From: Gammaproteobacteria bacterium | GTDB lineage: Bacteria > Pseudomonadota > Gammaproteobacteria > Eutrophobiales > Eutrophobiaceae | Length of the DNA stretch: 64,000 nucleotides | Reading direction: 5' to 3' | Assembly (NCBI GenBank): GCA_965221695.1 | Contig: OZ244905.1 | Coordinates: forward strand, 762,355 to 826,354 | Shown here: positions 1-64,000 of the stretch, in pieces | How positions within the stretch are numbered: position 1 is the stretch's first letter | Layout: every line of letters starts with the position of its first letter | The notes under the pieces: generated by a model | Told to the model about the DNA's origin: nothing | What the model saw: only the letters and a program-made list of their open reading frames with translations | Database searches by the model: none | Program-made: the position numbers and the translations under genes

Positions 1-373
1 ATGATCTTAACGGCGTCGGCCAAATGTTCCGGTTCGTTTTCATCCAGGGGTTGCGGGCGGCCATGGGCCACGTCACAGAACGGGCAACGCCGGGTGCAGG
101 TATCGCCCATGATCATGAAGGTGGCGGTACCGCGCGCAAAGCACTCACCCAGGTTGGGACAGGAGGCCTCCTCACAGACCGTATGCAGAGAGCGTTCCCG
201 CAACAGCCGCTTCAATTCGATTACCTTGGGATCCGTAGGCGCTTTTGCCCTGATCCAGTCGGGCTTTCTCGGCGCTTTACCTTCCATGGGGATCACCTTT
301 ACGGGGATGCGCGCGGTTTTGAATTTGCCGCGCCGCTCTTCTTTTGTCAGGTTTTCCAGTGCTGTTGCCATAG
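1..373 (-). CDS. lipA: Lipoyl synthase LipA, N-terminal part; the C-terminus runs off the window edge
   Basis: Reverse-complement translation from the ATG at 373 gives [45 protein letters not shown]...[12 protein letters not shown]...[14 protein letters not shown]. This has the radical-SAM CxxxCxxC motif and the auxiliary-cluster cysteines typical of LipA. The gene is not in the supplied ORF track because it is truncated. Confidence 0.85.
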
Positions 374-381
374 TAATATCG

Positions 382-1029
382 CTATTCCGGTACAATTTTA
401 TCAAACAATTCGAACTCTTCGTATGCAAAAAGGTTCAGCAGGCAGGGCAAAAATTGCTTAACCGCGTCACCGACCGTCAAATCCACGCCCTGGTCCGCCA
501 GTTGGGTGACCTCCAGGCCGGGATAACCGCAGGGATTGATGCGCCGGAACGGGGACAAGTCCATGTTTATGTTCAGGGCCAGTCCGTGGTAGCAACATCC
601 TTTCCTCACCCGCACACCCAGGGCCGCGATCTTGCTGTCGGTCAGGTACACACCCGGCATACGCGGACGGCGGCGCCCGTCCAGGTCGAACATTGCCAGG
701 AAATCAATGACCGCCTGCTCCAGCAGGAAAACGTACTCTTTAATGGACATTTCCAGTCGTTTCAGGTCGAGCAACGGGTAAATGACCAATTGGCCTTGGC
801 CGTGGTAGGTCACCTGCCCGCCCCGGTCGGTTTTGTATACTGGAATGACCCCTGGGTCCAACAGGTGCTCAACCTTGCCGGCCAGGCCGAGGGTAAATAC
901 CGGCTCGTGTTCCAGGCACCAGATTTCATCCTCGCTGTCCGGGCCGCGCCGGTCAGTCAATGCAACCATATCGTCATAAATGGCCTGGTATTTCTGCAGG
1001 CCGAATTGTCGGATTAAGACCTTGCTCAC
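382..1029 (-). CDS. lipB: Octanoyltransferase (lipoyl(octanoyl) transferase) LipB
   Basis: 215 aa. The sequence ILVRQxGLQxYxxxxxxM...WLxEHxPVFTxGxAGKxEHLL...[13 protein letters not shown]...RINPCGY aligns along its length with E. coli LipB. GTG start. It lies immediately upstream of lipA on the same strand. Confidence 0.9.
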
Positions 1030-1035
1030 TGATGT

Positions 1036-1058
1036 TTCACATGGATGGACAGGATATA
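1036..1058. repeat. 23-bp exact repeat TTCACATGGATGGACAGGATATA, copy 1 (copy 2 is at 18253..18275)
   Basis: The same 23-mer occurs at 1036-1058 and at 18253-18275. Each copy lies 6-20 nt upstream of a minus-strand start codon (lipB here, the intradiol dioxygenase there). Both are embedded in imperfect palindromes. Confidence 0.6.
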
Positions 1059-1154
1059 TTCAAAAAATGCTGTATGATAGCCATGGTGTCGGACATACCG
1101 TAATTTCAGTATAATCCAAGGCAGTCAGAAAACCTTATGTTATAGGAGACGCTC

Positions 1155-1535
1155 ATGAAGTTCTCAACTTTGTGGTTACCATTTATCCTGGTTATCGGCA
1201 TTGCATTCATGCAGACCACGCTGGTCCGGGCCGATTCCGCATCCACTGAGGTCATTGAAACCTGTCCCATGCCGGAAAAGCCTTCCATCCCGAACGGACT
1301 GAAGTCCAGCGAGGAAGAAATGCTGACCGCGCAACGGAGCATCAAGGACTATATTACCAGCGGCGAGGCCGTATTAACCTGCCTTGATGGACTCAAACAA
1401 AGCTGGGGAGAGACCGCCACTGAGGAACAATTGCAGATTAACAACCTGTTCCACAATAAAATGGTGGATGAAATGCAGTCAATTGGCGAACTTTTCAATT
1501 CGGCTGTCAGGGCGTACAAGGGCAGAAACCAGTAA
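1155..1535 (+). CDS. Hypothetical secreted/periplasmic protein with an N-terminal signal peptide and two Cys
   Basis: 126-aa ORF. AGGAGA RBS 6 nt upstream. Hydrophobic N-terminus MKFSTLWLPFILVIGIAFMQTTLVRA. No recognisable catalytic motif. Confidence 0.5.
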   Translation: MKFSTLWLPFILVIGIAFMQTTLVRADSASTEVIETCPMPEKPSIPNGLKSSEEEMLTAQRSIKDYITSGEAVLTCLDGLKQSWGETATEEQLQINNLFHNKMVDEMQSIGELFNSAVRAYKGRNQ

Positions 1536-1606
1536 ATTGTTGTCAACCCGCGGCGCTCCCTAAACCCTCATAACCGGGCAAGCCGTGAGGTATTGTTTTA
1601 TTTCGC

Positions 1607-2536
1607 ATGAAAGCGCTGGAAATTAATCGCCTGGAAAAAACCTACGGGAATGGTTTCCAAGCGCTGAAGGGAATCGACCTGGACGTGGATGAAGGTGATT
1701 TCTTCGCGTTGCTCGGTCCTAATGGCGCCGGTAAATCCACGACCATCGGTATTATCACCTCGCTGGTTACCAAAACCGCGGGCAGCGTCAGAATCCTCGG
1801 GCTGGATATTGATACCCATGCCACCGAGAGCAAATCCCGGCTCGGCATCGTCCCCCAGGAGGTCAACTTCTCGCTGTTCGAGACTTGCCTCAATATCCTG
1901 CTGAACCAGGCCGGGTATTATGGAATCGGCCGCAAACAAGCATACAAAAGGGCGGAGAAATACCTCAAACAACTGGGAATGTGGGAGCGGCGCAACCAAA
2001 TCTCCCGTACCCTGTCCGGCGGGCTCAAACGCCGCCTGATGATAGCCAGGGCGCTGATCCATGAGCCGGAACTGTTATTGCTGGATGAACCGACTGCCGG
2101 AGTGGATGTGGAACTACGCCGTTCCACCTGGGATTTTCTGAAAGAGATCAATCGCAACGGCACGACCATTGTCCTGACCACCCATTACCTGGAAGAGGCA
2201 GAGAGCCTGTGCCGGAACATTGCCATTATCGACAAGGGAGCGATCATCGAATACGGCGATAAAAAAGACCTGCTGGCCCAATTGCATTCGGAGACGTTTA
2301 TCCTGGACCTGGTCAGCCCCATCGAGAAATTGCCGGAAATGCCGTTCCTGGATATACGCCAGATCGACCCGATGACCCTGGAAGTAGTCATCAACAAGGA
2401 GCAGAACGCGAACGCCGTGTTCGAAATGCTGTCTGAACACTGGATTATCGTGAGCAGCATGCGCAACAAGACCAATCGCCTGGAAGAGTTGTTTATCCGC
2501 TTACTCGACGACAACGGGCAGGAAAATGCCTCCTGA
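1607..2536 (+). CDS. ABC transporter ATP-binding protein (ABC-2 type, YadG-like)
   Basis: Walker A GPNGAGKST, signature LSGGLKRR, Walker B LLLLDEPT, H-loop. 309 aa. Confidence 0.9.
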   Translation: MKALEINRLEKTYGNGFQALKGIDLDVDEGDFFALLGPNGAGKSTTIGIITSLVTKTAGSVRILGLDIDTHATESKSRLGIVPQEVNFSLFETCLNILLNQAGYYGIGRKQAYKRAEKYLKQLGMWERRNQISRTLSGGLKRRLMIARALIHEPELLLLDEPTAGVDVELRRSTWDFLKEINRNGTTIVLTTHYLEEAESLCRNIAIIDKGAIIEYGDKKDLLAQLHSETFILDLVSPIEKLPEMPFLDIRQIDPMTLEVVINKEQNANAVFEMLSEHWIIVSSMRNKTNRLEELFIRLLDDNGQENAS

Positions 2537-3302
2537 TCGCCTTTTCATTGCCTACAGGACGATCGTTTCCAAGGAGATCACCCGGTTCATGCGCATCTGG
2601 TCGCAAACCATCCTGCCCGCGGCGATCAGCATGGCGCTCTACTTCATCATTTTCGGCAACCTGATCGGCCCTCGCATCGGCGTGATGGGCGGTTTTTCCT
2701 ACATGGAGTTCATTGCCCCCGGGATCATTATGATGTCGATCATCAACAACGCTTATTCCAATGTCTCCTCGTCTTTCTTCGGGGCGCGCTTTCAGCGCCA
2801 CATTGAAGAGATGCTGGTCGCACCCATACCGTACTGGATAATCCTCGCGGGTTACATCTCCGGCGGGGTGCTCAGGGGCCTGATGGTAGGCATGATCGTA
2901 ACGGTCATAGCGCTGTTTTTCATCGGTTTGCCTTCGGTTTACAGTCCTGTCATCGTCATCAGCACCGTGGTCCTGACCTCCGTCCTGTTCTCCCTGGGCG
3001 GTTTTCTCAACGGCATGTTTGCGAACAACTTCGATGACATCTCCATCATTCCGACGTTCGTTCTGACCCCGCTGATATACCTGGGCGGCGTGTTCTATTC
3101 CATAGACCTGTTGCCGGACATCTGGCAATCAATCTCCCGGGCCAACCCGATACTGTACATGGTAAACGCGTTCCGCTACGGCTTCCTGGGCGTCTCCGAC
3201 ATCAGCATCGAGGTCGCATTCATCATCATCCTGCTGTTTATCCTGATCCTGTCGTCCCTGTCCCTTTACCTGTTACATCGGGGAGCGGGGATAAAGACCT
3301 AA
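2526..3302 (+). CDS. ABC-2 family transporter permease (YadH-like)
   Basis: 258 aa, multiple TM segments. N-terminus KEITRFMRIWSQTILPAAISMALYFIIFGNLIG closely resembles E. coli YadH. Overlaps the ATPase gene by 11 nt. Confidence 0.9.
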   Translation: MPPDRLFIAYRTIVSKEITRFMRIWSQTILPAAISMALYFIIFGNLIGPRIGVMGGFSYMEFIAPGIIMMSIINNAYSNVSSSFFGARFQRHIEEMLVAPIPYWIILAGYISGGVLRGLMVGMIVTVIALFFIGLPSVYSPVIVISTVVLTSVLFSLGGFLNGMFANNFDDISIIPTFVLTPLIYLGGVFYSIDLLPDIWQSISRANPILYMVNAFRYGFLGVSDISIEVAFIIILLFILILSSLSLYLLHRGAGIKT

Positions 3303-3566
3303 TTACAAATCCAGCACTAGCAAATCGCTTTTGGAACGGGAGCAGCACAGGGTCATCTGGTTGTTGGCTGCCTTTTCCTCATCGGTTTGAAACATGTCAT
3401 TGTGCTCCGGTTCCCCTTCCAGCACGCCCGTCAGGCAGGTGCCGCAGATGCCTTGTTCGCAGGATACTGGGATGATAATCCCATGTTCGCCCAGTGCATC
3501 GACGATCCTGACGCCGTCTTCAACGGTAATTACCTCACCACTGCTTGCGATTTTTACTTTAAACAT
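3303..3566 (-). CDS. [2Fe-2S] ferredoxin (plant/adrenodoxin-type), probable oxygenase electron carrier
   Basis: Cys ligand pattern SCEQGICGTC...CC. The preferred start is the internal ATG at 3566 (MFKVKI...) with a GGAGATAAGGA RBS. The track ORF extends to a TTG at 3581. Confidence 0.7.
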   Translation of the reverse strand: MFKVKIASSGEVITVEDGVRIVDALGEHGIIIPVSCEQGICGTCLTGVLEGEPEHNDMFQTDEEKAANNQMTLCCSRSKSDLLVLDL

Positions 3567-3605
3567 TTCCTTATCTCCCAAGGCTTCGAATCAGTCACCG
3601 ATTAA

Positions 3606-3953
3606 CTAACCACCCAAGTCAGCTTGGCTGCGTAGAACTCTTACACAATAGTTGTTCAGACTCTCGTTTGCTTTCAAGGACTCAATCACGAGGCGTTGAT
3701 GGAGTTCTGGTCCGACTCGCAGATTAAATTTGCCGGAATATTTTTTGCCTGCTACTGCCGGTGGCAATGGCGTATTGTCCAAATGGTGGATTTCAATCCA
3801 TTCTTCGATTAGTTTGCTCAGTTCCTGATATACCTCAGTCTCATTTTGGCCATGGATTCCCCCGAGCGTCAGGCCAGGCGCCCTGCCAATATAGCACTGA
3901 TCTTCTTCAGACCATTCTACAATTCTGAGATACCGATCAGCTTTTTTCATCAC
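3606..3953 (-). CDS. hicB: Type II toxin-antitoxin HicB-family antitoxin
   Basis: 115 aa. HicB-like N-terminal domain plus a C-terminal RHH-like segment (KFNLRVGPELHQRLVIESLKANESLNNYCVRVL). Overlaps the upstream hicA by 17 nt. Confidence 0.75.
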   Translation of the reverse strand: MMKKADRYLRIVEWSEEDQCYIGRAPGLTLGGIHGQNETEVYQELSKLIEEWIEIHHLDNTPLPPAVAGKKYSGKFNLRVGPELHQRLVIESLKANESLNNYCVRVLRSQADLGG

Positions 3954-4140
3954 TAATCAATTGAAGTGCTTGTTTCACGTCTTTAACCTGATAATGCTTC
4001 GCATCATCACCTGTCTTGCCACTAATTGTAATATTCAATCCGACCGGGTGCCTGAAATTACGGTGGCTACCCTTCCCTCCTCGGTCAACAAAACCGTATC
4101 GTTTTAGTTCGTTGATCAAATCCCTAACTTTAGGAGGCAT
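3937..4140 (-). CDS. hicA: Type II toxin-antitoxin HicA-family mRNA interferase toxin
   Basis: 67 aa. KVRDLINELKRYGFVDRGGKGSHRNFRHP matches the HicA/YcfA signature (K..GF...R..GSH....HP). Confidence 0.8.
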   Translation of the reverse strand: MPPKVRDLINELKRYGFVDRGGKGSHRNFRHPVGLNITISGKTGDDAKHYQVKDVKQALQLISDEKS

Positions 4141-4462
4141 TGTGACATAGTACTATAACGGTACTATAAATCAAGTATATAATCCCGGACCAAATACCAT
4201 TTCGGGAATAACCACCTCCCACGCGTCGCACTTTGCGCGATCCTGGTATTGTGGTTCTGACTGTTCGTGACACAACAACCAATGCCATGTTTCTCCAGGC
4301 CTGTTACCTGGTCGGACATCAGCGCCACCAGCGGAGAAATGGCCACGGTAAGCGCGCCGGTTTTGTAACCTCAAGGTCCAGAGACAGGAAACAAGGCATA
4401 GCGCCTGGAGTTTTACCGGCTTGCTGTGGCATTTGCTGTGGCATAGCTTGTACAGCAAAGGA

Positions 4463-4492
4463 AATATCGATATTATTTATAATTGTTGTCAA
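4463..4492. promoter_or_regulatory. Putative operator/promoter element (site C): AATATCGATATT palindrome plus TTGTTGTCAA box, ~110-140 bp upstream of the Rieske oxygenase gene
   Basis: AATATCGATATT at 4463-4474 and TTGTTGTCAA at 4483-4492. Both boxes recur at 27814-27829 and 38187-38209. Confidence 0.5.
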
Positions 4493-4602
4493 TATATCAT
4501 CGCATAAGAATATAGCTTATTGATTTCATGGAATAAAGTAAACAGCATGGTAGTTATACTGAAGAACCATAGGGTGGCCTGATTAAGTAAGAGGGGATTA
4601 CA

Positions 4603-5727
4603 GTGTCAAAACCGTTTCTGAAAAATGCCTGGTATGCGGCGGCCTGGAGCTACGAGGTGAAAAAGGAATTGTTCGAACGTACCATCATCGGCGAATCGAT
4701 CCTGTTCTATCGCAAAGAGAACAACGAGGCGGTGGCCATCAACAACGCGTGCCCGCACCGCTATTCGCCGTTGCACCTCGGAACGCTGATCGGCGATGTG
4801 GTGGAATGCGCTTACCACGGATTGCGTTACGACAGCGGCGGGCGTTGCGTGCATAACCCCCACGGGGACGGCAAGATCCCGGAAAAGATGTGCACCCGGG
4901 CCTACCCGCTGGAAGAAACCCATAACATGTTATGGATCTGGATGGGCGACCCGTCGCTGGCCGATCCCGCAACGATTCCCGATTTCAGTTGCCATACCGA
5001 CGCTGACTACCCGTCCGTCCAGGGTGTAATTGAAATGCACGGCAACTACGAGCTGATCACCGATAACCTGATGGACCTGTCCCATGTCGAGTTCCTGCAT
5101 AAAGGCATACTCGGCAGCGATGCGATTAAACGCGGGCAACACGAACTGTTGCAGGACGGCACTACGGTGTGGTCCAACCGCTGGTGCCCGGACGGATTGG
5201 CGCCGCCGGCCTGGGACCACATGTTCAAGGACTACGGCAAGCCGGTTGACCACTGGTTATACATGCGCTGGGACGCGCCCAGCCACATGCTGCTGGACGT
5301 GGGCATCACCCCTACGGGCAGACCGCGCAGCGAAGGGATATGGATGTACGGCACGGACATTCTTACGCCTAAGAACCAGACCTCCACGTATTATTTCTGG
5401 GGCGTCGCCAGGGACCACGACAAGAACAGCGCGGAGATGGACAAAATCTGGACCACGGCCGTCGAGACAGCCTTCGGCACTCAGGACAAACCCATGATCG
5501 AAGCCCAGCAAGGCATGCTGGAAAATCTGGACGTCATCGATCTCGACGAAGTTGACCCGGTGTTGCTGCCCATGGACAGCGCCACGGTGCGCTGCCGGCG
5601 CGTGCTGGACCAACTGCGCCGTCAGGATGGCATCAAGCTTCCCGACCCCCGCAACCCGGCCCTGACGGACCTGGTCTGGAAAACGAATGCGGAGCAATAC
5701 CAAGGCATCGTAGAACCAGTGGTGTGA
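4603..5727 (+). CDS. Rieske [2Fe-2S] non-heme-iron oxygenase alpha subunit, VanA / phthalate-dioxygenase-like family (aromatic O-demethylase/hydroxylase type)
   Basis: 374 aa. Rieske motif CPHR...17 aa...CAYHG. Mononuclear-iron region with the DNLMDLSHVEFLH motif typical of VanA-like oxygenases. GTG start with a GAGGGG RBS. No reductase gene is adjacent. Confidence 0.85.
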   Translation: MSKPFLKNAWYAAAWSYEVKKELFERTIIGESILFYRKENNEAVAINNACPHRYSPLHLGTLIGDVVECAYHGLRYDSGGRCVHNPHGDGKIPEKMCTRAYPLEETHNMLWIWMGDPSLADPATIPDFSCHTDADYPSVQGVIEMHGNYELITDNLMDLSHVEFLHKGILGSDAIKRGQHELLQDGTTVWSNRWCPDGLAPPAWDHMFKDYGKPVDHWLYMRWDAPSHMLLDVGITPTGRPRSEGIWMYGTDILTPKNQTSTYYFWGVARDHDKNSAEMDKIWTTAVETAFGTQDKPMIEAQQGMLENLDVIDLDEVDPVLLPMDSATVRCRRVLDQLRRQDGIKLPDPRNPALTDLVWKTNAEQYQGIVEPVV

Positions 5728-5839
5728 AGGCCACCTACTCTGCCTGCGCGCGTACTTCGCGATTGATGCGTATCGCAGCCTACAGGCGGACGCGGAAAGA
5801 CATCGCGCAAGCCCTTGATCCGTAGGACTGGCGTCTCAA

Positions 5840-7435
5840 CTACTCCTCGAACGCCGGCTTTATTTCGGTTTTCGGGGTCCAGTCCGGACCATAAAGCCGT
5901 TTGTATCTTTCCGGCCGGTCCACCGACCCCTTGGCGCCGCCGCCCCGCCACAGGTCGTATTTTGCATCGGCATACTCGGCAAAGAACGCGGTGAGCCTGG
6001 CGTCCAGTTCCGCAACGACTTCCCGATAAGACGGATCATCTATGATGTTCCGGTTCTGATCCGGGTCTGCCTGCATATCATACAATGCCGGCTCGCCTGT
6101 TGCGCGCAGGCGTTTCCAGTAAGCATACTTCTCAGTCCTGATTACCCTGGTCTCTTCCTGTTCAAAGAAAACCGCATCAGGGCGGCGGCCGGTGGCGCCT
6201 GCCAGCGCATGTCTGAAACTCTTGCCGGGGCTGTTATCGAAACGTACAGCGCCCATGCCGAGATAATCCAGGATGGTCACGGGTATATCATATTGGCCTA
6301 CCAGCAGGTCGCTGGTTTGCCCCGCGCTGATCTTGCCCATATGCCTGATGATCAGCGGGACATTCATCGCCGTCTCATACATGCTGGACGGTGTCGTGAC
6401 CACGGTATGCTGCCAGAGGCCATGCTGTCCGTAAAAGTTGCCCTGGTAGGAAGAAAAAATGACCAGGGTATTGTTCTCCAGACCCTTTTCCTTCAACGCC
6501 GCCAATACCTTGCCCACACCGTCATCCACCAGCGTATTCTGGGAAGCGACATTGGCCATGGTAGCCGGATCGTTATGCATGGCCAGTCCTTCTCGCAGTT
6601 TGCCCCGTAAAAACGGGTTGGTATCATCACTCAGCAACTGCTCCACCAGGTTATCGTTATACGCCGTGCGCGGAAATGACTTGAATTCCTTGCCCGCGTA
6701 GTCCTGGTAAAACCGATTCCTCGCAGGCCCGTAATTCGTCGGCGGGTTGGTATAAGGCCCGTCGTAATTCAATTGCAGGTAGAACGGCTCCTCGCCGGTG
6801 TAAGCCCGCAGGTATTCAACTGCCTTGTCCGTGAAGAAATCGACGATGTGCCGGTCGTTTATCCGGTATGTTTCGTCATTGTCGATGATGGTGTTGTCCC
6901 AGAAATCAATGGTATGCCCGTCTGGAAATGTGACCCAGTACTGGTAACCGATGGAGGCTTTCCAGGGTTGGCCCAGGTGCCACTTGCCTATCATCGCGGT
7001 CCGGTAACCGCGGTTTCTTAACGTGAGCGGCAAGGTGCGGAACTCCGCCACCGCGGACCAGTTTTCCGGCCACTGATCCAGCAGTTCATCATCCAGCCAA
7101 CTGTGTATCCCGTGTTGCGATGGCATCAGTCCGGTCATCAGGGTTGCCCGGGTGGGAGAGCACATGCCGTTCACCGCATAGGCGCGGGTAAAGCGGATGC
7201 CATCTGCGGCCAGCCGGTCTATATTGGGTGTGCTGATATCGGGATTGCCGTACGCGCCCAGTAATGAGGCAGCCTGGTTATCAGTCAGGATGAATACTAT
7301 ATTCGGTCTTTGTTCACCTGACTGCGCGACGCTCGCCCATAATGCCATTACGACCAGTTGGGACAGAATTAACGAAGTTCTGATCAATCCGAAGCCTCCT
7401 GCGGCCGGTTTAGCTGCAAAATAGGTTTTAATCAT
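5840..7435 (-). CDS. Sulfatase (arylsulfatase family; formylglycine-dependent), secreted
   Basis: 531 aa. Signal peptide. Sulfatase signature C-S-P-T-R (MCSPTRATLMTG) followed by GKWHLG. Confidence 0.9.
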   Translation of the reverse strand: MIKTYFAAKPAAGGFGLIRTSLILSQLVVMALWASVAQSGEQRPNIVFILTDNQAASLLGAYGNPDISTPNIDRLAADGIRFTRAYAVNGMCSPTRATLMTGLMPSQHGIHSWLDDELLDQWPENWSAVAEFRTLPLTLRNRGYRTAMIGKWHLGQPWKASIGYQYWVTFPDGHTIDFWDNTIIDNDETYRINDRHIVDFFTDKAVEYLRAYTGEEPFYLQLNYDGPYTNPPTNYGPARNRFYQDYAGKEFKSFPRTAYNDNLVEQLLSDDTNPFLRGKLREGLAMHNDPATMANVASQNTLVDDGVGKVLAALKEKGLENNTLVIFSSYQGNFYGQHGLWQHTVVTTPSSMYETAMNVPLIIRHMGKISAGQTSDLLVGQYDIPVTILDYLGMGAVRFDNSPGKSFRHALAGATGRRPDAVFFEQEETRVIRTEKYAYWKRLRATGEPALYDMQADPDQNRNIIDDPSYREVVAELDARLTAFFAEYADAKYDLWRGGGAKGSVDRPERYKRLYGPDWTPKTEIKPAFEE

Positions 7436-7486
7436 AGCATGTTGCCTGTTTCAGGACAGTAGCAAATCCGTTACACTGCGCTTGAA

Positions 7487-7978
7487 ATGGACATAACACG
7501 CAGAGATTTTATCCGGCTTACTCTCAGCCTCGCGCTGCTCCCCCCGGGCACGCGCGCCGTCTCCCGGGATACGACAGATCTGTGGTTAAACGATGATGGT
7601 AAGTTCCTGTCGGATATTGTCTACCAATTGTTCCCCCATGCGCAGTTAAGCAAGGATGTGTATGAACAGGTCGCGCAACAACTGGACGACAAGATCATGC
7701 AATCCGCGGAACTGACGGCAATGCTGGACGACGCCATCGGGGTTATGGCCGCACAATCCCAGGAACAATGGCTTGCCTTGCCGGCGCATCAGAAAGTGGC
7801 GGCGCTTGAGAAAATACAGCGCACGCCATTCTTTCAATTCGTCCGCAACGAATCCCTGAACGGGGTCTACCGCAGTCCGCTGACCTGGGAATTACTCGGC
7901 TACGAGGGGTCTTCCCTCGAGTTCGGCGGCTATATCAACCGGGGCCTCAACGACATTGACTGGTTGCCTGAACCCTGA
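7487..7978 (+). CDS. Gluconate 2-dehydrogenase subunit-3-family protein (small Tat-exported partner of a GMC oxidoreductase)
   Basis: 163 aa. Twin-arginine signal MDITRRDFIRLTLSLALLPPGTRA. Lies directly upstream of the GMC flavoprotein gene. Confidence 0.7.
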   Translation: MDITRRDFIRLTLSLALLPPGTRAVSRDTTDLWLNDDGKFLSDIVYQLFPHAQLSKDVYEQVAQQLDDKIMQSAELTAMLDDAIGVMAAQSQEQWLALPAHQKVAALEKIQRTPFFQFVRNESLNGVYRSPLTWELLGYEGSSLEFGGYINRGLNDIDWLPEP

Positions 7979-8035
7979 TGATCAGGGCACTGCGCAACGG
8001 TATGTGCCAGATGGAACAGGCCAGGGTATTCTCCA

Positions 8036-8134
8036 GTACCACTCCCGCGAAAGCGGGAGTCCAGTCAAATACTGTATCGCCCGAAGGGCGACCTCTTGAC
8101 CCACTGGATTCCCGTTTGCACGGGAATGGTACCG
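8036..8134. repeat. REP-like compound hairpin repeat, copy 1
   Basis: CTCCCGCGAAAGCGGGAGTCCAGTCAAAT + TGTATCGCCCGAAGGGCGAC + GGATTCCCGTTTGCACGGGAATGG. Near-identical modules recur at 12634-12813, 31402-31510, 36670-36838 and 62350-62460. Confidence 0.8.
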
Positions 8135-8162
8135 GGCATAGGTTACACAGCATATAGCTTGT

Positions 8163-9716
8163 ATGACAACATTCTCACTCAATGATCCTTCGGTGGTCGT
8201 GGTCATCGGTTCCGGCGCCGGCGGTGGAACAGTGTCGGAAATATTGGCGCGTAACGGCATTGATGTGGTCTGTCTTGAAGCCGGCAAGCGGCTCGACCTC
8301 ACGGAGATCGTTACCAATGAAGCCGAGATGTTCGGCAAAATCACCTGGCTGGATGAACGCCAGGGCAGCGGGGTCGCGCTGCCGCCATTCCCGGTATGGA
8401 ACTGCAAGACGGTGGGCGGCACGACCGTGCACTGGACTGCGACCGGCATCCGGCTGCAGGAACATGAGTTCAACGCGCTCAGCCGCTACGGTGCGGTCTC
8501 CGATACGTCCCTGGTGGACTGGCCGCTCAGCCTGGCGGAACTGGAACCGTATTACACCGCCGCTGAAGACCGCCTGGGCGTGACCGGCACGCACGGGATT
8601 GAACGACTGCCGGAAAGCAACAATTACAGGGTATTCAAAGCCGGCGCAAAAAAATGCGGCTACCAGGAGATCAACACCGGCAACCTGGCGATTAATTCCC
8701 GCCCGCGCGACGGCAGGGGCAGTTGCCTGCAACTGGGGTTCTGCGCCAGCGGCTGCGCAACCGGCGCCAAGTGGTCAACCCTGTATACAGATATTCCTGC
8801 GGCGGAACAGAGCGGTCATTTTGAATTACGAACGGAATCCATGGCGATAACGGTAAACCACGACCGGAACAAGGCGACCGGGGTCGACTACCTGGACAAA
8901 CACGGGCAAAAACACACCCAGTCGGCAAGGGCAGTCTGCATTGCCGGCAACACCGTGGAAACCACCAGGTTGTTGCTCAACTCCCGCTCTGATCTGTTCC
9001 CGCAGGGGCTGGCCAACGGCAGCGGTCAGGTCGGCAAAAACTACATGCGCCACGTGATGGCCAGTATCGTCGGCATCATGCCCGGGAAGGTAAACCAGCA
9101 TCGCGGCGCGCACCAGGCCGGTATTGTTTACGACGAGCGTTACCACGACAACAAACGCGGCTTTTTCGGCGGCCTGTTATTCGAAACCGTGAGTTTCACG
9201 CCGGAATCCATGGCCAGGTTCCTGCGGCCCGGAGGCTGGGGTAGCGCTTATACGGAACTGCTGGAACAATACAACCGCATGGCCGCGCTGCTGATCGTGG
9301 GTGAGGACCCTCCGATTGAAACCAATACCATCACGTTGCATCCCACGCGCAAAGACCATTATGGCCTGCCGGTGCCTGTCGTCCATTATGCGCATCACGC
9401 CAACTCCAACAGGATGCTGCGCTACGGCTTGGAACGGGGACGCAAGATCTATGAAGTCCTGGGCGCGGAGCAAACACTCGAATTGGTGAATGTGTTCCCG
9501 GCCACCCACAACATGGGCACGGCGCGCATGGGTAATGACCCGGCCACCAGCGTCTGTAACCGGTGGGGACAGACCCATGAGCTGGACAACCTGTTCATCA
9601 GCGATGGGAGCCTCTTCCCCACCTCAGGCTGCGCCAACCCAACGCTGACGATTATCGCGCTGGCGCTGCGCCAGGCCGAGTATCTGACCGCACAGCTCCG
9701 GTCAAATTCGATATAA
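8163..9716 (+). CDS. GMC-family FAD-dependent oxidoreductase (large subunit)
   Basis: 517 aa. N-terminal FAD Rossmann motif VVVIGSGAGGGTVSEILARNGIDVVCLEAG. C-terminal GMC region ending ...ANPTLTIIALALR. Confidence 0.9.
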   Translation: MTTFSLNDPSVVVVIGSGAGGGTVSEILARNGIDVVCLEAGKRLDLTEIVTNEAEMFGKITWLDERQGSGVALPPFPVWNCKTVGGTTVHWTATGIRLQEHEFNALSRYGAVSDTSLVDWPLSLAELEPYYTAAEDRLGVTGTHGIERLPESNNYRVFKAGAKKCGYQEINTGNLAINSRPRDGRGSCLQLGFCASGCATGAKWSTLYTDIPAAEQSGHFELRTESMAITVNHDRNKATGVDYLDKHGQKHTQSARAVCIAGNTVETTRLLLNSRSDLFPQGLANGSGQVGKNYMRHVMASIVGIMPGKVNQHRGAHQAGIVYDERYHDNKRGFFGGLLFETVSFTPESMARFLRPGGWGSAYTELLEQYNRMAALLIVGEDPPIETNTITLHPTRKDHYGLPVPVVHYAHHANSNRMLRYGLERGRKIYEVLGAEQTLELVNVFPATHNMGTARMGNDPATSVCNRWGQTHELDNLFISDGSLFPTSGCANPTLTIIALALRQAEYLTAQLRSNSI

Positions 9717-9820
9717 AGCTGCTTGGATACTGATGAAGAAGTATGTATTGACCATTTGGAATATACTGCCTATACTCTGGACTACATTAAGTGCTATCCA
9801 ATAACAACATGGAGGTAATC

Positions 9821-9985
9821 ATGAATTACGAATTAGTCACCATTATGGTAACTATCATTGCGACTGGCTGCGCTGTTATCGGCTTAATCCGTCCCAGCAT
9901 AACAAATTTACAAGAACGCATGTCCGGCCTGGAGCAACGCATGGCGCGCCTGGAAGGTTTGTTTGAGGGTTTTACCGGAAAGTAG
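9821..9985 (+). CDS. Small hypothetical membrane protein (one TM plus a short coiled coil)
   Basis: Internal ATG preceded by a GGAGGTAATC RBS. MNYELVTIMVTIIATGCAVIGLIRPS... 54 aa. Confidence 0.35.
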   Translation: MNYELVTIMVTIIATGCAVIGLIRPSITNLQERMSGLEQRMARLEGLFEGFTGK

Positions 9986-10011
9986 CACATCGCCACAATC
10001 GGAGAGGCTTC

Positions 10012-10458
10012 TTATTCCTCCGCTTGCTGACCCCGGCGCCGTTTTTCAATATCCTCCAGCAACCGGTCACGCTCGCTGCCGACGGTGTTTCCGCCGCGGT
10101 ACTCCGTGCCGTCCTCTGTTACAATCAGTTTCCAGTCCATCTTGTAGCCGCCGTCCCGAGCCGGGTTCCCGGTTATCTCGATGATATCGCCGGGTTGCAG
10201 TGTATCCCTACTCCAACCTCGCCGGCGCAGAATTGCCGAGGCATTCCCCTCTGCAAACCAGTTCTGGACTTCCCCATCAGCGGTGGTGACATCGAAATAG
10301 ATGCGGGCATGGGGATTGATCAAGCGGAACTTCGTCACCACGCCGGTTACGGTTATCAGCCGGTCCACCAGGTAGTGTGATTCGGGACTGTGGTGCGAGT
10401 ACGCAGTTGCGCAGCAGAACATCCCGGCTAGCAACGCCGCAGTCAGTCGACTATACAT
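10012..10458 (-). CDS. Hypothetical secreted protein
   Basis: Preferred start is the ATG at 10458 (MYSRLTAALLAGMFCCATAYS, signal peptide) with a GAGGA RBS. No catalytic motif recognised. Confidence 0.5.
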   Translation of the reverse strand: MYSRLTAALLAGMFCCATAYSHHSPESHYLVDRLITVTGVVTKFRLINPHARIYFDVTTADGEVQNWFAEGNASAILRRRGWSRDTLQPGDIIEITGNPARDGGYKMDWKLIVTEDGTEYRGGNTVGSERDRLLEDIEKRRRGQQAEE

Positions 10459-10484
10459 GGTTCGGTTCCTCTGGTTAATAGCCA

Positions 10485-11297
10485 TCAGTATTCGCCCGTG
10501 ATTGCCTCGCAGACGAATTCCTCCAGTTCCCAGTCGGGCGCAGGCAAAAAGCTCCTCTGGTTTTCATACGGTCTGCGGAAATTCACCGGATCGATGATCG
10601 CCAGTTCCAGGTCGAGCCTGCCGTTATCGGGATGATACGTATAGCGTTCAACAAAACGCGTGTCCCGGTCCGGTTTCAGCGCGCCGCCGCCCGGGACGCC
10701 GATTACGTTGGGAATAACATGGGTCGTCTCCACAACCAGGGTGTTGCCTTCATAATAGCCGGTCGAATGGCCGAGCCGGGTAGCAGGGGCGTCAGGTGGT
10801 AGCGCGGGTCCATCAAGGTAAACCGTCCTGACGGCATTCCAGTATTCGTAACGGAAGACGACCTTGTCAGCATATTGCTCGATCTGCATCGGCACCGGCG
10901 CCAGGATCTGGTGGCGCAGGCTATCGCCTTTCGGGGTGCAATCCAGCGCCGCGCCCTGCGCCGGGTCGTATTGCGCCTGTTTTACCAGGCCATCGGGGGT
11001 CAGCAGGTTGCTGTTCTGCGCCTGCTCATACTCCCGCATCTGGTAGAACAGTTCCTTAACTGTCTGATCGTCATTCTCAGGGTCACGCAACAGGGATTGC
11101 AGGTATTTGAAGCCCACCAGGGAGCAGCCCGAGCGGGCGCAGGCAAGGTCTTCGATACGCCAGCGTTCATCATCAGGCGTCAGCAGCGCATTGCTCCAGA
11201 CACCGGAAATAGCCGGGCGCTCGCCGGCGCCGGCATACACCGCGCCGCAACCGGCAATGAGCAGCGCTATACCGACAAAACGATAAAGAGTGTTCAT
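10485..11297 (-). CDS. Hypothetical secreted protein / lipoprotein
   Basis: Preferred start is the ATG at 11297 (MNTLYRFVGIALLIAGCGAVYA, lipobox-like). The track ORF is extended upstream to 11471. Probably co-operonic with the downstream secreted protein. Confidence 0.5.
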   Translation of the reverse strand: MNTLYRFVGIALLIAGCGAVYAGAGERPAISGVWSNALLTPDDERWRIEDLACARSGCSLVGFKYLQSLLRDPENDDQTVKELFYQMREYEQAQNSNLLTPDGLVKQAQYDPAQGAALDCTPKGDSLRHQILAPVPMQIEQYADKVVFRYEYWNAVRTVYLDGPALPPDAPATRLGHSTGYYEGNTLVVETTHVIPNVIGVPGGGALKPDRDTRFVERYTYHPDNGRLDLELAIIDPVNFRRPYENQRSFLPAPDWELEEFVCEAITGEY

Positions 11298-11459
11298 GCC
11301 ACCGCAGTATAAATGAAAACAGGGTGTAAATCTGCCGGACTCCCAAAGGAGGATGTTGTCTGACGCGGGCGTGACGTCTGCAATACCTGGCTGGCGCCCA
11401 GGTTTTCCAACGCAATGCTGACTAAAACCAAAGGCCGAGAGGGTATAATTCAACCAGCC

Positions 11460-12662
11460 ATGAACAGACACCTCCTTCTTGCGCTGATCGTCTCAGCCAG
11501 CGTTATTACCATGATGTCGACAGACTTGTATGCGCCGAGCCTCGCAAGTTTGCCGGTATTGCTGAACACCAGCCCGGAACTGGTCAAGCTGACGGTCAGT
11601 CTTAATCTTCTGGCTTATGGCCTCGCCACCCTTATCCACGGTCCACTGTCAGAACGCTTCGGCAGAAAGCCGGTGCTGCTATGGGGTCTGGTCGGATTTA
11701 CCCTGGCCAGTTTCCTCTGCGCAACGGCCGCCGACATCGACCAATTGCTGGCTGCGCGCGTGCTTCAGGGCATTGCCGCCGCAGTAGAAGGTGTTGTTGT
11801 GCTGGCCATCATCCGCGATGTATTTACCGAAAAGGAACAGGTCAGGGCAATTGCCGTGTACGGCATTGCCACCTCTTTTGCGCCCGCGTTTGCCCCCATG
11901 ATAGGTGGTTATATCCACGTATTATTCGGCTGGAGGATGAATTTCTACCTGCTCACAGGCCTGGCGCTGATCGTGACTGCGCTGATCACGTTGTTCCTGA
12001 AAGAATCCGCCGAAAAAGACCCCGACGCGCTGAACCTGAAAGAAATCTACGCGGATTATATTGGCCTGCTCTGCAACAGGTCATTCCTGACTTATGTCGT
12101 CATCGGCGGTTGCAGCCTGGGCTGTATCTTCGTGTTTATTACCGCAGGCCCTTTTATCCTGATTAACAACCATGGCGTGGCAACCGAGCATTTCGGTTAT
12201 TACCAGGCAGTCCTTGTGATTGCCTATATTATCGGCAGCCTATTGGCAGCCCGCATGACCCGGCGCCACAGCGCCAGGGAAATACTGCGCGTCGGGGTTT
12301 GCTTCGCAGTGTGCGGCGCCCTGTTATTGCTGGGAATCCTGGCATCTGGTTGGGAGACACCGGAAACCCTGACCCTGGCTGTTGCGGTACTGCTGTTCGC
12401 GGAAGGACCGATATTTGCCGTGGTGCCCACCCTGGCAATGGATACATCCGACCGCAGAACCGGCGCCGCAGCCGCTTTCATCGTGGCGGCAGAAATGGCT
12501 ATCGGCTCAGTTGCGGCGCTGGCGGTAAGCTGGGCCCATGACGGCACGGCATTACCGATGCTAATCACGATGCCGGCGCTGGTCGTGGTTATCGTTCTGG
12601 CATACCTGTACAGTGGGAAACTGCCTACTTATACCATTCCCGTGAAAACGGGAATCCAGTGA
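11460..12662 (+). CDS. MFS transporter (DHA1/Bcr-CflA-like drug:H+ antiporter family)
   Basis: About 12 predicted TM segments. MFS motif region GPLSERFGRKPVLLWGL. The last 8 codons (PVKTGIQ*) are encoded by a REP-like repeat. Confidence 0.85.
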   Translation: MNRHLLLALIVSASVITMMSTDLYAPSLASLPVLLNTSPELVKLTVSLNLLAYGLATLIHGPLSERFGRKPVLLWGLVGFTLASFLCATAADIDQLLAARVLQGIAAAVEGVVVLAIIRDVFTEKEQVRAIAVYGIATSFAPAFAPMIGGYIHVLFGWRMNFYLLTGLALIVTALITLFLKESAEKDPDALNLKEIYADYIGLLCNRSFLTYVVIGGCSLGCIFVFITAGPFILINNHGVATEHFGYYQAVLVIAYIIGSLLAARMTRRHSAREILRVGVCFAVCGALLLLGILASGWETPETLTLAVAVLLFAEGPIFAVVPTLAMDTSDRRTGAAAAFIVAAEMAIGSVAALAVSWAHDGTALPMLITMPALVVVIVLAYLYSGKLPTYTIPVKTGIQ

Positions 12663-12813
12663 AACTAAGAGTCGCCCTGCGGGCGACACAGTATTTGACT
12701 GGACTCCCGCTTCCGCGGGAGTGGTTCTGTGGTAGCATTCACAGGAGTGCCCCGTCCCATTCCCTTGCAAGTGCCCCCCGTCCCATTCCCGCGCAAGCGG
12801 GAATCCAGTAAGC
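12634..12813. repeat. REP-like compound hairpin repeat cluster, copy 2
   Basis: TTCCCGTGAAAACGGGAATCCAGTGAAAC, GTCGCCCTGCGGGCGACACAGTAT, CTCCCGCTTCCGCGGGAG, and repeated CCCGTCCCATTCCC units ending TTCCCGCGCAAGCGGGAATCCAGTAAGC. Confidence 0.8.
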
Positions 12814-12875
12814 AATTCTTCCTTACAAGAAGTCTCGTTGTCTGAAATATTGACGGACAATCCCAGGTTGAGCAA

Positions 12876-14591
12876 CTACTCCTGTGCGTCCCGCTGGTAA
12901 ACAACTTCTCCATTGATGATGGTGTACATCACCCTGACCCGATGCAGTTCATTGACCGGGATAGTGTACGGATCACGGTCCACGACCACCAGGTCCGCCA
13001 GTTTGCCCGGTTCTATGCTGCCCAGCCGGTCCTCTGTACCCATGTGCCGGGCTGAATTGACCGTGAACAGTTCAATGGCCTGGTCCAGGGTGATGGCCTG
13101 TTCCTTGCCGAAGCTGTCCTCGCTTCCACCGGGTCTTTCCCTGGTCACCAGCGTCTCGATAGCAATCCACGGGTTGACCGAGGGCACCACGGACCAATCC
13201 GAACCCGGAACTGCCAGGGCGCCGGATGCGATGACCTCGCGTACCGGCCACACGCGTTTGATGCGCTGCGTTCCGACCGCCGCAATAATGCTGTCATTAA
13301 TCGGACTGGGACTCCACAGGTAAGGCGACATCTCAAAACTTGCGCCGATTTCCCGCGCCAGGGGCATGTCCTCGGCAGCGACGAAAGTGGAATGCCCGAT
13401 GTTATGCCGCAGGTCGCTGTCGCCATTGGCCTGGCGCGCGCTGGCTATTGCCTGCAACCCGGCGCGCGCAGACGCATCGCCGGCGGCATGGAACTTCACC
13501 GTCAGGCCCATGGCATCGTAGCGGGTGACTACGTCATTCAATACGCGCTGCTCTTCCAGCAACATGCCGTAGCGGCTGGCTTCATCGTCGCGCCCCTCGA
13601 CCGTGCCTGCATAAGGCTCCAGCATCGCTGCCGTGTGGCTGTCGGTCGGAACGCCGTCGAGAAATATCTTGACGCAATCGGGTGATACACGTTCTCTTGC
13701 ATACGTTGCGCGGGTCTCGATAAACGCCCCTGTGTCTGCATTGGCGCTGAACCATGGCATACACAACCTCACGCGTTGTTTCAGGATGCCTGAGTCAGCC
13801 AGCGCGGCATAGGCGCCGGCTTCTTTTTCGGGATTAGAGGAATACCCGGTCGCCGCCTCCGAAAAAGACGTGATACCGTGGACCAGCATTTCATCCAGCG
13901 CCCATTCCAGCGCGGCGCTGATCTGTTCACCCGTTGCTTCGGGAATATGCATCCGCACCAGCATCACCGCCTCTTCCCTGAGTATGCCGGTCGGCGCACC
14001 GGAACTGTCGCGTTCGATGATTCCATCTTCAGGATTGGGCGTGCCGGCGCTCAAGCCGGCAATCTCTAGCGCCCGGGTATTGGCCCAGGCGCTGTGTTCG
14101 CTGGTATCACTGAGCAAAACCGGATTGTCCGGTGTGACTCCATCAAGCATGGCTGCGTTCGGCGCCTGGCCGATTGCGGACACATCCCATTGGCCGCCGG
14201 TAATCCACTCGCCCGGTTCGGCCTGTTCGGCGCAGTCCTTGACGCGCTGTTGGACCTGCGCCAGCGTAAAGCCCTGGGGAATGACACAGCGTTGTGCCTG
14301 CATGCCGGCATAGATGGGATGTACGTGCAGATCGTGAAACCCCGGGAATACCACCTGACCATCCAGGTCAATCACCTTGGCGCCGGTACCGACCAGGGCG
14401 CTGATCGTCTCCGTTGCGCCGACCGACTCGATCCTCCCTTGCCGGACAATCACCGCTTCGGCCACGGGTTGCTCCGGGTTCAGGGTATAAATTTTCCCGT
14501 TTATCAGCGCCACCTCCTCGGGAGCCCGGGTGCAGGCAGCGAGCAGGAGCAGCGCGATAAATACAGACAGGCTGAGAGGTTTTGTCGGCAT
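12876..14591 (-). CDS. Amidohydrolase-family metal-dependent hydrolase (Amidohydro_3-like), lipoprotein
   Basis: 571 aa. Lipoprotein signal ...LLLAACTRA. Metal-binding HxH (FHDLHVHP) near the N-terminus. Confidence 0.85.
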   Translation of the reverse strand: MPTKPLSLSVFIALLLLAACTRAPEEVALINGKIYTLNPEQPVAEAVIVRQGRIESVGATETISALVGTGAKVIDLDGQVVFPGFHDLHVHPIYAGMQAQRCVIPQGFTLAQVQQRVKDCAEQAEPGEWITGGQWDVSAIGQAPNAAMLDGVTPDNPVLLSDTSEHSAWANTRALEIAGLSAGTPNPEDGIIERDSSGAPTGILREEAVMLVRMHIPEATGEQISAALEWALDEMLVHGITSFSEAATGYSSNPEKEAGAYAALADSGILKQRVRLCMPWFSANADTGAFIETRATYARERVSPDCVKIFLDGVPTDSHTAAMLEPYAGTVEGRDDEASRYGMLLEEQRVLNDVVTRYDAMGLTVKFHAAGDASARAGLQAIASARQANGDSDLRHNIGHSTFVAAEDMPLAREIGASFEMSPYLWSPSPINDSIIAAVGTQRIKRVWPVREVIASGALAVPGSDWSVVPSVNPWIAIETLVTRERPGGSEDSFGKEQAITLDQAIELFTVNSARHMGTEDRLGSIEPGKLADLVVVDRDPYTIPVNELHRVRVMYTIINGEVVYQRDAQE

Positions 14592-14699
14592 TGTTCAGTC
14601 TCTCCGGGCAAACAACGGCTATGACTCGATTTAAGGAAACTCTGGACAAGTCCATCCTGGACTTGTCAGAGTACGGAAAACAAAAATGCGATTTTTGTT

Positions 14700-14930
14700 T
14701 TCCTCACAATATCAATGCCTTACAGTCATTGATATTGACGATACATCCTTGTATCGTAGGAACCTCTGAGACTTAATCAGAGGTTCTATAAATTGCCCTC
14801 CTGACATCCTGACATTGCAAGATTTTAATATCAATGATAGCCTGTCGTTGGAAAATAAGATAGTTAAAGAACCTCTGTTGAGGAACCTCCAAGATTTAGT
14901 CTCAGGGGTTCCAACAGTACAGGGATGTGC
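14700..14930. promoter_or_regulatory. Divergent promoter region (amidohydrolase <-> TonB receptor) with multiple GAACCTC(T/C) repeats and nested inverted repeats
   Basis: ATATCAATG-9nt-CATTGATAT. CGATAC-5nt-GTATCG. Perfect hairpin GAACCTCTGA-gacttaa-TCAGAGGTTC. Further GAACCTCTG, GGAACCTCC and the inverted GGGGTTCC. Tandem CCTGACATCCTGACAT. Confidence 0.5.
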
Positions 14931-14993
14931 CGTTTGACAATGGATGGACTTGTTCAGCGGTTCCTTGAAAAATCATCTTGAGGGGGAATTAAT

Positions 14994-17336
14994 ATGTCGG
15001 CGATAAAACTTCCGTTCTTGAACGCGCCAATGGTTTGCCTGTTGTACATGCTGAGCGCTAGTCCCGGCCCGGCCCTGGGCCAGCAGACCATGCTTGAAGA
15101 AATCATCGTAACCGCGCAGAAGCGCGAGCAGGGCATCAACGATGTCGGCATTACCGTTAATGCATTCACCGGGGCCCAGCTTGAAAACTACGGTGTGAGA
15201 TCGGCGGAACACCTGGAAAGCATTACCCCGGGACTGACTATTACCAATGCGCAGCCCCATGGCGTTCCCGTGTATACCATTCGAGGCGTCGGTTTTGCGG
15301 ACTATACCACCTCGGCTTCAAGCACCGTCGGGCTTTACTTCGACGAAGTAAACCTTCCGTACAGTGTGATGACCCGCGGTGTGCTGTTTGACATGGAGCG
15401 CGTGGAAGTCCTGAAAGGGCCGCAGGGAGACCTTTACGGGCGCAACTCCACCGCCGGGCAGATCAATTTTGTCGGTCGCAAACCCACCGAAGAATTTACG
15501 GCCGGGCTAAAACTGGGATACAGCCGTTTTGATGTGATCGACGCCGAAGCCTATGTAAGCGGCTCGCTGGCCGCTAATGCGCGCGCACGCGTGGCGGTTA
15601 AAACCACCCAATCAGCCGGTGACGGCTGGCAGAAAAGCCTGAGCCGTCCCGGTGACAGGCTGGGCGAATATGACGATATCGCGGTACGCGGCCTGCTGGA
15701 TCTGGATATCAACGACAACGCATCCTTATTCATCAACCTGCACTGGTATGAGGACAATTCCGACAACATGGCGCCAACCCCGGTAGATGGAATGTCAATA
15801 GGCCTCCCGACCTCACTGGCGTTACCCACCCCCGGTAATATCATATTTTCCGAAGGAAAGACCCGTGTTGCCGACTGGTCGCCCGACCTTCCCCCTGAAC
15901 GGGACAATACTCTCAAGGGCGTTTCCGCGAAACTGGACTGGGATTTTGGTGGGGTAAACCTGACGGCAATCAGTTCCTACGACAAGTTTGATCGGGATGA
16001 AACGTTTGATCCGTCCGGTGTCGGGTTTGAAGATGCCGATGTCCTGAATACGACCGACCTTAAAGTTTTCTCACAGGAAATTCGCCTGTCGTCAAACAAC
16101 GACTCCAACCTGTACTGGCTGGTCGGCGCCCACTACTCCTGGGATGAGATCAGTGAGAGCTATATCTTGTTTATGGATGAGTCGTTTTTTGCCTTTTTCG
16201 GCAACCCGCCCGGACTGGATATTGATACCAGCTACGACCAAACAACGGAAGCCGTAGCCGCGTTCGGCCATATTGAATACGAATTCGCCCCGGATTTCCG
16301 CTTAACCCTGGGCGCGCGCTACACGGATGAGAAACGGAAATGGAGCGGCTGCACCTACGACACCGGTGACGGTTCGCTGGGCGCGCTGTGGAACTTTATT
16401 CTCACGCCTGCTGTAATGATACCGCAGGGCTTCCCGGACCCCGGCCCGCTGGAGCCGGGTGGTTGCGGCATTTATGATGAAAGGCCCGGTTCGCCGACAT
16501 TCGGCCAACTGGCCGTGTTTTCGGACAGCATCACAACTGAAAAGTGGATGTGGAAAGCAACGTTTGATTACAGCCCGATAGAAGATATGCTGCTGTACGG
16601 CACGGTGTCGAAAGGGTTCAAATCCGGTGGTTTCAACGGCGCCGCCGCCCAGACTCACACCCAGCTACTGCCGTACAAAGCGGAAACATTGTTGTCTTTT
16701 GAGGCAGGCTTGAAATCGACGCTGTTTGACGGCAGGCTGCAATTGAACCTTGCCGGCTTCTATTATGACTATGAAGACAAGCAGGAACCCACTGTGGCCG
16801 TCACGCCTGTCGGCAATATATCGGGACTCACCAACGTACCTGAATCGGAAGCCGTAGGCGTGGAGATGGAGTCACACTGGTTGATAACCTCCGGGTTGAC
16901 CCTGGACCTGGGTGTTGCCTGGCTCAATACGGAAATCAAGGAATATGAGGCTGTCGATGAATTGGCCAGCGCCTGGCCAGTTGAGATCAGGTTCGATGCT
17001 TCCGGTTCCGACCTGGCAAACTCGCCTAACTGGCAGGCTAACGGAACGCTGACCTACGAATGGCCTCTCACCGGTACAATGAACATGATGCTGGCAGGAG
17101 ATTTCTCCTACAAGGCCGACAACGACGGCGCCGTACAGCCGCCGATCAGCGATTATTTTCTTGTGAATGCCCGTGCCAGGTTGAGCGCTGCCGACGACCG
17201 CTGGGGTGTGACAATTTGGGGGCGCAATATCTTCAATGAAGAGTACTGGCACTCAACCTCCACCAGCAACTGCTGTTATGTGAGGATGAACGGCATGCCG
17301 GCCACTTACGGAGTTTCTCTGGATTATAATTATTAG
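14994..17336 (+). CDS. TonB-dependent outer-membrane receptor
   Basis: 780 aa. Signal peptide. Plug domain with the TonB-box-like EEIIVTAQKRE. ...ITPGLTI...IRGVG... Long beta-barrel region. Confidence 0.88.
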   Translation: MSAIKLPFLNAPMVCLLYMLSASPGPALGQQTMLEEIIVTAQKREQGINDVGITVNAFTGAQLENYGVRSAEHLESITPGLTITNAQPHGVPVYTIRGVGFADYTTSASSTVGLYFDEVNLPYSVMTRGVLFDMERVEVLKGPQGDLYGRNSTAGQINFVGRKPTEEFTAGLKLGYSRFDVIDAEAYVSGSLAANARARVAVKTTQSAGDGWQKSLSRPGDRLGEYDDIAVRGLLDLDINDNASLFINLHWYEDNSDNMAPTPVDGMSIGLPTSLALPTPGNIIFSEGKTRVADWSPDLPPERDNTLKGVSAKLDWDFGGVNLTAISSYDKFDRDETFDPSGVGFEDADVLNTTDLKVFSQEIRLSSNNDSNLYWLVGAHYSWDEISESYILFMDESFFAFFGNPPGLDIDTSYDQTTEAVAAFGHIEYEFAPDFRLTLGARYTDEKRKWSGCTYDTGDGSLGALWNFILTPAVMIPQGFPDPGPLEPGGCGIYDERPGSPTFGQLAVFSDSITTEKWMWKATFDYSPIEDMLLYGTVSKGFKSGGFNGAAAQTHTQLLPYKAETLLSFEAGLKSTLFDGRLQLNLAGFYYDYEDKQEPTVAVTPVGNISGLTNVPESEAVGVEMESHWLITSGLTLDLGVAWLNTEIKEYEAVDELASAWPVEIRFDASGSDLANSPNWQANGTLTYEWPLTGTMNMMLAGDFSYKADNDGAVQPPISDYFLVNARARLSAADDRWGVTIWGRNIFNEEYWHSTSTSNCCYVRMNGMPATYGVSLDYNY

Positions 17337-17363
17337 TACTCTTTCAACTTAATTTTGACATGT

Positions 17364-18233
17364 TCAGCGGGTCGGCATCAGGCCCATGTCGAATTGCAGG
17401 TGGCTGAACGGCACCGGGATGTTGTAGCGGGCAGCCAGGCCGGCATCGTCGGATTGTTCATAATGGCCTATCAGCGAACTCTTGGTGGCGAACACCGCGT
17501 CTGAGTCCAGATACTCGTCGCCTTCCGAAAATACGTGCGTTGTCAGCGGCTCGTAACCGTCCGCAGAGACGATGAAATGGATATGGGCCGGGCGCATGCC
17601 GTGACGGCTGCTGGTTCGCAACAAATCACCAACCGGTCCGTCAGTGGGTATGGAATAGGATAGCGGTTTTTCCGTGACAAAAGCGTAATTGCCTTGCTCA
17701 TCCGTGGTGAAGATGCCGCGCATATTGTTCTCCGGCATGGTTTGATCCTGCACATCATACGTACCGTTCGCTGCGGTTTGCCAGATGTCCAGCTTTGCTC
17801 CCGCTATGGGATTACCGTCCGGGTCAGTCACCCTGCCCTGTACCAGCGCAATATCTCCACCATAATGCCGCTTGATGATGCTGGCGCCGTTTTCGTATTC
17901 CGGCGCGCCGGGCACGTAAAACGGCCCTAACACTGTGGACTCGGTGCCCTGGCCGGACTTGGGGTGGTTGATCGCATCAACCAGCATGGATACGCCCAGC
18001 ACGTCTGACAACAGGATAAATTCCTGGCGCTTATCGTCGCAGATCTGGCCTGTAGCGGTTAGGAACATGATGGCCTTGAACCATTCCTCTTCCGTCAACT
18101 CCACATCCTTGACAAACGCATGGAGGTGTTTGAGCAACGAGGTAATGATCTGCCTGAACCTTGGATCTTCTGTCTTGGAACCGTATTCTTCCAACACGAT
18201 TTCCGTCAGATTATCGATTGTAAAATCACGCAT
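17364..18233 (-). CDS. Intradiol ring-cleavage dioxygenase (hydroxyquinol 1,2-dioxygenase / catechol 1,2-dioxygenase family)
   Basis: 289 aa. Intradiol dioxygenase motifs GPFY, the Tyr/His iron-ligand region, and RPAHIHF. GGGGAGGAAATC RBS. Confidence 0.85.
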   Translation of the reverse strand: MRDFTIDNLTEIVLEEYGSKTEDPRFRQIITSLLKHLHAFVKDVELTEEEWFKAIMFLTATGQICDDKRQEFILLSDVLGVSMLVDAINHPKSGQGTESTVLGPFYVPGAPEYENGASIIKRHYGGDIALVQGRVTDPDGNPIAGAKLDIWQTAANGTYDVQDQTMPENNMRGIFTTDEQGNYAFVTEKPLSYSIPTDGPVGDLLRTSSRHGMRPAHIHFIVSADGYEPLTTHVFSEGDEYLDSDAVFATKSSLIGHYEQSDDAGLAARYNIPVPFSHLQFDMGLMPTR

Positions 18234-18252
18234 GATTTCCTCCCCGTGTAGT

Positions 18253-18309
18253 ATTCACATGGATGGACAGGATATACAGGATGCTGTCATGTCTTGCATC
18301 CTGTATATC
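18253..18309. repeat. Copy 2 of the 23-bp repeat, fused to a perfect 15-bp-arm hairpin (GGATATACAGGATGC-11nt-GCATCCTGTATATCC)
   Basis: Sits between the DUF1329 stop (18320) and the dioxygenase start (18233). No U-tract follows on the transcribed strand. Confidence 0.6.
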
Positions 18310-18319
18310 CATGTTAATC

Positions 18320-19618
18320 TTAACGCCCTTTTGCGCGCAATGCCTGCACGGTGAAATCTGTTTCTTTAAATGGTTTTTCCGGCAATATCGCCTTGAACTG
18401 CAGGGTCGTGCAGTGCAGCGCCTGGATATCGATCATGGAGACCGCATCGATGATCGGCACGCCCATGCCCCGGTTGGAGGGATGATGCCGGTCCGGGTGG
18501 GAGTAGGCGGCGATGGCGACTTTCCACAGGTTGCCAGGCCTGTCGAAGATGTGGCCATAGACCGGTAACATGGTCTGGGCGTCCAGGTAATAGCGACGCT
18601 TGGACAACGGATGTTGTTTCCAGTAAGGCTCGGCCTCCAGGATATACGCCTTGCGCACGTGCCAGGTGACATTCGGAAAGCAGTTACCCTTGCCGTGGAA
18701 GCCGATGAACCTGAAACCATCGAGCTGTTGCCCCACCTCCTCCAGTTGCTGCTCGTCATGATGGAAGAACGGCAGCAGTACCCAGGTGATGCCTTTATAG
18801 GTCCACTTCTGATCCATGATGCGGCCGTTATAACCTAAAAAGTCCTCGATCATAATGTCACTGCCGAGGAATGCGTCCGTGGTCTGTCCAGACGCCAGGC
18901 GGCGCACACGCCGGTGGCCGGACAGGTACAGCCAGACCTGCTCCGGCTTGGTATCGTCTTCCAGTCGTTGTACCAGCAGTTGCGTCCCGCGCAGGTCGGG
19001 CGGCGCCAGTACTCTCAGGTACAGGCCGTGGTAGATTTCGGACGGATTTTTCGGCATCGACGGAATCGGCTCCTGCACATGCCTGTGCATAAACTTCAGC
19101 GAACTGGCATAGAAGGACAACTCTCTCTCGATTTTGTCATGCCGTATATTCCTGTATTGCCAGTAAAATCCATCCACCTCACCGCTGTCGTAAGAATAGG
19201 TATAGCGCAGGTTCCAGGCCAGCTTGTCCCCTGCCCTGGGATCGTCAAGTTGCGGCTCTCTGGGGAACGGCCGTCCCGCGATGTAATTGTGAATAATCCC
19301 CGGCGCATCGCCGAGTTCGGTTTGATCCAGGTAACGCCTCGTTGCGTCGATATACGCAGCATGCGTGGACATGGATATGACCTCGCCCGTGGTGATGGTC
19401 AAAAACTCATCACTGATCAGGTCCACCAGCTTAGGCGCCAGAATAGGGCGGAATGACTCCACATTTTCTTTTGTGATCACCGTGCCCGGCGCGGGGTTAA
19501 GCGAGGCAACATGTGCCAGGTCAAAGGTGAACGACTCCTCGACCACATCTGCCCTGAGCGCGGCGGTACCGGCCAGAAGACCAAGCAACGATACGCAGAT
19601 AAATCGTCGAGAAGTCAT
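18320..19618 (-). CDS. DUF1329-family secreted protein (paralog 1)
   Basis: 432 aa. Signal peptide. Strongly paralogous to 24278-25585 (RRLASGQTTDAFLGSDIMIEDFLGYN vs RRLATGQTTDAFLGTDIMIEDFEGYN; ALHCTTLQFKA vs AKHCTTGQFKG). Confidence 0.8.
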   Translation of the reverse strand: MTSRRFICVSLLGLLAGTAALRADVVEESFTFDLAHVASLNPAPGTVITKENVESFRPILAPKLVDLISDEFLTITTGEVISMSTHAAYIDATRRYLDQTELGDAPGIIHNYIAGRPFPREPQLDDPRAGDKLAWNLRYTYSYDSGEVDGFYWQYRNIRHDKIERELSFYASSLKFMHRHVQEPIPSMPKNPSEIYHGLYLRVLAPPDLRGTQLLVQRLEDDTKPEQVWLYLSGHRRVRRLASGQTTDAFLGSDIMIEDFLGYNGRIMDQKWTYKGITWVLLPFFHHDEQQLEEVGQQLDGFRFIGFHGKGNCFPNVTWHVRKAYILEAEPYWKQHPLSKRRYYLDAQTMLPVYGHIFDRPGNLWKVAIAAYSHPDRHHPSNRGMGVPIIDAVSMIDIQALHCTTLQFKAILPEKPFKETDFTVQALRAKGR

Positions 19619-19688
19619 GTTTGTCCGCTAATCATTCTTCCGCAGATGATACAGGCTGGCGTAAATGAGTTTTACGGTCTTACACCCG

Positions 19689-21239
19689 CTAATCTGTGGC
19701 ATCTTCGGGCTTTTTCATAAACAGGTTGACATCATGGGGATTGACCAGGTCTCCAACCGTCCAGCCGTTGATGTCGTATTCATCCATACACTGCTGGGCA
19801 AAGTCCTTGAGTTCCTGCTCCAGGCCCGAGGCCTGCGCCGATATCAACGCATCAATGCGGATGTTTTCGTTATTGCCCGAGTAATTGCGTTCATACAGTT
19901 CATGGCGGCCACCGAACTCCGTGCCGATGGCATCCCACAACAGGCGCATGGTCTTGACCCGGTCCTCCGCATCGTGGCCGTAAGAGCCCCGCAGGTATTT
20001 ATCCAGGTAGACTTTCAGCTCCGGCACGTTGAAATCCGTCGCATGGGAGTTCAGGTAGATCAGGCCGCTGGCAACCATGTTCTCGATTAATTCCTTGGCG
20101 CGGGGATAGGCCATCGTCATCAGCACCCGATATACCTGCCCGGCATGGCCGTTCGGCACTTTTGCGCCCTTGAAATCGTCAGGCATGCCGCACATCGCAT
20201 CCGACAAGGCCCAGAACAGGTGGCGCAACACGATCATTTCACCTATCGCCACTTGCACGCCGCGATACCCCTTGGAACCGGTGATCTCCAGGGCCTTCAT
20301 GAACAGACCGGTAATGAAATCAAATTTTACCGCAAGCCGGGTGCAGCCGTGAAAGGCAAAGGTATAACCCCAACCGGAAGTACCCAGGAACGTACTGGCC
20401 GCCTCCATGTCCTGGTAGATAAAGACGTCTTCCCAGCGCATCAGCGCATTGTCCAGAACCAGTATCGCATCATTCTCATCCAGGCGGCTGGACAGCGGGT
20501 TGTCGAACGGGCTGCCCATCACCTCCGCCGCGTACGCGTAGGACGGCCGGCAAATCAGCTTCACCCCCGGCGTGTCCATGCTCAACATGCCGGAAATCGC
20601 AAAACGCTTGTCCTTGACGGGGATGGGTCCGTACTGTCCAAGGAAATTGTAGTGTGTCAGGGCCGACCCGGTCGCCACCACCTTGGCCCCGGAAATGATG
20701 ATGCCCTCATCCGTTTCCCCGGTACAGTGCATGTAGACATCCTCGATCTCTTCATGGGGTTTATGCCGGTCCACCGGGGGATTCACCAGGGCATGGTTCA
20801 GGAACGGCACACTTTCCTGGGCGCGCCGGTACCAGTTCAGGGCATTGCCGGCATAGTCACCGAAATACTCCTGGTTGAATCCCAGGGTCAGCATCAGGCT
20901 GGCCTTGTAATCGGGGGTACGGCCCATCCAGCCGTAAGTCATGCGCGCCCACTGGGCGATGGCCTCGCGCTGGGCGATCACATCTTCGCGGCTCCTGGCG
21001 ACCTTGAAGTAAGGATGGGTAAAACCGCCGTTGCCGGTATCGGTATCGGTACGCAGGTGCGGAAATTGCTCTTCATTATGCAGCGCATCGTAGAGGCGCG
21101 CCATCATCCTTGCGGGGTTGCGGAAGGCCGGGTGTTCGGTCACGTCGCGGACCCGCTCCCCGTAAATCCAGATCTCCCGGTCGTCTTTCAGGTTCTCAAG
21201 AAATTCAGCGCCGGTATAGGGGCGAATATCGTTATCCAC
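19689..21239 (-). CDS. 4-hydroxyphenylacetate 3-hydroxylase (HpaB)-family FADH2-dependent aromatic monooxygenase, oxygenase component
   Basis: 516 aa, the family-typical length. Family-level assignment by global resemblance to HpaB / chlorophenol / nitrophenol two-component monooxygenases. Confidence 0.8.
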   Translation of the reverse strand: MDNDIRPYTGAEFLENLKDDREIWIYGERVRDVTEHPAFRNPARMMARLYDALHNEEQFPHLRTDTDTGNGGFTHPYFKVARSREDVIAQREAIAQWARMTYGWMGRTPDYKASLMLTLGFNQEYFGDYAGNALNWYRRAQESVPFLNHALVNPPVDRHKPHEEIEDVYMHCTGETDEGIIISGAKVVATGSALTHYNFLGQYGPIPVKDKRFAISGMLSMDTPGVKLICRPSYAYAAEVMGSPFDNPLSSRLDENDAILVLDNALMRWEDVFIYQDMEAASTFLGTSGWGYTFAFHGCTRLAVKFDFITGLFMKALEITGSKGYRGVQVAIGEMIVLRHLFWALSDAMCGMPDDFKGAKVPNGHAGQVYRVLMTMAYPRAKELIENMVASGLIYLNSHATDFNVPELKVYLDKYLRGSYGHDAEDRVKTMRLLWDAIGTEFGGRHELYERNYSGNNENIRIDALISAQASGLEQELKDFAQQCMDEYDINGWTVGDLVNPHDVNLFMKKPEDATD

Positions 21240-21275
21240 TAAATATGACCTCTGTGATCTTTGTGTCCTCTGTGG

Positions 21276-23513
21276 CTAGCTCACCTTCCGCGCCTTGTAC
21301 TCCTCCGGACTTTCCGCGGTTTTGTATTTTTCCACTGCGATCTTCCGATGCAGGATGACCGGTTGTTCCGCGACCGGCGGTGATGCTATCTCCGCAGGGT
21401 AACAACCCATGGTTTGCTTAGCCGGGTCCATGTTGGTGCGTTTCGAGAACTGGCGCCGGTTGGTACGCTCGGCGGGGATAATATTGCCTTCACTGTCGCT
21501 GTCGAGGTCCCACCACCACTTCTTCACCGGGTTGATCAAACCGTTGCCCACCACGTCATCCAGTTTTGCGATCCAGCTTCGGGTAAACGGCAGGTTCATC
21601 GCCGCCCACAGGAACGGCCTCTCAGCCAACACCCCCTCAATGTTCCAGGGGCAGGTCTTCATACAGCGGCCGCACAGCGCGCCGGCGGCGTTGGTAATCC
21701 GATAACGCGCGCATTTTTCCACGTCCGGCTTCCACATTTCATAGCCGTTGAACATGATTTTGTCGCCGTAGGGGATCGCCTGGCACGGGCACTCCCGCGC
21801 GCACTTGGTGCATTTCTCACAAAAATCCTGCAAGCCGAAATCGATCGGTTTATCCGGCAATAACGGCAAATCAGTCGTGATAATACCGGACTTGAAGCGC
21901 GGACCCACGTAGGGATTCAACACCAGTTCACCGATGCGGCTCAGTTCGCCCAGCCCCGCTTCCAGGATGATAGGAATATGCAGAACATCCTGGTCCATCA
22001 CGCTGTGGCCCCGGGCGGAATACCCCAGGGAGCGGATATGGGCGCCGACAACACCGCCGATGAGCTGGGCGCGCAAGTAGGCGCGCATGCTTTGTGCGCC
22101 ACTGATCCAGTCATCCCCGCTGGCGCCTTCCATGGTCTCGTAGCCCTGGTCCACCAGGATGGCGATTCCGTACTTGTGGTACGGCTTTATCTCCGAACCG
22201 TCGGTATCGTGGGAATACCAGGCATAGTCGGGCAGCTCGCAGATGCCCACCATGTCCGCTCCCATGTAATACAGGGCGGCCTTCACCGCCTCGGCGTTTT
22301 TTTTCGGATCATCGGTACCGGGGGCAATAGCATCCGCTTCCTTGCCATACTGCAGCGGCACCATTGCACCCAGCGGCGGTATCATCGCATGGCCGTATGG
22401 CGACTTGGTGATCATGCGAAAATTGTGCAATTCCTGCTGCGGTTTATCACCGAGATCGCCCAGGGCAGCGCGGATAAACATATCGTGACGTTTGGGAACC
22501 CGCGGCACGTTCGGCCGGTCAATAAACGTAGTGGTGGTGTCCTGCGTTTTCAGTTTTTCCATCGGATAAGGACCCAGGCGGAACGGCCTGTTTTTGAACA
22601 GCTTGCCCTTGTAGCCCGGTCGCGCCCCGCCCATTCCCAGCCACCAGCCCGGGCCATGAGACTTCAGCGATTGCATCATCCCGCGTTGCGCCAGCGGTTT
22701 ATCGGCCGCCAGCTCCATGGTTGTCGAGACCACGGCCATACCGAATTGATCCCCAAGGTAGGGGTTGGTGACCTTGCCACCGCCGTTGGCGCCGGTTACC
22801 TCTCCCAGGCCGCTGCAAAGCAACAGGTAATCGAGATCGAGGTCGCTTGCCGATGCGGTGTGCAATGTCGCCTCATATCCCAGAAAACGGATGTAATTCA
22901 CCATCACCGCCGCCGCTTCGGCCACTCTTAGCGCTGCCCGCTGTGGCTGGGTACCGACCAGCCAGGTTTCGCTCTCAGCATGAGATTCCGGTTCCCTGGT
23001 GTACTCGAACAGTAGGACCAGCGCATAGCCATGACTGAAATCCTTGTTCGCGTCCTCCATGGAACGCTGCCAGGCTTCCTGGCCTTCCCGGACGGTAAAC
23101 TCTGCCATCGCATTGGCCGCCGACCCGGCCTGGTATTCTTTTTCCTGCGCTTGCGCCAGCGACTCATTGATGATGGGTTGTGCCAGTATCGCTTGTTCGG
23201 GTATCGCGCAGGTCGCCGCCATACTGACATCGAGGTTGTAACAACCGGCTTTCAGGTGATTGGCGCGTTCTTGCGGGTCTGACGGAATGGGCGCCTGCTT
23301 GGGCGCCGGGTCGCCCAGGCGCATGCGGTCGAACAGGTCGAGGTATTCACGGAACGCGCCGGCCATGGATTCCGGATTGCCGGGCGTAACCGCTTCCCGC
23401 GTTCGTTGCCCTGCAGCCGGTGAATAGTCGGGTATGGAATTACCGCGTGCCAGCCGTTCCAGCGGGAATGGACCCATGTGCATGGCACGATGTTTATGGG
23501 AAAAGAGTCGCAT
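21276..23513 (-). CDS. Reductive dehalogenase-family protein, long 'catabolic/aerobic' type (NpRdhA-like; cobalamin + two [4Fe-4S])
   Basis: About 745 aa. C-terminal Fe-S motifs FCEKCTKCARECPCQAIP (CxxCxxCxxxCP) and CGRCMKTCPWN (CxxCxxxCP), the arrangement diagnostic of RdhA/QueG-type enzymes. The long N-terminal extension fits the self-contained catabolic RdhA class. No TAT signal or RdhB anchor is present. The start is ambiguous (TTG at 23522, ATG at 23513/23483/23477). Confidence 0.6.
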   Translation of the reverse strand: MRLFSHKHRAMHMGPFPLERLARGNSIPDYSPAAGQRTREAVTPGNPESMAGAFREYLDLFDRMRLGDPAPKQAPIPSDPQERANHLKAGCYNLDVSMAATCAIPEQAILAQPIINESLAQAQEKEYQAGSAANAMAEFTVREGQEAWQRSMEDANKDFSHGYALVLLFEYTREPESHAESETWLVGTQPQRAALRVAEAAAVMVNYIRFLGYEATLHTASASDLDLDYLLLCSGLGEVTGANGGGKVTNPYLGDQFGMAVVSTTMELAADKPLAQRGMMQSLKSHGPGWWLGMGGARPGYKGKLFKNRPFRLGPYPMEKLKTQDTTTTFIDRPNVPRVPKRHDMFIRAALGDLGDKPQQELHNFRMITKSPYGHAMIPPLGAMVPLQYGKEADAIAPGTDDPKKNAEAVKAALYYMGADMVGICELPDYAWYSHDTDGSEIKPYHKYGIAILVDQGYETMEGASGDDWISGAQSMRAYLRAQLIGGVVGAHIRSLGYSARGHSVMDQDVLHIPIILEAGLGELSRIGELVLNPYVGPRFKSGIITTDLPLLPDKPIDFGLQDFCEKCTKCARECPCQAIPYGDKIMFNGYEMWKPDVEKCARYRITNAAGALCGRCMKTCPWNIEGVLAERPFLWAAMNLPFTRSWIAKLDDVVGNGLINPVKKWWWDLDSDSEGNIIPAERTNRRQFSKRTNMDPAKQTMGCYPAEIASPPVAEQPVILHRKIAVEKYKTAESPEEYKARKVS

Positions 23514-23580
23514 TTCAATCAATCGCCAATGTTATGATTCGATGTTCGATAACGGGTTTGGATGCTGCCCCTGTTGATCT

Positions 23581-24174
23581 TTATGTTTTTTGCAGTCCGA
23601 GTTCGCGCAAGTAGTCATGCACGAAATCAATCCGGTCATTGCCCCAGAATATCTGGTCGCCTTGCACAAATGTCGGCACGCCGATCACACCGGCTTCCTG
23701 CGCCTCCTGCCAGTTGTCCTCCAGGACCTTCTGCCTGGCCGGATCATCCAGTGACGCACTGAACTCATCGGGGTCTAGGCCACACTCACGGGCGATGTCC
23801 ACCAGGGTATCAAGCTGTCCAATATCCTTACCCAGCGCCCATTCGGTATCCATCACCCGGTTGATATAGTCTCGCAGGCAGCCTTTTTCTTCGGCCAATA
23901 GAGAACCAACACCCGCCGGAGTCGGATCAGTGGTAATGGGTGGAGGGTTGCAAGGGATATTCATCCGTTTTGCCCAGCGGGCAACATCCTGGCGGGTAAG
24001 CGGGATTTTGACCTTTGCCCGGTCCGGCGCCGAGCGGCCGTTCCATCCTGCCAGCGGCCGCCAAACCAGGTTGACATGGTAGTCATCCACCAGGCTGAAC
24101 ATGGTCTTGCTGGCGAGATAACAATAAGGACTTCGAAAATTGAAGAAAAACTTTAAATCAACAGACTCCCTCAC
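23581..24174 (-). CDS. DsbA-like thioredoxin-fold protein, 2-hydroxychromene-2-carboxylate (HCCA) isomerase / kappa-GST-like family
   Basis: 197 aa. N-terminal hallmark DLKFFFNFRSPYCYLA (FxFxSPxxYL). C-terminal VPTF...G...FWG. Confidence 0.7.
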   Translation of the reverse strand: MRESVDLKFFFNFRSPYCYLASKTMFSLVDDYHVNLVWRPLAGWNGRSAPDRAKVKIPLTRQDVARWAKRMNIPCNPPPITTDPTPAGVGSLLAEEKGCLRDYINRVMDTEWALGKDIGQLDTLVDIARECGLDPDEFSASLDDPARQKVLEDNWQEAQEAGVIGVPTFVQGDQIFWGNDRIDFVHDYLRELGLQKT

Positions 24175-24277
24175 CTGTGCTGCTCCTTACGTCTGCCAAA
24201 GAGGGCACGAATGTCGCAGAGCAATCAAGTCAAACTCTGTGAATTCTGTACCCTCTGTGGCAATAAAATAAGTGATG

Positions 24278-25585
24278 TTACCTGCCGCTCTTGCGCAGGT
24301 TTTGCACCGTGAACATCTGCGGCGGGTTCAACGTGGGATCCAACTGGCCCTTGAACTGGCCGGTGGTGCAGTGTTTTGCCTGCACGTCATACATCATGAA
24401 GCAATTATCGATGGCGACGCCGGAACCCTTGTTACCGGGCAAGTGCCGGTCCGGATAGGCCTGGCAGATGGAAAACGACTTCCACAGGTCGCCCTTGCGG
24501 TCGAACTCGGCCTGGCGCGGAATGGTGTATGTCTGCGCATCGATATACATTACGCGCCGGCTCAACGGGTGATTCGGATCCTTCGGCGTCCCGTGCAGCT
24601 CATAGACCTTGCGCAGTTCCCAGGTGGTCTTAGGATAACAACCATCCACGTCAACGAACTGGTAACCATCGGGTTCGGGCGGCATATCGGTGGCCAGTTC
24701 CAGCTCGTCATGGTTATGGAACGGCAGAAAACCGTTCTTTGTGCCGATATACTCCCAGTTGTAGTCGGATACGCGGTTGTTGTAGCCTTCAAAGTCCTCG
24801 ATCATGATATCCGTGCCCAGGAATGCATCCGTCGTCTGCCCCGTGGCCAGACGCCGTACTCGCCGCTGGAAACCCAGGTACAGCCAGGCGTCATCCCGCT
24901 TCAGGTCGTTCTTGTAACGATGAATGAGAAGCTGGGTATTGGCGATATCAAACGGCTCCAGCGCGCGCACATAAATTGAGCGGAACAATTGCGCGGGATT
25001 GTCTTCAAACTCCGGAACCGGTTCCTGGTTCACCCGATGTTTCCAATTCAGGAAATGGAAGCTCCACTTGATAGTGCGTTCGAGCTTTCCTGATTTGGCG
25101 TTCCTGAACTTCCAGTAGAACGGCGAGATTGCGGCGTTATCGCCCCAGTTATAACCGTACTGGTAATTCCAGGCGACTTTCAGTCCAGCCTGGGGGTCAT
25201 TCACATCCGGTTCAGCAGGAAATGCCCGCCCGGCAACAAAATTATCCACCAGCCCATCCGCATTCAAGGATGGTTGATTGTTGACCGCTTCCATGGTTGC
25301 CTTGATATAGTTCGGGTGTAACTCCAATGATTCCGTTACCTTAGTCTGCAATGCCGTCTCACCGTTTTTGATATGGTCGTACAACGCCGGATCGAGAATC
25401 TCCTTGAACTGCTCCACGTTACCCTGGTCGATGACCATCCCGGGCGTGTATCCTGGAAACTCCGGTGTCCAGTTTTCATAAGGATAAAACGATTTCCTTA
25501 CATCTTCTTCGGTAAAATCGGCTGAGACCGCCAGGCTCAGGGCAACCAGCGGCATAACAGCGAGATACTTGACATACTTGAACAT
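24278..25585 (-). CDS. DUF1329-family secreted protein (paralog 2)
   Basis: 435 aa. Signal peptide MFKYVKYLAVMPLVALSLAVSA. Paralog of 18320-19618. Confidence 0.8.
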   Translation of the reverse strand: MFKYVKYLAVMPLVALSLAVSADFTEEDVRKSFYPYENWTPEFPGYTPGMVIDQGNVEQFKEILDPALYDHIKNGETALQTKVTESLELHPNYIKATMEAVNNQPSLNADGLVDNFVAGRAFPAEPDVNDPQAGLKVAWNYQYGYNWGDNAAISPFYWKFRNAKSGKLERTIKWSFHFLNWKHRVNQEPVPEFEDNPAQLFRSIYVRALEPFDIANTQLLIHRYKNDLKRDDAWLYLGFQRRVRRLATGQTTDAFLGTDIMIEDFEGYNNRVSDYNWEYIGTKNGFLPFHNHDELELATDMPPEPDGYQFVDVDGCYPKTTWELRKVYELHGTPKDPNHPLSRRVMYIDAQTYTIPRQAEFDRKGDLWKSFSICQAYPDRHLPGNKGSGVAIDNCFMMYDVQAKHCTTGQFKGQLDPTLNPPQMFTVQNLRKSGR

Positions 25586-25615
25586 AATAATTAAGCCTCC
25601 TTCCTGAAAATAGTG

Positions 25616-27769
25616 TTAGAAGCGATAGCGAATCAGAACTTGAAACTCGTCCTCGTGCTGCGCCATGCCGATGGGACCGGAACGGAATCGGCCCAGTGGT
25701 TCAAAACCCCTGCGGTCTCCGCAACTGGAACCCACAACATAGGGTTCGGTACAACCGGGGCCATTAGTAAACGGCGGAAATGCATTGGAAGTACGACCGT
25801 CATCCGCGACTCGGGCGCCGGTGCCCAACTTGATATTGGCGCCGAAGATCAAACGCAGGTTATCGTTGATCAGGTAGTCCACACCCGGGGCCACGACGGC
25901 CGCCTTGGCGCGAAAATCATACGCGGTGATAATTCGCGGCAGTACCCGGTCGTTCCTGAAGAAACCCTGGAACAGGAAAGTGCCGATATAACCATTCTTC
26001 CAGTCCTGGAAACCGATCTGCTGCCCGCTGATGGGATGACTGATTGATTTGTGATCAAGCAGGTGCTGGCCGAAAATCTGGGCCGACAGCAGGAAGGTCC
26101 TGTTCGGGTTCAACCAGCGGATATAGGTGGGGCGGTCCCAACCGATGACCCAGCGAATCACGTCTGATTCGGAATTCAGGTCAGATGCCGAGGTATCGGC
26201 AAACTCCTCGCCACTGGTATGGGCCAGTTCCACCCGGAACGCCGACTTCAGTGGATCAATGTAAAAGTCCGCCGAGCCGCCTATCAGGGTAACCCTTGGG
26301 AAGTGGATATCAAATGCCGGCACATATTGCCTGACCCGTTCAAGACCGGGCGTATCGGTAGGATCAAGCGGGCTGAAGCCCAACGGGCATCCGGCAAACG
26401 CCGGGCTCCACAGTCCCGGCGCAGGTGTAGTCGGTGGGCAACCCTGGGGTGGAATCAAGGTTCCCAGGAACGGGTTGACGCCTTCGATCTCGGCGCGTAA
26501 AGCCGGGAGTTGCGAATAAAATGTCATCGCGTTAAGCGAGAAACCCACGCCCCTGAACACACCTTCCAAACGCACCCCGCCCTGGTCGAAGTCCCAGCCG
26601 GGCAAGTGGATATCACGGATACCGATAACATGACGGGGGAAATCCGTTGCCAGGTTCCCATCCGGGGCAAGATGACCGGCAAAGTTATTGACGGTACACC
26701 CATTGTCCCAACAATTCTTCAGCGCCCGGAACAGGTCACCGGCAAGCAGGATATTGTAAGGCTGCCCGCCTTGACCCAGGTTGTTCGGACGGAATTTCTC
26801 GAAGTTCCAGATCACCTGGAAGTTCAGGTCATCAAAGGCGCCTACAGCGCCGGCACGGTACTCCGCAGAAAAGATCCCCAGCGGGATACGGCTGTCCTCG
26901 AACTCCTCGTAAATACTCTGGATAGAAAAATCGATCGGGTTGACCTGGTCCAGTACCCGAAACAGGTCGGTGCGGCCCCAGACCACCTGCTGGCGGCCGA
27001 TGCGGAAGTTGATCTCATCGCCGTTGTTGACCGGCATGGTCGCGTCAACGTAGATCTCCCGCAACCAACCATGGTCATCAGTGAATTCTGGAAAGCGCAG
27101 GTCGTCCAGGGTCGCATCCATATAACCGGGGATACAACCGCGGGGATCGACATCACAGGGCCGGGTCGGGGTAAACAGTTCCAACCCGCCGCCGTACTCA
27201 CCGTTATTGTTGCTGGCTGCAAGTTCGCCACCCACCCTTTTCAGTCCTTCATTGGGATTGACTGTGGTATCGAAACCAAAGCCTCCGCCCCCGGGCAGGG
27301 CCGGCACACCCGCAGAGACCGGTGAGAAGCCCCAGGGCGCATCCACGGTGGGATGATTTGTGAGTTCAGAAACATTGACCATTTGCAACTCGGCATCAGG
27401 ACCGAATCCGACCGGAAGATAGACCCCTGAACCGGAACTGGTGGTCGTGACCGGTCCTCCCGAACGCTTGCCAAAGGTATCGTCGTTCAGGTCGTAGACG
27501 CCATCATAGGTGGCTCGCAGGGTTCCATGAAAGGACAACTCGGAGAACAATCCCGTGGGCTTGAATATTTTCGACCACTCAATCTGACCGCGTATGCGTT
27601 CCTTGGTAATGCCGTAACTGTCACGGTGGTGGTAGGTGTTGTCGACAAAGCCGTGGATTGTCAGGGTGCCGTCACTCGAGTTCCACGCAGATACCGACAG
27701 TGGCGCGATGGCAACAGCGCCTGCGATCGCACTCGATAACAGGGTGAGAGAAAACCTGCGGATATTCAT
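25616..27769 (-). CDS. DUF1302-family outer-membrane beta-barrel protein
   Basis: 717 aa. Signal peptide ...AIAPLSVSA. C-terminal aromatic ...LIRYRF typical of OM barrels. Classical partner of DUF1329. Confidence 0.8.
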   Translation of the reverse strand: MNIRRFSLTLLSSAIAGAVAIAPLSVSAWNSSDGTLTIHGFVDNTYHHRDSYGITKERIRGQIEWSKIFKPTGLFSELSFHGTLRATYDGVYDLNDDTFGKRSGGPVTTTSSGSGVYLPVGFGPDAELQMVNVSELTNHPTVDAPWGFSPVSAGVPALPGGGGFGFDTTVNPNEGLKRVGGELAASNNNGEYGGGLELFTPTRPCDVDPRGCIPGYMDATLDDLRFPEFTDDHGWLREIYVDATMPVNNGDEINFRIGRQQVVWGRTDLFRVLDQVNPIDFSIQSIYEEFEDSRIPLGIFSAEYRAGAVGAFDDLNFQVIWNFEKFRPNNLGQGGQPYNILLAGDLFRALKNCWDNGCTVNNFAGHLAPDGNLATDFPRHVIGIRDIHLPGWDFDQGGVRLEGVFRGVGFSLNAMTFYSQLPALRAEIEGVNPFLGTLIPPQGCPPTTPAPGLWSPAFAGCPLGFSPLDPTDTPGLERVRQYVPAFDIHFPRVTLIGGSADFYIDPLKSAFRVELAHTSGEEFADTSASDLNSESDVIRWVIGWDRPTYIRWLNPNRTFLLSAQIFGQHLLDHKSISHPISGQQIGFQDWKNGYIGTFLFQGFFRNDRVLPRIITAYDFRAKAAVVAPGVDYLINDNLRLIFGANIKLGTGARVADDGRTSNAFPPFTNGPGCTEPYVVGSSCGDRRGFEPLGRFRSGPIGMAQHEDEFQVLIRYRF

Positions 27770-27813
27770 CGTTTATCCCCCTTCGCTAAGTGAACTTGAT
27801 TAGTGTAGTTATG

Positions 27814-27840
27814 AAAATATCGATATTTTTTCATTATAGC
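27814..27840. promoter_or_regulatory. Putative operator/promoter element (site A): AAAATATCGATATTTT perfect palindrome followed by TTTTTTC...TTATAGC, 45-70 bp upstream of the DUF1302 start
   Basis: 16-bp perfect palindrome. The ATATCGATATTTTTTC(N)TTATAGC string is shared with site B (38200-38245). The core is shared with site C (4463-4474). Confidence 0.5.
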
Positions 27841-27933
27841 CTCTTTATTCGCCATTACCATGAATATTTTTTGGGCGGGGACAGGACGTGCCTGTCTCCA
27901 CCTATTGCATAATGATTCCCCAATTCCTCGCTG

Positions 27934-30333
27934 TCAGTCCATGTCAATCTCATCGATCATCGAACCAGTGCCTTTTTCCCAGCGCTCCTCTCCAGCCTTC
28001 ATGATGAATTTCGGCTTGAAAATGTTCACCCAGGCTGGCACCAGGAACATCGCAGACGCCATGTTCATGATCAGCATGATGATAAGCAGGCGGGCCGCGT
28101 CCGCCTGGAAACGCAATTCGGAAATGAACACCCACATGATAATTCCGCCCACCAGGGTCGTAGCAGTCAGCGCAATGGCAACGCCGGTGGTGCTGACCGC
28201 GCGCCGGATCGCGTCCTGCACATTGTCGGCTACATGCATCTCCTCCTTGATGCGGTCCATCATGTAAATCGCGTAATCCACCCCAAGACCGATACCCACG
28301 GCTATCATCGGCACGGTATTGACGTTCAGCCCCATGTTCAGCAATCCCATGCAGGCATAGGTGAGCGTGGTGGCGAAGGTCATGGATACCAGCATCATGA
28401 AGCCGGAGTGGAACGAACCGTAAAACCAGAGAGTAAACGCCAGGATCAGCACCAATACCGCGGGCACGACGATGACATTGGTCTCAAAAGCCTCTTCGTT
28501 GATGGCCGCGGTCACCCCGACCGGGCCGCCTGCCAGGTCGATGTGCAGCCCCTCAATCCGGCTGCCGGTTGTATCTATCCATTCCTTGGCCATGTGGATC
28601 GCGCGCCGTATGGTCTCGCCTGTATGGTCCTTGTAATAGAACACCATGTTGGCCAGCCGGTCATCGGTATCGATATATTCCAGCAATGCGCCCTGGGTCG
28701 GCGCCGACATCATAAACATGAACAGCAGCCCGCCGATATTCTGGTCGATGGACGGGATCACCGCCCAACGCGGGTCATTGTTGCGAGTCATCTGGTTCAC
28801 CTGGGTCAGCAGGTTGTTGACCCCCTTCACACCGCCCAGTTTCGGGTCCAACAGCATGTGGTTCTGGAAATCCGCCAACGCTTTCATGATCTCCGGTTTT
28901 TTCAAACCACCTATTTCATCGGCGCGGGCAATGATGAACAGTTCCTCCGCTCCCGGAAAACGTTCATTGATCGCAGTGGATGAAACATTGAAATCATGGT
29001 CGTGATAGAGCAACGGTGAGCCCGGTTCCGGTTCCCCGATCTGCACCCAGGAACTGAAATACGTCGCGCAAAGAGCAATGATGAGACAGGTAATGAGCAC
29101 CGCTTTCGAACGTCCCCTGGTACCGACAACCTGGGCAAACTTGGGAAAGATCGCCCGCGCCAGGGTATGCTTGACGGCCACATCTTTGGGCCTTGGCAGT
29201 TCCGCCAGCAGCATCGGGATCACGATCAGCACGGTGACCACCATGCAGACCGCCCAGAACGACGCGTAAATGGCCATCTTGTCATTAATCGGCACCGAAC
29301 CCAAGCCGATGAGGTACAGCGCGGAGGCATCCGCAACGATGGCCAGCGCGCCGGGCCTGAACAACGCGTTGAAGGTGTTTCGGGCCGCTGGCACCTTCTC
29401 GCCGGTGCGCGACAACTCAAGGAAATAGCGTTCCATTTTCTGGATGCCGTGGGACATGGCGCGCGCAGAGATCAGAAACGGCACCACCAGCATCAGCGGA
29501 TCCAGGTTATAACCGAACACCCCCATGAAACCCACACCCCAGATACTGGTCAGGATCATGCCCAGCAACGGCAGCAGGATACCGTAAAGCCGGCGCGAGT
29601 AGAAAACCAGGATGCCCAGTACGATCAATATGGTATAGAAGAAGATGAGTAGGATATCGCCACTGTAGGAATCCACCCAACCCACCAGCACCGGGTGGCC
29701 GGTGGCGTGGATTTTCACTCCCGGCGCGGCCTCTTCCGCCCGGATCGCCTGGATTTCCTCAAACACCTTGCCGTAATCGAGCTGGCCTTCATTTAAGGTG
29801 CCCTTGATCAAGGCCGCTTTCATGTCCGGCGAAACCAGCAATCCGTAGACATTGGTACTGGCCAGCACGTCCCGTTGAATCTGCGCCAGTTGTTCTTCCG
29901 TGTATTCTTCGTGGTGCGGGTCGTAATAGTTCTGCGAACGGATGGTGCCATCCGGAGTCAGGAAGATCTTCCTGGTGTTGCGGTGGGTCAGGCTGGTCAC
30001 CAGGTTGTGGTTGATATTGGACACGCTGTCCAGCTTTTGGGTAATGCGGTGAATCCGGTCGAGGGCATCATTCGTGAAGATCGTCCCCTCCTCCACTTCC
30101 ATCGCCATGACGATGATATTGGCCCCGCCGAACGTATCGCGGATACTGTTATGCAGTTGTATGTACGGGTGTTCCTGGGGCAACAGGTCGGCAAAGTCCG
30201 AGAGCATGCGCACGGTGGGAATATTCCAGGCAAACATCGCGGTAATCAGGAATATCAGCGCCAGCACGAATTTCCGGTTGTTGAACAGGAAATTACCGAA
30301 TACCGGAAAAATCTGGCTGGTATCTAGTTTCAT
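27934..30333 (-). CDS. RND-superfamily exporter (MMPL/COG1033-like, two 6-TM bundles)
   Basis: 799 aa. Two hydrophobic multi-TM blocks separated by large soluble loops. Overlaps the upstream Ycf48-like gene by 4 nt. Confidence 0.8.
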   Translation of the reverse strand: MKLDTSQIFPVFGNFLFNNRKFVLALIFLITAMFAWNIPTVRMLSDFADLLPQEHPYIQLHNSIRDTFGGANIIVMAMEVEEGTIFTNDALDRIHRITQKLDSVSNINHNLVTSLTHRNTRKIFLTPDGTIRSQNYYDPHHEEYTEEQLAQIQRDVLASTNVYGLLVSPDMKAALIKGTLNEGQLDYGKVFEEIQAIRAEEAAPGVKIHATGHPVLVGWVDSYSGDILLIFFYTILIVLGILVFYSRRLYGILLPLLGMILTSIWGVGFMGVFGYNLDPLMLVVPFLISARAMSHGIQKMERYFLELSRTGEKVPAARNTFNALFRPGALAIVADASALYLIGLGSVPINDKMAIYASFWAVCMVVTVLIVIPMLLAELPRPKDVAVKHTLARAIFPKFAQVVGTRGRSKAVLITCLIIALCATYFSSWVQIGEPEPGSPLLYHDHDFNVSSTAINERFPGAEELFIIARADEIGGLKKPEIMKALADFQNHMLLDPKLGGVKGVNNLLTQVNQMTRNNDPRWAVIPSIDQNIGGLLFMFMMSAPTQGALLEYIDTDDRLANMVFYYKDHTGETIRRAIHMAKEWIDTTGSRIEGLHIDLAGGPVGVTAAINEEAFETNVIVVPAVLVLILAFTLWFYGSFHSGFMMLVSMTFATTLTYACMGLLNMGLNVNTVPMIAVGIGLGVDYAIYMMDRIKEEMHVADNVQDAIRRAVSTTGVAIALTATTLVGGIIMWVFISELRFQADAARLLIIMLIMNMASAMFLVPAWVNIFKPKFIMKAGEERWEKGTGSMIDEIDMD

Positions 30334-31319
30334 GATTTATCTCCCACCAGTTCCTGAGCTGAAAAAATTTCCAATACGCCTGCGGGTCCGCTCACGATCA
30401 AGCGCTGATCGGGTAACGGCATGATCCCGCGCAGGTACTGGCGGAACGGCCGGCCATGATCGAACGGCAACCACCTGTCTCCATCCAAACGGAAAATGCT
30501 GCCTTCACCACCGGTGACAAACAACTGGCCGTTGGCTTTTGCCAGCGTATACAATGTCACCAGGCTGCCGGTAGCTTGTGTCTCCCAGGTCTCTCCGCCA
30601 TCGTCCGTAGCCAGGACCACGCCGCCCAGGCCGGCGATCCAGCCCCGGTTCGGATCCTCAAAATACATGCTTTGCGGATAAAACTCGTCCGGCATCGGCG
30701 GCATGAATTCCCAGTTGGAGCCGGCATCGGCGGTTTTCAGCAAAGTGCCGAACTCGCCGGCGATATAGATGTTCTGATCATCGAAAAACTGGATGTCCGT
30801 AAAAATAATATCCTCATCCAGGGAGGTTACGTCCCAACTCACGCCGCCATCCCGGCTGACCGAGATGGTGGAAAAGCTGCCTACCACCCACAGGTTGCCG
30901 GCAGGGTCACACTGTATGGCCTGGGGCGCCTCCTCGGTCGCGAGTTGGCTCCTGTTCCAGCTCTCACCCTGGTCGTTCGACAGCCATACTTCACCTTCAA
31001 AGGCCAGCGCGGCAAACAGGCCACCGGCGCAACTGGTAATGTCCAGGAACGCCGGCCAGGAAGGGATTTGATAGCGTTGCCAGCTCGCGCCATCGTCTTG
31101 TGACGACAGGATGACACCACCGGAGCCGACTGCGACGATATTTTGCTGAAATGCACTGACGGCCTGGAAATTGTCGGTCCTGCGAATCGGGTTTTGCAGG
31201 GCTTTCTCGACCTCATCCAGCACCAACGGCGACTCGCAAGCGGATGCCAACACGCAGGCCACAGCCAACAGCCAGCGGCTTGCAAACCGGGCGCTCTCTT
31301 TGATGTAATTATTATTCAT
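30330..31319 (-). CDS. Ycf48-like BNR/Asp-box repeat lipoprotein (photosystem II stability/assembly-factor homolog)
   Basis: 329 aa. Lipobox LASAC. Four SxDxGxSW-type Asp-box repeats (SQDDGASW, SNDQGESW, SRDGGVSW, TDDGGETW, TADAGSNW). Confidence 0.8.
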   Translation of the reverse strand: MNNNYIKESARFASRWLLAVACVLASACESPLVLDEVEKALQNPIRRTDNFQAVSAFQQNIVAVGSGGVILSSQDDGASWQRYQIPSWPAFLDITSCAGGLFAALAFEGEVWLSNDQGESWNRSQLATEEAPQAIQCDPAGNLWVVGSFSTISVSRDGGVSWDVTSLDEDIIFTDIQFFDDQNIYIAGEFGTLLKTADAGSNWEFMPPMPDEFYPQSMYFEDPNRGWIAGLGGVVLATDDGGETWETQATGSLVTLYTLAKANGQLFVTGGEGSIFRLDGDRWLPFDHGRPFRQYLRGIMPLPDQRLIVSGPAGVLEIFSAQELVGDKS

Positions 31320-31401
31320 GTTTCCCCTAAATTAACCCTCATAAACAGCGCGCTGCGCATCCTGGCCGCATGTAATTGTTGACATAATCCAAATCACGCC
31401 C

Positions 31402-31510
31402 CCGTACCACTCGTGCGAAACACCACCTTACCACTCCCGCAAAACACCAACTTACCACTCCCGCGAAAGCGGGAGTCCAGTCAATTACTGTGTCGCCCGC
31501 AGGGCGACCC
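31402..31510. repeat. REP-like compound hairpin repeat, copy 3
   Basis: CCACTCGTGCGAAACACC, CCACTCCCGCAAAACACC, CCACTCCCGCGAAAGCGGGAGTCCAGTCAATTACTGTGTCGCCCGCAGGGCGACC. The ~50-nt core is nearly identical to 8041-8095. Confidence 0.8.
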
Positions 31511-31523
31511 GTTATTATAGTTT

Positions 31524-32312
31524 TCAAACCATCCGAAAACTGACCTTCCCCAAGTCCTGGAAGCGCACATTGATCGTATCGCCTTTGTCCAGAGCAACCG
31601 CCGCCGTGATTCCCCCGGTCATTATGAACGTCCCTGCGGGTATGGTCTCACCGCGCGCAGCCAGCATGTTCGCCAGCATCGCCACGCTCAGGGCAGGATG
31701 CCCCAACACTGCGGCGCCGGCGCCGGTCTCAACCACTTCTCCGTTTTTCTCCATCACCACCCCAAGGGCCGGCAAGTCCAGGGAGTCCGCGCCACGCAAG
31801 ACACTGCCGACGACAAAGCCTGCGGCGGAAGTATTATCGGCAATGACGCTCTTCAGGTCAAAACGAAAATTTTCATAGCGGGAATCGATGATCTCCAACG
31901 CCGCCGTAACAAAATCAACGGCTTGCAATACCTGGCCGATATGGCATCCGGGACCGGCCAGTTCCGCTTTTGTCACGACAGCCACCTCCGCTTCCACGCG
32001 CGGGTGGATAAACGCTGAGCAGTCAATCTCAGCGCCATCGGCGTAACCGCCGGTAGCAGGCAGGAAACCGTATACCGGATCGGACACCCCCATCTGCCGC
32101 ATCTTGGCCTGGGAGGTCAGGCCCATTTTCAGGCCGGCGATGCGGATGCCGCGTTCTTCTTTGCGCCGGCGGATCTCGTACTGGATGGCGTAGGCGTCCT
32201 CCCAGTCCAGTTCCGGGTAGTCATCGGTAATCTTCGTTACCGCTTGCCGGTTGAGTTCGGCATTCTCCAGCCGCTCGGCCAGTTGCCTGATGGTTTTTTG
32301 ATCCAGCGTCAT
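31524..32312 (-). CDS. 4-oxalocrotonate decarboxylase (XylI/DmpH-like)
   Basis: 262 aa. Collinear high similarity to XylI ([10 protein letters not shown]...GLKMGLTS...[21 protein letters not shown]...[27 protein letters not shown]). Position at the end of the meta operon. Confidence 0.85.
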
Positions 32313-33349
32313 TGCACTGCCTTTATTTCACGCCGCGCCCGCGCCATGTTCAGCGCAACGTCTTCGATCATGTCTTCCTGGCCGCCGATGGTCTTCATCT
32401 TCCCCAGCTCGACCAGGATGTCGCCCGAAGGCAGCTTGTATTTTTCACCGACGCGCTTCGCGTGCAGCAGGAACGAAGAGTAGACACCGGCATAACCCAT
32501 GATCAACGAGTCACGGTCGACCCGGATCAACTGGTCCATTATCGGCACCACCACATCTTCCGCAACGTTCATCAATTTGAATACATCCACGCCGGTTTTG
32601 ACGCCCATGCGGTCCAGCACCGCGTTGAACACCTCAAGCGGCGTGTTGCCGGCGCCGGCGCCCAGCCCCGCGGCGGAACCGTCAATCCGGTCGGCGCCCG
32701 CTTCGACTGCGGCCAGTGAATTGGCAATGCCCATTGCCAGGTTATGGTGCCCGTGAAAGCCAATCTCGGTATCGGCTTGCAGGCCGGCGCGCAATGCCCC
32801 GATGCGGGCCGTGACATCATCCGGCAGCATATAGCCGGCAGAATCGGTGCAGTAAATGCAGTTGGCGCCATAGGATTCCATCAATTTGCCCTGTTCAAGC
32901 AACTGTTCCGGTTCCACCATATGCGCCATCATCAGGAAACCGACGGTATCCAGGCCCAGTTTTCGAGCTGAACTGATATGTTGTTCCGAGACATCCGCCT
33001 CGGTGCAATGGGTCGCGACGCGGATGGTATGGACTCCACAATCCCGCGCCATGTTCAAATGATCCACGGTGCCGATACCCGGCAACAGCAAGGCCGACAC
33101 ATTTGCCTGCTTCATACGCGGCGTGACCGCTTGCAGGTACTCTTCATCGGAGCTGGCAGGAAAGCCGTAATTGATGGAGGCGCCACCCAGGCCATCGCCA
33201 TGGGTCACTTCGATAAGGTGGACGCCTGCGTCATCCAGCGCGGAAGCGACATCGATCATCTGCTCAGTCGTGATCTGGTGGCGCTTGGCATGCATCCCGT
33301 CGCGCAGGCACATATCATGCAGTTTTACTGTTTTTCCGTTTAGATTCAT
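32309..33349 (-). CDS. 4-hydroxy-2-oxovalerate aldolase (DmpG/MhpE/BphI-like)
   Basis: 346 aa. DRE-TIM N-terminus [13 protein letters not shown]...[13 protein letters not shown]. 4-nt overlap with the decarboxylase gene. Confidence 0.9.
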
Positions 33350-33392
33350 GGTGTTGTTGTATCAGTTTCGACTTGATCGCTGTTTTGTGGGG

Positions 33393-34301
33393 CTAAGCGT
33401 TGGCCGCATCCAGGCGCAATGCGCCGTTGATGATTTCTTCCGCGAACATCTCACCGGTTCGCAGCGCCGCGGCGGTCATGATGTCCAGGTTGCCCGCGTA
33501 ATCCGGCAGGTAATCTCCCAGACCCTTCACCTCCATGAAGATGGAGACGCGCCGGCCGTCGAATACCGGGCCGTTTTTCAATTGGTAGCCGGGCACGTAC
33601 TTCTGCACTTCCCGGATCATGTCGTGGACGGATTTGCGGATAGCATCCTGGTCGGGATCGTCCTGCGTCAGGCAATGGATGGTGTCGCGCATGATCAGCG
33701 GGGGTTCAGCAGGGTTGAGGATGATGATGGCCTTGCCGCGTCCGGCGCCGCCTACCCGTTCCAGCCCGTTGGCCGTGGTGCGGGTGAACTCATCGATATT
33801 CTTGCGGGTGCCCGGGCCGGCGGATTTCGACGCGACAGTCGCCACGATCTCTGCGTATTCCACCGGTTGTACCCTGCTTACCGCGGCTACCATCGGGATT
33901 GTCGCCTGGCCACCGCAACTGACCATGTTCACGTTGGTCTCCTGTTTGCCGACATGTTCCTGCAGGTTTACGGGCGGCACACAATACGGGCCGATGGCAG
34001 CCGGCGTCAGGTCGATGACCAGCACACCCCGTTGTTCCAGCTTCCGGGAGTTCTCCGGGTGGACCGAGGCAGAGGTCGCATCGAAGGCGATCCTGATACC
34101 GTCTTTTTCAATATGTTCGAGCAACGCATCCACGCCTTCGTGGGTGGTCTTCAGGCCGCTCGCGCCGGCCTTTGCCAGGCCGTCCGAGTTCGGGTCGATT
34201 CCCACCATCCACACCGGGTTGATGCGATCACTGCGCAGCGCCTTTATCATCAGGTCCGTGCCGATATTGCCGGAACCGACCAAAGCAGCATTAACTTTCA
34301 T
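33393..34301 (-). CDS. Acetaldehyde dehydrogenase (acetylating) (DmpF/MhpF/BphJ-like)
   Basis: 302 aa. [27 protein letters not shown]-binding start. Catalytic Cys region [12 protein letters not shown]. Confidence 0.9.
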
Positions 34302-34327
34302 ATTCAGTTTACCCCTGTCCTCTATCC

Positions 34328-35119
34328 TCAGTTGAACCGCACCGATGCGTTGCCGATTCCGCCGACAGCCAGGGTCATTACATCTCCGGGCACGACGGGG
34401 TGCAGCGGCACCAGGGAACCGGACAGGATCACTTCACCCGCTTCCAGCTTGATACCGAACTCGCCCAGGGTGTTCGCCAACCAGGCCACACAGTTTACTG
34501 GTGAACCCAGCGCCGCGGCGCCGGCGCCGGTGGCGATAACTTCACCATTTTTGGTATGTACCATGCCGCAGGTCACCAGGTCCACGGCGCGCGGGCTCAC
34601 GGCCCGATCTCCGAGCAGGAACGCCCCGCAGGACGCGTTATCGGCAATGGTGTCTTGTATCTTTATCTTCCAATCCTGAATACGGGAATCCACGATTTCA
34701 AAACAGGGCATCACACATTCCGTGGCGCGCAGCACCTCGGCATTGGTGATACCCGGACCATCCAGGTCGTGTTTCAGGATGAACGCGATCTCACCCTCTG
34801 CCCTGGGCTGGATCATTTCCGCGCTGATGGGTACTTCGTCGCCGTCGTTGTAGACCATGCGGTCGGTCAGGTAACCGAAGTCCGGCTGGTTGACCTGCAG
34901 CATATTCATAACCGCCTTGCTAGTAACACCAATCTTCTTGCCGATGATTTTCTCGCCGTCATCCAGGCGCCGTTGCAGTAATTGCAGCGAAATGCGGTAG
35001 GAGTCCTCAATGGTGATATCCGGTTCCTGGTCTGTCAGTGGCTCGATGGTCTTGCGCGCGCGCAGGCAATCGTACAAGGTATTGCCATAAGACAGTATTT
35101 TTTCTTCAGTCAGGCTCAT
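34328..35119 (-). CDS. 2-oxopent-4-enoate hydratase (XylJ/DmpE/MhpD-like)
   Basis: About 263 aa from the ATG at 35119. Close similarity to XylJ ([28 protein letters not shown]...[47 protein letters not shown]). Confidence 0.85.
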
Positions 35120-35148
35120 TATTTCTGTCACAGTGTCGGATTGAATTC

Positions 35149-36639
35149 CTACAGTTTCACACACACGTTGCGCATCTCGGTGTAGAACTCAAGTGAGTGT
35201 ACACCACCTTCGCGGCCTATGCCCGATTGTTTGGAGCCGCCGAACGGAGTCCTGAGATCGCGCAGGAACCAGCAGTTGACCCAGGTGATGCCGACATCAA
35301 TGGCGGCGGCGACCCGGTGCGCGCGGGATGCATTCCCGGTCCAGATCGCCGTTGCCAGGCCGTAGCGCGTGTCATTGGCCATCGCAATCACTTCGGCCTC
35401 ATCGTCAAAAGGCTGTACATGGCAGCAAGGACCAAAGATCTCCTCCCGGATGACCGGCGATGATTCAGGCAGGCCCGTCCAGATGGTCGGTTCCACCCAG
35501 AAGCCGCCGGCCAGATCGTCGTGCACTTGCGGAATACCGCCGCCGGTTACGACCTGCGCGCCCTCTTCCCTGGCCTTTTCATAGTAGGACAGCACTTTTT
35601 CCCGCTGCTGCCGGCTAATCATCGGCCCCAGAGTGGTGGTTGCCAGTTCCGGCTTGCCGGTTGCCAGGTTTTCGGCGCCCAGTCTGAGCCGGTCCACGAA
35701 TTCATCGAATACCGGGCGCTCCACGTAAACCCGTTCCGTTCCCAGGCAGACCTGGCCGCAGTTGGCGAATACCGAACGCATGGCCCCTTCCAGGGCCTTG
35801 TCCATATCGCAGTCGGCAAACACCACGCCCGCGTTTTTGCCGCCCATTTCAAAGGAGACATCGCGCAGCCCTACGGCTGCGGCTTTCATGATTTGCGAAC
35901 CGGTGGTTGTCTCACCGGTAAACGTGATCGCGTCCACGCCCTGGTGCGTGGTCAGGTACTCGCCGGCAGATTCCGGCCCGAAACCATGCACGACATTGTA
36001 TACGCCAGCGGGAATACCCACCGCATTCATCACCTCACCCAACAGGGTCGCGGTCGCCGGAGTCTCTTCGGACGGCTTGACCACGACCGCATTACCACAG
36101 GCCAGCGCCGGACCGACCTTCCAGGTCATCAGTAACAGCGGCAGGTTCCAGGGACAGATCACGCCGATGACCCCCTTGGGCACGCGCAGCGCATAATTCA
36201 ATGCGCCGGCGCCGTCCGGCGTGTCCATCATGAAGGATTCCGCCGGCACATTCTTGATCACATCGGCAAATATCTTGAAATTGGCCGCGCCCCGGGGTAT
36301 ATCCACATGCCGCGCGAGCGACCAGGGCTTGCCGGTATCAAGACACTCCGCTTCGACAAAATCATCGAACCTGGCGTTGATGCCATCGGCCAGCTCATAC
36401 AGTAAAGCCACGCGTTGCTCTACGGTCAGTGAACCCCAAGGGCCTTCGAGAGCGGCCCGCGCCGCTTCGACTGCCGCATCGACTTCATCACGACCCGCTT
36501 CATGGACCTGCGCATAGGCCTCCCCCGTCACCGGGTTCAGCGTGTCAAACATTCTGCCGCCGGCAGATCCGACAAACTCGCCGCCGATAAAATGGCAGAA
36601 CGGCGACCCGGATACAACCTGTTTTACTTGAGCATGCAT
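35149..36639 (-). CDS. 2-hydroxymuconic semialdehyde dehydrogenase (XylG/DmpC-like NAD+ aldehyde dehydrogenase)
   Basis: About 496 aa from the ATG at 36639 (GGAG RBS). ALDH motifs and XylG-like segments PDGAGALNYA, VICPWNLPLLLMTWKVGPALACGN, FGGSKQSGIGREGG, C-terminal ...EFYTEMRNVCVKL. The track ORF is over-extended to 36666. Confidence 0.88.
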   Translation of the reverse strand: MHAQVKQVVSGSPFCHFIGGEFVGSAGGRMFDTLNPVTGEAYAQVHEAGRDEVDAAVEAARAALEGPWGSLTVEQRVALLYELADGINARFDDFVEAECLDTGKPWSLARHVDIPRGAANFKIFADVIKNVPAESFMMDTPDGAGALNYALRVPKGVIGVICPWNLPLLLMTWKVGPALACGNAVVVKPSEETPATATLLGEVMNAVGIPAGVYNVVHGFGPESAGEYLTTHQGVDAITFTGETTTGSQIMKAAAVGLRDVSFEMGGKNAGVVFADCDMDKALEGAMRSVFANCGQVCLGTERVYVERPVFDEFVDRLRLGAENLATGKPELATTTLGPMISRQQREKVLSYYEKAREEGAQVVTGGGIPQVHDDLAGGFWVEPTIWTGLPESSPVIREEIFGPCCHVQPFDDEAEVIAMANDTRYGLATAIWTGNASRAHRVAAAIDVGITWVNCWFLRDLRTPFGGSKQSGIGREGGVHSLEFYTEMRNVCVKL

Positions 36640-36669
36640 TTTTTTCTGACTCCTATTACACCCCAATAT

Positions 36670-36838
36670 TATTCCCGCTTAAGCGGAAAGCCAGCTAACA
36701 AAGTATCGCCTGTCAGGCGATACGCTATCATACTGGACTCCCGCTTACGTGGGAGTAGTACGAGCATCGCTCCTACTCCAGTACCATTCCCGCGAAAGCG
36801 GGAATCCAGTGAAACAAACCGTCGCTTCAGCGACACTA
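36670..36838. repeat. REP-like compound hairpin repeat cluster, copy 4 (fills the HMSD-GlcG intergenic region)
   Basis: TTCCCGCTTAAGCGGGAAAG, GTATCGCCTGTCAGGCGATAC, CTCCCGCTTACGTGGGAG, TTCCCGCGAAAGCGGGAATCCAGTGAAAC, CGTCGCTTCAGCGACACTAT. Confidence 0.8.
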
Positions 36839-36840
36839 TA

Positions 36841-37269
36841 TTATTCCGGGGCCAAATACCCCAGCGCATATTCGGCTATTTCCCCATCCTGTTGTTCCGA
36901 AGCGCCGGAAACGCCTATCGCGCCGATACGGCGCCCGCCAATCTCAATCGGCGCCCCACCACCACAAACCATCAACCGGTCAGCATTGGGGAGACCGATT
37001 CTGCACGCCGGCGACAGGGAATCCAATACTTCTCCCCATTTCGATGTCGGCATGCCGAAACTCATAGCCGTGTAAGCCTTGTTGATCGCCAGGTCAACGG
37101 AATGAAACGCCGAACCCGGCATGCGCAAAAACGCGGCAAGATGCCCGCCGCTGTCCACTACTGCGACATTGACTTTCACGCCTAACTCCTCCGCCCGCGT
37201 TACCGCAGCCTGAACCAGTGCGTGAGCCGCTTCCCAGTGGATGCTGCCCTGATCTACCACCACTTTCAT
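36841..37269 (-). CDS. GlcG/HbpS-family (DUF336) haem-binding-like protein
   Basis: 142 aa. Family-typical length and the pattern ...AVVDSGGHL.AF.RMDGA...A..KA.TA... 4-nt overlap with the upstream GST gene. Confidence 0.65.
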   Translation of the reverse strand: MKVVVDQGSIHWEAAHALVQAAVTRAEELGVKVNVAVVDSGGHLAAFLRMPGSAFHSVDLAINKAYTAMSFGMPTSKWGEVLDSLSPACRIGLPNADRLMVCGGGAPIEIGGRRIGAIGVSGASEQQDGEIAEYALGYLAPE

Positions 37270-38054
37270 CTGTTCAGATGCGCTTGTATCTTGCGCCAGG
37301 GGGCCTGCCCCTTGTGCTTGAGTTCAGCCATTTTTTCCGCAGAAAAATCAGCCGCGACCCCAACCTGGTAAGACGGCCGGTCAACGCAACGCGCATACCA
37401 GTCAGCGACCCGTTTGCGCGACTGGTACCAGTCTGCCCAGCCGAATTGGAACAGGGTTTGAAAATACGGGGACATGGCCGCGTCCGCCAGCGAGAACCGA
37501 TCGCCCGCAAGCCAATCCTGGGTTTCCAGCGTGCGTTCCATGTCGGCAATGGTCTTCTCGTAGGTCGCCACTGCGTCGACGATATCGGGCGCATCATAGC
37601 CCATCTTCAGCAGCCGCCTCTGCCGCTCTCGCCGGGGTTTCTCGACAACCCGGTCAATGACAGCATTCATCTCCGCTTCTGAAAGCATTTTGAGCTTGTC
37701 CGCCATAACCAGCGGCCATTGCAACGCGCCGCAACTCGGGTGCACCTTGATGTCAATGTGTTTCATCCACAGACGCATCTGCGCGCTATGGTAGGGATTG
37801 TCCGGACGCATATCCGGTTCAGGAAACTTGTCCTGCAGGTACTCGCAGATGATGGAGGATTCGATTACCGACCTGCCATCGTCGACCAGGGTCGGCACCA
37901 CGCCCAACGGGTTCAGCTTGAGATAGTCCGGCGCAAGATTTTCCTTCTCCGCCAGTTCCACGTGACGCTTTTCCCAATCCAGGTCTTTTTCTGCCAGTAC
38001 GATGCGCACCTTCTGCGAACAGGGCGACATGGGATGAGTGTATAATTCAAGCAT
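37266..38054 (-). CDS. Glutathione S-transferase-family protein (Cys-containing N-terminal thioredoxin-like domain)
   Basis: 262 aa. N-terminus LELYTHPMSPCSQKVRIVLAEKDL (GST_N with an active-site-region Cys). C-terminal alpha-helical GST_C-like domain. Confidence 0.75.
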   Translation of the reverse strand: MLELYTHPMSPCSQKVRIVLAEKDLDWEKRHVELAEKENLAPDYLKLNPLGVVPTLVDDGRSVIESSIICEYLQDKFPEPDMRPDNPYHSAQMRLWMKHIDIKVHPSCGALQWPLVMADKLKMLSEAEMNAVIDRVVEKPRRERQRRLLKMGYDAPDIVDAVATYEKTIADMERTLETQDWLAGDRFSLADAAMSPYFQTLFQFGWADWYQSRKRVADWYARCVDRPSYQVGVAADFSAEKMAELKHKGQAPWRKIQAHLNR

Positions 38055-38186
38055 TATGGGTTCGCCTCATCGTTATCGTCATCGTTAATTCCTGCGGCCC
38101 GCGCGTATGTTCTTCGGGCTTATGTTCTTGGCGCTTGTGCTGCCAGTGGATTGCATCTGATATTATGGATATAATTTATTTTATCG

Positions 38187-38245
38187 TTGTTGTCAAATAA
38201 TATCGATATTTTTTCGTTTTGTCGATATTTTTTTATAGCATATTG
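38187..38245. promoter_or_regulatory. Putative operator/promoter element (site B) in the GST <-> GntR divergent region: TTGTTGTCAA + AATAATATCGATATTTTTTC + GTCGATATTTTTTTATAGC
   Basis: TTGTTGTCAA at 38187-38196 (its reverse complement contains TTGACA for the minus-strand operon). ATATCGATAT at 38200-38209. A second TCGATATTTTTTT at 38222. TTATAGC shared with site A. Confidence 0.5.
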
Positions 38246-38333
38246 TTTTACTGTAACGCCAGTTGAGCATGAACTTATTCAAAAAACCTCACAGACCCCG
38301 CTTTTCACCCTTCACAACAGCCTTGCCGGGTAA

Positions 38334-39014
38334 TTGACGATGCGCGCCAAAACGCTGGTTGAAGCGTCTTATGACCGGATCCGTTCCGATATTATCGCGG
38401 GGAAACTGGCGCCGGGTTCCAAGCTGCGCATTGAGGAGTTGCGGGAAGACTATAACATCGGCGCAAGCCCGTTACGCGAGGCCCTGAACCGGCTGGCCGG
38501 CGAAGGCTTTGTCACCGCGGAAAGGCAGCGAGGGTTCAAGGTTGCGCCGGTTTCTACAGAGGACCTGAAAGACCTGAGTCGCATGCGGGTGATGCTGGAA
38601 TGCCAGGCGTTGCGCGACAGTATCAGGAACGGCGATGATGAATGGGAGGTAAACCTGGTCGCATCCCACCACCGCCTGCAAAAGGCGGAACAGCATTACG
38701 GTAAGAACCTGGCGGAATGGGAACAACGCAACGATGAATTCCACGAAGCCCTGGTGGCGGCCTGCGGCTCAACATGGTTACTGCGCTTGCGCCACCTGCT
38801 CTACGAACAGCATAAGCGCTACCGTTTCATCGCGATACTGTCCCAACAGGAAGGGCGGGATGTTCACCAGGAACATCGCGAGATACTGGAAGCGACTCTG
38901 GCGCGTGACATCAACGCGGCCTGCAAAGCCACGCAACAACATATACAGCAGACGTTGGACACCAGCATCCGGGTATTCACTGAGCTGGAAAAAAACAGCC
39001 CCCTCTCCGTATAA
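38334..39014 (+). CDS. GntR-family transcriptional regulator (FadR/FCD subfamily)
   Basis: 226 aa. N-terminal wHTH (AKTLVEASYDRIRSDIIAGKLAPGSKLRIEELREDYNIGASPLREAL), then a helical FCD-like effector domain. Divergent from the catabolic operon. The start may be the ATG ~6 nt downstream of the track TTG. Confidence 0.85.
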   Translation: MTMRAKTLVEASYDRIRSDIIAGKLAPGSKLRIEELREDYNIGASPLREALNRLAGEGFVTAERQRGFKVAPVSTEDLKDLSRMRVMLECQALRDSIRNGDDEWEVNLVASHHRLQKAEQHYGKNLAEWEQRNDEFHEALVAACGSTWLLRLRHLLYEQHKRYRFIAILSQQEGRDVHQEHREILEATLARDINAACKATQQHIQQTLDTSIRVFTELEKNSPLSV

Positions 39015-39034
39015 CTGCCCGGGGTAGTACCGTC

Positions 39035-41329
39035 TTGAACAATACGTTTCTCCGTTCAATCCCGGCGGCCATCATAGCTGTGTTGACAACATTTGCCGGC
39101 CTGGCCCAGGAAACTGCGCCATTGCTGGAAGAGATCATCGTGACCGCCGAAAAACGCGCCGAAAGCCTGCAGGACTTGTCCCAGGCCGTGACCGCGCTGT
39201 CGGGCGAGGCACTGGACAACCGCAATATCACCAGCTTTGTGGACCTCAGCGGCATAGCCCCGGGCGTTACCGTCGCCAAGAACGAAGGGGTAAGAACCGT
39301 CATCTCCATACGCGGCGTGGGCAACGAGGCCAACCAGAACTCGATAGCCAACCCTTCCGTGTCCTACCACCTGGACGGAATCTACGTGGCATCGCCGTTT
39401 GCCCTGCGCACCGACTTCCTGGACCTGGAACGTATTGAAGTGTTGCGCGGCCCCCAGGGCACCCTGTTCGGCCAGAACTCCACGGGCGGTGCGATCAATG
39501 TGATTACGCAGGCGCCGGATACAGGGGAATTCTTCGGCAAGGCCGATATCACAGTGGGGAACTACAGCCTGACGCGGGTGCGCGGTTCGGTCAACATCCC
39601 CATCAGCGATACCACGGCCTTGCGCGCCTCGGTCGCTACCCACAACCATGACGGCTTCAGCAAGAACATCTTGCTGGACCAGGAACTGGATCAGGCCGAC
39701 AACTTTTCCGGCCGCACCCGCCTGCTCTGGGCGCCGGCTGAAAACCTGCGCTTCAACTTCACTGCGCAGTATTTTGACGAAAACACCAACGGCGCGGCAC
39801 AGAAAGGTATTTTCGACTCCACCCCGAACCCGCGCCGTCTGACCCAGGACCGGCACAGCAGTTACCAACTGGAGAGCCAGCTCTACAGTCTGGTCGCTGA
39901 ATGGGAACTGCCCGCGTTCACGGTCAAGTCGCTGACCAGCTACCAGGACGATGAGGTCTCCGCGTCACGGGACAACGACCGTCATGATTTTTCCACGCTG
40001 ATTAACCGCGGGACCTTCCTGTTGCCAGCCAGCGTTGATCCGGAGGCTGTCGGCCAGAAGACCATCACACAGGAGCTCAACCTTATCTCCTACGAACCGC
40101 TGTTCGGCCGACTCGATTGGGTGGTCGGGATGTTCTACCTGGATACCGATGTGGACATCCTGTTTCGAGAATATATCGACTTTAATACCGACGGCGTTTA
40201 TGGTCCCGACAAGGTCAGTGTGGAGGAGGTGCTGAACTTCGGGGGAGAAGTCGGCTTCATCTCTGATTCAAATCCGCAGCGGGAATCGATCTCCGTCTAT
40301 GGCCAGGGCGCGTACAATCTTACCGACAGTCTGCGCCTGGTCGCCGGGCTGCGTTATACGGAAGATCAGGTTAACTCCAAGGTCACCAATTTCTTCGGCC
40401 GCGCCGGCACCGCTGTTCTTGAAACCCGGAGCGAGAAGCTTACCGGCCGCGGCGTGGTGGAAATCGATCTCAACATTAACGCGATGGCATATGCGTCATA
40501 CACCCGCGGTTTCAAACCGGGCGGCAGCAACCTGACCTACGGCCGGGAGGATGTGGTGGCTCCCATCCTGGTGCTGCCCACCTACAAGGATGAGACGGTA
40601 CAGGCCTGGGAAGTCGGCCTCAAGACCGACTTTGCCGGCAACCGGGTGCGGGTCAACGCCGCGGCGTTCTACTACGACTACGAAAACCTGCAATTCCAGG
40701 CGACCGACCCCGAAGTGTTCGAGGGTGGGGTCGGCAACCTGCCGGGATCGGAAATCTACGGCGCCGAGATGGAACTGCTGGCGTTCGTCACAGACAGCCT
40801 GACCCTGGATGCGCGCCTGTCCTGGCTGGAAACGAAGATCTCCGAATCACACCTGGCGCTGGACAACGTGCGCTCCGATGACGCCACCAACGCGCTCTTG
40901 CCCCAGTGCCAGTTCAACCTGTTCTGCGACGACATCCAGCGCGCCCGCGCCGCGGCGGTGACGGACGTAAAAGGCAACCAACTCGCCAAGACGCCCAATT
41001 TCACCGCGGACGTGATGCTGCGCTACCTGACTCGCCTGGGCAATTGGAGCGATTTCGAGACCAGCGTGCAATACCTCTACCGGGGCGGCTTCCAGCACCG
41101 CATCTTCAACAACCCGAAAACCGATGATGTGCCCAGCTACCATATCGTCAACCTGGTATTGACGATTGCGCCGGACGCGTACCCCTGGCACATCGACCTG
41201 ATGGGAATGAACCTGACTGACGAAGATGGTATTAACGCCCGCTTCACCGATGTCTTCGGCGTCGGCTCCACCAGCGACGAACTGATCCCACCCCGGCAAT
41301 ACATGGTACGCTTCGGCATGGAGTTCTGA
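39035..41329 (+). CDS. TonB-dependent outer-membrane receptor
   Basis: 764 aa. Signal peptide. TonB box/plug EEIIVTAEKRAE. C-terminal ...MVRFGMEF with terminal Phe. Confidence 0.9.
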   Translation: MNNTFLRSIPAAIIAVLTTFAGLAQETAPLLEEIIVTAEKRAESLQDLSQAVTALSGEALDNRNITSFVDLSGIAPGVTVAKNEGVRTVISIRGVGNEANQNSIANPSVSYHLDGIYVASPFALRTDFLDLERIEVLRGPQGTLFGQNSTGGAINVITQAPDTGEFFGKADITVGNYSLTRVRGSVNIPISDTTALRASVATHNHDGFSKNILLDQELDQADNFSGRTRLLWAPAENLRFNFTAQYFDENTNGAAQKGIFDSTPNPRRLTQDRHSSYQLESQLYSLVAEWELPAFTVKSLTSYQDDEVSASRDNDRHDFSTLINRGTFLLPASVDPEAVGQKTITQELNLISYEPLFGRLDWVVGMFYLDTDVDILFREYIDFNTDGVYGPDKVSVEEVLNFGGEVGFISDSNPQRESISVYGQGAYNLTDSLRLVAGLRYTEDQVNSKVTNFFGRAGTAVLETRSEKLTGRGVVEIDLNINAMAYASYTRGFKPGGSNLTYGREDVVAPILVLPTYKDETVQAWEVGLKTDFAGNRVRVNAAAFYYDYENLQFQATDPEVFEGGVGNLPGSEIYGAEMELLAFVTDSLTLDARLSWLETKISESHLALDNVRSDDATNALLPQCQFNLFCDDIQRARAAAVTDVKGNQLAKTPNFTADVMLRYLTRLGNWSDFETSVQYLYRGGFQHRIFNNPKTDDVPSYHIVNLVLTIAPDAYPWHIDLMGMNLTDEDGINARFTDVFGVGSTSDELIPPRQYMVRFGMEF

Positions 41330-41343
41330 CGGGAATGGTTCCG

Positions 41344-43650
41344 TCATTTTCCATCTGCATCTCTCAACACCGTCGTTTCATAGCGAACTCCATCCGGTAT
41401 CGGCACCGCCTGGTGCACGGTCACACCGTACTCCCCCTCGGTGGGTTTGGATGAATCCACGGCTACGAACGATGTGTAACTGGACACAAGCTGGTATTGC
41501 AGTGCAACCCGCCTGATGGCGTCACGCAACTCCCCATGGGGGTCTCCCACAGTCGACTGCCGATCCGATAGCTCGGCGATATTGGTACGCGCCCAGACCT
41601 TGGCGAGAGACGGACCGGCATTGCTTGCGCCAGTAGCATCCAGCGCAAAAGCACGGCGCGTGCCGTCAACCGTCCCGGATACGGTCACCGTTGTGGGTTC
41701 GTCCCGGAACTTTCCTGCAACAACCAGTGGTCGTCCTACAAACAGGTCGGGGAGGTGGCCGGGATAGGTATTGGATACGGCCATGTTACCCCAATCAATT
41801 TCAATGTCGGTGAGCGCCGCGCGGCTTACGCGCTTGAAAAATTCCTCCATCACCTGTTCCGCCGGATCATTCAGTCCCAAGTAGGCGACGGCGCCGCGCC
41901 CGACTTTAGCCATTCGTTCCATAAGATAGCGGTTGACGGATTCTCCAACACCAAAACTGAAAATGCGGGCATTGCTGATACGCTTGTACACCTCGGCCAA
42001 AATCTCTGCTTCATTACCGATATAACCATCCGTTAGAAACGAGACAAACCGGAACCGCGACGGGTTGTGAGGAAAATCCAGGGCTGCCCTGATCCCCTCG
42101 ATCATCATCGTGCCGCCCTGGCTGTCCAGTTTCGCAAGATATCGACGGGCAGCCGCCAGGTTTTTCTCCGTCGCGGCGACAGGCTCCCGGCCAAATTGGG
42201 AGGCATTATCCGAAAAACGGATGATCTGGAACGTATCGGTCGGGTGAAGCAGTCCCAATGCCGTATCGATAGCCTGTTTGGCCTGAGCCAGTGGACGGCC
42301 GCTCATCGAACCGGAACAGTCGATGACGAACACCATCTCCATCGGTCGGCGAGAAACCCGCAAAGTATCTATCGGTGGGATCATCATCAGTGAAAAGAAC
42401 CCTTCTCCCGTCTCCGGGTCTTGGTAGGTCATCAGGCTGGATTTGACGGCCTCTCCGGCGATGCGATAATCGAGCACGAAATCCCGATTGGGAAGAGTAG
42501 TCTGTTGCGCCAGTTGTACGGTCGCAGACGCAGACCCGTCCCGATTGACATTGATCTCATGGGTCGATTTCAGCTCTTCGATGTGCACGCCGGCGTCGAT
42601 GCGCACGCTGATACCCAGGTCATGACCTGATCGCTCCGAAGGCGTAAGGTATTCAACACCTATTGCACCCGGCGTTGCCGTGCGGCCACCGCGCGGGAGC
42701 GCCACTACCGGGTCGTGGCTTTTGGGCGGGTTGAAGCGCGGACCGACCACCGTGGGAAATACGAAAGAGTACCACCCATCCTTGTACGCGAGGGTGTGAA
42801 AGTAGGTGATGTCGACATCGATTGCCTTACCGGGCTCAATGTTGGCGACTTTCTGCTCGAATATGTTCGGACGATGCTGGACCAACAGACTTGCATGGTA
42901 GCCCTGCTCCCGCGCCGCGTGATAGATGGCCTCAGCTTCTTCCTTCTCCCGCAAGATGCCACGAATGGTGCGCTCCCCGATGACCATCAGGAATTCTGAG
43001 ACCGCGGCTTTCTCCGGCAGTGGAAACACATAGACGGCCTCGATCTTTGTATCAAACGGGTTGGCAAACTGCTGTTTAACCCGAACTGTGCTGATGTGGC
43101 CGGCAATAGATGCGTCTACGTCCGTGTGTTGCAACGGCAGCGGCACCTCTGCTGTTTCTCCGGCTTTATCTTGGGGTGGAACGTTCGCAATCAGACTTCC
43201 GGAACCGGGAACCTGTGTGCCTTCACCGACTGAAGGAGTGGAAGCCGCATAATCGGTAATTTCTTCAGAAGATGACGCCTTGGCGATGATCCAGATTTCC
43301 TCTGAAAAGGATTTTGACACCGCGCCCGGAGAAGCCAGGACGCCTTCCTGGGCTGGCACATCAAGTGGCAAGCCACTAACGTTACCCAGCCTTTCCCGAA
43401 AAACCTGGTAAGACTGCGTTTGTGACAGTGGCGCTGTGTCCAAGTGCGGGTAGACGGCTGGTTCCCCAGGTATCGGCAAGCCACCTGCTCCTTCCATTGT
43501 CTTCTCCGGAGGCGCGGACTGGGAAGTCTGCCCCTGAGGTGGTGGTGAAGCGGGCATCGGTGGTGGGCTGGAGCACGATGCCAGCAACTTGATGCCGATC
43601 ATCATCAGCAAAATTATCATGCAGGATACAAATTGGAACTGTCTATTCAT
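41344..43650 (-). CDS. VIT + von Willebrand factor A domain lipoprotein
   Basis: 768 aa. Signal/lipobox ...LLASCSS. Pro-rich linker. vWA MIDAS motif VFVIDCSGSMSG. N-terminal VIT-like region. Confidence 0.75.
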   Translation of the reverse strand: MNRQFQFVSCMIILLMMIGIKLLASCSSPPPMPASPPPQGQTSQSAPPEKTMEGAGGLPIPGEPAVYPHLDTAPLSQTQSYQVFRERLGNVSGLPLDVPAQEGVLASPGAVSKSFSEEIWIIAKASSSEEITDYAASTPSVGEGTQVPGSGSLIANVPPQDKAGETAEVPLPLQHTDVDASIAGHISTVRVKQQFANPFDTKIEAVYVFPLPEKAAVSEFLMVIGERTIRGILREKEEAEAIYHAAREQGYHASLLVQHRPNIFEQKVANIEPGKAIDVDITYFHTLAYKDGWYSFVFPTVVGPRFNPPKSHDPVVALPRGGRTATPGAIGVEYLTPSERSGHDLGISVRIDAGVHIEELKSTHEINVNRDGSASATVQLAQQTTLPNRDFVLDYRIAGEAVKSSLMTYQDPETGEGFFSLMMIPPIDTLRVSRRPMEMVFVIDCSGSMSGRPLAQAKQAIDTALGLLHPTDTFQIIRFSDNASQFGREPVAATEKNLAAARRYLAKLDSQGGTMMIEGIRAALDFPHNPSRFRFVSFLTDGYIGNEAEILAEVYKRISNARIFSFGVGESVNRYLMERMAKVGRGAVAYLGLNDPAEQVMEEFFKRVSRAALTDIEIDWGNMAVSNTYPGHLPDLFVGRPLVVAGKFRDEPTTVTVSGTVDGTRRAFALDATGASNAGPSLAKVWARTNIAELSDRQSTVGDPHGELRDAIRRVALQYQLVSSYTSFVAVDSSKPTEGEYGVTVHQAVPIPDGVRYETTVLRDADGK

Positions 43651-44108
43651 TGCGACCTCTCCTGTAGGTAGTCGTCAGGTTCTGTTAAAGAAATCTTCGC
43701 ATTGATTACACGCCCTTCTCGTGTGGTAGCCACAATCAGGCGCAATTCGAAATCGGGTTCTCCTTCCAGCATCAGGTGTAGCCTGGCGAGACGAACGCGA
43801 CCACTTGGCAATGTGCTTTCATCGGCCAGCGAGTAATCGGCAACGACTATCCGGTCAGCATTACCACCGGCGACAGGTTCCCGGTCATAGTACGGCGCCC
43901 GCTGAAAAGCAGGGTGACCGCCGTTCTCGACACCCACCACTTTCATCGCGCCGTTGCGGTCTTTGAGTTCGAACTGCCAGGCGGCCACGGTAGTCGGGCT
44001 GTCCAAGTAGATGTCCAGCGACGCAAAACGCGTGCTTGACCTGCTGTCCGCACAGACGAAACCCGTAAGCAAGATGAGAAAGGCTGCTACGAAGAGCCGA
44101 CTGTTCAT
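43647..44108 (-). CDS. Hypothetical secreted protein (operon partner of the VIT-vWA protein)
   Basis: 153 aa. Signal peptide MNSRLFVAAFLILLTGFVCA. 4-nt overlaps with both neighbours. Confidence 0.5.
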   Translation of the reverse strand: MNSRLFVAAFLILLTGFVCADSRSSTRFASLDIYLDSPTTVAAWQFELKDRNGAMKVVGVENGGHPAFQRAPYYDREPVAGGNADRIVVADYSLADESTLPSGRVRLARLHLMLEGEPDFELRLIVATTREGRVINAKISLTEPDDYLQERSQ

Positions 44109-44500
44109 AGCATGCCGTCCCGGTCCAAAGCCACCAGGCGATAAGCGAAAGCATCCAGGTCAGCTTGGGTAACATCCTGGTCCGCGCGAGCCAGGGCCAG
44201 GACATCGGCAATATCGATCCGGCCGGAGCCGTCAAAATCTGCGTAAATCGGAATGTCGTCTTGTTGAGTAAGCTGTATTGTCATAAACAGGGCAACCACG
44301 AGCACACAGGCCGCAGCTACGCGCCAGGCGCCCAGTGGTTGCCAAAGAGGGATACGGCGTGGTGCGAACTGGGCGTGCGTCATGCCGGCCAGCCTGCGGT
44401 CGACCCGGGAGGTGATAATATCGGGTGCCGCGTCGATGCGCTTCAGCTCATCGATCAGGGCTTCGGGCAGTTGCTCGTTTTGTTCGTTTACGCCAGTCAT
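44105..44500 (-). CDS. Putative anti-sigma factor (single TM) with a dockerin/EF-hand-like DxDxSGxIDxxD motif
   Basis: 131 aa. Central TM (WRVAAACVLVVALFMTI). DFDGSGRIDIADVLAL. Located directly downstream of the ECF sigma gene. Confidence 0.5.
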   Translation of the reverse strand: MTGVNEQNEQLPEALIDELKRIDAAPDIITSRVDRRLAGMTHAQFAPRRIPLWQPLGAWRVAAACVLVVALFMTIQLTQQDDIPIYADFDGSGRIDIADVLALARADQDVTQADLDAFAYRLVALDRDGML

Positions 44501-44545
44501 GTCATGAGTTCCCTGTCCATATAACGCACTACATGGAAAAAAGGT

Positions 44546-45130
44546 TCATTCGACTGAAAAATAATCCGCAAGCAGAGGAGAATCCCTGAGAATTGCGATG
44601 CCCCCGTGCAGTCGGGACTTCACGGTACCCACAGGGATGCCCAGGACTTGTGCGATCTCATCCAGCGACATCCCGTCCACGAATCGAAGCATCAGGGTCT
44701 CCCGTTGGCCGAGCGGCAGATTCGCAAGCAACTTGCCGAGGTCTCTGTTGTCTCTATCCTGGGGGGCGGGCATATCTTCGGGCGTTATATCATCGGCAAT
44801 CGGGAACCGTCCTGCCTTGCGCGTTGCTGAAATTGCCGCGTTTTTTGCTATGGGATAGAGCAGCGTCGTCAGCTTGGCTGTCAGTATTATCCCTTCACCG
44901 GCAGGCGGAAAACGACGTAGCAGTTGGACAAAGGTATCTTGGAGCACATCCAGTGCGACATCGATATCAGGAGTAAAGCGTAGCGCTACGCGCAACACGT
45001 AATCCTTGTGGCGCAGATACAGGGCTTCAAACGCGGCCGCCGCTGCGACTGCATCACCATGGTTGCAAACGTCCACCAGCGTTTCGTCGTTACGAGGGTC
45101 TTGCCGATGGCTCCGGACCATGATGTGCAA
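44546..45130 (-). CDS. RNA polymerase ECF-type sigma-70 factor
   Basis: 194 aa. Region 2 (YLRHKDYVLRVALRFT...DVLQDTFVQLL) and region 4 HTH (LPLGQRETLMLRFVDGMSLDEIAQVLGIPVGTVKSRL). Confidence 0.85.
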   Translation of the reverse strand: MHIMVRSHRQDPRNDETLVDVCNHGDAVAAAAAFEALYLRHKDYVLRVALRFTPDIDVALDVLQDTFVQLLRRFPPAGEGIILTAKLTTLLYPIAKNAAISATRKAGRFPIADDITPEDMPAPQDRDNRDLGKLLANLPLGQRETLMLRFVDGMSLDEIAQVLGIPVGTVKSRLHGGIAILRDSPLLADYFSVE

Positions 45131-45285
45131 TCACTCAAGAGTTAGCGCCGGTTAGTCACCGGACGGTAAACCATCCTTATTTGTTGTCCGCCTGCAAAAT
45201 CGGCAAACCATGCCCGCAGATGTTAGCATTTGATCTGGTTATTACTGTGCTAATTGAAAATCAAATTTACAATTAGCACATGTTT

Positions 45286-45735
45286 TTAGCTCTCCATTGT
45301 CATGGTTTCAGCGGCCCTGTCACCTACAACAAGGCTTCTTCCCACAGATCGTAAGGCCACTTCAACACTGCTGATATGCGAACGATGATCTGGGTCAACG
45401 AGCTTTCGGGCCGCAGCCTCGCTCAGACCAAGACGTTTTGCCAGCGCTGTCTTGCTAATACCCTGGCGGCGCATGGCCGTATACAGCGCCAATTTTGCAG
45501 CTACGACTGGTGAAACCGCAACAAGTTCCTGGCCATCCACCACGGCGCTCGGTACCGGAATGTCCCAATGCTGCCGAACATACCCTGCCAAAGCGGCTGT
45601 TAACGCATCTTCAGCCATTGCCAGCGCTTCGCTCCTGTCCTTACCGCCGGTAAGCGCCCCCGGCACATCCGGGAAGGTGACATAGAAACCCCCTCCCTCT
45701 TCCGGGGATAAAACACATGGATAAACGTAGTACAT
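45286..45735 (-). CDS. hicB: Type II toxin-antitoxin HicB-family antitoxin (second copy)
   Basis: 149 aa. N-terminal HicB-like fold (YVYPCVLSPEEGGGFYVTFPDVPGALTGG). C-terminal HTH/RHH-like (ISKTALAKRLGLSEAAARKL). 1-nt overlap with the upstream hicA. Confidence 0.75.
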   Translation of the reverse strand: MYYVYPCVLSPEEGGGFYVTFPDVPGALTGGKDRSEALAMAEDALTAALAGYVRQHWDIPVPSAVVDGQELVAVSPVVAAKLALYTAMRRQGISKTALAKRLGLSEAAARKLVDPDHRSHISSVEVALRSVGRSLVVGDRAAETMTMES

Positions 45736-45941
45736 CAGAATTCCTCTTTTTCGATATCAAGGTCTTTCAGCATCGCCGCAAGAAGCCCCTTACCGATTTC
45801 TTTTCGCGGTACAGTCGTAAACCGGTTGCCAAGATGAAGACGCCCGTGACTTCCCTTGCCACGTCTGGGGTCATAATGGCATCTCAACCCTTTCTTCCTA
45901 GCATAACGCTTGACGCGCCAAATGAATTCCGTTCCGTCCAT
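45735..45941 (-). CDS. hicA: Type II toxin-antitoxin HicA-family toxin (second copy)
   Basis: 68 aa. KRYARKKGLRCHYDPRRGKGSHGRLH matches the HicA signature. Confidence 0.8.
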   Translation of the reverse strand: MDGTEFIWRVKRYARKKGLRCHYDPRRGKGSHGRLHLGNRFTTVPRKEIGKGLLAAMLKDLDIEKEEF

Positions 45942-46144
45942 GGTAATATAATAGTGCTATATACTACGAAAATCGATAGAATTCGTACTTTTATATTCGC
46001 ATAGTGGTGTCGGGTTCATCAAACTCAATTCCGTGAAATAAATTCTCATACTCACGTTTGTACTAAACATCAAATCGTGCTGTATATTATTCCCCTATCA
46101 AAGCGTCCGACAGACTGCAAGTGGTGAAATTGGAGTAAAACCTC

Positions 46145-48394
46145 GTGCCAACATTAGATCACAAGCTCGTAGAAATTGCACTTGAACATACAGGTGGGAC
46201 TGAGTTTGAGAAGTTTTGCCAGACTTTTTTCACAAATGTGGTGGGTGTCGAATTAGTTCCCTTGGGTGGGATGCATGATGGTGGAGCTGATGCTTTCTTA
46301 GGTGAAGGCTTGCTCCAAGGCAGTCATACCAAGCCTGATGTTTTCTTTCAAGCAACAACTCAAGCAGACCACCGTTCTAAAATTCGAGCAGACCACCGTT
46401 CTAAAATTCGACACACCGTTGAAAGATTACGAAAAGTCGGACGACAGCCCAAACTTGTTAACTATTGTACATCTCGCATGATAGGCATGATTGACAAGGA
46501 AGAAGAGGCGCTTTCAAATGAACTAAATGTCGATGTTAGAATTAGAGATCGTAACTGGATTGTCAGCAATATAAATCACTCTCCACAGACAATTGCGGCT
46601 TTCAATAGCTATTTAGCGCCATCGCTAAGTTTCCTTGAGGATTTCAATACATCCTTGAAAATAAAAGTATTGCCCGATATATCTGCACGTACTATGTGTG
46701 TATTTCTGGGGCAAGAAATAGACCGGCGGCGTGGCAATACAGATCTTCTTGAGGCGGTAACTGATAGCTTAATCTTATGGGCATTAGAAGATACTGACCC
46801 AGACACCAAAATTTTTATGAAGCGCCAAGATATTATAAATAAAATTGAAGGAACATTGCCTTCTGCAAAACAGTTCATCCGCGGCGTATTTGATAACCGA
46901 ATAAGACTATTAGCATCCAAAACTAATACTACAGGTAGAGAGATCCGTTGGTATAAGAAAGAAGATAAATTTTGTCTCCCGTATGAAACTCGTAAAATCA
47001 TAATAAATGAAAAAACTGAGGATGAATTCTTAAAAATTAAAGTCATGGATCTATACAGAAAAAGAGCCAATGAGTGTCTTAATGAGGAAACAATTGCACT
47101 TTCTGATGAGGTTGCAAACATCGCACACAGGGCGCTCGAACTGACGTTTGAAAATGAGGGGCTATTACTGGCTGCTTTTCTGACGGGAGAAAATACTCAA
47201 AACCAATACGATGGCACGATCTCAGATCAAGTTGATGAAGCCATTAATGAAACTAAACTGACCGGTGAAACCGCAACTAGTTACAAGGAGGTAGCACTGT
47301 CGATTCTTCGGCAAGCTTTTTACAAAAGTACAGAAGAAGAACGCATATATTATGGCAAACTTTCCCGCACCTATACTCTAATGTTCACATTACGCAATGA
47401 GCCGAGAATCGTTGAATATTTCAAAAGTATGTCATCAAATTTTGTTTTGTTCATTGGCTCCGACATCATCATCCGAGCGCTATCAGAGAGATATTTGGCA
47501 CCTGAAGATCAGATGACTATCAATATGCTGTATATTCTTCAAGATGCAGGCTCCTCCCTTATCCTAACCCAAATGGCAGTCAGAGAAGTTCAAGCTCACT
47601 TGAGAGCCACAAATCAGGAATTCCAGAATTACTTCGTAAGCTTGGAGCACAATGTCGACAAAGAAATTGCTCGTCACTCCGATAAAATTTTGATCCGTTC
47701 TTATTTCTATGCAAAATTTAATCCATCACTAGATTCAAAGCCCAATAGTTGGCGAGATTTCGCTGGACAGATTTGTAGCCACGAAAAACTTCATAAGACG
47801 GAAGAATCCAGGATTGAGGTGAAGAATTATTTAATTGAAAAATTCAATTTCGAGTATTTAGATGACAATGATTTGGAAAAGATCACAAATGAGAACGAAA
47901 TAAATAATCTTGCTGAAAAACTTACAGAAATCAAATCAGAGGAAGTACTAGCCCTTAACGATGCAAAACATATTCTTGGAGTCTATGGAAAACGTCGTGA
48001 CCTGCGAGAAAATCATATATCTAATCCTTATGGATATCGAACTTGGTGGCTTACGCATGAAACTAAGGTCCGAAGCGTCACTAAAGATATTGTTGATAAT
48101 CAGGGGGCAGAATATATCATCCGTCCCGAATTTATCCTGAATTTCATCGCGCTTTCACCAACAATGGCGCAAGTGCGCAAAAGTTATAATACCATTTTCC
48201 CCACTCTTTTAGGTATCAGGTTATCTAATAGAATGAGGAAAGATATTTTCCAAAAAGTAATGGGAAAAGTACAGGAAGTAAGAAGAATTGATGATGCACG
48301 CGCCAAAGCCAAGCTTGCACAGATGTCAAACGATCTAAAAGGTGACAATTTCAAGCAGTATGAAAATAATTTTGAACTCCTTTTTCAAGAATAA
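46145..48394 (+). CDS. Large hypothetical protein with an N-terminal Mrr-like (PD-(D/E)xK restriction-endonuclease) domain; candidate defence protein; low GC
   Basis: 749 aa. N-terminus TGGTEFEKFCQTFFTNVVGVELVPLGGMHDGGADAF resembles the Mrr catalytic-domain signature (…FE.F…G..V…GG.DGG.D…). About 650 further residues have no recognisable motif. GC content is visibly much lower than in the flanking genes. Contains a perfect in-frame 24-bp tandem duplication. Confidence 0.6.
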   Translation: MPTLDHKLVEIALEHTGGTEFEKFCQTFFTNVVGVELVPLGGMHDGGADAFLGEGLLQGSHTKPDVFFQATTQADHRSKIRADHRSKIRHTVERLRKVGRQPKLVNYCTSRMIGMIDKEEEALSNELNVDVRIRDRNWIVSNINHSPQTIAAFNSYLAPSLSFLEDFNTSLKIKVLPDISARTMCVFLGQEIDRRRGNTDLLEAVTDSLILWALEDTDPDTKIFMKRQDIINKIEGTLPSAKQFIRGVFDNRIRLLASKTNTTGREIRWYKKEDKFCLPYETRKIIINEKTEDEFLKIKVMDLYRKRANECLNEETIALSDEVANIAHRALELTFENEGLLLAAFLTGENTQNQYDGTISDQVDEAINETKLTGETATSYKEVALSILRQAFYKSTEEERIYYGKLSRTYTLMFTLRNEPRIVEYFKSMSSNFVLFIGSDIIIRALSERYLAPEDQMTINMLYILQDAGSSLILTQMAVREVQAHLRATNQEFQNYFVSLEHNVDKEIARHSDKILIRSYFYAKFNPSLDSKPNSWRDFAGQICSHEKLHKTEESRIEVKNYLIEKFNFEYLDDNDLEKITNENEINNLAEKLTEIKSEEVLALNDAKHILGVYGKRRDLRENHISNPYGYRTWWLTHETKVRSVTKDIVDNQGAEYIIRPEFILNFIALSPTMAQVRKSYNTIFPTLLGIRLSNRMRKDIFQKVMGKVQEVRRIDDARAKAKLAQMSNDLKGDNFKQYENNFELLFQE
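46364..46411 (+). repeat. Perfect 24-bp tandem duplication (GCAGACCACCGTTCTAAAATTCGA x2) inside the 749-aa ORF, encoding ADHRSKIR x2
   Basis: Direct read of the sequence at 46364-46387 and 46388-46411. The duplication is in frame. Confidence 0.9.
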
Positions 48395-48449
48395 TCCAGA
48401 GGGTGTACTGAGCGCATGCAAGTGTCGTCGTGATTAATGCTTAAATCCA

Positions 48450-48836
48450 ATGCAAACATTGCAAACAAACTCAGATATTCCGGATGACACTGCAGCGGTC
48501 ATCGAGGGTAAACACAGGACGGGTTTAACTGTTGTTCCTGACGGCTACAGGGTAAAAAAGTTGGCTGAAGTGAAAAACTATCTAAACCACAATATGGATC
48601 TGTTGGGTTTTTTATCGTCGCTGCCCGCATCTATCTCTAAATCGAAAGGCGTGGAATCCATTGACCTGGAGTTCTATCATGATATTGAGGAACATTGGGA
48701 TAAGCTGTTTGTAGTCGTCAACACTCAAATCGAAGATATGGATGAACTCGATGCCCTGGAAGACTCATTATATTCTTCTTTGTTTGAACCCAAGGATGAT
48801 ATGCTATCAGGTCGAGTGGTGCTATCCGTAGGATGA
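48450..48836 (+). CDS. Hypothetical protein (acidic C-terminus)
   Basis: 128-aa ORF with no recognised motif. The HEPN-like ORF follows 4 nt downstream. Confidence 0.4.
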   Translation: MQTLQTNSDIPDDTAAVIEGKHRTGLTVVPDGYRVKKLAEVKNYLNHNMDLLGFLSSLPASISKSKGVESIDLEFYHDIEEHWDKLFVVVNTQIEDMDELDALEDSLYSSLFEPKDDMLSGRVVLSVG

Positions 48837-48839
48837 CCT

Positions 48840-49061
48840 ATGCCGATTGAACCAAGGGACATGGTTGCGTACGCGCATGGGATGCTTAAAACAGCAGGAT
48901 CAGAAATCGAGTATAGAAACGTTGTAAATCGCGCCTATTATGGGGCTTTTATCACCGCCAGAGACTTTGCAGAAATTACTACCGATAGCGGGAGCGTACA
49001 TCGTGAAGTCGTTGAGCACTACCGCGTCGATGTAGTTACTCATGTGGCGGGTGGCGCGTAA
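48840..49061 (+). CDS. Small HEPN-like protein (possible HepT-type toxin domain); conflicts with an antisense ORF
   Basis: 73 aa. RAYYGAFITARDF resembles the HEPN helix. C-terminal R-x4-H-x-Y (VHREVVEHYRVD) resembles the HEPN RX4-6H nuclease motif. AGGATGA RBS. Overlaps the minus-strand ORF 48900-49163 by 162 bp. Confidence 0.3.
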   Translation: MPIEPRDMVAYAHGMLKTAGSEIEYRNVVNRAYYGAFITARDFAEITTDSGSVHREVVEHYRVDVVTHVAGGA

Positions 49062-49163
49062 CAGCTTGTCTATCTCTTTATCGGTCCTGGCCTGTGAAAT
49101 AGCAAGTTTATCCAAGGAAGCCGATATGTCCGCCAAGGACCGGAGAGTTTTTTCTTCATTCAT
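48900..49163 (-). CDS. Alternative small hypothetical ORF antisense to the HEPN-like ORF
   Basis: 87 aa. Strong AAAGGAG RBS 8 nt upstream of the ATG. No motif recognised. It is mutually exclusive with the plus-strand HEPN-like ORF over 162 bp. Confidence 0.3.
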   Translation of the reverse strand: MNEEKTLRSLADISASLDKLAISQARTDKEIDKLLRATRHMSNYIDAVVLNDFTMYAPAIGSNFCKVSGGDKSPIIGAIYNVSILDF

Positions 49164-49616
49164 GATGAGATCTCCTTTCTGGGATAACCGGAATAATCAG
49201 GATCGAGGCACACACCCAACGGCGTGTCCGGCAGTATTGTCGCATGTTCCCGGTGCAATGAATATGTGAAAGGCTCGGTATGTGTGCCCCAGGTCGGAAT
49301 GCAGTATAATCAACTTTCCTTGATATTTTGTCAGCCCGCACAAATTACAATACAAATATGAAACAGGCTGATTTCAAACAACCGGCCCAACGAATTTATC
49401 GCGCCCGGCAAACAGAAGGTGTGGAATGCAGACTGGAGTTCCACAGGCAGGATAGATCGTTCCGGTTCATCGACTCACTGTGCTGGTAGGATAGACGAAG
49501 CGCCAGAGGCAGGATGATTCGGGTGGAATTTATAGCGGTAGATACGACTGCTGACCCTGAGAGTGCAGGCAATAAAGTCAAGCGCCTCCGTAGTGCCGCA
49601 ATCAAGTAACAAGCAT

Positions 49617-51164
49617 ATGGCAAAGCCAGAAAAAAACAAAGGCGCTCATCTCGGGTTCGAGTCGAAGCTCTGGGCGACCGCGGACAAGTTGCGCGGCAAC
49701 ATGGAACCGTCCGACTACAAGCATGTCGCTCTCGGCCTGATCTTCCTCAAGTACATCTCGGACGCTTTCGAAGCAAAGCGAAGCGAGTTGCTAAAGAACA
49801 AGAATGCCGATGCCGAGGATCCGCTGGAATATCTCGCCTATAACCTCTTCTGGGTTCCTAAGGCAGCTCGCTGGTCGCGTCTGCAGGCCAGAGCCAAGCA
49901 GACGACGATTGGCAAAGACATCGACGATGCCATGCTAGCCATTGAAGCCAGCAATACCTCGCTCAAGGGCGTCCTGCCGAAAGATTACGCCCGACCGGCG
50001 CTCAATAAGGTCATGCTCGGCGAACTGATCGACCTGGTGAGCGGCATCGGCATGGCCGAAGAGGCGGACCGCTCCCGCGACATACTCGGGCGGGTGTACG
50101 AGTACTTCCTCGGCGGCTTTGCCGGGGCGGAAGGCAAGCGAGGCGGCGAGTTCTACACGCCCCGCTCCGTCGTCCGGCTACTGGTCGAAATGCTGGAGCC
50201 TTACAAGGGCCGCGTCTATGACCCCTGCTGCGGTTCCGGCGGCATGTTCGTGCAGTCAGAGCGTTTCGTCGAGGAACACGGCGGACGCGTAGGCGACATT
50301 GCTATCTACGGCCAGGAAAGCAACTACACGACCTGGCGTCTCGCCAAGATGAACCTTGCGGTGCGCGGTATCGACGCCGATATCCGCTGGAACAATGAAG
50401 GCAGCTTCCACAAAGACGAACTACCGGACCTCAAGGCCGACTTCATCCTGGCCAATCCACCCTTCAATGTCTCCGATTGGGGTGGCGACCGGCTACGCGA
50501 CGATGTCCGCTGGACGTTCGGCGTGCCACCGGTAGGCAACGCCAACTACGCCTGGCTCCAGCACATCCACCATCACCTTGCACCCAATGGATCAGCAGGG
50601 GTGGTACTCGCTAACGGTTCCATGTCCACCACAACGTCAGGTGAAGGAGACATCCGTCGCGCCATGGTCGAAGCCGATGCGGTGGATTGTATGATCGCAC
50701 TGCCGGGACAGCTCTTCTATTCGACACAGATCCCCGCTTGCCTCTGGTTCCTCGCTCGCAACAAGAATCCTGGCCAAGGTCAACGTGACCGGCGCGGCGA
50801 GGTGCTGTTCATCGACGCCCGCAAGGTCGGGCACATGGTCGACCGGACCCGTAAGGAGTTTTCTGACGAGGATATCGCACGGATCGCAGATTGCTACCAT
50901 ACCTGGCGCGGAGAACCCGACATGGCCCTATATGAAGATGAACCGGGCTTTTGCAAGTCCGCCACGCTGGAGGAGATTACGAAACACGGCCACGTTCTGA
51001 CACCCGGCCGCTATGTTGGTGCTGCGGCAATCAAAGATGATGACGTGCCATTTGAGGAGCGGTTCGCGGAGTTAAAGGAGACGCTGGCTGAGCAATTCAC
51101 CGAGTCCCGAAACCTGACCAAGATCATTCAGAATAAACTGGACGAAATCGGTACTCATGAATAG
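49617..51164 (+). CDS. hsdM: Type I restriction-modification system DNA methyltransferase subunit HsdM
   Basis: N-terminal [38 protein letters not shown] motif. N6-adenine MTase catalytic motif NPPFN ([12 protein letters not shown]). Preferred start is the ATG at 49617. Confidence 0.9.
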
Positions 51165-52449
51165 ATGGTCCATACTTTCATTGCGGGACGTCGGTGTCGA
51201 GTTGATTGACTGTCTACACAAGACACCCGCAGCACAAACGGAGGGATATCCATACGTAGGTATTCCTCAGATGAGGGACGGATGGATAGACTTTGGCAGC
51301 GCTCGAAAGATATCACATGACGACTTTGTCGAATGGACGACGAAGGCAATGCCTCAACAACACGACGTAATTCTCTCGCGGCGTACAAATCCTGGGGTAA
51401 CGGCCATTGACAGGACAGGCACTGAATTCGCGCTCGGTCAGAATCTCGTCTTACTTCGCGCAGATGGCATCCAAATCGATCCACCATTTTTGAAATGGCT
51501 CGTACGCTCGCCTGCTTGGTGGCAGCAGGTTGAAAAATTCATGAACGTTGGCGCTGTATTCAACAGCTTGAGGTGTGCTGATGTGCCTAACTTCGAGCTC
51601 CCAGTTCCGCCCTTCGAGACTCAACGGCGAATGGGAAACTTGCTTGATGTCCTTGAAAGCGCAATTGACATGAATCGTCGAATGAACGAAACACTGGAGG
51701 CGATGGCTCGGGCAATCTTCAAGGACTGGTTCGTCGATTTCGGCCCCACGCGTGCCAAGGCTGAAGGGCGCGCTCCCTACCTCGCCCCCGACATCTGGGA
51801 TCTGTTCCCTGACGCACTGGACGACGAGGGCAAGCCGGTTGGATGGGATTGGTCAAAAATCGCGTCGATGGCGAGCACTAAGCTAGGAGGTACTCCTTCG
51901 CGCAAGAAACCCGAATTGTGGGGTGGCAGTGTGCCTTGGATAAACTCGGGAAAGGTCAATCAGCTCCGTGTGATATCCCCCAGCGAATTCATCACAACTG
52001 AAGGATTAGAGAATTCCTCGGCTAAGCTACTGCCCAAGAGAACGACTCTAATTGCCATTACTGGCGCCACTTTAGGCCAAGTTAGTCTTAGCGAGTGTGA
52101 GACTAGCACCAATCAATCTGTGGTTGGCATAGTCGGCAATGATCGAATGCTGAATGAGTTTCTATATTGTTGGATAAGAGAAAATATTGGCGAGCTTCTT
52201 GCGTTACAGACAGGTGCCGCTCAACAACACATCAACAAGGGCAATGTTGACCAATTAGCGGTTCTGTCTCCAGCCGCGGAAGTATTGAACTCTTGGGTTA
52301 GTCTGTCACGGCCGCTCTTTGACTTGATTGCGTTGAATTGCTTCGAAAGTGAAACCCTATCCGTAACTCGCGACCTTCTCCTTCCAAAACTCATGTCCGG
52401 CGAAATCCGTCTTCGGGATGCCGAAAGGGCTGTTGAGGCCGTGGCATGA
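51157..52449 (+). CDS. hsdS: Type I restriction-modification specificity subunit HsdS
   Basis: 430 aa. Two target-recognition-domain halves with conserved spacer helices. Overlaps hsdM by 8 nt. Confidence 0.8.
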
Positions 52450-53594
52450 TCCGCGTCCCCGTCAACCCCGATCTTCTGCGCTGGGCCCGCGAGCGCGCCA
52501 GAGTCACGCAGGATGACCTGACCGTTAAGTTCAAGAAGCTGCCCAGTTGGGAGGACGGAGAGGCGCAACCTACTCTCAAGCAATTGGAAAAGTTCGCTCG
52601 CGCCGTCCATGTGCCATTCGGTTACCTTTTTCTCACAGAGCCTCCCGAGGAACCTCTCCCGATTTCGGATTTTCGTACGGTCACGGATACTGCAACCGCC
52701 AGACCAAGTCCGGATTTGCTCGACACACTCTACGCCATGCAGCGGCGGCAGGCGTGGTTACGCGAATACCTCGTTGAGAACGACGCGGAGCCGCTGACAT
52801 TCGTGGCTAGCGCCCGACTTGCTGACGACCCAAGCGTCGTAGGTCGTGAAATGCGGCGCACCCTTGGTCTTGAAGAGGGTTGGGCCGAGGGAGTCACCAC
52901 TTGGCAAGATGCCGTGAATGAACTACGCCGCATGATCGAAGGGCTAGGCGTAATGGCCGTGATCAATGGCGTGGTCGGCAACAATACGCACCGTCGGTTG
53001 AGTGTGGCGGAGTTTCGCGGGTTCGCGCTCTCGGATCGCTACGCGCCCCTGCTCTTCGTGAATGGTGCGGATGCGAAGTCCGCCCAAATGTTCACACTGG
53101 CTCACGAACTGGCGCACATCTGGCTCGGTGAAGCGGGGATTTCCAATTTCGAGAACCTCCTTCCCGGCGGCATGAAGGTGGAAGATTGGTGCAACCAGGC
53201 AGCGGCCGAATTCCTCGTACCTTCGGGAGAGTTGCGGGAGCGATGGATTGAGGTGAGACGGGGACAGAATCCCTTCGAGGACCTTGCACGCTCGTTCAAG
53301 GTGAGCCCCGTGGTCGCCGCCCGTCGAGCTATGGACCTCAATCTCCTTGAGCGTAACGCCTTTTTCGATTTCTATCAGCGCTACTTCAACCAGGAACGCA
53401 GGCCTGGCAAGACATCGTCCGGAGGCGATTTCTACAACAACCAAAATGCGCGCGTCGGTAAGCTTTTCGCAACCTGTGTGATGAGAGCGGCTCTGGAAGG
53501 TCAAATCGGATTCAGAGTGGCTTACGAATTGACCGGTCTCCGGGGCGGAACATTTCAGGATTACGCCGGGCGATTGGGCATCAGGCTCCCGTGA
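52446..53594 (+). CDS. XRE-family HTH + ImmA/IrrE-family Zn-metallopeptidase (COG2856-like)
   Basis: 382 aa. N-terminal HTH region. Zinc-peptidase HExxH motif in FTLAHELAHIWLGE. 4-nt overlap with hsdS. Confidence 0.75.
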   Translation: MIRVPVNPDLLRWARERARVTQDDLTVKFKKLPSWEDGEAQPTLKQLEKFARAVHVPFGYLFLTEPPEEPLPISDFRTVTDTATARPSPDLLDTLYAMQRRQAWLREYLVENDAEPLTFVASARLADDPSVVGREMRRTLGLEEGWAEGVTTWQDAVNELRRMIEGLGVMAVINGVVGNNTHRRLSVAEFRGFALSDRYAPLLFVNGADAKSAQMFTLAHELAHIWLGEAGISNFENLLPGGMKVEDWCNQAAAEFLVPSGELRERWIEVRRGQNPFEDLARSFKVSPVVAARRAMDLNLLERNAFFDFYQRYFNQERRPGKTSSGGDFYNNQNARVGKLFATCVMRAALEGQIGFRVAYELTGLRGGTFQDYAGRLGIRLP

Positions 53595-54112
53595 TGGCAG
53601 ATCGACTCTATCTTGTAGACTCCGATGTCCTGATTACGGCGAAGAACCTTTACTATGCTTTCGATATTTGCCCGGGTTTTTGGAAGTGCTTGATTCAACG
53701 GCACCGGGAGGGTCTTGTTTTCAGCGTCGACCGGGTACGCAACGAACTGCTGGCAGGTCGCGAAACAGAGGAGCTTGTTCGCTGGGTCAGGAACGAAGTT
53801 CCGGAGGGTTTTTTCCTGGCTATGGATTCCGATGAGGTAGCTCGCGTCTATACGGAAATCATGTTGTGGGTACAGCGGCATCCGAATTACTTTGACCAGG
53901 CTAAGGCGCAATTCGCAACAAGCGCCGATGGCTGGCTCGTCGCATGCGCACAGGTGCGAAGTGCAACGGTTGTGACGAATGAGCAGCCTTCCCCGGAGTC
54001 CAGGAAAGTCGTAAAGCTGCCGGATGTCTGCGACAAGTTCAATGTTCCTTGGAGGAATACCTTTGAGATGCTTCGAGCGTTAGGGGCGCAGTTCGATTTG
54101 GAGAAGAGTTAG
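53591..54112 (+). CDS. DUF4411-family (PIN-like fold) protein, partner of the XRE/ImmA protein
   Basis: 173 aa. N-terminal LYLVDSDVLITAKNLYY (PIN-like acidic start). 4-nt overlap with the upstream gene. Confidence 0.65.
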   Translation: MMADRLYLVDSDVLITAKNLYYAFDICPGFWKCLIQRHREGLVFSVDRVRNELLAGRETEELVRWVRNEVPEGFFLAMDSDEVARVYTEIMLWVQRHPNYFDQAKAQFATSADGWLVACAQVRSATVVTNEQPSPESRKVVKLPDVCDKFNVPWRNTFEMLRALGAQFDLEKS

Positions 54113-54249
54113 ATGGCTGATGCCAGAGGCTGGAGAATCAAGATTCCGAATGCCTGCATCATGCTCGGCCTACGCTGCATGAACCCCGACGAGATGCTCC
54201 ATCGCGAGTGCGCAAGATTTATCCTGGGGACGAGAAGAGACACGGCCTG

Positions 54250-57525
<3,276 letters not shown>

Positions 57526-57573
57526 CCTCAAAGACCTTCGAGATACAGGTTCAGGACTATCTGGATAGGAACT

Positions 57574-57831
57574 TCACGAGGTTTCCCGAGTGAATATCCC
57601 CTCATGTATTTCCTCTTCGGCCACTGAGCGGTAGGCGTAGAGCAGGCAGGCGTGAATGTCCTCCGGTTCCAGGATAGGATATTCACTTAAGATCGTATCC
57701 ACTGTGTCTCCTGCGGCAAGTTTTGCCAGGACATGTTCTACAGCGAATCGCATGCCGCGAATAATCGGTTTACCACCGAAGATGTCGGGGCGAACAGAGA
57801 TACGGTTGAGTAGTTCGGTCTCTTGAGTCAT
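57574..57831 (-). CDS. DUF433-family small protein (antitoxin-like); no cognate PIN/DUF5615 partner in the window
   Basis: 85 aa. ISVRPDIFGGKPIIRGMRFAVEHVL matches the DUF433 signature. Confidence 0.65.
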   Translation of the reverse strand: MTQETELLNRISVRPDIFGGKPIIRGMRFAVEHVLAKLAAGDTVDTILSEYPILEPEDIHACLLYAYRSVAEEEIHEGIFTRETS

Positions 57832-57879
57832 GGTTACCTCCCTCGGTCGTATTCTCTCGTTCCTTTATTATTGCCATTA

Positions 57880-57911
57880 TAATGCACAAATTTTGCAAAA
57901 TTTGTGCATTA
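57880..57911. promoter_or_regulatory. Perfect 32-bp palindrome TAATGCACAAATTTTGCAAAATTTGTGCATTA abutting a TATAAT box, upstream of the DUF433 gene
   Basis: The reverse complement is identical. TATAAT lies immediately adjacent and is oriented for minus-strand transcription. Located 49-80 bp upstream of the DUF433 start codon. Confidence 0.6.
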
Positions 57912-57976
57912 CAAGCTTTCCTGTAACCAACTTCCCGTTCTTACGGCAGATGCCGATGGGGAGGCGGAAGAAGTCC

Positions 57977-59131
57977 CTAGAATGAATCCTCACCCCCGAT
58001 ATAGCCCTTGATGGGTACCCCGGACAGGGGTTCGCCGCCGTCTTTGCCTACCCGGTAGGTTTCCTGGAAGTACAGTGAGTGGGTGCGTTCCTGGTTCATG
58101 AAGTGCGGGTGCATTGAGCAGACCATGTTCTCCGGCAGTACGAAGTCAAAGCCCTCGCCTATCCTGGGCATTTCGATCATGGTCATGCCGATGGAGTGGC
58201 CGCAAACATGGCCTGAGCGGTAGCCGCGGTCGAAGATCGGCTTCATGCAGGCGTTGCTGGCTGCCTCGGCGGTGTTGCCGGCCTTCATATGCTCTTTGGC
58301 AAGTTCATGGAACTCCTGGTAAGCGGTCATCATTTCTGCGGTAGTCGCATCCATGCCTTGGGGGAACACGGGGCGGGAGAATTCGACCCAGTGGCCGCCC
58401 TCGCCGGAGACCTCGAGCCCGTACATCATACCGTCGCTGTCCTGTATGGGCCGTTGGGTGGGAAACACCATCTGCGGTTCCAGGGAGCCGTTGGGTCCCA
58501 TCTGTATCATGTCCATGGTGTTGCGGGCGCAACCGGCCGCGGCAAAAGTATTCTCGGCAATGCCCATCAGTTCCGCTTCCGTTTTGCCCGGCCCGTAGGC
58601 GCGGATCACATCCAGCACACCTTGCTTGTTGATCTCCATCGAATGGCGCACCGACGCGATTTCCTCCTCGCTCTTCTGCGCGCGGGCATAGTCGAACTGG
58701 ATTTCAAAATCGATAATCTCGAAGTCTTTTGCCGCCAGCGCGGAATAATCACGCACGTTGATGATGTATTGCAGGCCGTAGATGCCCAGCCGTTTCACCC
58801 CACTGCCCTGCAGAAACTCCGCCATCCACTCGCCGCAATGGGGGGGGAACTCGCGTTGTTCTATGAAGGTCGCGGTATGATCGCCCACCCAGGTCGCTTC
58901 CCGAGGAAATACGCACACGGGGTCGCCGTCGGCGGGGATAACCACGTACGCATAGCGGTGCAGGATCAGGAACCCGCACAGGTAACGCACTGCGCCCTCG
59001 AACCCGGTATATTCGCTGCCGCTGACCACCAGCGCGTCCAGTCCTTCTTTTTCCATAGCCGCGCGCACGTTCGCGTAACGGCGCTCTATCTCGGCCTGGC
59101 TGGGGCGAAAACGGTTAATATAATCAGTCAT
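57977..59131 (-). CDS. M24-family metallohydrolase (creatinase / Xaa-Pro peptidase-like)
   Basis: 384 aa. N-terminal creatinase-like domain. C-terminal pita-bread fold with metal-ligand His/Glu pattern (…HGLGH-like GHSIGM…E…). Confidence 0.75.
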   Translation of the reverse strand: MTDYINRFRPSQAEIERRYANVRAAMEKEGLDALVVSGSEYTGFEGAVRYLCGFLILHRYAYVVIPADGDPVCVFPREATWVGDHTATFIEQREFPPHCGEWMAEFLQGSGVKRLGIYGLQYIINVRDYSALAAKDFEIIDFEIQFDYARAQKSEEEIASVRHSMEINKQGVLDVIRAYGPGKTEAELMGIAENTFAAAGCARNTMDMIQMGPNGSLEPQMVFPTQRPIQDSDGMMYGLEVSGEGGHWVEFSRPVFPQGMDATTAEMMTAYQEFHELAKEHMKAGNTAEAASNACMKPIFDRGYRSGHVCGHSIGMTMIEMPRIGEGFDFVLPENMVCSMHPHFMNQERTHSLYFQETYRVGKDGGEPLSGVPIKGYIGGEDSF

Positions 59132-59145
59132 TTCTTGTTTCCTCT

Positions 59146-60093
59146 TTAGTGTTCAGGATATTCCAGGGACCATGAAGCTTCCAGGCCCTTGATGATCGCC
59201 GCGCATGCTTCGTTCATCGGACAGGGGATACCCAGTTCCCGGCCCAGCCTGGCGATGCCGCCGTTCAGGGCATCCACCTCGGTCAACCTTTCCGCCATCA
59301 CGTCCTGCAACATGCTGGGCGGGTGGTAATAGGCCTTTTCCCTGCCGTAGTCGATCAACGCCTCCGGGTCGCTGTCCAGGGTAATTCCCAGTGCGTCCGC
59401 GACGGCCACGCCTTCACTTACCAGCGCCGACATGACCTTGCGCACGCCTTCCTGGTCGCAGGCCACGCCGTGGGGCAGGCGAGTCAGCGCGCCCATCGCG
59501 TTGGAAGCGGAGTTGAAGATTAGCTTGGTCCACTGGGCGCCGCGGGCATCCTCCATGGCCAAGCACTCCATGCCGCTGCGGTTCAGCGCATCGGCCAGCC
59601 GTTCAACCTCTTGCATGGTAGCGGGATTCACGGCAAACGGGCCGATCCAGGTCTTGCCGCCAGCATCATGGTTGACCACGCCCGGCGCACTGATATGTCC
59701 CGCCGGGAAGATGGTGCCCTGGATCACCCGCGGCGCATACTCGGCCACTATCTCCTCGTTACCGATACCGTTCTGCACCGAGCAGACTGCGCCATCGCGG
59801 AAGATCGGCGCCACGGCTTCCATGGCCGACCGGGTGAACATGGTCTTCGTGGCGATAATGCCGAACTCGCACTGCGGGATCTCGCTCACCTGCGTGCGCG
59901 CATGGACGGTGGCAACAAAATCGCTCAATCCGGTCAGGCGCAGACCATTCTCATTGATCGCGTCCACATGTTTGCGGTCAAGGTCAAAGGCCCAGACCTC
60001 GACATCGTCCAGCCGGGCCAGATACGCGCCGTACAGACCGCCAATGGCGCCACAACCGATGATACATACCTTCATTAAATTCTCCTCACCCAT
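59146..60093 (-). CDS. 2-dehydropantoate 2-reductase (PanE/ApbA)-family oxidoreductase
   Basis: 315 aa. N-terminal Rossmann motif MKVCIIGCGAIGGLYGAYLARL. Confidence 0.75.
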   Translation of the reverse strand: MGEENLMKVCIIGCGAIGGLYGAYLARLDDVEVWAFDLDRKHVDAINENGLRLTGLSDFVATVHARTQVSEIPQCEFGIIATKTMFTRSAMEAVAPIFRDGAVCSVQNGIGNEEIVAEYAPRVIQGTIFPAGHISAPGVVNHDAGGKTWIGPFAVNPATMQEVERLADALNRSGMECLAMEDARGAQWTKLIFNSASNAMGALTRLPHGVACDQEGVRKVMSALVSEGVAVADALGITLDSDPEALIDYGREKAYYHPPSMLQDVMAERLTEVDALNGGIARLGRELGIPCPMNEACAAIIKGLEASWSLEYPEH

Positions 60094-60161
60094 TGTGTTG
60101 CCGGCAATGGATTATGTTATGGCAGTTCTGACTTAAGCAGAGTGGTACGGGAGCGGGAGCG

Positions 60162-61118
60162 TTACCCATGACTGTAACTGCTTTCATACGCCTTGACCAA
60201 GCGGTACAAGGTCTCATGGTACGGCGCCGGAATACCAGCCTTGTGCGCCTCACGCACGATGGAACCCGTGATCCAGTCTATCTCCGTTGCGCGCTTGTTG
60301 CGCACGTCATCAAGCATTGAGGGAATATGGGCATAGTCCTCGCCGCTGGTCGTGCCCTGGTTAACCGCTCTGACGTTCATTGCCCAGGGGTCATCCGCCA
60401 GGGTCACGCCGCGTGCTTCTGCGATAGATTTGGCCTCACCCATCATCGCGTAGACCAGATGACCCAGATCCTCCAGTCTGTCCTGCGCCGCAAAGGCCTT
60501 CGCATGAGGCAGGTCTGTCAACGCTGAGATGCTGTTCACCGCGGAGTTGAAGATCAGCTTGGACCACTGGTGCGGCAGCAGGTCTTCGTAGGCCTCCGCC
60601 TTCAGTCCGGAACGAACAAACAGTTCCTCAACCTGTTTCACGAAATCAAACGTCGCGCTGCCCTGCGCCCAAGGCCCCATCCAGGTGGCCGTATCCAACT
60701 CATATTCGACATGCGTATCCGTATGGCGGGTACCGCTCATAAAGGTCACGCCGGATATGATGGGCCAGTCACCAAAGCGGCTTACCATTTCCTCGCAACC
60801 AAGGCCGTTCTGGATCATCAACACGTGGGCGCTGGTGAAATGGCCCTCAATCATCCGACTACAGTCTTCCACGGCAAGCGCCTTGGACGCAATGATTACC
60901 AGGTCAACATCGCCCAGTTCTGCCGCGTGCGCCGACGCGCGCACGTTTGCGTGCAGTTCGGATTTGCCGCTGACCCGCAGGCCCTCGGCATTCAACGCCT
61001 GCGCGTGCTCCTTGCGCCGCGTCAGTACCGCCATGTCCACGATAGCGCCCAGGTGCCCCACCAGCAAGCTGCCGATGGCGCCGGCGCCGACAACGCAAAC
61101 CTTTTCGATTTCTTTCAT
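60162..61118 (-). CDS. 2-dehydropantoate 2-reductase (PanE/ApbA)-family oxidoreductase, second paralog
   Basis: 318 aa. N-terminal motif KVCVVGAGAIGSLLVGHLGA. Confidence 0.75.
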   Translation of the reverse strand: MKEIEKVCVVGAGAIGSLLVGHLGAIVDMAVLTRRKEHAQALNAEGLRVSGKSELHANVRASAHAAELGDVDLVIIASKALAVEDCSRMIEGHFTSAHVLMIQNGLGCEEMVSRFGDWPIISGVTFMSGTRHTDTHVEYELDTATWMGPWAQGSATFDFVKQVEELFVRSGLKAEAYEDLLPHQWSKLIFNSAVNSISALTDLPHAKAFAAQDRLEDLGHLVYAMMGEAKSIAEARGVTLADDPWAMNVRAVNQGTTSGEDYAHIPSMLDDVRNKRATEIDWITGSIVREAHKAGIPAPYHETLYRLVKAYESSYSHG

Positions 61119-62314
61119 ACAACCCGGCCGACGATGTCCTTGAATTCCTCGTCGGTGACCAGGCGCGCATTTCGGACGCCGAGTTCCTTGACTTCTGCAA
61201 GGACTCCGGCGCGCTTGTCTTCCGGTATATTCAACCCCAGCTCCTCACCCTTGAGCTTGATGTTGGACAGCCCACTCTTCTTGCCCAGCACGATGCGGCG
61301 TTCGGCGTCCACGATCTCGGAAGAATACGGCTCAATGGCCTGGGGGATATGGAACTGGTTCGCGACTGCGCCGCTCTCGCGGGTGTAGAGAAATTCGCCG
61401 ACCACGGGTTTCCAGCCATCCACGCTGTAGCCACCCGCCTGTTGCACCACTTTCGAGGTCTCCCTGGCTTGGGCCAGATCCAGCTCCACCGGCATGTCGT
61501 ACAGGCATTGCAAGGCCAGGGCCACTTCGCAGATGTCCGCATTGCCGGCGCGCTCGCCCATGCCGTTGATCGTGCCTTGGATCCAGCGGGCGCCGCCGCG
61601 CACGGCCGCCACTGCGCTTGCGGTGGCAAGACCGAAATCATTATGGCCGTGCCAGTGGATGGGGATGTCAGGCCCGACCCAACTGCTGACCTCGCCGATC
61701 AATCGTTCCACCGCTTCAGGTGAACAGACACCGATAGTATCCACCACGGACACCTCATCGGCGCCCTGCTCAATGGCCGTCGAATACACGTCGCGCAGGA
61801 ACCCCAGGTCGCTGCGCGTGGAGTCCACGGCAAAGAAGTTCACGGTTTTTATGCCGTTGTCCTTCGCATGCCTGATGGCATCGGTAACGCGCTGCAGGAC
61901 GACGTCCCGGGTGAAACCGTATGCCTTGATCTTCATATCGCTGGTCGAAATTTCAATCAGCACATGTTCCGTGCCCAATTCAATATGGGCGTCGATATCC
62001 GCCTTGACGGCGCGGGAAAACCCCCAGATTTCAGAGCGCAGTCCCGCATCCAGGATGCGTTTCACCGCCTTGGTATCGTCCTCGGAGACCCGGGGAAACC
62101 CCGATTCAATCCGAGCCACGCCCAGGTCGCTGAGTTTGCAGGCGATAGTAAATTTTTCCTCGGGGGTGAAGCAAACGCCAACGGATTGCTCGCCGTCGCG
62201 CAAGGTCGTGTCGTAAAAACGCACGGGTGTGGAGCGGTCGAAGCGGGAAAGAATGTCATCGCTGCGGTTCAACTCGCTGGTCCAGATCTTGTCCTGTGCA
62301 ATGCTTGTGTTCAT
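61115..62314 (-). CDS. HMGL-like DRE-TIM metallolyase (isopropylmalate / homocitrate / citramalate-synthase-like aldolase family)
   Basis: 399 aa. YDTTLRDGEQS at the N-terminus. HxH metal site (IHWHGHNDFGLATA). Confidence 0.75.
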   Translation of the reverse strand: MNTSIAQDKIWTSELNRSDDILSRFDRSTPVRFYDTTLRDGEQSVGVCFTPEEKFTIACKLSDLGVARIESGFPRVSEDDTKAVKRILDAGLRSEIWGFSRAVKADIDAHIELGTEHVLIEISTSDMKIKAYGFTRDVVLQRVTDAIRHAKDNGIKTVNFFAVDSTRSDLGFLRDVYSTAIEQGADEVSVVDTIGVCSPEAVERLIGEVSSWVGPDIPIHWHGHNDFGLATASAVAAVRGGARWIQGTINGMGERAGNADICEVALALQCLYDMPVELDLAQARETSKVVQQAGGYSVDGWKPVVGEFLYTRESGAVANQFHIPQAIEPYSSEIVDAERRIVLGKKSGLSNIKLKGEELGLNIPEDKRAGVLAEVKELGVRNARLVTDEEFKDIVGRVV

Positions 62315-62349
62315 CGTAATTTACTCATAATAGTTATACAATTTTATCG

Positions 62350-62460
62350 GGATTCCAGTTGACAATAATACTCCTTATAAGGAAGGTCTGCTTACTGGAT
62401 TCCCGTTTTCACGGGAATGGTACGGAGGGCGCCATGAACGGAGCCACAGTACCACTCCTT
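62350..62460. repeat. REP-like hairpin repeat, copy 5
   Basis: ACTGGATTCCCGTTTTCACGGGAATGGTAC matches the module at 8101-8134. Confidence 0.7.
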
Positions 62461-62482
62461 CGAATGTCACCGACGCCTCAAT

Positions 62483-63352
62483 TCAACTGCTGCTGAACCA
62501 GTCGTACAACTCATCGGCCGTGGCAAACCATACGTCATTCTTCGCAAGCATATAATCCAGGGCTTGCTCGAAATATTTTATCCGGTGTGGCACACCCATG
62601 ATATAAGGATGAACGCCTAACGACATGACTCTGGGCTGGCGCGCGCCTTCCTGGTAGAGCCGGTCGAACTGGTCCACAGCGCGTTGCAGCCAGACTTCCG
62701 ATGTGTGCGCGTGCACAACCATCATAGGCAGGTCGCTGAGTTCAAAGGAATACGGCATGGCCATCATCGGTCCAGCCGCGGTTTTCATGGCAACGGGGTG
62801 TTCATCCATGGGCCAGTCACAGACAAATTTGAACCCGGCCGAGGCCAGATAATCCAGCGTATCCAGGGTCTCGTGCAGGCCGGGGCCCAACCATCCTTTA
62901 GGAGATTTGCCGATATAATCGCGTAGCGCGGCGAAGGATTTATTGATGACCTCCTGCTGGTTTTCAACTACATGAACCGGCGCTTGGGCATAACCATGGC
63001 CCATGAAATCCCATCCCGCATCCAGCATGGCCCGGGCCACCGGCTCGCCGGCGCCCTCCAGGACTCGCGCGTTGATCGGCGCGCTGGCCTTGAGATTGCG
63101 TTCAGCGAGCGCTTCCATGATGCGCCAGATGCCCACCCGCATACCGTATTCGTGCCAGGCCCAGTTGGGAATGTTGGGCACGGTGGCGACCCCGGCCGGC
63201 GAGGTCACGTACTCTCTGGCCACGGGTTTTTCGATATTCCATTCTTCGATGTTGACTACCAGGTATACCGCGACGCGCGCGCCGTTCGGAAACCGGAGCT
63301 GCTCGCGTTGCGGCATGGCGGAATAATCAAATCGTTCGTGTGGCAGTTTCAT
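62483..63352 (-). CDS. Polysaccharide-deacetylase-family protein (PuuE/allantoinase-like)
   Basis: 289 aa. Family resemblance (…VAVYLVVNIEEW…HGY…). Confidence 0.65.
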   Translation of the reverse strand: MKLPHERFDYSAMPQREQLRFPNGARVAVYLVVNIEEWNIEKPVAREYVTSPAGVATVPNIPNWAWHEYGMRVGIWRIMEALAERNLKASAPINARVLEGAGEPVARAMLDAGWDFMGHGYAQAPVHVVENQQEVINKSFAALRDYIGKSPKGWLGPGLHETLDTLDYLASAGFKFVCDWPMDEHPVAMKTAAGPMMAMPYSFELSDLPMMVVHAHTSEVWLQRAVDQFDRLYQEGARQPRVMSLGVHPYIMGVPHRIKYFEQALDYMLAKNDVWFATADELYDWFSSS

Positions 63353-63459
63353 TTCCGTATTTTAACCTTTAGCCCGGATATCTCACAAGTTCAGAGATAT
63401 TCGGGCTCCCGCGCCTGTTGTGCCAGTGCGTGTGGGATTGCGATGAAAAGGTTGCGTTA

Positions 63460-63497
63460 TTACAAAAAAAACAAGGGCGGCCATCGCCGCCCTCGTG
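63460..63497 (-). terminator. Rho-independent terminator downstream of the TonB-receptor gene
   Basis: On the minus strand: GGGCGGCGATGGCCGCCC hairpin followed by TTGTTTTTTTTG. Confidence 0.7.
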
Positions 63498-63522
63498 TTC
63501 GCAATGCGCCTGAAAATCCGGG

Positions 63523-64000
63523 TTAGAAACTATAGCGCGCCTTGACGTAGTACTGACCACCGTTATAGCCGAACGGCGCAGTGGCCGGGTACTTGGAACC
63601 GGCGACGCCACCCCACTCATTCTTGTCGGGATAGTTGTCGAACAGGTTCGCGGCGCCGGCGATCAACTCCATCCCATCGAACAGACTGTAGGCCGCTTCC
63701 GCATCGAAGGTGATCTCGCCGCCGAGTTCAAGCGGTAAATCTTCAGAGTCAAGATGAGCCTCAAAATAATCCGAGTGGAAATTCAATCGCGCCAGCACGC
63801 GCCACTTGTCCTGCCGGTGGCGGAAACTGAGGTTGCCTTTCCAGTGCGGCACGTTTTCTTCCAATTGTCGTAACCGGTGATCTTTCAACAATCCGCGCTG
63901 GGTTACATTGGTGTCGACATAGCTGACCGCCAAAGACAGCACGCTGTCGCCGGCGCCCAGGCTGAAGCGGTGGTTGGCAACGATGTCCACCCCCTGGGTG
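63523..64000 (-). CDS. TonB-dependent receptor, C-terminal part; the gene continues beyond the window edge
   Basis: Beta-barrel C-terminal region ending ...YYVKARYSF with terminal Phe. Truncated. Confidence 0.75.
   Translation of the reverse strand, partial: TQGVDIVANHRFSLGAGDSVLSLAVSYVDTNVTQRGLLKDHRLRQLEENVPHWKGNLSFRHRQDKWRVLARLNFHSDYFEAHLDSEDLPLELGGEITFDAEAAYSLFDGMELIAGAANLFDNYPDKNEWGGVAGSKYPATAPFGYNGGQYYVKARYSF

Follow-up and report, generated by a model that had tools for sequence, protein, structure and literature searches.

The minus strand of the analysed window (the whole 64-kb stretch of gammaproteobacterial DNA) carries a string of genes of about 19 kb, from 36666 to 17364, that holds a quartet of BNR, RND, DUF1302 and DUF1329 genes, a dmp-type pathway and a putative bromophenol module. 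All genes described below lie on this strand unless stated otherwise. The quartet is transcribed in the order BNR-RND-DUF1302-DUF1329, and its genes are contiguous and co-oriented among the window ORFs. They code for a Ycf48-like BNR beta-propeller protein, probably a lipoprotein (30330..31319, 329 aa; PSII_BNR/Ycf48, E 4.8e-20), an inner-membrane RND transporter, probably of the HAE3/MMPL type (27934..30333, 799 aa; MMPL, E 3.4e-23), a DUF1302 outer-membrane beta-barrel (25616..27769, 717 aa; DUF1302, E 3.6e-31) and a LolA-like periplasmic DUF1329 protein, copy a (24278..25585, 435 aa; DUF1329, E 4.6e-67, and LolA_like), the equivalents of AmeC, AmeD, AmeA and AmeB, respectively (see below). 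The BNR gene shares the 4 bases at its stop with the start of the RND gene, and the gap between DUF1302 and copy a is 30 bp. The quartet is a real co-oriented module; the coordinates (24278-31319) and families given for it in an earlier note on this DNA hold.

Five genes follow the quartet. They encode a cytoplasmic DSBA-fold protein of the HCCA-isomerase/kappa-GST type (23581..24174; Pfam DSBA, E 3.6e-33), a catabolic (non-respiratory) reductive dehalogenase of the NpRdhA type, RdhA (21276..23513), the oxygenase component of an HpaB-type flavin-dependent phenol hydroxylase (19689..21239; Pfam HpaB_N and HpaB), a second LolA-like periplasmic DUF1329 protein, copy b, of an 'orphan' subfamily (18320..19618, 432 aa; DUF1329, E 2.9e-57, and LolA_like), and an intradiol dioxygenase of the hydroxyquinol 1,2-dioxygenase type (17364..18233; Pfam Dioxygenase_N and Dioxygenase_C). 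The RdhA ORF was first listed as 21276-23522; the ATG at 23513 is the more likely start, because a 100%-identical database protein has 745 aa. The earlier note had placed the second DUF1329 paralogue directly upstream of the intradiol dioxygenase, and this is confirmed, the dioxygenase gene beginning 86 bp 3' of copy b. There are no further copies of any quartet gene in the 64-kb window.

Directly upstream of the BNR gene, and co-oriented with it, are five dmp-type lower meta-cleavage genes (31524..36666), identified by Pfam as an ALDH (35149-36666), a hydratase (34328-35164), an acetaldehyde dehydrogenase (33393-34301), an aldolase (32309-33349) and a decarboxylase (31524-32312). The gaps between them range from -16 to 43 bp. 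From the 204 bp that precede the BNR gene down to the intradiol dioxygenase, intergenic distances vary between -4 and 204 bp. A terminator-like hairpin (36703..36723; a consensus match only), with a 9-pair stem and a T-rich tail, lies upstream of the ALDH gene and is the best-formed intergenic minus-strand site of its kind between 17000 and 36990. A weaker intergenic site with 6 pairs is present at 36835-36820, and the remaining minus-strand sites in this interval are inside genes; the consensus scan of 17000-36990 found none between genes 3' of 36703. The hairpin is likely, as judged from these sequence features, to be the boundary of a long transcription unit. Beyond it, an HbpS-like gene (36841-37269) and a GST gene (37266-38054), both assigned by Pfam, form a separate upstream unit (36841..38054), and a GntR/FCD-family gene is divergent, on the plus strand (38334..39014; Pfam GntR and FCD), a candidate regulator of the region. 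GSTs that are 60-62% identical are also found within a few kilobases of RdhA in loci L089, L006, L017 and L022, the GST travelling with RdhA elsewhere.

The BNR protein scores 72 bits with Pfam PSII_BNR (cut-off 27), with additional BNR and Sortilin-Vps10 matches, and its N-terminus, ...LLAVACVLASAC-ES, looks like a lipobox on direct reading of the sequence rather than by a predictor. The best NCBIfam match of the RND protein is HAE3 TIGR00921, at 127.8 bits, far below the cut-off of 351.9; it also matches MmpL3 and HpnN remotely. In its hydropathy profile the membrane segments number about 12, and large loops are seen at 45-220 and 434-612, which is consistent with 12 segments and two periplasmic loops; GVDYAIY lies in the TM10-region segment and Arg291 in the TM4-region segment. 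The DUF1302 protein has both a signal peptide and a beta-barrel fold, of the 18-strand class; the closest folds include uptake channels of the Occ/OprD family (e.g. OccAB4/BenP) and the exporter AlgE. Copy a of DUF1329 carries a signal peptide (...LAVSA-DF) and belongs to the periplasmic LolA superfamily.

The module formed by these four families is widespread in proteobacteria; it has no solved barrel structure and is the subject of three competing functional proposals. Among the closest described counterparts is AmeABCD of Castellaniella defragrans 65Phen, in which a DUF1302 outer-membrane protein, a LolA-like DUF1329 protein, a COG4447/Ycf48-like protein and an HAE3 RND protein are likewise encoded by contiguous co-oriented genes, which lie in an island for the catabolism of a toxic and hydrophobic compound (PMC6394551). 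The likeness rests on the families, the order being A-B-C-D there and C-D-A-B here (a circular permutation). In addition, the neighbours are monoterpene genes there, whereas they are phenol and bromophenol genes here, and only the present locus has a second DUF1329, from another subfamily. Deletion of ameABCD lowers monoterpene tolerance and increases Nile Red accumulation, and the mutant is partly rescued by a co-substrate (PMC6394551).

The same four families make up a group of genes, described by Price et al., by Thompson et al. and in the Foldy paper (Sama_1588-1591 in Shewanella amazonensis; PP_0765/0766 and PP_2018/2019 in P. putida) that are cofit in several bacteria, including Shewanella and Pseudomonas (Price et al., bioRxiv 10.1101/072470). 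This group splits into a barrel + carrier pair and a propeller + pump pair, and the 30-bp gap and the 4-base overlap fall within the same two pairs here. However, it is chromosomal and apparently general-purpose, with pleiotropic or fatty-ester phenotypes, whereas the quartet of the window is part of an aromatic-catabolic operon. In AlphaFold co-folding, DUF1302 is predicted to pair with DUF1329, and DUF1329 to form a complex with BNR and RND (PMC10866462); an ipTM of 0.84 is given in PMC13499233. Transport of aromatics has repeatedly been suggested as the role of the module. The description of DUF1302 and DUF1329 as a functionally undefined pair, made in the earlier note, is therefore outdated in view of the AmeABCD deletion phenotypes, the four-gene cofitness and these proposals. 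DUF1329 paralogues have been noted in P. stutzeri too, in the literature on the cofit group.

A counterpart of the gene neighbourhood is found on the conjugative IncP plasmid of P. veronii T1 (NZ_CP142043.1), from an aniline-contaminated site. There, a quartet in the same order, with proteins 38-57% identical to those of the window, adjoins dmpR and dmpKLMNOP, and the neighbouring dmp-type meta-pathway genes are 55-72% identical to those 5' of the window quartet. Unlike the window, the plasmid region has no RdhA, HpaB, kappa-GST-like protein or second DUF1329, and its RND gene, perhaps disrupted, aligns in two parts. DUF1302 and DUF1329 genes also lie within a phenol-hydroxylase cluster in Zoogloea oleivorans (PMC7012976). 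Tentatively, and with a confidence that stops a little short of even, we regard the four genes as coding for a four-component envelope transporter of the AmeABCD type, belonging to a subtype that would travel with phenol-catabolic genes.

The dehalogenase has full-length homology to NpRdhA of Nitratireductor pacificus (PDB 4RAS/6ZXU, E about 1e-176), over residues 2-107 and 160-745 and with the N-terminal extension included, and scores 209 bits with NCBIfam RDH, above the cut-off of 160. The cysteine-rich iron-sulfur motifs CEKCTKCARECP and CGRCMKTCP align with two NpRdhA motifs. Y479, K541 and R605 (745-aa numbering) match the active-site residues Tyr426, Lys488 and Arg552 of NpRdhA, in the numbering of Payne et al. 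2015, and are invariant in 14 homologues. Like NpRdhA, RdhA has no reductase domain. Its N-terminus (MRLFSHKHRAMHMGPF...) shows no twin-arginine motif, and there is no gene for a small membrane protein (RdhB anchor) beside it among the window ORFs. By homology with NpRdhA and JtRdhA, RdhA is predicted to be a cobalamin-dependent catabolic dehalogenase of the NpRdhA type acting on ortho-halogenated phenols. The related JtRdhA debrominates 3-bromo-4-hydroxyphenylacetate and 3,5-dibromo-4-hydroxybenzoate (PMC10463259), and in the bhbA cluster (BhbA/JtRdhA), as here, the genes around RdhA encode aerobic enzymes of ring hydroxylation and ring cleavage. The NpRdhA cluster is reported to include two ferredoxins and a ferredoxin reductase (PMC10463259), whereas this locus has none; L089 and L090 have a 2-oxoacid:ferredoxin oxidoreductase instead, and L089 a ferredoxin as well.

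The HpaB-type protein matches PDB 4OO2 (E 8e-188) and is a close relative of E. coli HpaB (E 4e-176), and its NCBIfam HpaB-2 score (TIGR02310) is 671 bits, below the cut-off of 885; no member of a flavin-reductase family is found among the annotated window ORFs. The intradiol dioxygenase, by its matches to PnpC (PDB 3N9T, E 8e-85), 6-chlorohydroxyquinol dioxygenase (8R2X, E 1e-76) and 1TMX (E 6e-70), is closest to hydroxyquinol 1,2-dioxygenases and not to catechol 1,2-dioxygenases, for which E values are about 1e-44; it falls below the catechol and chlorocatechol equivalog cut-offs. The best solved relatives of the DSBA-fold protein are the 2-hydroxychromene-2-carboxylate isomerases 2IMD and 3FZ5. 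A role as a periplasmic DsbA disulfide oxidoreductase was rejected, as the protein has no signal peptide and carries the motif FNFRSPYCYLA (SPYCY, a single Cys) in place of CxxC. The earlier note was thus right about the positions of the three genes inserted between the DUF1329 paralogues and about RdhA and HpaB, but not about the DsbA label. It had also cast RdhA, HpaB, the DsbA-like protein and the dioxygenase as cargo-processing enzymes of an envelope machine; all four have no export signals and are therefore cytoplasmic, which speaks against this part of the scheme.

Together, these enzymes could form a bromophenol module in which the NpRdhA-type dehalogenase would strip the halogen from ortho-brominated phenolics, the HpaB-type hydroxylase would add a hydroxyl group and the hydroxyquinol-type dioxygenase would open the ring. 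The GST-fold proteins of the region probably handle quinone/hydroquinone intermediates. In this locus an oxygen-tolerant reductive dehalogenase would be part of a complete aerobic pathway of uncultured marine gammaproteobacteria, which bears on natural organobromine turnover.

The order BNR-RND-DUF1302-DUF1329a-DsbA-fold-RdhA-HpaB-DUF1329b-dioxygenase is collinear in six other assemblies (loci L001, L009, L010, L011 and L013/L002), in which copy b is at least 75% identical. In two further assemblies, where its identity is 67%, only HpaB and the dioxygenase are missing (L012 and L014/L003), and L015 lacks copy b. The quartet and RdhA are co-localized, in rearranged form, in gammaproteobacteria that are more distant: L017, L019, L006, L018 and the cultured Pseudomaricurvus alkylphenolicus (L089). 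In L019, RdhA has a multicomponent phenol hydroxylase on one side and a string of catechol 2,3-dioxygenase, ALDH, decarboxylase, BNR and RND genes on the other; a GntR/FCD gene also lies within this cluster. Every relative found, like the P. veronii plasmid, has its quartet genes in the order seen here, and the DSBA-fold gene keeps its position between copy a and RdhA in relatives. On these comparisons, the quartet-dehalogenase arrangement is not a chance juxtaposition, its linkage to RdhA, the DSBA-fold gene and copy b being kept through rearrangements; the earlier note had named absence from all relatives as the outcome that would tell against it, and the relatives retain it. We found no mention, in the literature searched, of a link between RdhA genes and the DUF1302/DUF1329/RND module.

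The quartet is absent at 10 of the 21 gammaproteobacterial RdhA loci and does not stand beside RdhA at any of 58 more distant loci. As about half of the gammaproteobacterial RdhA loci do without it, the dehalogenase does not need the quartet. The pairing of the quartet with enzymes predicted to debrominate phenols and cleave the ring is conserved in related marine bacteria, yet it is not a new kind of system. The envelope-transit machine for hydrophobic or halogenated aromatics envisaged in the earlier note agrees with the folds and with the recurrent siting beside phenol genes, but its tie to RdhA is not general. Through this locus and its relatives, which include P. alkylphenolicus as a cultured carrier and a natural variant with two carriers, the module acquires a chemical context that is defined and testable, namely ortho-halogenated phenols.

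Movement of hydrophobic or phenolic compounds across the envelope fits the folds of the quartet proteins and their recurrent siting by phenol-catabolic genes. Characterized RND transporters, including the HAE3/MMPL members HpnN and MmpL3, move substrates outward. Solvent-efflux RND pumps (e.g. of the HAE1 TtgGHI/SrpABC type) are co-encoded with catabolic genes for a toxic hydrophobic substrate, as the quartet is with its pathway; they are tripartite, with a membrane-fusion protein and a TolC-like duct, whereas the quartet has a LolA-like carrier, a beta-propeller and a barrel of the 18-strand class. The reading that we favour, although we hold it at somewhat less than an even chance, is that the quartet, driven by protons, transports membrane-active (bromo)phenols outward and is expressed together with the pathway that breaks them down. 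The mechanism we infer is as follows. The HAE3 RND pump and the translationally coupled propeller lipoprotein would pick membrane-partitioned phenolics off the outer face of the inner membrane, the pump would hand them to the LolA-like DUF1329 carrier, and the carrier would dock on the DUF1302 barrel, through which the compound would exit the cell. Such a safety valve would prevent uncoupling, membrane-active (bromo)phenols and the products made from them from reaching toxic levels during their consumption by the cytoplasmic enzymes. The HAE3 score well under the curated cut-off counts against this reading.

The opposite direction of transport is unlikely in our view, though several observations suggest it. 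In this scheme phenolics that are hydrophobic or poorly soluble would cross the outer membrane through the DUF1302 barrel and be ferried over the periplasm to the inner membrane by the DUF1329 carriers, which would have two cargo specificities; RND and BNR would be accessory or serve recycling, the whole feeding the cytoplasmic RdhA, HpaB and dioxygenase. The best structural neighbours of the barrel include substrate-specific uptake channels such as OccAB4/BenP and the OprD family, which weighs against outward transport, and outer-membrane channels are common in aromatic-catabolic operons. We know of no RND-superfamily importer, and small phenols cross membranes unaided. The other products of the module's operons all consume substrate, an anaerobic benzene degrader expresses an equivalent cluster at a high level, and a Delftia DUF1329 mutant is impaired in growth on phenanthrene, which is also consistent with substrate acquisition. 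So is the failure of P. putida mutants in any of the four genes to grow on Tween 20, from which the authors suggested a substrate transport system (PMC10866462). However, the dye gain and partial co-substrate rescue of the ameABCD mutant indicate toxicity rather than failed uptake (PMC6394551), and the identical phenotypes of RND/BNR and DUF1302/DUF1329 mutants point to a single energy-dependent process.

It is improbable that the quartet does not handle aromatics at all and instead remodels the envelope, exporting an endogenous lipid or outer-membrane component or promoting vesicles ('nanopods') and so changing permeability during the use of hydrophobic substrates. HpnN and MmpL3, to which the RND protein is related, export lipids, and aryl-polyene lipid clusters likewise contain MMPL + LolA-like pairs. 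Delftia nanopods contain DUF1302 and DUF1329 proteins. The pleiotropic phenotypes in Shewanella and P. stutzeri, for which export of a cell wall component was proposed (Price et al., bioRxiv 10.1101/072470), favour remodelling over outward transport of phenols. A housekeeping lipid exporter, however, would not be expected as extra copies in monoterpene, phenanthrene, p-cresol, phenol, benzene and bromophenol islands, nor on a conjugative catabolic plasmid. That there is no functional link, the genes being adjacent through shared ancestry in one lineage and copy b a leftover of rearrangement, is very improbable: most collinear loci do come from one group of related uncultured gammaproteobacteria, and many RdhA loci have no quartet, but co-localization is kept across eight or more different architectures, in which RdhA identity falls as low as about 60% and that of the quartet to 36-62%, and for a genome of 3-5 Mb with a few copies of the quartet we estimate the probability that one lies by chance within 10 kb of a given gene at roughly 1-2% per genome.

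The two DUF1329 copies differ in their relation to the barrel. They are 42% identical over their full length, and in the tree copy a clusters with the copies that adjoin DUF1302 in every related locus. Copies a and b belong to old, separate subfamilies, b being of the 'orphan' type, usually barrel-less, and copy a is the cognate carrier of the barrel, always beside DUF1302. If the quartet exports phenols as we propose, copy b could serve as a further carrier or as a binding protein that was acquired along with the dehalogenase module; its cargo preference probably differs from that of copy a. A bolder possibility, which we consider rather doubtful, is that DUF1329 proteins are swappable, cargo-specific periplasmic carriers on one shared barrel and pump, copy b being a binder dedicated to organobromines or phenols that came in with the dehalogenase. 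On this view the module would work as a programmable, Lol-like shuttle carrying small hydrophobic xenobiotics, perhaps inward, as a new kind of uptake route. If true, this would also explain the orphan DUF1329 genes scattered across catabolic islands.

The envelope quartet of the window, of the AmeABCD type, lies within a string of 14 co-oriented genes on the minus strand (36666 to 17364; gaps of -16 to 204 bp). Read in transcriptional order, the string begins with an aldehyde dehydrogenase (35149-36666), an FAA-hydrolase-family hydratase (34328-35164), an acetaldehyde dehydrogenase (33393-34301), a 4-hydroxy-2-oxovalerate aldolase (32309-33349) and a second FAA-hydrolase-family protein, of the decarboxylase type (31524-32312). 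The quartet follows, composed of a Ycf48-like BNR protein (30330-31319), an MMPL/HAE3-type RND protein (27934-30333), DUF1302 (25616-27769) and DUF1329 copy a (24278-25585). The string continues with a DSBA-fold protein (23581-24174), RdhA (21276-23522 for the ORF as mechanically called), an HpaB-type hydroxylase (19689-21239) and DUF1329 copy b (18320-19618), and ends with an intradiol dioxygenase (17364-18233). ORFs and domain matches agree with the coordinates and family labels of the earlier note, which are correct. No further copy of any quartet gene was found within the 64-kb window. Exact-match look-ups gave no recorded contig for DUF1329-a or for the RdhA with 100% identity, and just a 6.4-kb fragment for an identical DUF1302. 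Since the best-formed intergenic terminator-like hairpin of the minus strand in a consensus scan (36723-36703) sits just upstream of the first gene, the whole 19-kb string may form one transcription unit; the same scan gave a weaker hairpin in the same gap (36835-36820). A promoter scan was at chance level (12 sites against 11.7 expected).

The arrangement of quartet and dehalogenase is conserved in relatives. A search from DUF1329 copy b revealed loci at 81, 75 and 67% identity that keep the order RND-DUF1302-DUF1329a-DsbA-fold-RdhA-(HpaB)-DUF1329b, the 67% locus lacking HpaB and the dioxygenase and retaining the remainder. In the search from RdhA, an alignment was scanned against one genome per species and the loci (L-numbers designate loci in other genomes and plasmids) were scored by tblastn. 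L009, L010, L011 and L013 show the complete order from BNR to the dioxygenase, collinear with the window; HpaB and the dioxygenase are missing from L012 and L014, and copy b from L015. L017 has the order BNR-RND-DUF1302-DUF1329-GST-GST-RdhA, with 40-58% identity for the quartet, and in L019 RdhA follows a multicomponent phenol hydroxylase and precedes catechol 2,3-dioxygenase-ALDH-decarboxylase-BNR-RND. In L006, RdhA, a GST and a DsbA-fold gene are divergent from DUF1329-b, with DUF1329-a and DUF1302 nearby; in L018, RdhA has an XylR/DmpR-type activator and DUF1329-b at a distance of 3-4 kb. The cultured Pseudomaricurvus alkylphenolicus (L089; GCA_011683955.1) has RND-DUF1302-DUF1329a (62%)-DsbA-fold (59%)-GST-TetR-oxoacid:ferredoxin oxidoreductase-ferredoxin-RdhA (62%)-GST (60%). 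At least one quartet family is present in the flanks of 11 of the 21 loci labelled gammaproteobacterial with RdhA identity of at least 55%, and absent in the other 10, whereas none of the 58 loci with RdhA identity of 50% or less (Alphaproteobacteria, Actinomycetota, Entotheonella and others) carries one. The link is thus genuine, though confined to certain lineages, and the quartet is not required by the dehalogenase. Several MAG names among the relatives hint at a sponge origin, which is only a guess; literature searches yielded nothing usable that would connect these RdhA genes with sponge symbionts.

Synteny extends beyond the cluster, since the families encoded downstream of it at 4603-9716 and 11415-12662 (VanA-like Rieske oxygenase, sulfatase, GMC oxidoreductase and MFS transporter) reappear on that side of it in L001, and L002 shares the VanA-like gene. 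Just upstream of the string lie a GST gene (262 aa) and an overlapping HbpS-like gene (36841-38054, minus strand). GSTs 60-62% identical to this protein are found a few kilobases from RdhA in L089, L006, L017 and L022, and in L017 the place of the DsbA-fold gene, between DUF1329 and RdhA, is taken by GSTs; this recurrence suggests a thiol-dependent step in the pathway. In L018, a 430-aa protein without Pfam match (3998-5290, minus strand), between the XylR/DmpR-type activator and the DUF1329-b homologue, could be an unrecognized partner of orphan-type DUF1329 proteins.

The two DUF1329 copies are 42% identical over their full length and fall into two clades of a neighbour-joining tree. Every DUF1302-adjacent copy belongs to the a-clade (window, L001, L006, L009-L015, L017 and L089). 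The b-clade holds copy b of the window and its orthologues, as well as copies in other contexts, beside MFS and GST genes (L004) or alone amid housekeeping genes (a Kordiimonas MAG). The low identity and the separate, old clades rule out a recent tandem duplication of copy a. Copy b is a member of an 'orphan' subfamily that entered the cluster along with the dehalogenase module.

The primary association of the quartet is with phenol catabolism. The best DUF1329-a match among 72 556 plasmids has 57% identity and is carried by Pseudomonas veronii T1, from groundwater contaminated with aniline, on a conjugative IncP plasmid. There, Ycf48-RND-DUF1302-DUF1329 occur in the order of the window, directly after a sigma-54 regulator that is divergent from dmpKLMNOP, catechol 2,3-dioxygenase and the dmp lower pathway. 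Identity to dmp-region genes of this plasmid is 55-72% for the five genes that precede the quartet in the window. The RND gene of plasmid NZ_CP142043.1 (L093 and L092, 272.6-275.1 kb of the record) matches the pump of the window in two pieces (residues 15-251 and 321-780) and is not listed in the gene table of the plasmid; it is possibly disrupted or a pseudogene. Elsewhere, pipAB of Thauera is induced by p-cresol, phnK of Delftia is part of a phenanthrene island, and a Zoogloea phenol-hydroxylase cluster contains DUF1302/DUF1329 (PMC7012976).

RdhA is a full-length homologue of the oxygen-tolerant catabolic dehalogenase NpRdhA of Nitratireductor pacificus (4RAS/6ZXU, E about 1e-176). It retains the two iron-sulfur motifs and the residues that align with Tyr426, Lys488 and Arg552, the latter residues being invariant among 14 homologues; the N-terminus carries no twin-arginine leader. 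The mechanical start is TTG 23522, but a database protein of 745 aa with 100% identity points to ATG 23513, three codons downstream, as the probable true start. The related JtRdhA shows its highest debromination rates on 3,5-dibromo-4-hydroxybenzoate and 3-bromo-4-hydroxyphenylacetate (PMC10463259), and by analogy the likely substrates are ortho-brominated or iodinated phenolics. The HpaB-type protein is near E. coli HpaB and 4OO2, yet under the equivalog cut-off, and the dioxygenase is clearly nearer to hydroxyquinol 1,2-dioxygenases (PnpC, 8R2X, 1TMX) than to catechol 1,2-dioxygenases. Judging from homology, these two enzymes would then hydroxylate the dehalogenated product and open the ring. 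The solved relatives of the DsbA-fold protein are 2-hydroxychromene-2-carboxylate isomerases. Its sequence contains neither a signal peptide nor a CxxC motif, which rules out that it serves the transporter as a periplasmic oxidoreductase; the protein is cytoplasmic and kappa-GST-like.

The natural electron-transfer partner of reductase-less catabolic RdhAs has been reported as unresolved. A two-subunit 2-oxoacid:ferredoxin oxidoreductase lies directly upstream of the RdhA homologue in two gammaproteobacterial genomes, L089 (6643-9985), which has a small ferredoxin as well, and L090 (6964-9941). It is a candidate physiological electron donor of such enzymes; none was found in the window.

Cleavable signal peptides were read by eye in DUF1302 and both DUF1329 proteins, and a lipobox-like LASAC motif in the BNR protein. 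The AlphaFold2 model of DUF1329-b (pLDDT 88.4, pTM 0.87) has a C-terminal LolA-like half-barrel (about 225 aligned residues) preceded by a long N-terminal region; a hydrophobic groove is known from LolA3, a protein that does not pair with LolB (PMC13103446). DUF1302 is modelled as a large barrel (pLDDT 78.7, pTM 0.83), in agreement with a 2026 analysis that found no solved structure of this family (PMC13499233). The RND protein shows two large loops beside roughly 12 hydrophobic segments, of which the one in the TM10 region bears a GVDYAIY motif and the one in the TM4 region an arginine; its similarity to MmpL3 and HpnN is only distant.

The earlier note proposed that the quartet is an envelope-transit machine for hydrophobic or halogenated aromatics, with the neighbouring enzymes as cargo processors. 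This interpretation is supported in part, but the idea is not new, since several studies precede it. All four genes are required by P. putida on Tween 20, and in an anaerobic benzene degrader an equivalent cluster ranks with those most strongly expressed. The same four families form the tetrapartite system AmeABCD of Castellaniella defragrans, and mutants lacking this system tolerate monoterpene hydrocarbons less well and accumulate more Nile Red (PMC6394551). Price et al. (bioRxiv 10.1101/072470) observed cofitness of the four genes in Shewanella, Kangiella and Pseudomonas, and suggested that they export a cell-wall component. Two complexes are predicted by AlphaFold co-folding, one of barrel and carrier, the other of carrier, propeller and pump (PMC10866462). 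Literature on the NpRdhA gene cluster and on HAE3 with LolA-like proteins yielded no paper describing an RdhA-DUF1302/DUF1329 link, and the conserved partnership that joins the quartet to a module for catabolic dehalogenation and an additional carrier of the orphan type is apparently undescribed.

The quartet belongs to a known kind of module. We suppose that the pump and the translationally coupled propeller lipoprotein would extract membrane-partitioned phenolics from the inner membrane, and that the LolA-like DUF1329 would ferry them to the DUF1302 barrel. Characterized RND transporters work outward, and on this ground we lean, tentatively, towards outward transport. The Ame phenotypes, which indicate relief of toxicity (PMC6394551), also favour this direction, as do the identical phenotypes of all four genes, which argue for one energy-dependent process. 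Uptake, with phenolics moving inward, is a serious though less likely alternative. General envelope remodelling is less likely still, because the quartet is repeatedly embedded in substrate-specific islands and occurs on a catabolic plasmid. The locus is valuable mainly because it ties the module to a defined chemistry and to a cultured relative that would allow its function to be tested.

Two TonB-dependent receptors flank the region, one (14994-17336, plus strand) convergent with the dioxygenase and not conserved beside the cluster in L001 or L002, the other (39035-41329, plus strand) following a divergent GntR regulator. Within 41344-45130, two minus-strand ORFs, one for a VIT/VWA-domain protein of 768 aa and the other small and unknown (43647-44108), show no apparent relation to the catabolic cluster; nor does the ECF-type sigma factor gene (44546-45130) that lies some 440 bp upstream of them. 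A low-GC stretch (46001-50000; 0.39-0.47 against about 0.56 elsewhere) contains a 749-aa ORF without Pfam match (46145-48394). Directly downstream of this ORF is a type I restriction-modification system (hsdM 49563-51164, hsdS 51157-52449, hsdR 54208-57525), with a Peptidase_M78/DUF4411 gene pair inserted between hsdS and hsdR; the stretch and the system are probably a mobile defence island.

Follow-up and report, generated by a model that had tools for sequence, protein, structure and literature searches.

The locus described here raises the question of whether a long open reading frame among genes for aromatic degradation encodes a reductive dehalogenase of the catabolic type and, if so, what compound it acts upon and what supplies its electrons. 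Within a family that has value for bioremediation and mechanistic B12 chemistry, the catabolic reductive dehalogenases (RdhAs) are the branch that is soluble and tolerates oxygen; to our knowledge only a handful have been characterised. Our analysis covered a 64-kb stretch of gammaproteobacterial DNA, referred to below as the window. The open frame occupies 21276..23522 on the minus strand and would give 748 amino acids from its first TTG. The first-pass annotation had proposed this span with a product of about 745 residues. The span matches the open frame exactly, but the strand is minus and translation almost certainly begins with the ATG at 23513, because the methionine encoded there aligns with Met1 of NpRdhA and because a database protein of 745 aa (P0001) is 100% identical; this start bears out the proposed length. 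Gaps of 36 and 67 bp separate rdhA from its flanking genes, and no second copy was found in the 64-kb window. It is a functional gene under purifying selection (dN/dS of 0.07-0.12 against 12 orthologues). The gene and the parts of its product discussed below are as follows.

21276..23513, stop codon included, minus strand: rdhA, 745 aa, probable reductive dehalogenase of the NpRdhA type ('truncated' catabolic)
TTG at 23522, minus strand: in-frame alternative start upstream of the rdhA ATG, use unlikely
22614..23513, boundary approximate, minus strand: N-terminal lobe, about residues 1-300, placed by the alignment from NpRdhA residue 1 and by superposition
23043..23204, minus strand: insertion of about 44 residues relative to NpRdhA, residues 104-157, in the N-terminal lobe
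21834..22613, boundary approximate, minus strand: predicted functional corrinoid-binding core, about residues 301-560, containing S475, Y479 and K541 as well as the six pocket substitutions given below
22089-22091, minus strand: S475, equivalent to NpRdhA S422
22077-22079, minus strand: Y479, equivalent to NpRdhA Y426
21891-21893, minus strand: K541, equivalent to NpRdhA K488
21786..21821, minus strand: first [4Fe-4S] motif CxxCxxCxxxCP, CEKCTKCARECP (C565, C568, C571, C575)
21648..21713, minus strand: second [4Fe-4S] motif, C601 ... C614-G-R-C617-M-K-T-C621-P, including R605
21699-21701, minus strand: R605, equivalent to NpRdhA R552

The protein matches the RdhA superfamily model TIGR02486 with 209.4 bits against a cut-off of 160.35; Pfam returns only Fer4 domains, every one of them below cut-off. 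A phmmer comparison aligns it with NpRdhA (4RAS/6ZXU) from residue 1 to the end at E=1e-176, a sequence match far beyond chance, with an identity of 45% overall, 38% over NpRdhA residues 1-250 and 53% over residues 251-510. The best Foldseek matches of its AlphaFold model (pLDDT 83.7, pTM 0.91) are all NpRdhA chains (6ZXU/4RAS), with TM-scores of 0.86 when normalised to the query and 0.91-0.93 when normalised to the target, and the model superposes on the full two-lobed chain, the architecture of the catabolic enzymes. These are defined by a vestigial N-terminal copy of the corrinoid lobe (PMC10463259), and both alignment and model identify the predicted N-terminal lobe as the counterpart of this cobalamin-free duplicate of the corrinoid-binding domain. 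The insertion region within it, 54 residues long here and as the median of the homologues and 10 in NpRdhA, is clade-wide and is modelled with low confidence (pLDDT 51-68 over residues 120-160). Taking sequence, model and analogy together, we consider it highly probable that this is a catabolic reductive dehalogenase of the NpRdhA/BhbA family, belonging to the subgroup that lacks a fused reductase and carrying a corrinoid and two [4Fe-4S] clusters. This large family has been recognised before, and the protein is a further member of it rather than a new system. The first-pass assignment to this family thus holds, the best homology being to NpRdhA and not to epoxyqueuosine reductase (QueG) or an unrelated Fe-S protein, and the predicted fold agreeing in both lobes. 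Its comparison with the enzymes of Nitratireductor pacificus and Comamonas is apt for NpRdhA, but the Comamonas enzyme BhbA has a fused reductase (PMC10463259); it is the lack of this module, like NpRdhA and unlike BhbA, that places our protein in the 'truncated' subgroup.

Both of the motifs from which a two-cluster RdhA arrangement had been proposed are present in the frame: FCEKCTKCARECPCQAIP holds CxxCxxCxxxCP at residues 565-576, and CGRCMKTCPWN holds CxxCxxxCP at residues 614-622. In an alignment of 114 sequences, made up of the query, NpRdhA and the best matches of at least 650 aa (112 homologues), the eight cluster cysteines are conserved in the query and invariant in the homologues. 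Alignment with NpRdhA also shows conservation of the RdhA core and of the residues that in NpRdhA bind the phenol hydroxyl and donate the proton, namely S422, Y426, K488 and R552, the last of which binds the substrate hydroxyl (PMC7565698). The equivalents of Y426, K488 and R552 are invariant in the 112 homologues, and that of S422 is serine in 108 of them. The pocket itself is altered at five or six lining residues (F290M, K307L, F310M, P311I, A419G and N452V relative to NpRdhA), so the substrate range of NpRdhA cannot be transferred to this enzyme. In NpRdhA the carboxylate of benzoate substrates is bound by K307 (PMC7565698), and the pocket signature that includes its loss is common to 70 of the 114 aligned sequences. 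Judged by its residues, the pocket is more hydrophobic than that of NpRdhA; since it also lacks K307, the natural substrate is more likely to be neutral than a halobenzoate, and a bromophenol, a bromohydroquinone or a bromotyrosine-derived phenolic would be the more likely candidates.

Sequence and analogy make it very likely that the protein is soluble, cytoplasmic and monomeric. No Tat motif of the RRxFLK type occurs in its first 80 residues, no hydrophobic or transmembrane segment was found along its length (maximum 19-residue Kyte-Doolittle mean of 1.2), and no RdhB-like small membrane ORF lies between 16 and 32 kb, the candidates having been rejected as antisense or internal to known genes. 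The motif, hydropathy and ORF scans therefore agree with the earlier observation that a TAT leader and an adjacent RdhB are missing. Domain and window searches likewise confirm that there is neither a fused reductase domain nor an adjacent ferredoxin gene: the protein stops at residue 745 without a Fer2, NAD_binding or FAD_binding domain, and the reductase module of a fused homologue (P0046), when searched against the window, matches only a separate ferredoxin at 3303-3581. The 64-kb window encodes no reductase, no 2-oxoacid:ferredoxin oxidoreductase (POR/OFOR) and no 4Fe-4S ferredoxin, no flavin reductase or FNR-like reductase is evident among its unannotated ORFs, and the clustering with a ferredoxin oxidoreductase and ferredoxins seen in N. 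pacificus is absent from it. A 2-oxoacid:ferredoxin oxidoreductase and a ferredoxin do lie beside rdhA in five other loci (L025, L036, L062, L081 and L087). Two genes of the window bear on the supply of electrons.

3303..3566, minus strand: stand-alone plant-type [2Fe-2S] ferredoxin, 87 aa, 17.7 kb from rdhA
4603-5727: VanA-like Rieske oxygenase, neighbouring the ferredoxin gene

By its sequence this ferredoxin is a candidate for delivering electrons to RdhA; the VanA-like oxygenase next to it would also be expected to use it. In RdhA homologues with a fused reductase module, the Fer2 end of that module shows 59-67% identity to this ferredoxin. Related genomes keep it as an intact 87-aa gene (82-97% identity), syntenic at 11-20 kb from rdhA, and it persists in one locus (L083) that has no called full-length VanA-like gene. 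Because the gene is intact and syntenic in relatives, we rejected an origin of the 92-aa ferredoxin ORF by decay of a fused reductase or of VanB. The stand-alone Fer2 beside the fused RdhA of L087 was rejected as an instance of the same ferredoxin, there being no significant similarity. With regard to the cofactor, Rfam at gathering threshold returned no cobalamin riboswitch or other RNA in the whole window, and no gene for B12 uptake or biosynthesis was seen in it; the adjacent TonB receptor scores 35 bits against a BtuB cut-off of 600, a similarity too weak for a link to B12 uptake to be claimed.

The genes around rdhA frame the possible role of the enzyme.

17364..18233, minus strand: intradiol dioxygenase, hydroxyquinol 1,2-dioxygenase type
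18320..19618, minus strand: second DUF1329 (LolA-like) periplasmic or outer-membrane protein, syntenic in relatives
19689..21239, minus strand: HpaB-family two-component flavin monooxygenase, oxygenase subunit (phenol ortho-hydroxylase type)
23581..24174, minus strand: DsbA-fold protein resembling kappa-GST and 2-hydroxychromene-2-carboxylate isomerase (PF01323; 2IMD, E=1.5e-16)
24278..31319, minus strand: AmeABCD-like four-part hydrophobe transporter
24278-25585, minus strand: DUF1329 gene of the transporter
25616-27769, minus strand: DUF1302 gene of the transporter
27934-30333, minus strand: HAE3/MMPL RND pump gene of the transporter
30330-31319, minus strand: BNR/Ycf48-like propeller gene of the transporter
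31524..36666, minus strand: lower meta-cleavage-type pathway genes, syntenic in relatives
37266..38054, minus strand: LigF-like glutathione S-transferase

From strand and spacing we infer that rdhA forms an operon with the genes for HpaB, DUF1329, the dioxygenase, the kappa-GST-like protein and the AmeABCD-like transporter, all of which lie on one strand with short gaps. Scans of 16.8-32 kb gave promoter counts close to, and terminator counts only modestly above, the shuffled expectation, and no convincing minus-strand terminator was found between the operon genes in this interval. An HpaB monooxygenase and an intradiol dioxygenase had been reported as neighbours of rdhA; both are present, but only the HpaB gene, 36 bp downstream, adjoins it, because the DUF1329 gene separates the two. 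The HpaB-family protein matches 4OO2 (E=8e-188) and E. coli HpaB (E=4e-176) and conserves positions R113/Y117/H155; it scores 671 bits with TIGR02310, under the equivalog cut-off of 885, and differs in the 207-217 lid loop, and its sequence leaves room for a substrate other than 4-HPA. The dioxygenase is closest to the hydroxyquinol type and not to the catechol type, with matches to PnpC (3N9T, E=8e-85), to 6-chlorohydroxyquinol dioxygenase (8R2X, E=1e-76) and to catechol 1,2-dioxygenases (about 1e-44). The kappa-GST-like gene lies immediately upstream of rdhA, and its product has SPYC in place of CxxC. The lower-pathway genes encode two FAA-hydrolase-family proteins (hydratase/decarboxylase type), a 4-hydroxy-2-oxovalerate aldolase, an acylating acetaldehyde dehydrogenase and an aldehyde dehydrogenase. 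Neither a flavin reductase for HpaB nor a maleylacetate reductase was found in the window, and neither hicAB nor the low-GC ORF gave a match in PADLOC.

The cluster is syntenic in about 15 species-level metagenome-assembled genomes (MAGs; L001-L012, L014, L034 and L085), one of which (L009, APA_bin_93), a MAG from the sponge Aplysina aerophoba, carries an orthologous and fully syntenic cluster. This conserved synteny with phenol-degrading genes supports the first-pass preference for a catabolic over a respiratory role. The partner most often kept beside rdhA is the kappa-GST-like gene, which adjoins it in L001-L015 and L034 and lies near it in L019, L028, L029, L035 and L036. AmeABCD-like genes are found upstream of rdhA even where RdhA identity has fallen to 62%, and both the transporter and the DsbA-like gene stay with this RdhA clade more widely than HpaB does. 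The association of rdhA with HpaB and the dioxygenase is confined to the clade of 77% RdhA identity or more; in the clade at 75% identity other genes take their place, and the downstream pathway is therefore not fixed. Orthologues of the LigF-like transferase, 60-75% identical, occur near rdhA homologues in other Gammaproteobacteria (L018, L025 and L036).

Our data suggest a model for the activity of this operon, in which we infer cofactor loading, activity, substrate, the order of steps and the electron donor by analogy with characterised enzymes. As in NpRdhA, two electrons would pass from a low-potential ferredoxin through the clusters held by C565/568/571/575 and C601/614/617/621 to cobalamin. 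An ortho-halogenated phenol would be held through its hydroxyl by S475, K541 and R605 with the halogen, most likely bromine, directed towards the cobalt, and Y479 (with K541) would protonate the carbon upon reductive cleavage of the carbon-halogen bond. Removal of the ortho halogen would free this position for hydroxylation by the HpaB-type monooxygenase, after which the hydroxyquinol-type intradiol dioxygenase would open the ring. The AmeABCD-like transporter and the glutathione-transferase-fold proteins may handle the hydrophobic, quinone-prone substrates.

Several other readings of the locus have to be weighed against this model. The same enzyme might serve to detoxify host or algal bromophenols, providing tolerance together with efflux and GST-fold proteins, rather than to supply carbon, and we regard this as possible though doubtful. 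In Castellaniella the AmeABCD system works as an exporter and gives tolerance to hydrophobic substrates (PMC6394551), proteins of GST fold are found repeatedly with rdhA, the most widely conserved block comprises the transporter, the DsbA-like protein and RdhA while the ring-cleavage genes vary, and the window is without a maleylacetate reductase. Yet in this clade a hydroxylase and a ring-cleavage dioxygenase come after rdhA and a lower meta-pathway comes before it, all on one strand and in synteny, as would be expected of an assimilatory route.

The chemistry could also differ from that of the assimilatory debromination favoured here. A corrinoid enzyme of RdhA fold might carry out a non-dehalogenating reduction of a phenolic, removing another ortho substituent, or reducing an epoxide or a quinol in the manner of QueG, which is already known as a non-dehalogenating member of the class III cobalamin family (PMC7585037). 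The altered pocket would accord with such a role, but we think it improbable: the residues that position the hydroxyl and donate the proton are strictly conserved, A419G enlarges rather than fills the pocket for the second halogen in NpRdhA (PMC7565698), and all characterised catabolic (two-lobed) members are ortho-halophenol dehalogenases (PMC10463259). A respiratory enzyme for organohalide respiration would share the RdhA core and the two Fe-S motifs, and PceA does align (E=5e-27) over about half of the protein; this reading is effectively refuted by the lack of a Tat signal, a transmembrane segment and RdhB, by the additional N-terminal catabolic-family lobe, PceA covering one lobe only with a TM-score of 0.34, and by a setting among oxygen-dependent enzymes (the flavin monooxygenase and the intradiol dioxygenase). 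Finally, a like arrangement of Fe-S motifs and the sub-cut-off Fer4 matches in Pfam might suggest QueG itself or a generic ferredoxin-domain protein, an identity refuted by 27 bits with TIGR00276 against a cut-off of 200, by E=0.017 for QueG in the PDB and by TM-scores of 0.19-0.20.

If the assimilatory reading is pursued to its ecological end, the operon may represent, in sponge-associated Gammaproteobacteria, a dedicated aerobic route for host bromotyrosine-derived phenolics, with a neutral-substrate pocket, a kappa-GST-like partner and, in place of a fused or adjacent reductase, a stand-alone PDOR-type 2Fe-2S ferredoxin as donor; we offer this full proposal as a speculation that is rather unlikely to hold. 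Were it true, it would add a second, oxygen-tolerant arm to sponge debromination beside the anaerobic Desulfoluna route, and the kappa-GST-like protein would be a new accessory protein for catabolic RdhAs. In the literature searched, sponge debromination is represented by the Desulfoluna studies, on anaerobes, and searches for RdhA with hydroxyquinol or bromophenol, or with sponge, Aplysina or bromotyrosine, found no description of the cluster. Its presence in the MAG from the bromotyrosine-rich A. aerophoba makes it a testable candidate for aerobic organobromine turnover. The protein also represents a large subclade without the carboxylate-binding lysine. In practice it is the missing electron donor that limits the use of 'truncated' RdhAs, and the comparative data point to two candidate systems.

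Comparison with known systems highlights both the kinship and the distinctness of this locus. NpRdhA (N. pacificus pht-3B; 4RAS, 6ZXU, 6ZXX and 6ZY1) has the same full-length two-lobed monomer architecture, is likewise without Tat signal, RdhB and fused reductase, and has the S422/Y426/K488/R552 tetrad and the eight cysteines in common with our protein; it differs in its 45% identity, in the insertion of about 44 residues and the altered pocket without the carboxylate-binding lysine found here, and in context, which here comprises HpaB, the hydroxyquinol dioxygenase, the kappa-GST-like protein and the AmeABCD-like transporter. BhbA of Comamonas sp. [quoted passage not shown] Fused homologues (P0046, P0074 and P0094; 61-63% identity) carry the pocket signature of our protein and have unfused homologues as their nearest neighbours, and the module thus appears to be readily gained or lost in this clade. 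PceA and the other respiratory RdhAs share the corrinoid core, the two [4Fe-4S] motifs and the tyrosine proton donor (PMC7565698), but they form dimers that are exported through Tat and anchored by RdhB, and they lack the vestigial lobe. The four families of the AmeABCD system of Castellaniella defragrans, encoded together and linked to hydrophobic-compound catabolism, are those found here, and the same four occur in the DUF1302/DUF1329/BNR/RND clusters of Shewanella and Pseudomonas, again with hydrophobic-compound catabolism; in the literature searched, no earlier link of such a transporter to a reductive dehalogenase was found. JtRdhA combined with the Hpa pathway of E. coli W allows growth on 3-bromo-4-hydroxyphenylacetate (PMC10463259), and this recently engineered combination mirrors the natural pairing of rdhA and hpaB in an operon that couples putative debromination, hydroxylation and ring cleavage.

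Sequence comparison assigns the 745-residue product of rdhA to the catabolic reductive dehalogenase (RdhA) family, in agreement with the first-pass annotation. The reading frame described there as 21276-23522 is real and lies on the minus strand, where it encodes 748 amino acids when read from a TTG codon; an ATG three codons further in, at 23513, aligns with Met1 of NpRdhA, the catabolic enzyme of Nitratireductor pacificus, and the identical database protein P0001 has the 745-residue length given by this ATG, so the gene is best taken as 21276-23513. The query scores 209 bits against the NCBIfam reductive dehalogenase model TIGR02486 (cut-off 160), and Pfam returns only Fer4 domains below threshold. 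The best matches among PDB sequences are the three NpRdhA sequences (4RAS, 6ZXU and 6ZY0; E about 1e-176), with alignments that cover query residues 1 to 745, while the respiratory enzyme PceA aligns with the C-terminal half only (E=5e-27). Closest homology to the epoxyqueuosine reductase QueG, which would have spoken for a different family, is not what these searches return: the QueG model gives 27 bits against a cut-off of 200, and the match to QueG among PDB sequences is marginal (E=0.017).

Structure prediction, one of the checks proposed in the annotation, leads to the same family: a model computed with AlphaFold2 from 49 homologues (pLDDT 83.7, pTM 0.91) was searched with Foldseek, and its top 14 matches are NpRdhA chains. 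The TM-scores to NpRdhA are 0.86 when normalized to the query and 0.91-0.93 when normalized to the target, compared with 0.34 for PceA and 0.19 for QueG. Catabolic RdhAs are defined by a two-lobed architecture, which combines a vestigial N-terminal copy of the corrinoid lobe with a functional core (PMC10463259). The end-to-end alignment and the superposition on NpRdhA indicate that the modelled query has this architecture. The two proteins are 45% identical overall and 53% in the core (domain limits are approximate), and differ by an insertion of about 44 residues in the N-terminal lobe (104-157), which is clade-wide on the query side and modelled at low confidence. Pairwise dN/dS values against 12 orthologues are 0.07-0.12, which points to strong purifying selection on the gene. 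Both cysteine strings quoted in the annotation are found in the protein:

Residues 565-576, first Fe-S cysteine string, CEKCTKCARECP
Residues 614-622, second cysteine string, CGRCMKTCP

No twin-arginine motif occurs within residues 1-80, and the highest 19-residue hydrophobicity mean is only 1.2 on the Kyte-Doolittle scale. Gaps of 36 and 67 bp separate rdhA from its flanking genes, and the 16-32 kb part of the window contains no small ORF with several TM segments as a candidate for the membrane anchor RdhB. This absence of export and anchor signals, as first noted in the annotation, indicates a cytoplasmic location.

Residues named in the paper on NpRdhA substrate complexes (PMC7565698) were mapped in an alignment of 114 sequences, comprising the query, NpRdhA (rebuilt from the PDB-sequence alignment) and 112 homologues of at least 650 amino acids. 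In NpRdhA the hydroxyl of the phenol is held by S422, K488 and R552, with Y426 as the proton donor (PMC7565698); this polar set is kept in the query as S475, K541, R605 and Y479. The equivalents of Y426, K488 and R552 are invariant in the 112 homologues, as are the eight cluster cysteines, and the S422 position is serine in 108 of them. The conserved RdhA core is thus present in the query, with its catalytic and cluster-binding residues conserved. The hydrophobic and entrance residues of the pocket differ from those of NpRdhA (F290M, K307L, F310M, P311I, A419G and N452V), and the full pocket signature, MFLMIGSMYVKR, is common to 70 of the 114 aligned sequences. In NpRdhA, K307 forms a salt bridge with the benzoate carboxylate in one ligand pose, and A419 forms part of the wall around the second bromine (PMC7565698). 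By analogy with this enzyme, we infer that ortho-halophenol chemistry is kept in the query, that the preference for the para substituent is shifted away from carboxylates, and that di-ortho-halogenated substrates would still fit the pocket.

The neighbours of rdhA from 17.3 to 38 kb all share its minus strand, and their spacing suggests co-transcription. Listed in the order in which they would be transcribed, they are:

37266-38054, minus strand, LigF-like glutathione transferase (GST)
36841-37269, minus strand, HbpS/GlcG-like (DUF336) protein, flanked by the LigF-like GST and the aldehyde dehydrogenase of the lower pathway
35149-36666 down to 31524-32312, minus strand, lower meta-cleavage gene set
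Minus strand, transporter genes (BNR/Ycf48-like propeller, HAE3/MMPL RND pump, DUF1302, DUF1329)
23581-24174, minus strand, DsbA-fold protein, just upstream of rdhA
19689-21239, minus strand, HpaB-family oxygenase, just downstream of rdhA
Minus strand, second DUF1329, between the HpaB and dioxygenase genes
17364-18233, minus strand, intradiol dioxygenase

Three short GC-rich hairpins (ttcccgcttaagcggaaa, ctcccgcttacgtgggag and ttcccgcgaaagcgggaa) at 36670-36830, where a gap separates the aldehyde dehydrogenase gene from the HbpS/GlcG-like gene, look like REP-type intergenic palindromes.

The HpaB monooxygenase and intradiol dioxygenase claimed as neighbours in the annotation are therefore both in place. 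The HpaB homologue comes closest to enzymes of the E. coli type (E=4e-176) and to PDB 4OO2 (E=8e-188), with a score under the equivalog cut-off for HpaB. It keeps the positions equivalent to R113, Y117 and H155 of the E. coli enzyme, residues with functional roles in HpaB, and differs in the 207-217 loop. The dioxygenase matches hydroxyquinol and 6-chlorohydroxyquinol 1,2-dioxygenases (E=8e-85 to 1e-70) much more strongly than catechol 1,2-dioxygenases (about 1e-44). The DsbA-fold protein is closest to a glutathione-dependent 2-hydroxychromene-2-carboxylate isomerase (2IMD, E=1.5e-16) and carries SPYC instead of the CxxC of DsbA, and is thus of the kappa-GST type; we would guess that it acts with glutathione on quinone or hydroxyquinol intermediates, or that it catalyses an isomerization. 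The propeller, RND, DUF1302 and DUF1329 genes represent the same four families as the AmeABCD-type hydrophobe transporter of Castellaniella defragrans.

Our analysis suggests a model for the activity of this cluster. By reference to NpRdhA (PMC7565698), ferredoxin-derived electrons would pass through the two clusters to the cobalamin; the ortho-halogen of the phenol would contact the cobalt, with its hydroxyl held by S475, K541 and R605, and Y479 would protonate the carbon while the halide leaves. The operon further suggests that debromination would open the ortho position to hydroxylation by the HpaB-type enzyme, after which the ring would be cleaved by the hydroxyquinol-type dioxygenase. The hydroxylase cannot act first on substrates halogenated at both ortho positions, which argues that RdhA precedes it in the pathway. 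Engineered E. coli W, in which JtRdhA (the fused-reductase form from Jhaorihella thermophila) is combined with the Hpa pathway, grows on 3-bromo-4-hydroxyphenylacetate (PMC10463259), and is a direct precedent for the pairing of rdhA and hpaB seen here.

The source of electrons is less readily assigned. As the annotation stated, no reductase domain or ferredoxin gene adjoins rdhA, and the 64-kb window encodes neither an FNR-like nor a flavin reductase; its only other Fe-S motifs are a Rieske centre and a plant-type 2Fe-2S motif:

4603-5727, VanA-like Rieske oxygenase
3303-3581, small ORF with the plant-type 2Fe-2S motif, taken as an 87-aa ferredoxin gene at 3303-3566

Some RdhA homologues (P0046, P0074, P0094 and L025) carry a fused phthalate-dioxygenase-reductase module, whose C-terminal 2Fe-2S domain shares 59-67% identity with this ferredoxin. 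The ferredoxin is conserved as a gene of its own at 82-97% identity, and in related genomes it stays 11-20 kb away from rdhA; in L083 it has no called full-length VanA-like gene as a neighbour. Many stand-alone ferredoxins annotated by JGI as vanillate-demethylase ferredoxin subunits resemble it just as closely, so its candidacy as electron carrier for RdhA is only a lead. A putative hicA/hicB toxin-antitoxin pair, judged by eye from sequence and with no match in PADLOC, lies at 3606-4140 (minus strand) between the ferredoxin and the divergent VanA-like gene; it is missing at that position in L082, where the ferredoxin adjoins the VanA-like gene, and in L083. A sulfatase, a GMC oxidoreductase and a small Tat-signal protein (MDITRRDFIRL...) at 5840-9716 and 7487-7978 are kept near the ferredoxin and VanA-like genes in relatives, together with an alkylsulfatase, and sulfated or methoxylated aromatics may be what the wider island handles.

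In five loci (L025, L081, L087, L036 and L062) a 2-oxoacid:ferredoxin oxidoreductase (OFOR) lies beside rdhA, accompanied in L025, L081 and L087 by a detected 7Fe ferredoxin. [quoted passage not shown] In L087 (4587-11802) and L025 the OFOR and 7Fe ferredoxin genes precede RdhAs with a fused reductase, so that electrons may reach these enzymes by either of two routes; in L087 rdhA is also followed by a Fer2 protein of 114 aa, which is unrelated. Fused and unfused RdhAs are nearest neighbours inside the clade in a neighbour-joining tree, the single tree method used, which suggests that the mode of electron input changes readily in evolution.

Scanning a single genome for each species gave 378 loci encoding relatives, and the window proteins were compared by tblastn with the best 80 of these. 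The dioxygenase-to-aldolase block is fully syntenic in L001-L012, L014 and L034 (RdhA at least 82% identical), and also in L085, of the 77% RdhA lineage, with three extra genes inserted; this cluster of genes on one strand is thus conserved. The L085 insertion (7060-9415, in the DUF1329/DsbA-like gap) encodes an alpha/beta hydrolase, a 3-hydroxyanthranilate-dioxygenase-like cupin and an ACMSD-like amidohydrolase, and hints at a capacity of the cluster to connect with an extradiol route of the aminophenol type. The 75% RdhA lineage retains the upstream block (lower pathway, transporter, DsbA-like and RdhA) and has other genes in place of HpaB and the dioxygenase. In the cultured Pseudomaricurvus alkylphenolicus (L081, 62%) the order is RND, DUF1302, DUF1329, DSBA, GST, TetR, OFOR alpha, OFOR beta, 7Fe ferredoxin, RdhA and GST. 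Retention across these two groups marks the transporter and two glutathione-transferase-fold proteins as the durable partners of the RdhA clade, and the ring-hydroxylation and ring-cleavage genes as a lineage-specific addition.

The syntenic locus L009 comes from 'APA_bin_93', one of the APA_bin series of MAGs from Aplysina aerophoba, a sponge with abundant bromotyrosine alkaloids. Homologues of lower similarity are found in MAGs of Candidatus Poriferisodalis and Entotheonella, which we take to be sponge-associated taxa. A sponge origin is documented for L009 only, and for the window rests on close relatedness.

A 749-aa ORF at 46145-48394 (plus strand), with no Pfam or PADLOC match, occupies a patch of 39% GC against 52-60% elsewhere in the window. 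It lies immediately upstream of a type I restriction-modification system (49563-57525; hsdM, hsdS, an M78/IrrE-like RmrA-type gene and hsdR), and the whole is probably a defence island gained by horizontal transfer, one component of which is uncharacterised.

No published account of the rdhA cluster was found in the literature searched, coverage of which was incomplete. Among 8000 scored candidates 4266 homologues have E below 1e-20, and several are already labelled 'reductive dehalogenase' at source. The query is a new, uncharacterised family member with a distinct pocket and a conserved, undescribed operon context in sponge-associated Gammaproteobacteria; it is not a new kind of system, since knowledge of the catabolic RdhA family goes back to BhbA, the fused-reductase form of Comamonas, and NpRdhA.

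Follow-up and report, generated by a model that had tools for sequence, protein, structure and literature searches.

The intact lower half of a split meta-cleavage operon from an uncultured gammaproteobacterium associated with sponges

Where does a lower meta-cleavage pathway obtain its substrate if no ring-cleavage gene lies beside it? The question is raised by a stretch of 64,000 nucleotides of gammaproteobacterial DNA, hereafter the window, in which an NCBIfam profile search identified five co-directional minus-strand genes at positions 31524-36639 as a lower meta-cleavage module (Table 1). All five proteins exceeded the NCBIfam equivalog cut-offs, which bears out the preliminary description of five lower-pathway genes in the order xylG-J-Q-K-I / dmpC-E-F-G-H; the slots of the hydrolase and the tautomerase are empty. 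The dmp operon of Pseudomonas sp. CF600 has the order dmpKLMNOPQBCDEFGHI, and the xyl meta operon of pWW0 the order xylXYZLTEGFJQKIH. The published description of the phe operon agrees with these two orders (PMC5336314).

Table 1. Coordinates of the features in the window.
Feature	Position	Strand	Support or remark
TonB-dependent receptor	39035..41329	+	Pfam Plug + TonB_dep_Rec
GntR/FCD-family regulator, divergent	38334..39014	+	Pfam GntR + FCD
Glutathione S-transferase (GST, 262 aa), first array gene	37266..38054	-	Pfam GST_N + GST_C
NahX-like DUF336/HbpS-like protein (142 aa)	36841..37269	-	PF03928, 135 bits
2-Hydroxymuconic semialdehyde dehydrogenase (HMSD; XylG/DmpC type, 496 aa)	36639..35149	-	TIGR03216, 862 bits vs cut-off 693
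2-Oxopent-4-enoate hydratase (XylJ/DmpE type, 263 aa)	35119..34328	-	TIGR03220, 429 bits vs cut-off 409
Acylating acetaldehyde dehydrogenase (XylQ/DmpF type, 302 aa)	34301..33393	-	TIGR03215, 468 bits vs 282; AcetDehyd-dimer
4-Hydroxy-2-oxovalerate (HOA) aldolase (XylK/DmpG type, 346 aa)	33349..32309	-	TIGR03217, 551 bits vs 286; HMGL-like + DmpG_comm
4-Oxalocrotonate (2-oxo-3-hexenedioate) decarboxylase (4OD; XylI/DmpH type, 262 aa)	32312..31524	-	TIGR03218, 420 bits vs 351
Intergenic gap, canonical 4-OT position	31320..31523	.	204 bp directly after decarboxylase
BNR/Ycf48-like protein	31319..30330	-	Part of envelope/transport set 24278..31319
RND/MMPL transporter	30333..27934	-	Part of envelope/transport set
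DUF1302 protein	27769..25616	-	Part of envelope/transport set
DUF1329 protein (first)	25585..24278	-	Part of envelope/transport set
DsbA-like / 2-hydroxychromene-2-carboxylate-isomerase-like protein (kappa-GST fold, 197 aa)	23581..24174	-	PF01323
NpRdhA-type (catabolic) reductive dehalogenase (748 aa)	21276..23522	-	TIGR02486, 209 bits vs cut-off 160
HpaB-type two-component flavin-dependent phenol ortho-hydroxylase, oxygenase component (516 aa)	19689..21239	-	Pfam HpaB_N + HpaB
Second DUF1329 lipoprotein-like protein	18320..19618	-	PF07044
Intradiol dioxygenase, hydroxyquinol 1,2-dioxygenase type (289 aa), last array gene	17364..18233	-	Pfam Dioxygenase_N + Dioxygenase_C
Plant-type [2Fe-2S] ferredoxin ORF	3306-3590	-	XylT-profile E = 2e-10

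The module proteins carry their characteristic motifs: the ALDH Glu (FEMGGK) and Cys (CGQVCLG) motifs in HMSD, the metal-site motifs ExE and EIVDSR in the hydratase, the catalytic Cys motif SCGGQA in the acylating acetaldehyde dehydrogenase, LRDGMH and HGHHN in the aldolase, and ExE and EIIDSR in 4OD. For HMSD, the ATG at 36639, which is also the end coordinate in the preliminary description, fits the family model, while a longer ORF begins with TTG at 36666; ENA contigs of the same species encode an identical HMSD protein. The clade was sampled with 18 genome loci (L005-L022) from 17 genomes, in which 4OD is 80-99% identical. All five genes are full length and stop-free in each of the 16 clade loci covering them, as they are in a further locus, L092. 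Pairwise dN/dS values against the window were 0.03-0.13 for all five genes in all species-level comparisons; they are read only qualitatively because dS has probably come close to saturation over such divergences. Throughout the clade, the module genes are thus intact and evolve under purifying selection. As judged by family membership, they are predicted to form the functional lower half of a phenol/catechol meta-cleavage operon of the dmp type, comprising the dehydrogenative 4-oxalocrotonate branch and the common hydratase-aldolase-dehydrogenase trunk.

The absence of catechol 2,3-dioxygenase (C23O), 2-hydroxymuconic semialdehyde (HMS) hydrolase and 4-oxalocrotonate tautomerase (4-OT) from the whole 64 kb, already noted in the preliminary description, was confirmed. 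Practically every large ORF of the window was scanned with Pfam and NCBIfam, and none matched a glyoxalase/VOC, LigB or alpha/beta-hydrolase family. Six-frame searches of the window with profile HMMs made from 11-30 orthologues in related loci (C23O, XylT, 4-OT and DmpD) gave a best E of 0.2, with the exception of one ferredoxin ORF, and tblastn with the dmpK-P, ferredoxin, C23O and DmpD proteins of a relative found no match in the window. The accompanying claim that there is no XylT ferredoxin holds for the operon, to which none is linked; the exceptional ORF does match the XylT profile, but it lies 28 kb from the module, close to a VanA-like Rieske oxygenase gene, and hence not in a XylT context. 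The gap that follows the decarboxylase gene contains no tautomerase ORF and gave no match to the 4-OT profile; it holds a GC-rich hairpin at 31492-31508 and a tandem repeat (24 bp x 2.7) at 31405-31468. In the remaining intergenic gaps of the window, small HicA/HicB-like ORFs only were found.

The sister lineages of the clade retain the upper genes in place. In L069, L073, L078, L027 and L072, dmpM/N-O-P, a ferredoxin gene and C23O lie immediately 5′ of the GST/NahX-HMSD...4OD genes, and in L023, L074 and L077 the same upper genes stand 5′ of the module with the GntR gene alone intervening. This synteny shows that the ancestral operon was contiguous, with dmpKLMNOP, a XylT-like ferredoxin, C23O, GST, (NahX), HMSD, the hydratase, the acetaldehyde dehydrogenase, the aldolase and 4OD. 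Neither the window nor the clade loci yielded a 4-OT, nor did the separate upper-half islands described below or the sister operons. Since sister operons with C23O still linked likewise lack it, the missing 4-OT is a separate and older trait than the missing C23O, and not part of the same anomaly as had been assumed.

Within 10 kb on either side of the module, C23O, XylT and DmpD are absent from all 18 clade loci. On three clade chromosomes, however, the upper half forms an island of its own, 0.86-3.1 Mb away from the module, with the order [HMS hydrolase][dmpKLMNOP][ferredoxin][C23O]. ERZ25069191:ctg587131 (4,955,547 bp) carries the module at 397-418 kb (L092) and tmo together with dmpKLMNOP-Fdx-C23O at 3.51-3.53 Mb (L091); the circular chromosome OZ242265.1 (4,527,523 bp) carries the module at 1.75-1.77 Mb (L017) and the island at 0.875-0.897 Mb (L178), and the chromosome OZ220696.1 (4,341,124 bp) has the module at 1.47-1.49 Mb (L015) and the island at 0.586-0.608 Mb (L179). 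C23O forms the end of the island in nine loci, and the HMS hydrolase within the island is of the DmpD type (profile E about 1e-138). Comparison of island and operon-linked proteins (L085 vs L023) gave 80% identity for dmpP and 80% for C23O; the two sets are orthologous.

By synteny, the break in the operon separated C23O from the GntR/GST genes within the clade of the window, a group of gammaproteobacteria associated with sponges, and the upper half persists as the separate island. The locus is an ordinary split operon: the module is an intact lower half whose HMS most likely comes from the unlinked island C23O, a reading to which we assign a probability of about 0.7. Of the initial suggestion that ring cleavage is unlinked or non-canonical, the first part is supported by the sister operons and the three clade chromosomes, and the second found no positive support. 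A C23O close beyond either edge of the window, at first thought able to overturn that suggestion, is not the relevant case, the island of the relatives being about a megabase or more away. In the tree of module proteins, the species of the window is flanked by island-bearing lineages, with L017 to one side of it and both L015 and L092 to the other, and by this phylogenetic bracketing it is likely that the island is also present in the species itself. No C23O on the 3,512,735-bp or 906,042-bp contigs of the species was among the matches listed; the same listing missed the known C23Os of L178 and L179, so its blank does not speak for absence. Of the complete genomes checked, the nearest is that of L016 (4,918,764 bp); past its synteny anchor RACo, the next 10 kb hold toxin-antitoxin and transposase genes and no island, so that island loss in the sub-lineage of the window is possible.

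The module lies near the head of a conserved 20.7-kb array of 16 same-strand genes (38054..17364). GST orthologues (68-73% identity) occur between C23O and HMSD in the sister operons L033, L069, L073 and L078, and the best solved-structure match of the NahX-like protein is NahX (9jth, E = 9e-31). A promoter-like site is found 5′ of the GST gene at 38225-38197 on the minus strand. The divergent GntR/FCD protein, which keeps its position in every clade locus as well as in L023, L074 and L076, is the probable regulator of the array. By synteny, the TonB-dependent receptor occupies the place of dmpP-XylT-C23O in the sister lineage L023. The envelope/transport set is also found 3′ of the meta operon in the clade loci and in L023, L037, L073, L074 and L076-L078. 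The DsbA-like protein, which matches the HCCA isomerase 2imd (E = 1.5e-16), is conserved within the clade as well as in L023 and L033.

Homologues of the reductive dehalogenase (61-69% identity) in other marine contigs adjoin dmpKLMNOP-XylT-C23O or lie within meta clusters. The HpaB-type hydroxylase scored 671 bits with TIGR02310, under the cut-off of 885, and 629 and 590 bits against 4oo2 and E. coli HpaB, respectively; no HpaC reductase is linked to it in the window. The intradiol enzyme scores under the cut-offs for catechol and chlorocatechol 1,2-dioxygenases; its best solved-structure matches are PnpC (3n9t, 288 bits), the 6-chlorohydroxyquinol dioxygenase 8r2x and the hydroxyquinol dioxygenase 1tmx, as against about 150 bits with catechol 1,2-dioxygenases. 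The order RdhA-HpaB-DUF1329-intradiol recurs at 87-90% identity in a metagenome contig of the sponge Aplysina aerophoba (L095), where the second DUF1329 gene is likewise kept between the HpaB and intradiol genes. RdhA homologues more distant than that of L095 stand beside dmpKLMNOP-XylT-C23O in L100, L107 and L122 and inside meta clusters in L105-L109. The module had been placed downstream of the intradiol dioxygenase; it is transcriptionally upstream, the intradiol gene being the last of the array, 13.3 kb from the decarboxylase gene. As predicted from these families, the array probably serves the uptake, debromination and hydroxylation of halogenated phenolics (bromophenolics), the catechol products of which would pass to meta cleavage.

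It seems unlikely that the island has been lost and that the module is fed by another unlinked extradiol dioxygenase (LigB-type, cupin-type or of another VOC subfamily) or by neighbours in the sponge holobiont, with substrates of the HMS or 2-oxopentenoate type. The blank for C23O on the contigs of the species and the surroundings of RACo in L016 would agree with such a supply, as would purifying selection on the module in all clade genomes irrespective of island status, and the TonB-dependent receptor and RND/DUF1302/DUF1329 transport genes that flank it. The false negatives of the C23O listing and the presence of the island in lineages on both sides of the species argue against it; moreover, we know of no precedent for the uptake of reactive ring-fission products. 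We consider very improbable a feed from within the array, in which the HpaB-type hydroxylase and the intradiol-family enzyme would replace C23O by atypical extradiol-type cleavage on the intradiol fold, or by intradiol cleavage of pyrogallol, which catechol 1,2-dioxygenase turns into 2-hydroxymuconate. The array does cover the way from halophenol to central metabolites except for the extradiol dioxygenase and the ketonisation (4-OT), and the cluster that follows RdhA ends with XylT-C23O in other marine contigs and with the intradiol gene here. However, the enzyme is nearest to hydroxyquinol 1,2-dioxygenases, whose product maleylacetate is not of the HMSD or 4OD substrate type and carries no aldehyde on which HMSD could act; the pyrogallol route would bypass HMSD, which is strongly conserved. 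An intradiol orthologue (64%) adjoins the complete C23O-containing operon in L069 and thus accompanies C23O rather than replacing it, and C23O islands are still present in clade genomes with the same array.

The module might belong to a 2-aminophenol or 3-hydroxyanthranilate (2-aminomuconate) pathway, naturally devoid of C23O, HMS hydrolase and 4-OT. The amn/nba clusters lack the hydrolase and the tautomerase as this locus does, and TIGR03216-type dehydrogenases also oxidise 2-aminomuconic semialdehyde; nevertheless this assignment is hardly credible, as the window has no AmnBA/LigB-type dioxygenase, 3-HAO cupin, ACMSD (Amidohydro_2) or RidA-type or amidase-type 2-aminomuconate deaminase, and in the sister lineages the orthologues of these genes stand in physical linkage with phenol hydroxylase and C23O. 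Decay after loss of the upper pathway would account for the absence of ring-cleavage and tautomerase genes at the locus, but it is effectively refuted by the dN/dS values across the carrying clade genomes, together with the full-length genes and intact catalytic motifs.

Family membership suggests that HMSD would oxidise HMS to 2-hydroxymuconate. Ketonisation to 2-oxo-3-hexenedioate would be spontaneous or due to an unlinked enzyme, since no 4-OT is encoded at the module. The decarboxylase would then yield 2-oxopent-4-enoate and the hydratase 4-hydroxy-2-oxovalerate, which the aldolase would cleave to pyruvate and acetaldehyde, the latter being converted to acetyl-CoA by the acylating dehydrogenase. 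The 2-oxopent-4-enoate produced by the island HMS hydrolase would join the pathway at the hydratase.

The locus shares with the dmp (CF600) and xyl (pWW0) operons the five enzyme families in the same relative order, and the sister lineages of its clade have the full dmpKLMNOP-Fdx-C23O-...-4OD set. It differs from them by the lack of the Q/T ferredoxin, B/E dioxygenase, D/F hydrolase and I/H tautomerase, by the GST and NahX-like genes before HMSD, by a divergent regulator of the GntR/FCD rather than the sigma-54 (DmpR/XylR) or LysR type, and by the upper half of its relatives standing about 0.9-3 Mb away. GST genes occur in other meta clusters, such as bphK in the bph locus of Burkholderia xenovorans LB400 and cbzTEXGS of Pseudomonas putida GJ31 (ferredoxin, C23O, X, HMSD, GST). 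There, too, the GST gene adjoins genes for meta-pathway dehydrogenases or hydratases, and the cbz order resembles the XylT-C23O-GST-NahX-HMSD order of the sister lineages; the putative GST of the window is, however, distant from BphK (55 bits) and nearer to LigF-like GSTs, LigF being its best solved-structure match (88 bits). NahX, a member of nah/sal meta operons with unknown function, accompanies the same meta-pathway enzymes in the nah/sal lower operon (nahGTHINLOMKJ + nahX) of NAH7 and P. stutzeri AN10 (PMC5336314). In these operons nahX is 3′-terminal, after nahJ (4-OT), whereas here it lies between GST and HMSD and no 4-OT is present. The 748-aa dehalogenase resembles the NpRdhA type of Nitratireductor pacificus (590 bits vs 4ras and 6zxu; above the RDH family cut-off), but its gene is embedded in the phenol/catechol catabolic array of a sponge-associated lineage. 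In the literature searched we found no description of RdhA with such an array or of its linkage to meta-cleavage genes; the linkage recurs in several marine contigs.

Each of the five lower meta-pathway proteins of the module scored above the curated NCBIfam cut-off of one equivalog model, and the Pfam assignments were concordant. The hydratase and the 4-oxalocrotonate decarboxylase (4OD) are a paralogous pair of the FAH fold, and the top score of each was obtained with its own NCBIfam model. The catalytic Glu and Cys motifs were both found in the 2-hydroxymuconic semialdehyde (HMS) dehydrogenase (HMSD), and the metal-site motifs in the hydratase and in 4OD. By Pfam, the aldolase has the DmpG communication domain and the acylating acetaldehyde dehydrogenase (ADH) the domain for DmpF dimerisation, as in a DmpFG-type pair. 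All five proteins carry what we take to be the typical catalytic motifs of their families. The ATG start of HMSD fits the family model; the longest ORF begins at TTG 36666, but an exact-protein look-up with this form was empty, and the ATG form is the right one. The canonical order xylG-J-Q-K-I / dmpC-E-F-G-H, proposed in the preliminary description, is borne out. The module is a lower meta pathway of the well-known dmp/xyl/nah kind, here in a split arrangement. Every clade locus that covers the whole module has the five genes at full length and stop-free, and pairwise dN/dS values between these loci and the window are 0.03-0.13, to be read qualitatively only, dS being large at such divergences. 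These data rule out a decaying remnant; as judged from the sequences, the module is under selection and probably functional.

Coordinates and family evidence for features of the window
Feature	Coordinates	Strand	Evidence or content
HMSD dehydrogenase	36639..35149	minus	TIGR03216, 862 bits (cut-off 693)
2-oxopent-4-enoate hydratase	35119..34328	minus	TIGR03220, 429 (cut-off 409)
Acylating acetaldehyde dehydrogenase	34301..33393	minus	TIGR03215, 468 (cut-off 282); PF09290 dimerisation domain
4-hydroxy-2-oxovalerate aldolase	33349..32309	minus	TIGR03217, 551 (cut-off 286); PF07836 DmpG_comm
4-oxalocrotonate decarboxylase	32312..31524	minus	TIGR03218, 420 (cut-off 351)
Gap between decarboxylase and BNR-like gene	31320-31523		204 bp
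GC-rich hairpin in this gap	31492-31508		without T-tract
24-bp tandem repeat in this gap	31405-31468		2.7 copies, 87% matches
BNR/Ycf48-like, RND/MMPL, DUF1302, DUF1329 set	24278-31319	minus	
Reductive dehalogenase (RdhA)	21276-23522	minus	above RDH family score; NpRdhA, 590 bits
HpaB-type monooxygenase	19689-21239	minus	near E. coli HpaB and 4oo2
Intradiol dioxygenase (289 aa)	17364-18233	minus	PnpC 288 bits, 1tmx 239 bits; catechol 1,2-dioxygenases ~150 bits
328-aa ORF with DUF6152 protein	10012-11471	minus	328-aa ORF at 10485-11471
Plant-type 2Fe-2S ferredoxin ORF	3306-3590	minus	XylT profile, E = 2e-10
HicA/HicB-like pair	3606-4140	minus	
VanA-like Rieske oxygenase	4603-5727	plus	
ECF sigma factor/VIT-VWA operon	41344-45130	minus	
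Low-GC stretch	45286-57525		GC 0.39-0.47 at 46-50 kb
hsdM	49563-51164		
hsdR	54208-57525		

Nearly all large ORFs of the 64 kb were run against Pfam and/or NCBIfam, and none of those scanned belongs to the alpha/beta hydrolases or to the VOC/glyoxalase-, LigB- or cupin-type dioxygenases. Profile HMMs for catechol 2,3-dioxygenase (C23O), XylT, 4-oxalocrotonate tautomerase (4-OT) and the HMS hydrolase DmpD, built from length-filtered orthologues in related loci, gave nothing better than E = 0.2 in the six frames of the window, except for the ferredoxin ORF. This ORF was rejected as the XylT of the module; it is 28 kb off and close to the VanA-like oxygenase. The 328-aa ORF was likewise rejected as a XylE, its tblastn value (E = 2.4) being at chance level and the C23O profile giving no match. 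Tblastn with the dmpK-P, ferredoxin, C23O and DmpD of a relative found no match in the window, its unannotated gaps hold just small HicA/HicB-like ORFs, and Rfam and tRNA scans returned nothing. Family scans, profiles and tblastn therefore agree with the preliminary description that an extradiol dioxygenase, an HMS hydrolase, a 4-OT and an operon-linked XylT are absent.

Identical or near-identical module proteins occur on ENA metagenome contigs, one of them of 3.51 Mb, and in the NCBI MAG CBDCSC01; the organism is uncultured, and metagenome assemblies are its sole record. The 18 closest genome loci, referred to here as the clade loci, all belong to uncultured "Gammaproteobacteria bacterium" MAGs (decarboxylase 80-99% identical), whose isolate names, as we read them, suggest sponges and corals as hosts. 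A sponge origin is independently supported because the RdhA-HpaB-DUF1329-intradiol segment that lies on the 3′ side of the module recurs at 87-90% identity in L095, a contig of the Aplysina aerophoba sponge metagenome MKWU01. Wherever the contig reaches, the clade loci share one architecture: genes for a TonB-dependent receptor and a GntR regulator, pointing away from GST-NahX-HMSD-hydratase-ADH-aldolase-4OD-BNR-RND-DUF1302-DUF1329-DsbA-RdhA. C23O, XylT, DmpD and 4-OT were found within ±10 kb of none of the 18. Sister lineages are 65-74% identical. In five of their loci (L069, L073, L078, L027 and L072), dmpM/N-O-P, ferredoxin and C23O are followed directly by GST and/or NahX, HMSD and the rest; three others (L023, L074 and L077) are alike, with the GntR gene alone between C23O and GST. 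Since these sister operons are contiguous, the ancestral state was a contiguous canonical dmp-type operon, and comparison of the gene orders places the break between C23O and GntR/GST. The local lack of partners reflects the splitting of an operon during the evolution of one clade and is no evidence of new chemistry.

The unlinked upper half was located with the C23O of the sister locus L023 as query, which gave matches of 79-80% identity on megabase ENA contigs. The same island was present in nine loci: a DmpD-type HMS hydrolase in the reverse direction, a second hydrolase, DUF6616, dmpKLMNOP, a XylT-like ferredoxin and C23O. It terminates at C23O, and in some loci toluene-monooxygenase-like genes stand ahead of it. 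The HMS hydrolase, for which the profile found no match in the window, was found in the islands of relatives (L085, L087, L088 and L180). Three clade chromosomes carry both parts: ERZ25069191:ctg587131 (4,955,547 bp) has the module at 397-418 kb and the island at 3.51-3.53 Mb, OZ242265.1 (4,527,523 bp) at 1.75-1.77 Mb and 0.875-0.897 Mb, and OZ220696.1 (4,341,124 bp) at 1.47-1.49 Mb and 0.586-0.608 Mb. The C23O and XylT-type ferredoxin, found neither in the window nor next to the clade modules, are thus encoded in the sister operons and in the unlinked island of these three chromosomes. Islands obtained by additional look-ups come from other samples and from species other than that of the window.

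A tree built from the concatenated module proteins places the species of the window between these three island-bearing lineages, and the split therefore predates this species. We estimate the probability that it carries the unlinked island at roughly 0.65-0.7. None of the listed C23O matches was placed in this species, a result that is uninformative either way since the same listing missed the C23Os of the island loci L178 and L179. In the nearest complete genome probed, that of the clade locus L016, the 10 kb beyond RACo, the synteny anchor near the island, contain toxin-antitoxin and transposase genes and no island. This does not establish its absence from that genome: in L179, insertions of a similar kind lie between RACo and the island, which are 6.5 kb apart. 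The preliminary description had the module fed by an unlinked or non-canonical ring cleavage: the unlinked part holds for the clade and probably for this genome, while the non-canonical part found no support. In relatives (L085, L087-L091, L093, L178 and L179), the phenol hydroxylase-C23O island adjoins a conserved MTTB / B12-binding / MTHFR / pterin-binding / RACo methyltransferase cluster, and their junction is an insertion hotspot with toxin-antitoxin, restriction-modification and transposase genes.

In canonical operons 4-OT sits after the decarboxylase, whereas in the window this position is a gap with just the hairpin and the tandem repeat. With 25 orthologues in the 4-OT profile, no match in the six frames of the window was better than E = 0.39, and by profile the gene was found neither in the clade loci, nor in the islands L085-L091, nor in the sister operons that keep a linked C23O. 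Remoter operons of like gene order (L028, L037, L059, L060 and L064) do have a 4-OT gene on the 3′ side of the decarboxylase. Because the sister operons with linked C23O are also without it, the absence of 4-OT is an older trait of the lineage, unrelated to the C23O split. Either the tautomerase is encoded elsewhere or 2-hydroxymuconate ketonises without one; slow spontaneous ketonisation of this compound is established chemistry. Marine meta operons of the order HMSD-hydratase-ADH-aldolase-4OD (the clade loci and loci within L023-L078) thus include a whole group without recognisable 4-OT, even with C23O linked, in which HMSD and 4OD remain under purifying selection, which poses a small, testable question of how the ketonisation step is done.

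The module had been placed downstream of an intradiol dioxygenase. In the direction of transcription it is upstream, because the intradiol gene ends the same-strand array. This array comprises 16 co-directional genes (38054 to 17364), no gap exceeding 204 bp, and has an even GC content, in the order GST, NahX-like DUF336, the five module enzymes, BNR/Ycf48-like, RND/MMPL transporter, DUF1302, DUF1329, DsbA-like (HCCA-isomerase-like), reductive dehalogenase, HpaB-type monooxygenase, second DUF1329 and intradiol dioxygenase. Genes for a GntR/FCD regulator and for a TonB-dependent receptor diverge from it on its upstream side. The placement of the DUF336 gene (about 140-aa type; PF03928, 135 bits; NahX structure 9jth, E = 9e-31) between GST and HMSD is conserved in related loci; NahX is a member of nah/sal meta operons whose function is unknown (PMC5336314). 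The set from the BNR-like gene to the first DUF1329 gene also occurs 3′ of meta operons in several lineages of marine Gammaproteobacteria (L023, L037 and L073-L078), whereas in L062 it comes before the module; a possible role is that of an envelope system by which hydrophobic aromatics are taken up or exported.

By similarity to solved structures, the reductive dehalogenase is placed with the NpRdhA-type, catabolic enzymes and the monooxygenase near HpaB. Hydroxyquinol 1,2-dioxygenases give the best structure scores for the intradiol enzyme, which probably serves a side branch. Neither a maleylacetate reductase nor an HpaC reductase is encoded in the window; in this genome it is evidently usual for partners to be unlinked. 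On unrelated marine contigs, RdhA homologues of 61-69% identity adjoin dmpKLMNOP-XylT-C23O (L100, L107 and L122) or lie within meta clusters (L105-L109), which supports a functional link between the dehalogenase and the meta pathway. The NpRdhA-type neighbour points to ortho-brominated phenolics as being among the natural substrates, and its occurrence in one array with HpaB, the hydroxyquinol-type dioxygenase and the meta module suggests that sponge symbionts catabolise bromophenols aerobically.

Other sources for the module's substrate were weighed against the unlinked island. That it is an orphan, supplied by a different dioxygenase or by cross-feeding, appears unlikely. Feeding by the intradiol enzyme of the array is very improbable: the closest relatives of this enzyme make maleylacetate, HMSD would have no substrate, and in L069 an orthologue of the intradiol gene coexists with C23O in one operon. 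We give equally little credence to a related scheme, in which the island was lost from this species and the array became a self-contained bromophenol pathway. Here the NpRdhA-type dehalogenase and the HpaB-type hydroxylase would yield a polyhydroxybenzene, and the intradiol-fold dioxygenase, in place of C23O, would deliver a 2-hydroxymuconate-type product to the lower meta pathway; if true, ortho-type cleavage and a meta-type lower pathway would be joined here in one natural hybrid. Assignment of the module to the lower part of a 2-aminophenol / 3-hydroxyanthranilate (2-aminomuconate) pathway is contradicted by the data, since no AmnBA, HAO plus ACMSD, or 2-aminomuconate deaminase family was found among the window ORFs by Pfam/NCBIfam, and orthologues of the module are elsewhere physically linked to phenol hydroxylase and C23O.

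With an unlinked C23O as the preferred source, a route can be drawn from the observed enzyme families, their order and conservation, and the observed physical separation from C23O in relatives. Catechol would come from the multicomponent phenol hydroxylase of the island and/or from the HpaB-type enzyme of the array, and C23O would cleave it to HMS. HMSD, decarboxylase, hydratase, aldolase and acylating dehydrogenase would then convert HMS to pyruvate and acetyl-CoA, the hydrolase of the island offering a second point of entry, 2-oxopent-4-enoate. Halogenated ring-fission products might, speculatively and by analogy with BphK, be handled by the GST and the kappa-GST-like DsbA protein. The dehalogenase-containing array of these sponge symbionts, of which no description was found in the papers searched, is a more interesting lead than the split operon itself: it is strongly conserved in sponge-associated Gammaproteobacteria and joins genes for aerobic phenol hydroxylation and ring cleavage to that of a predicted cobalamin-type catabolic reductive dehalogenase. 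Should it act as proposed, aerobic sponge symbionts, and not only the anaerobic Desulfoluna, would mineralise host-derived bromophenolics.

Several other genes of the window were recorded. The ferredoxin ORF and the VanA-like oxygenase, with the HicA/HicB-like pair between them, may form a system of the O-demethylase type, to which no reductase is linked. The 328-aa protein, which has no Pfam, NCBIfam or PDB relative, and its DUF6152 partner adjoin an MFS transporter and a 571-aa Amidohydro_3 protein. The low-GC stretch is probably a mobile defence island. It carries a 749-aa ORF of no known family, with HicA/HicB on its flanks, followed by a type I restriction-modification system (hsdM, hsdS, hsdR) whose hsdS and hsdR are separated by an inserted Peptidase_M78/IrrE-like and DUF4411 pair. 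Beside the TonB-dependent receptor, a conserved operon encodes an ECF sigma factor, two small proteins of no known family (131 and 153 aa) and a 768-aa VIT-VWA protein; it is found in all same-species loci.
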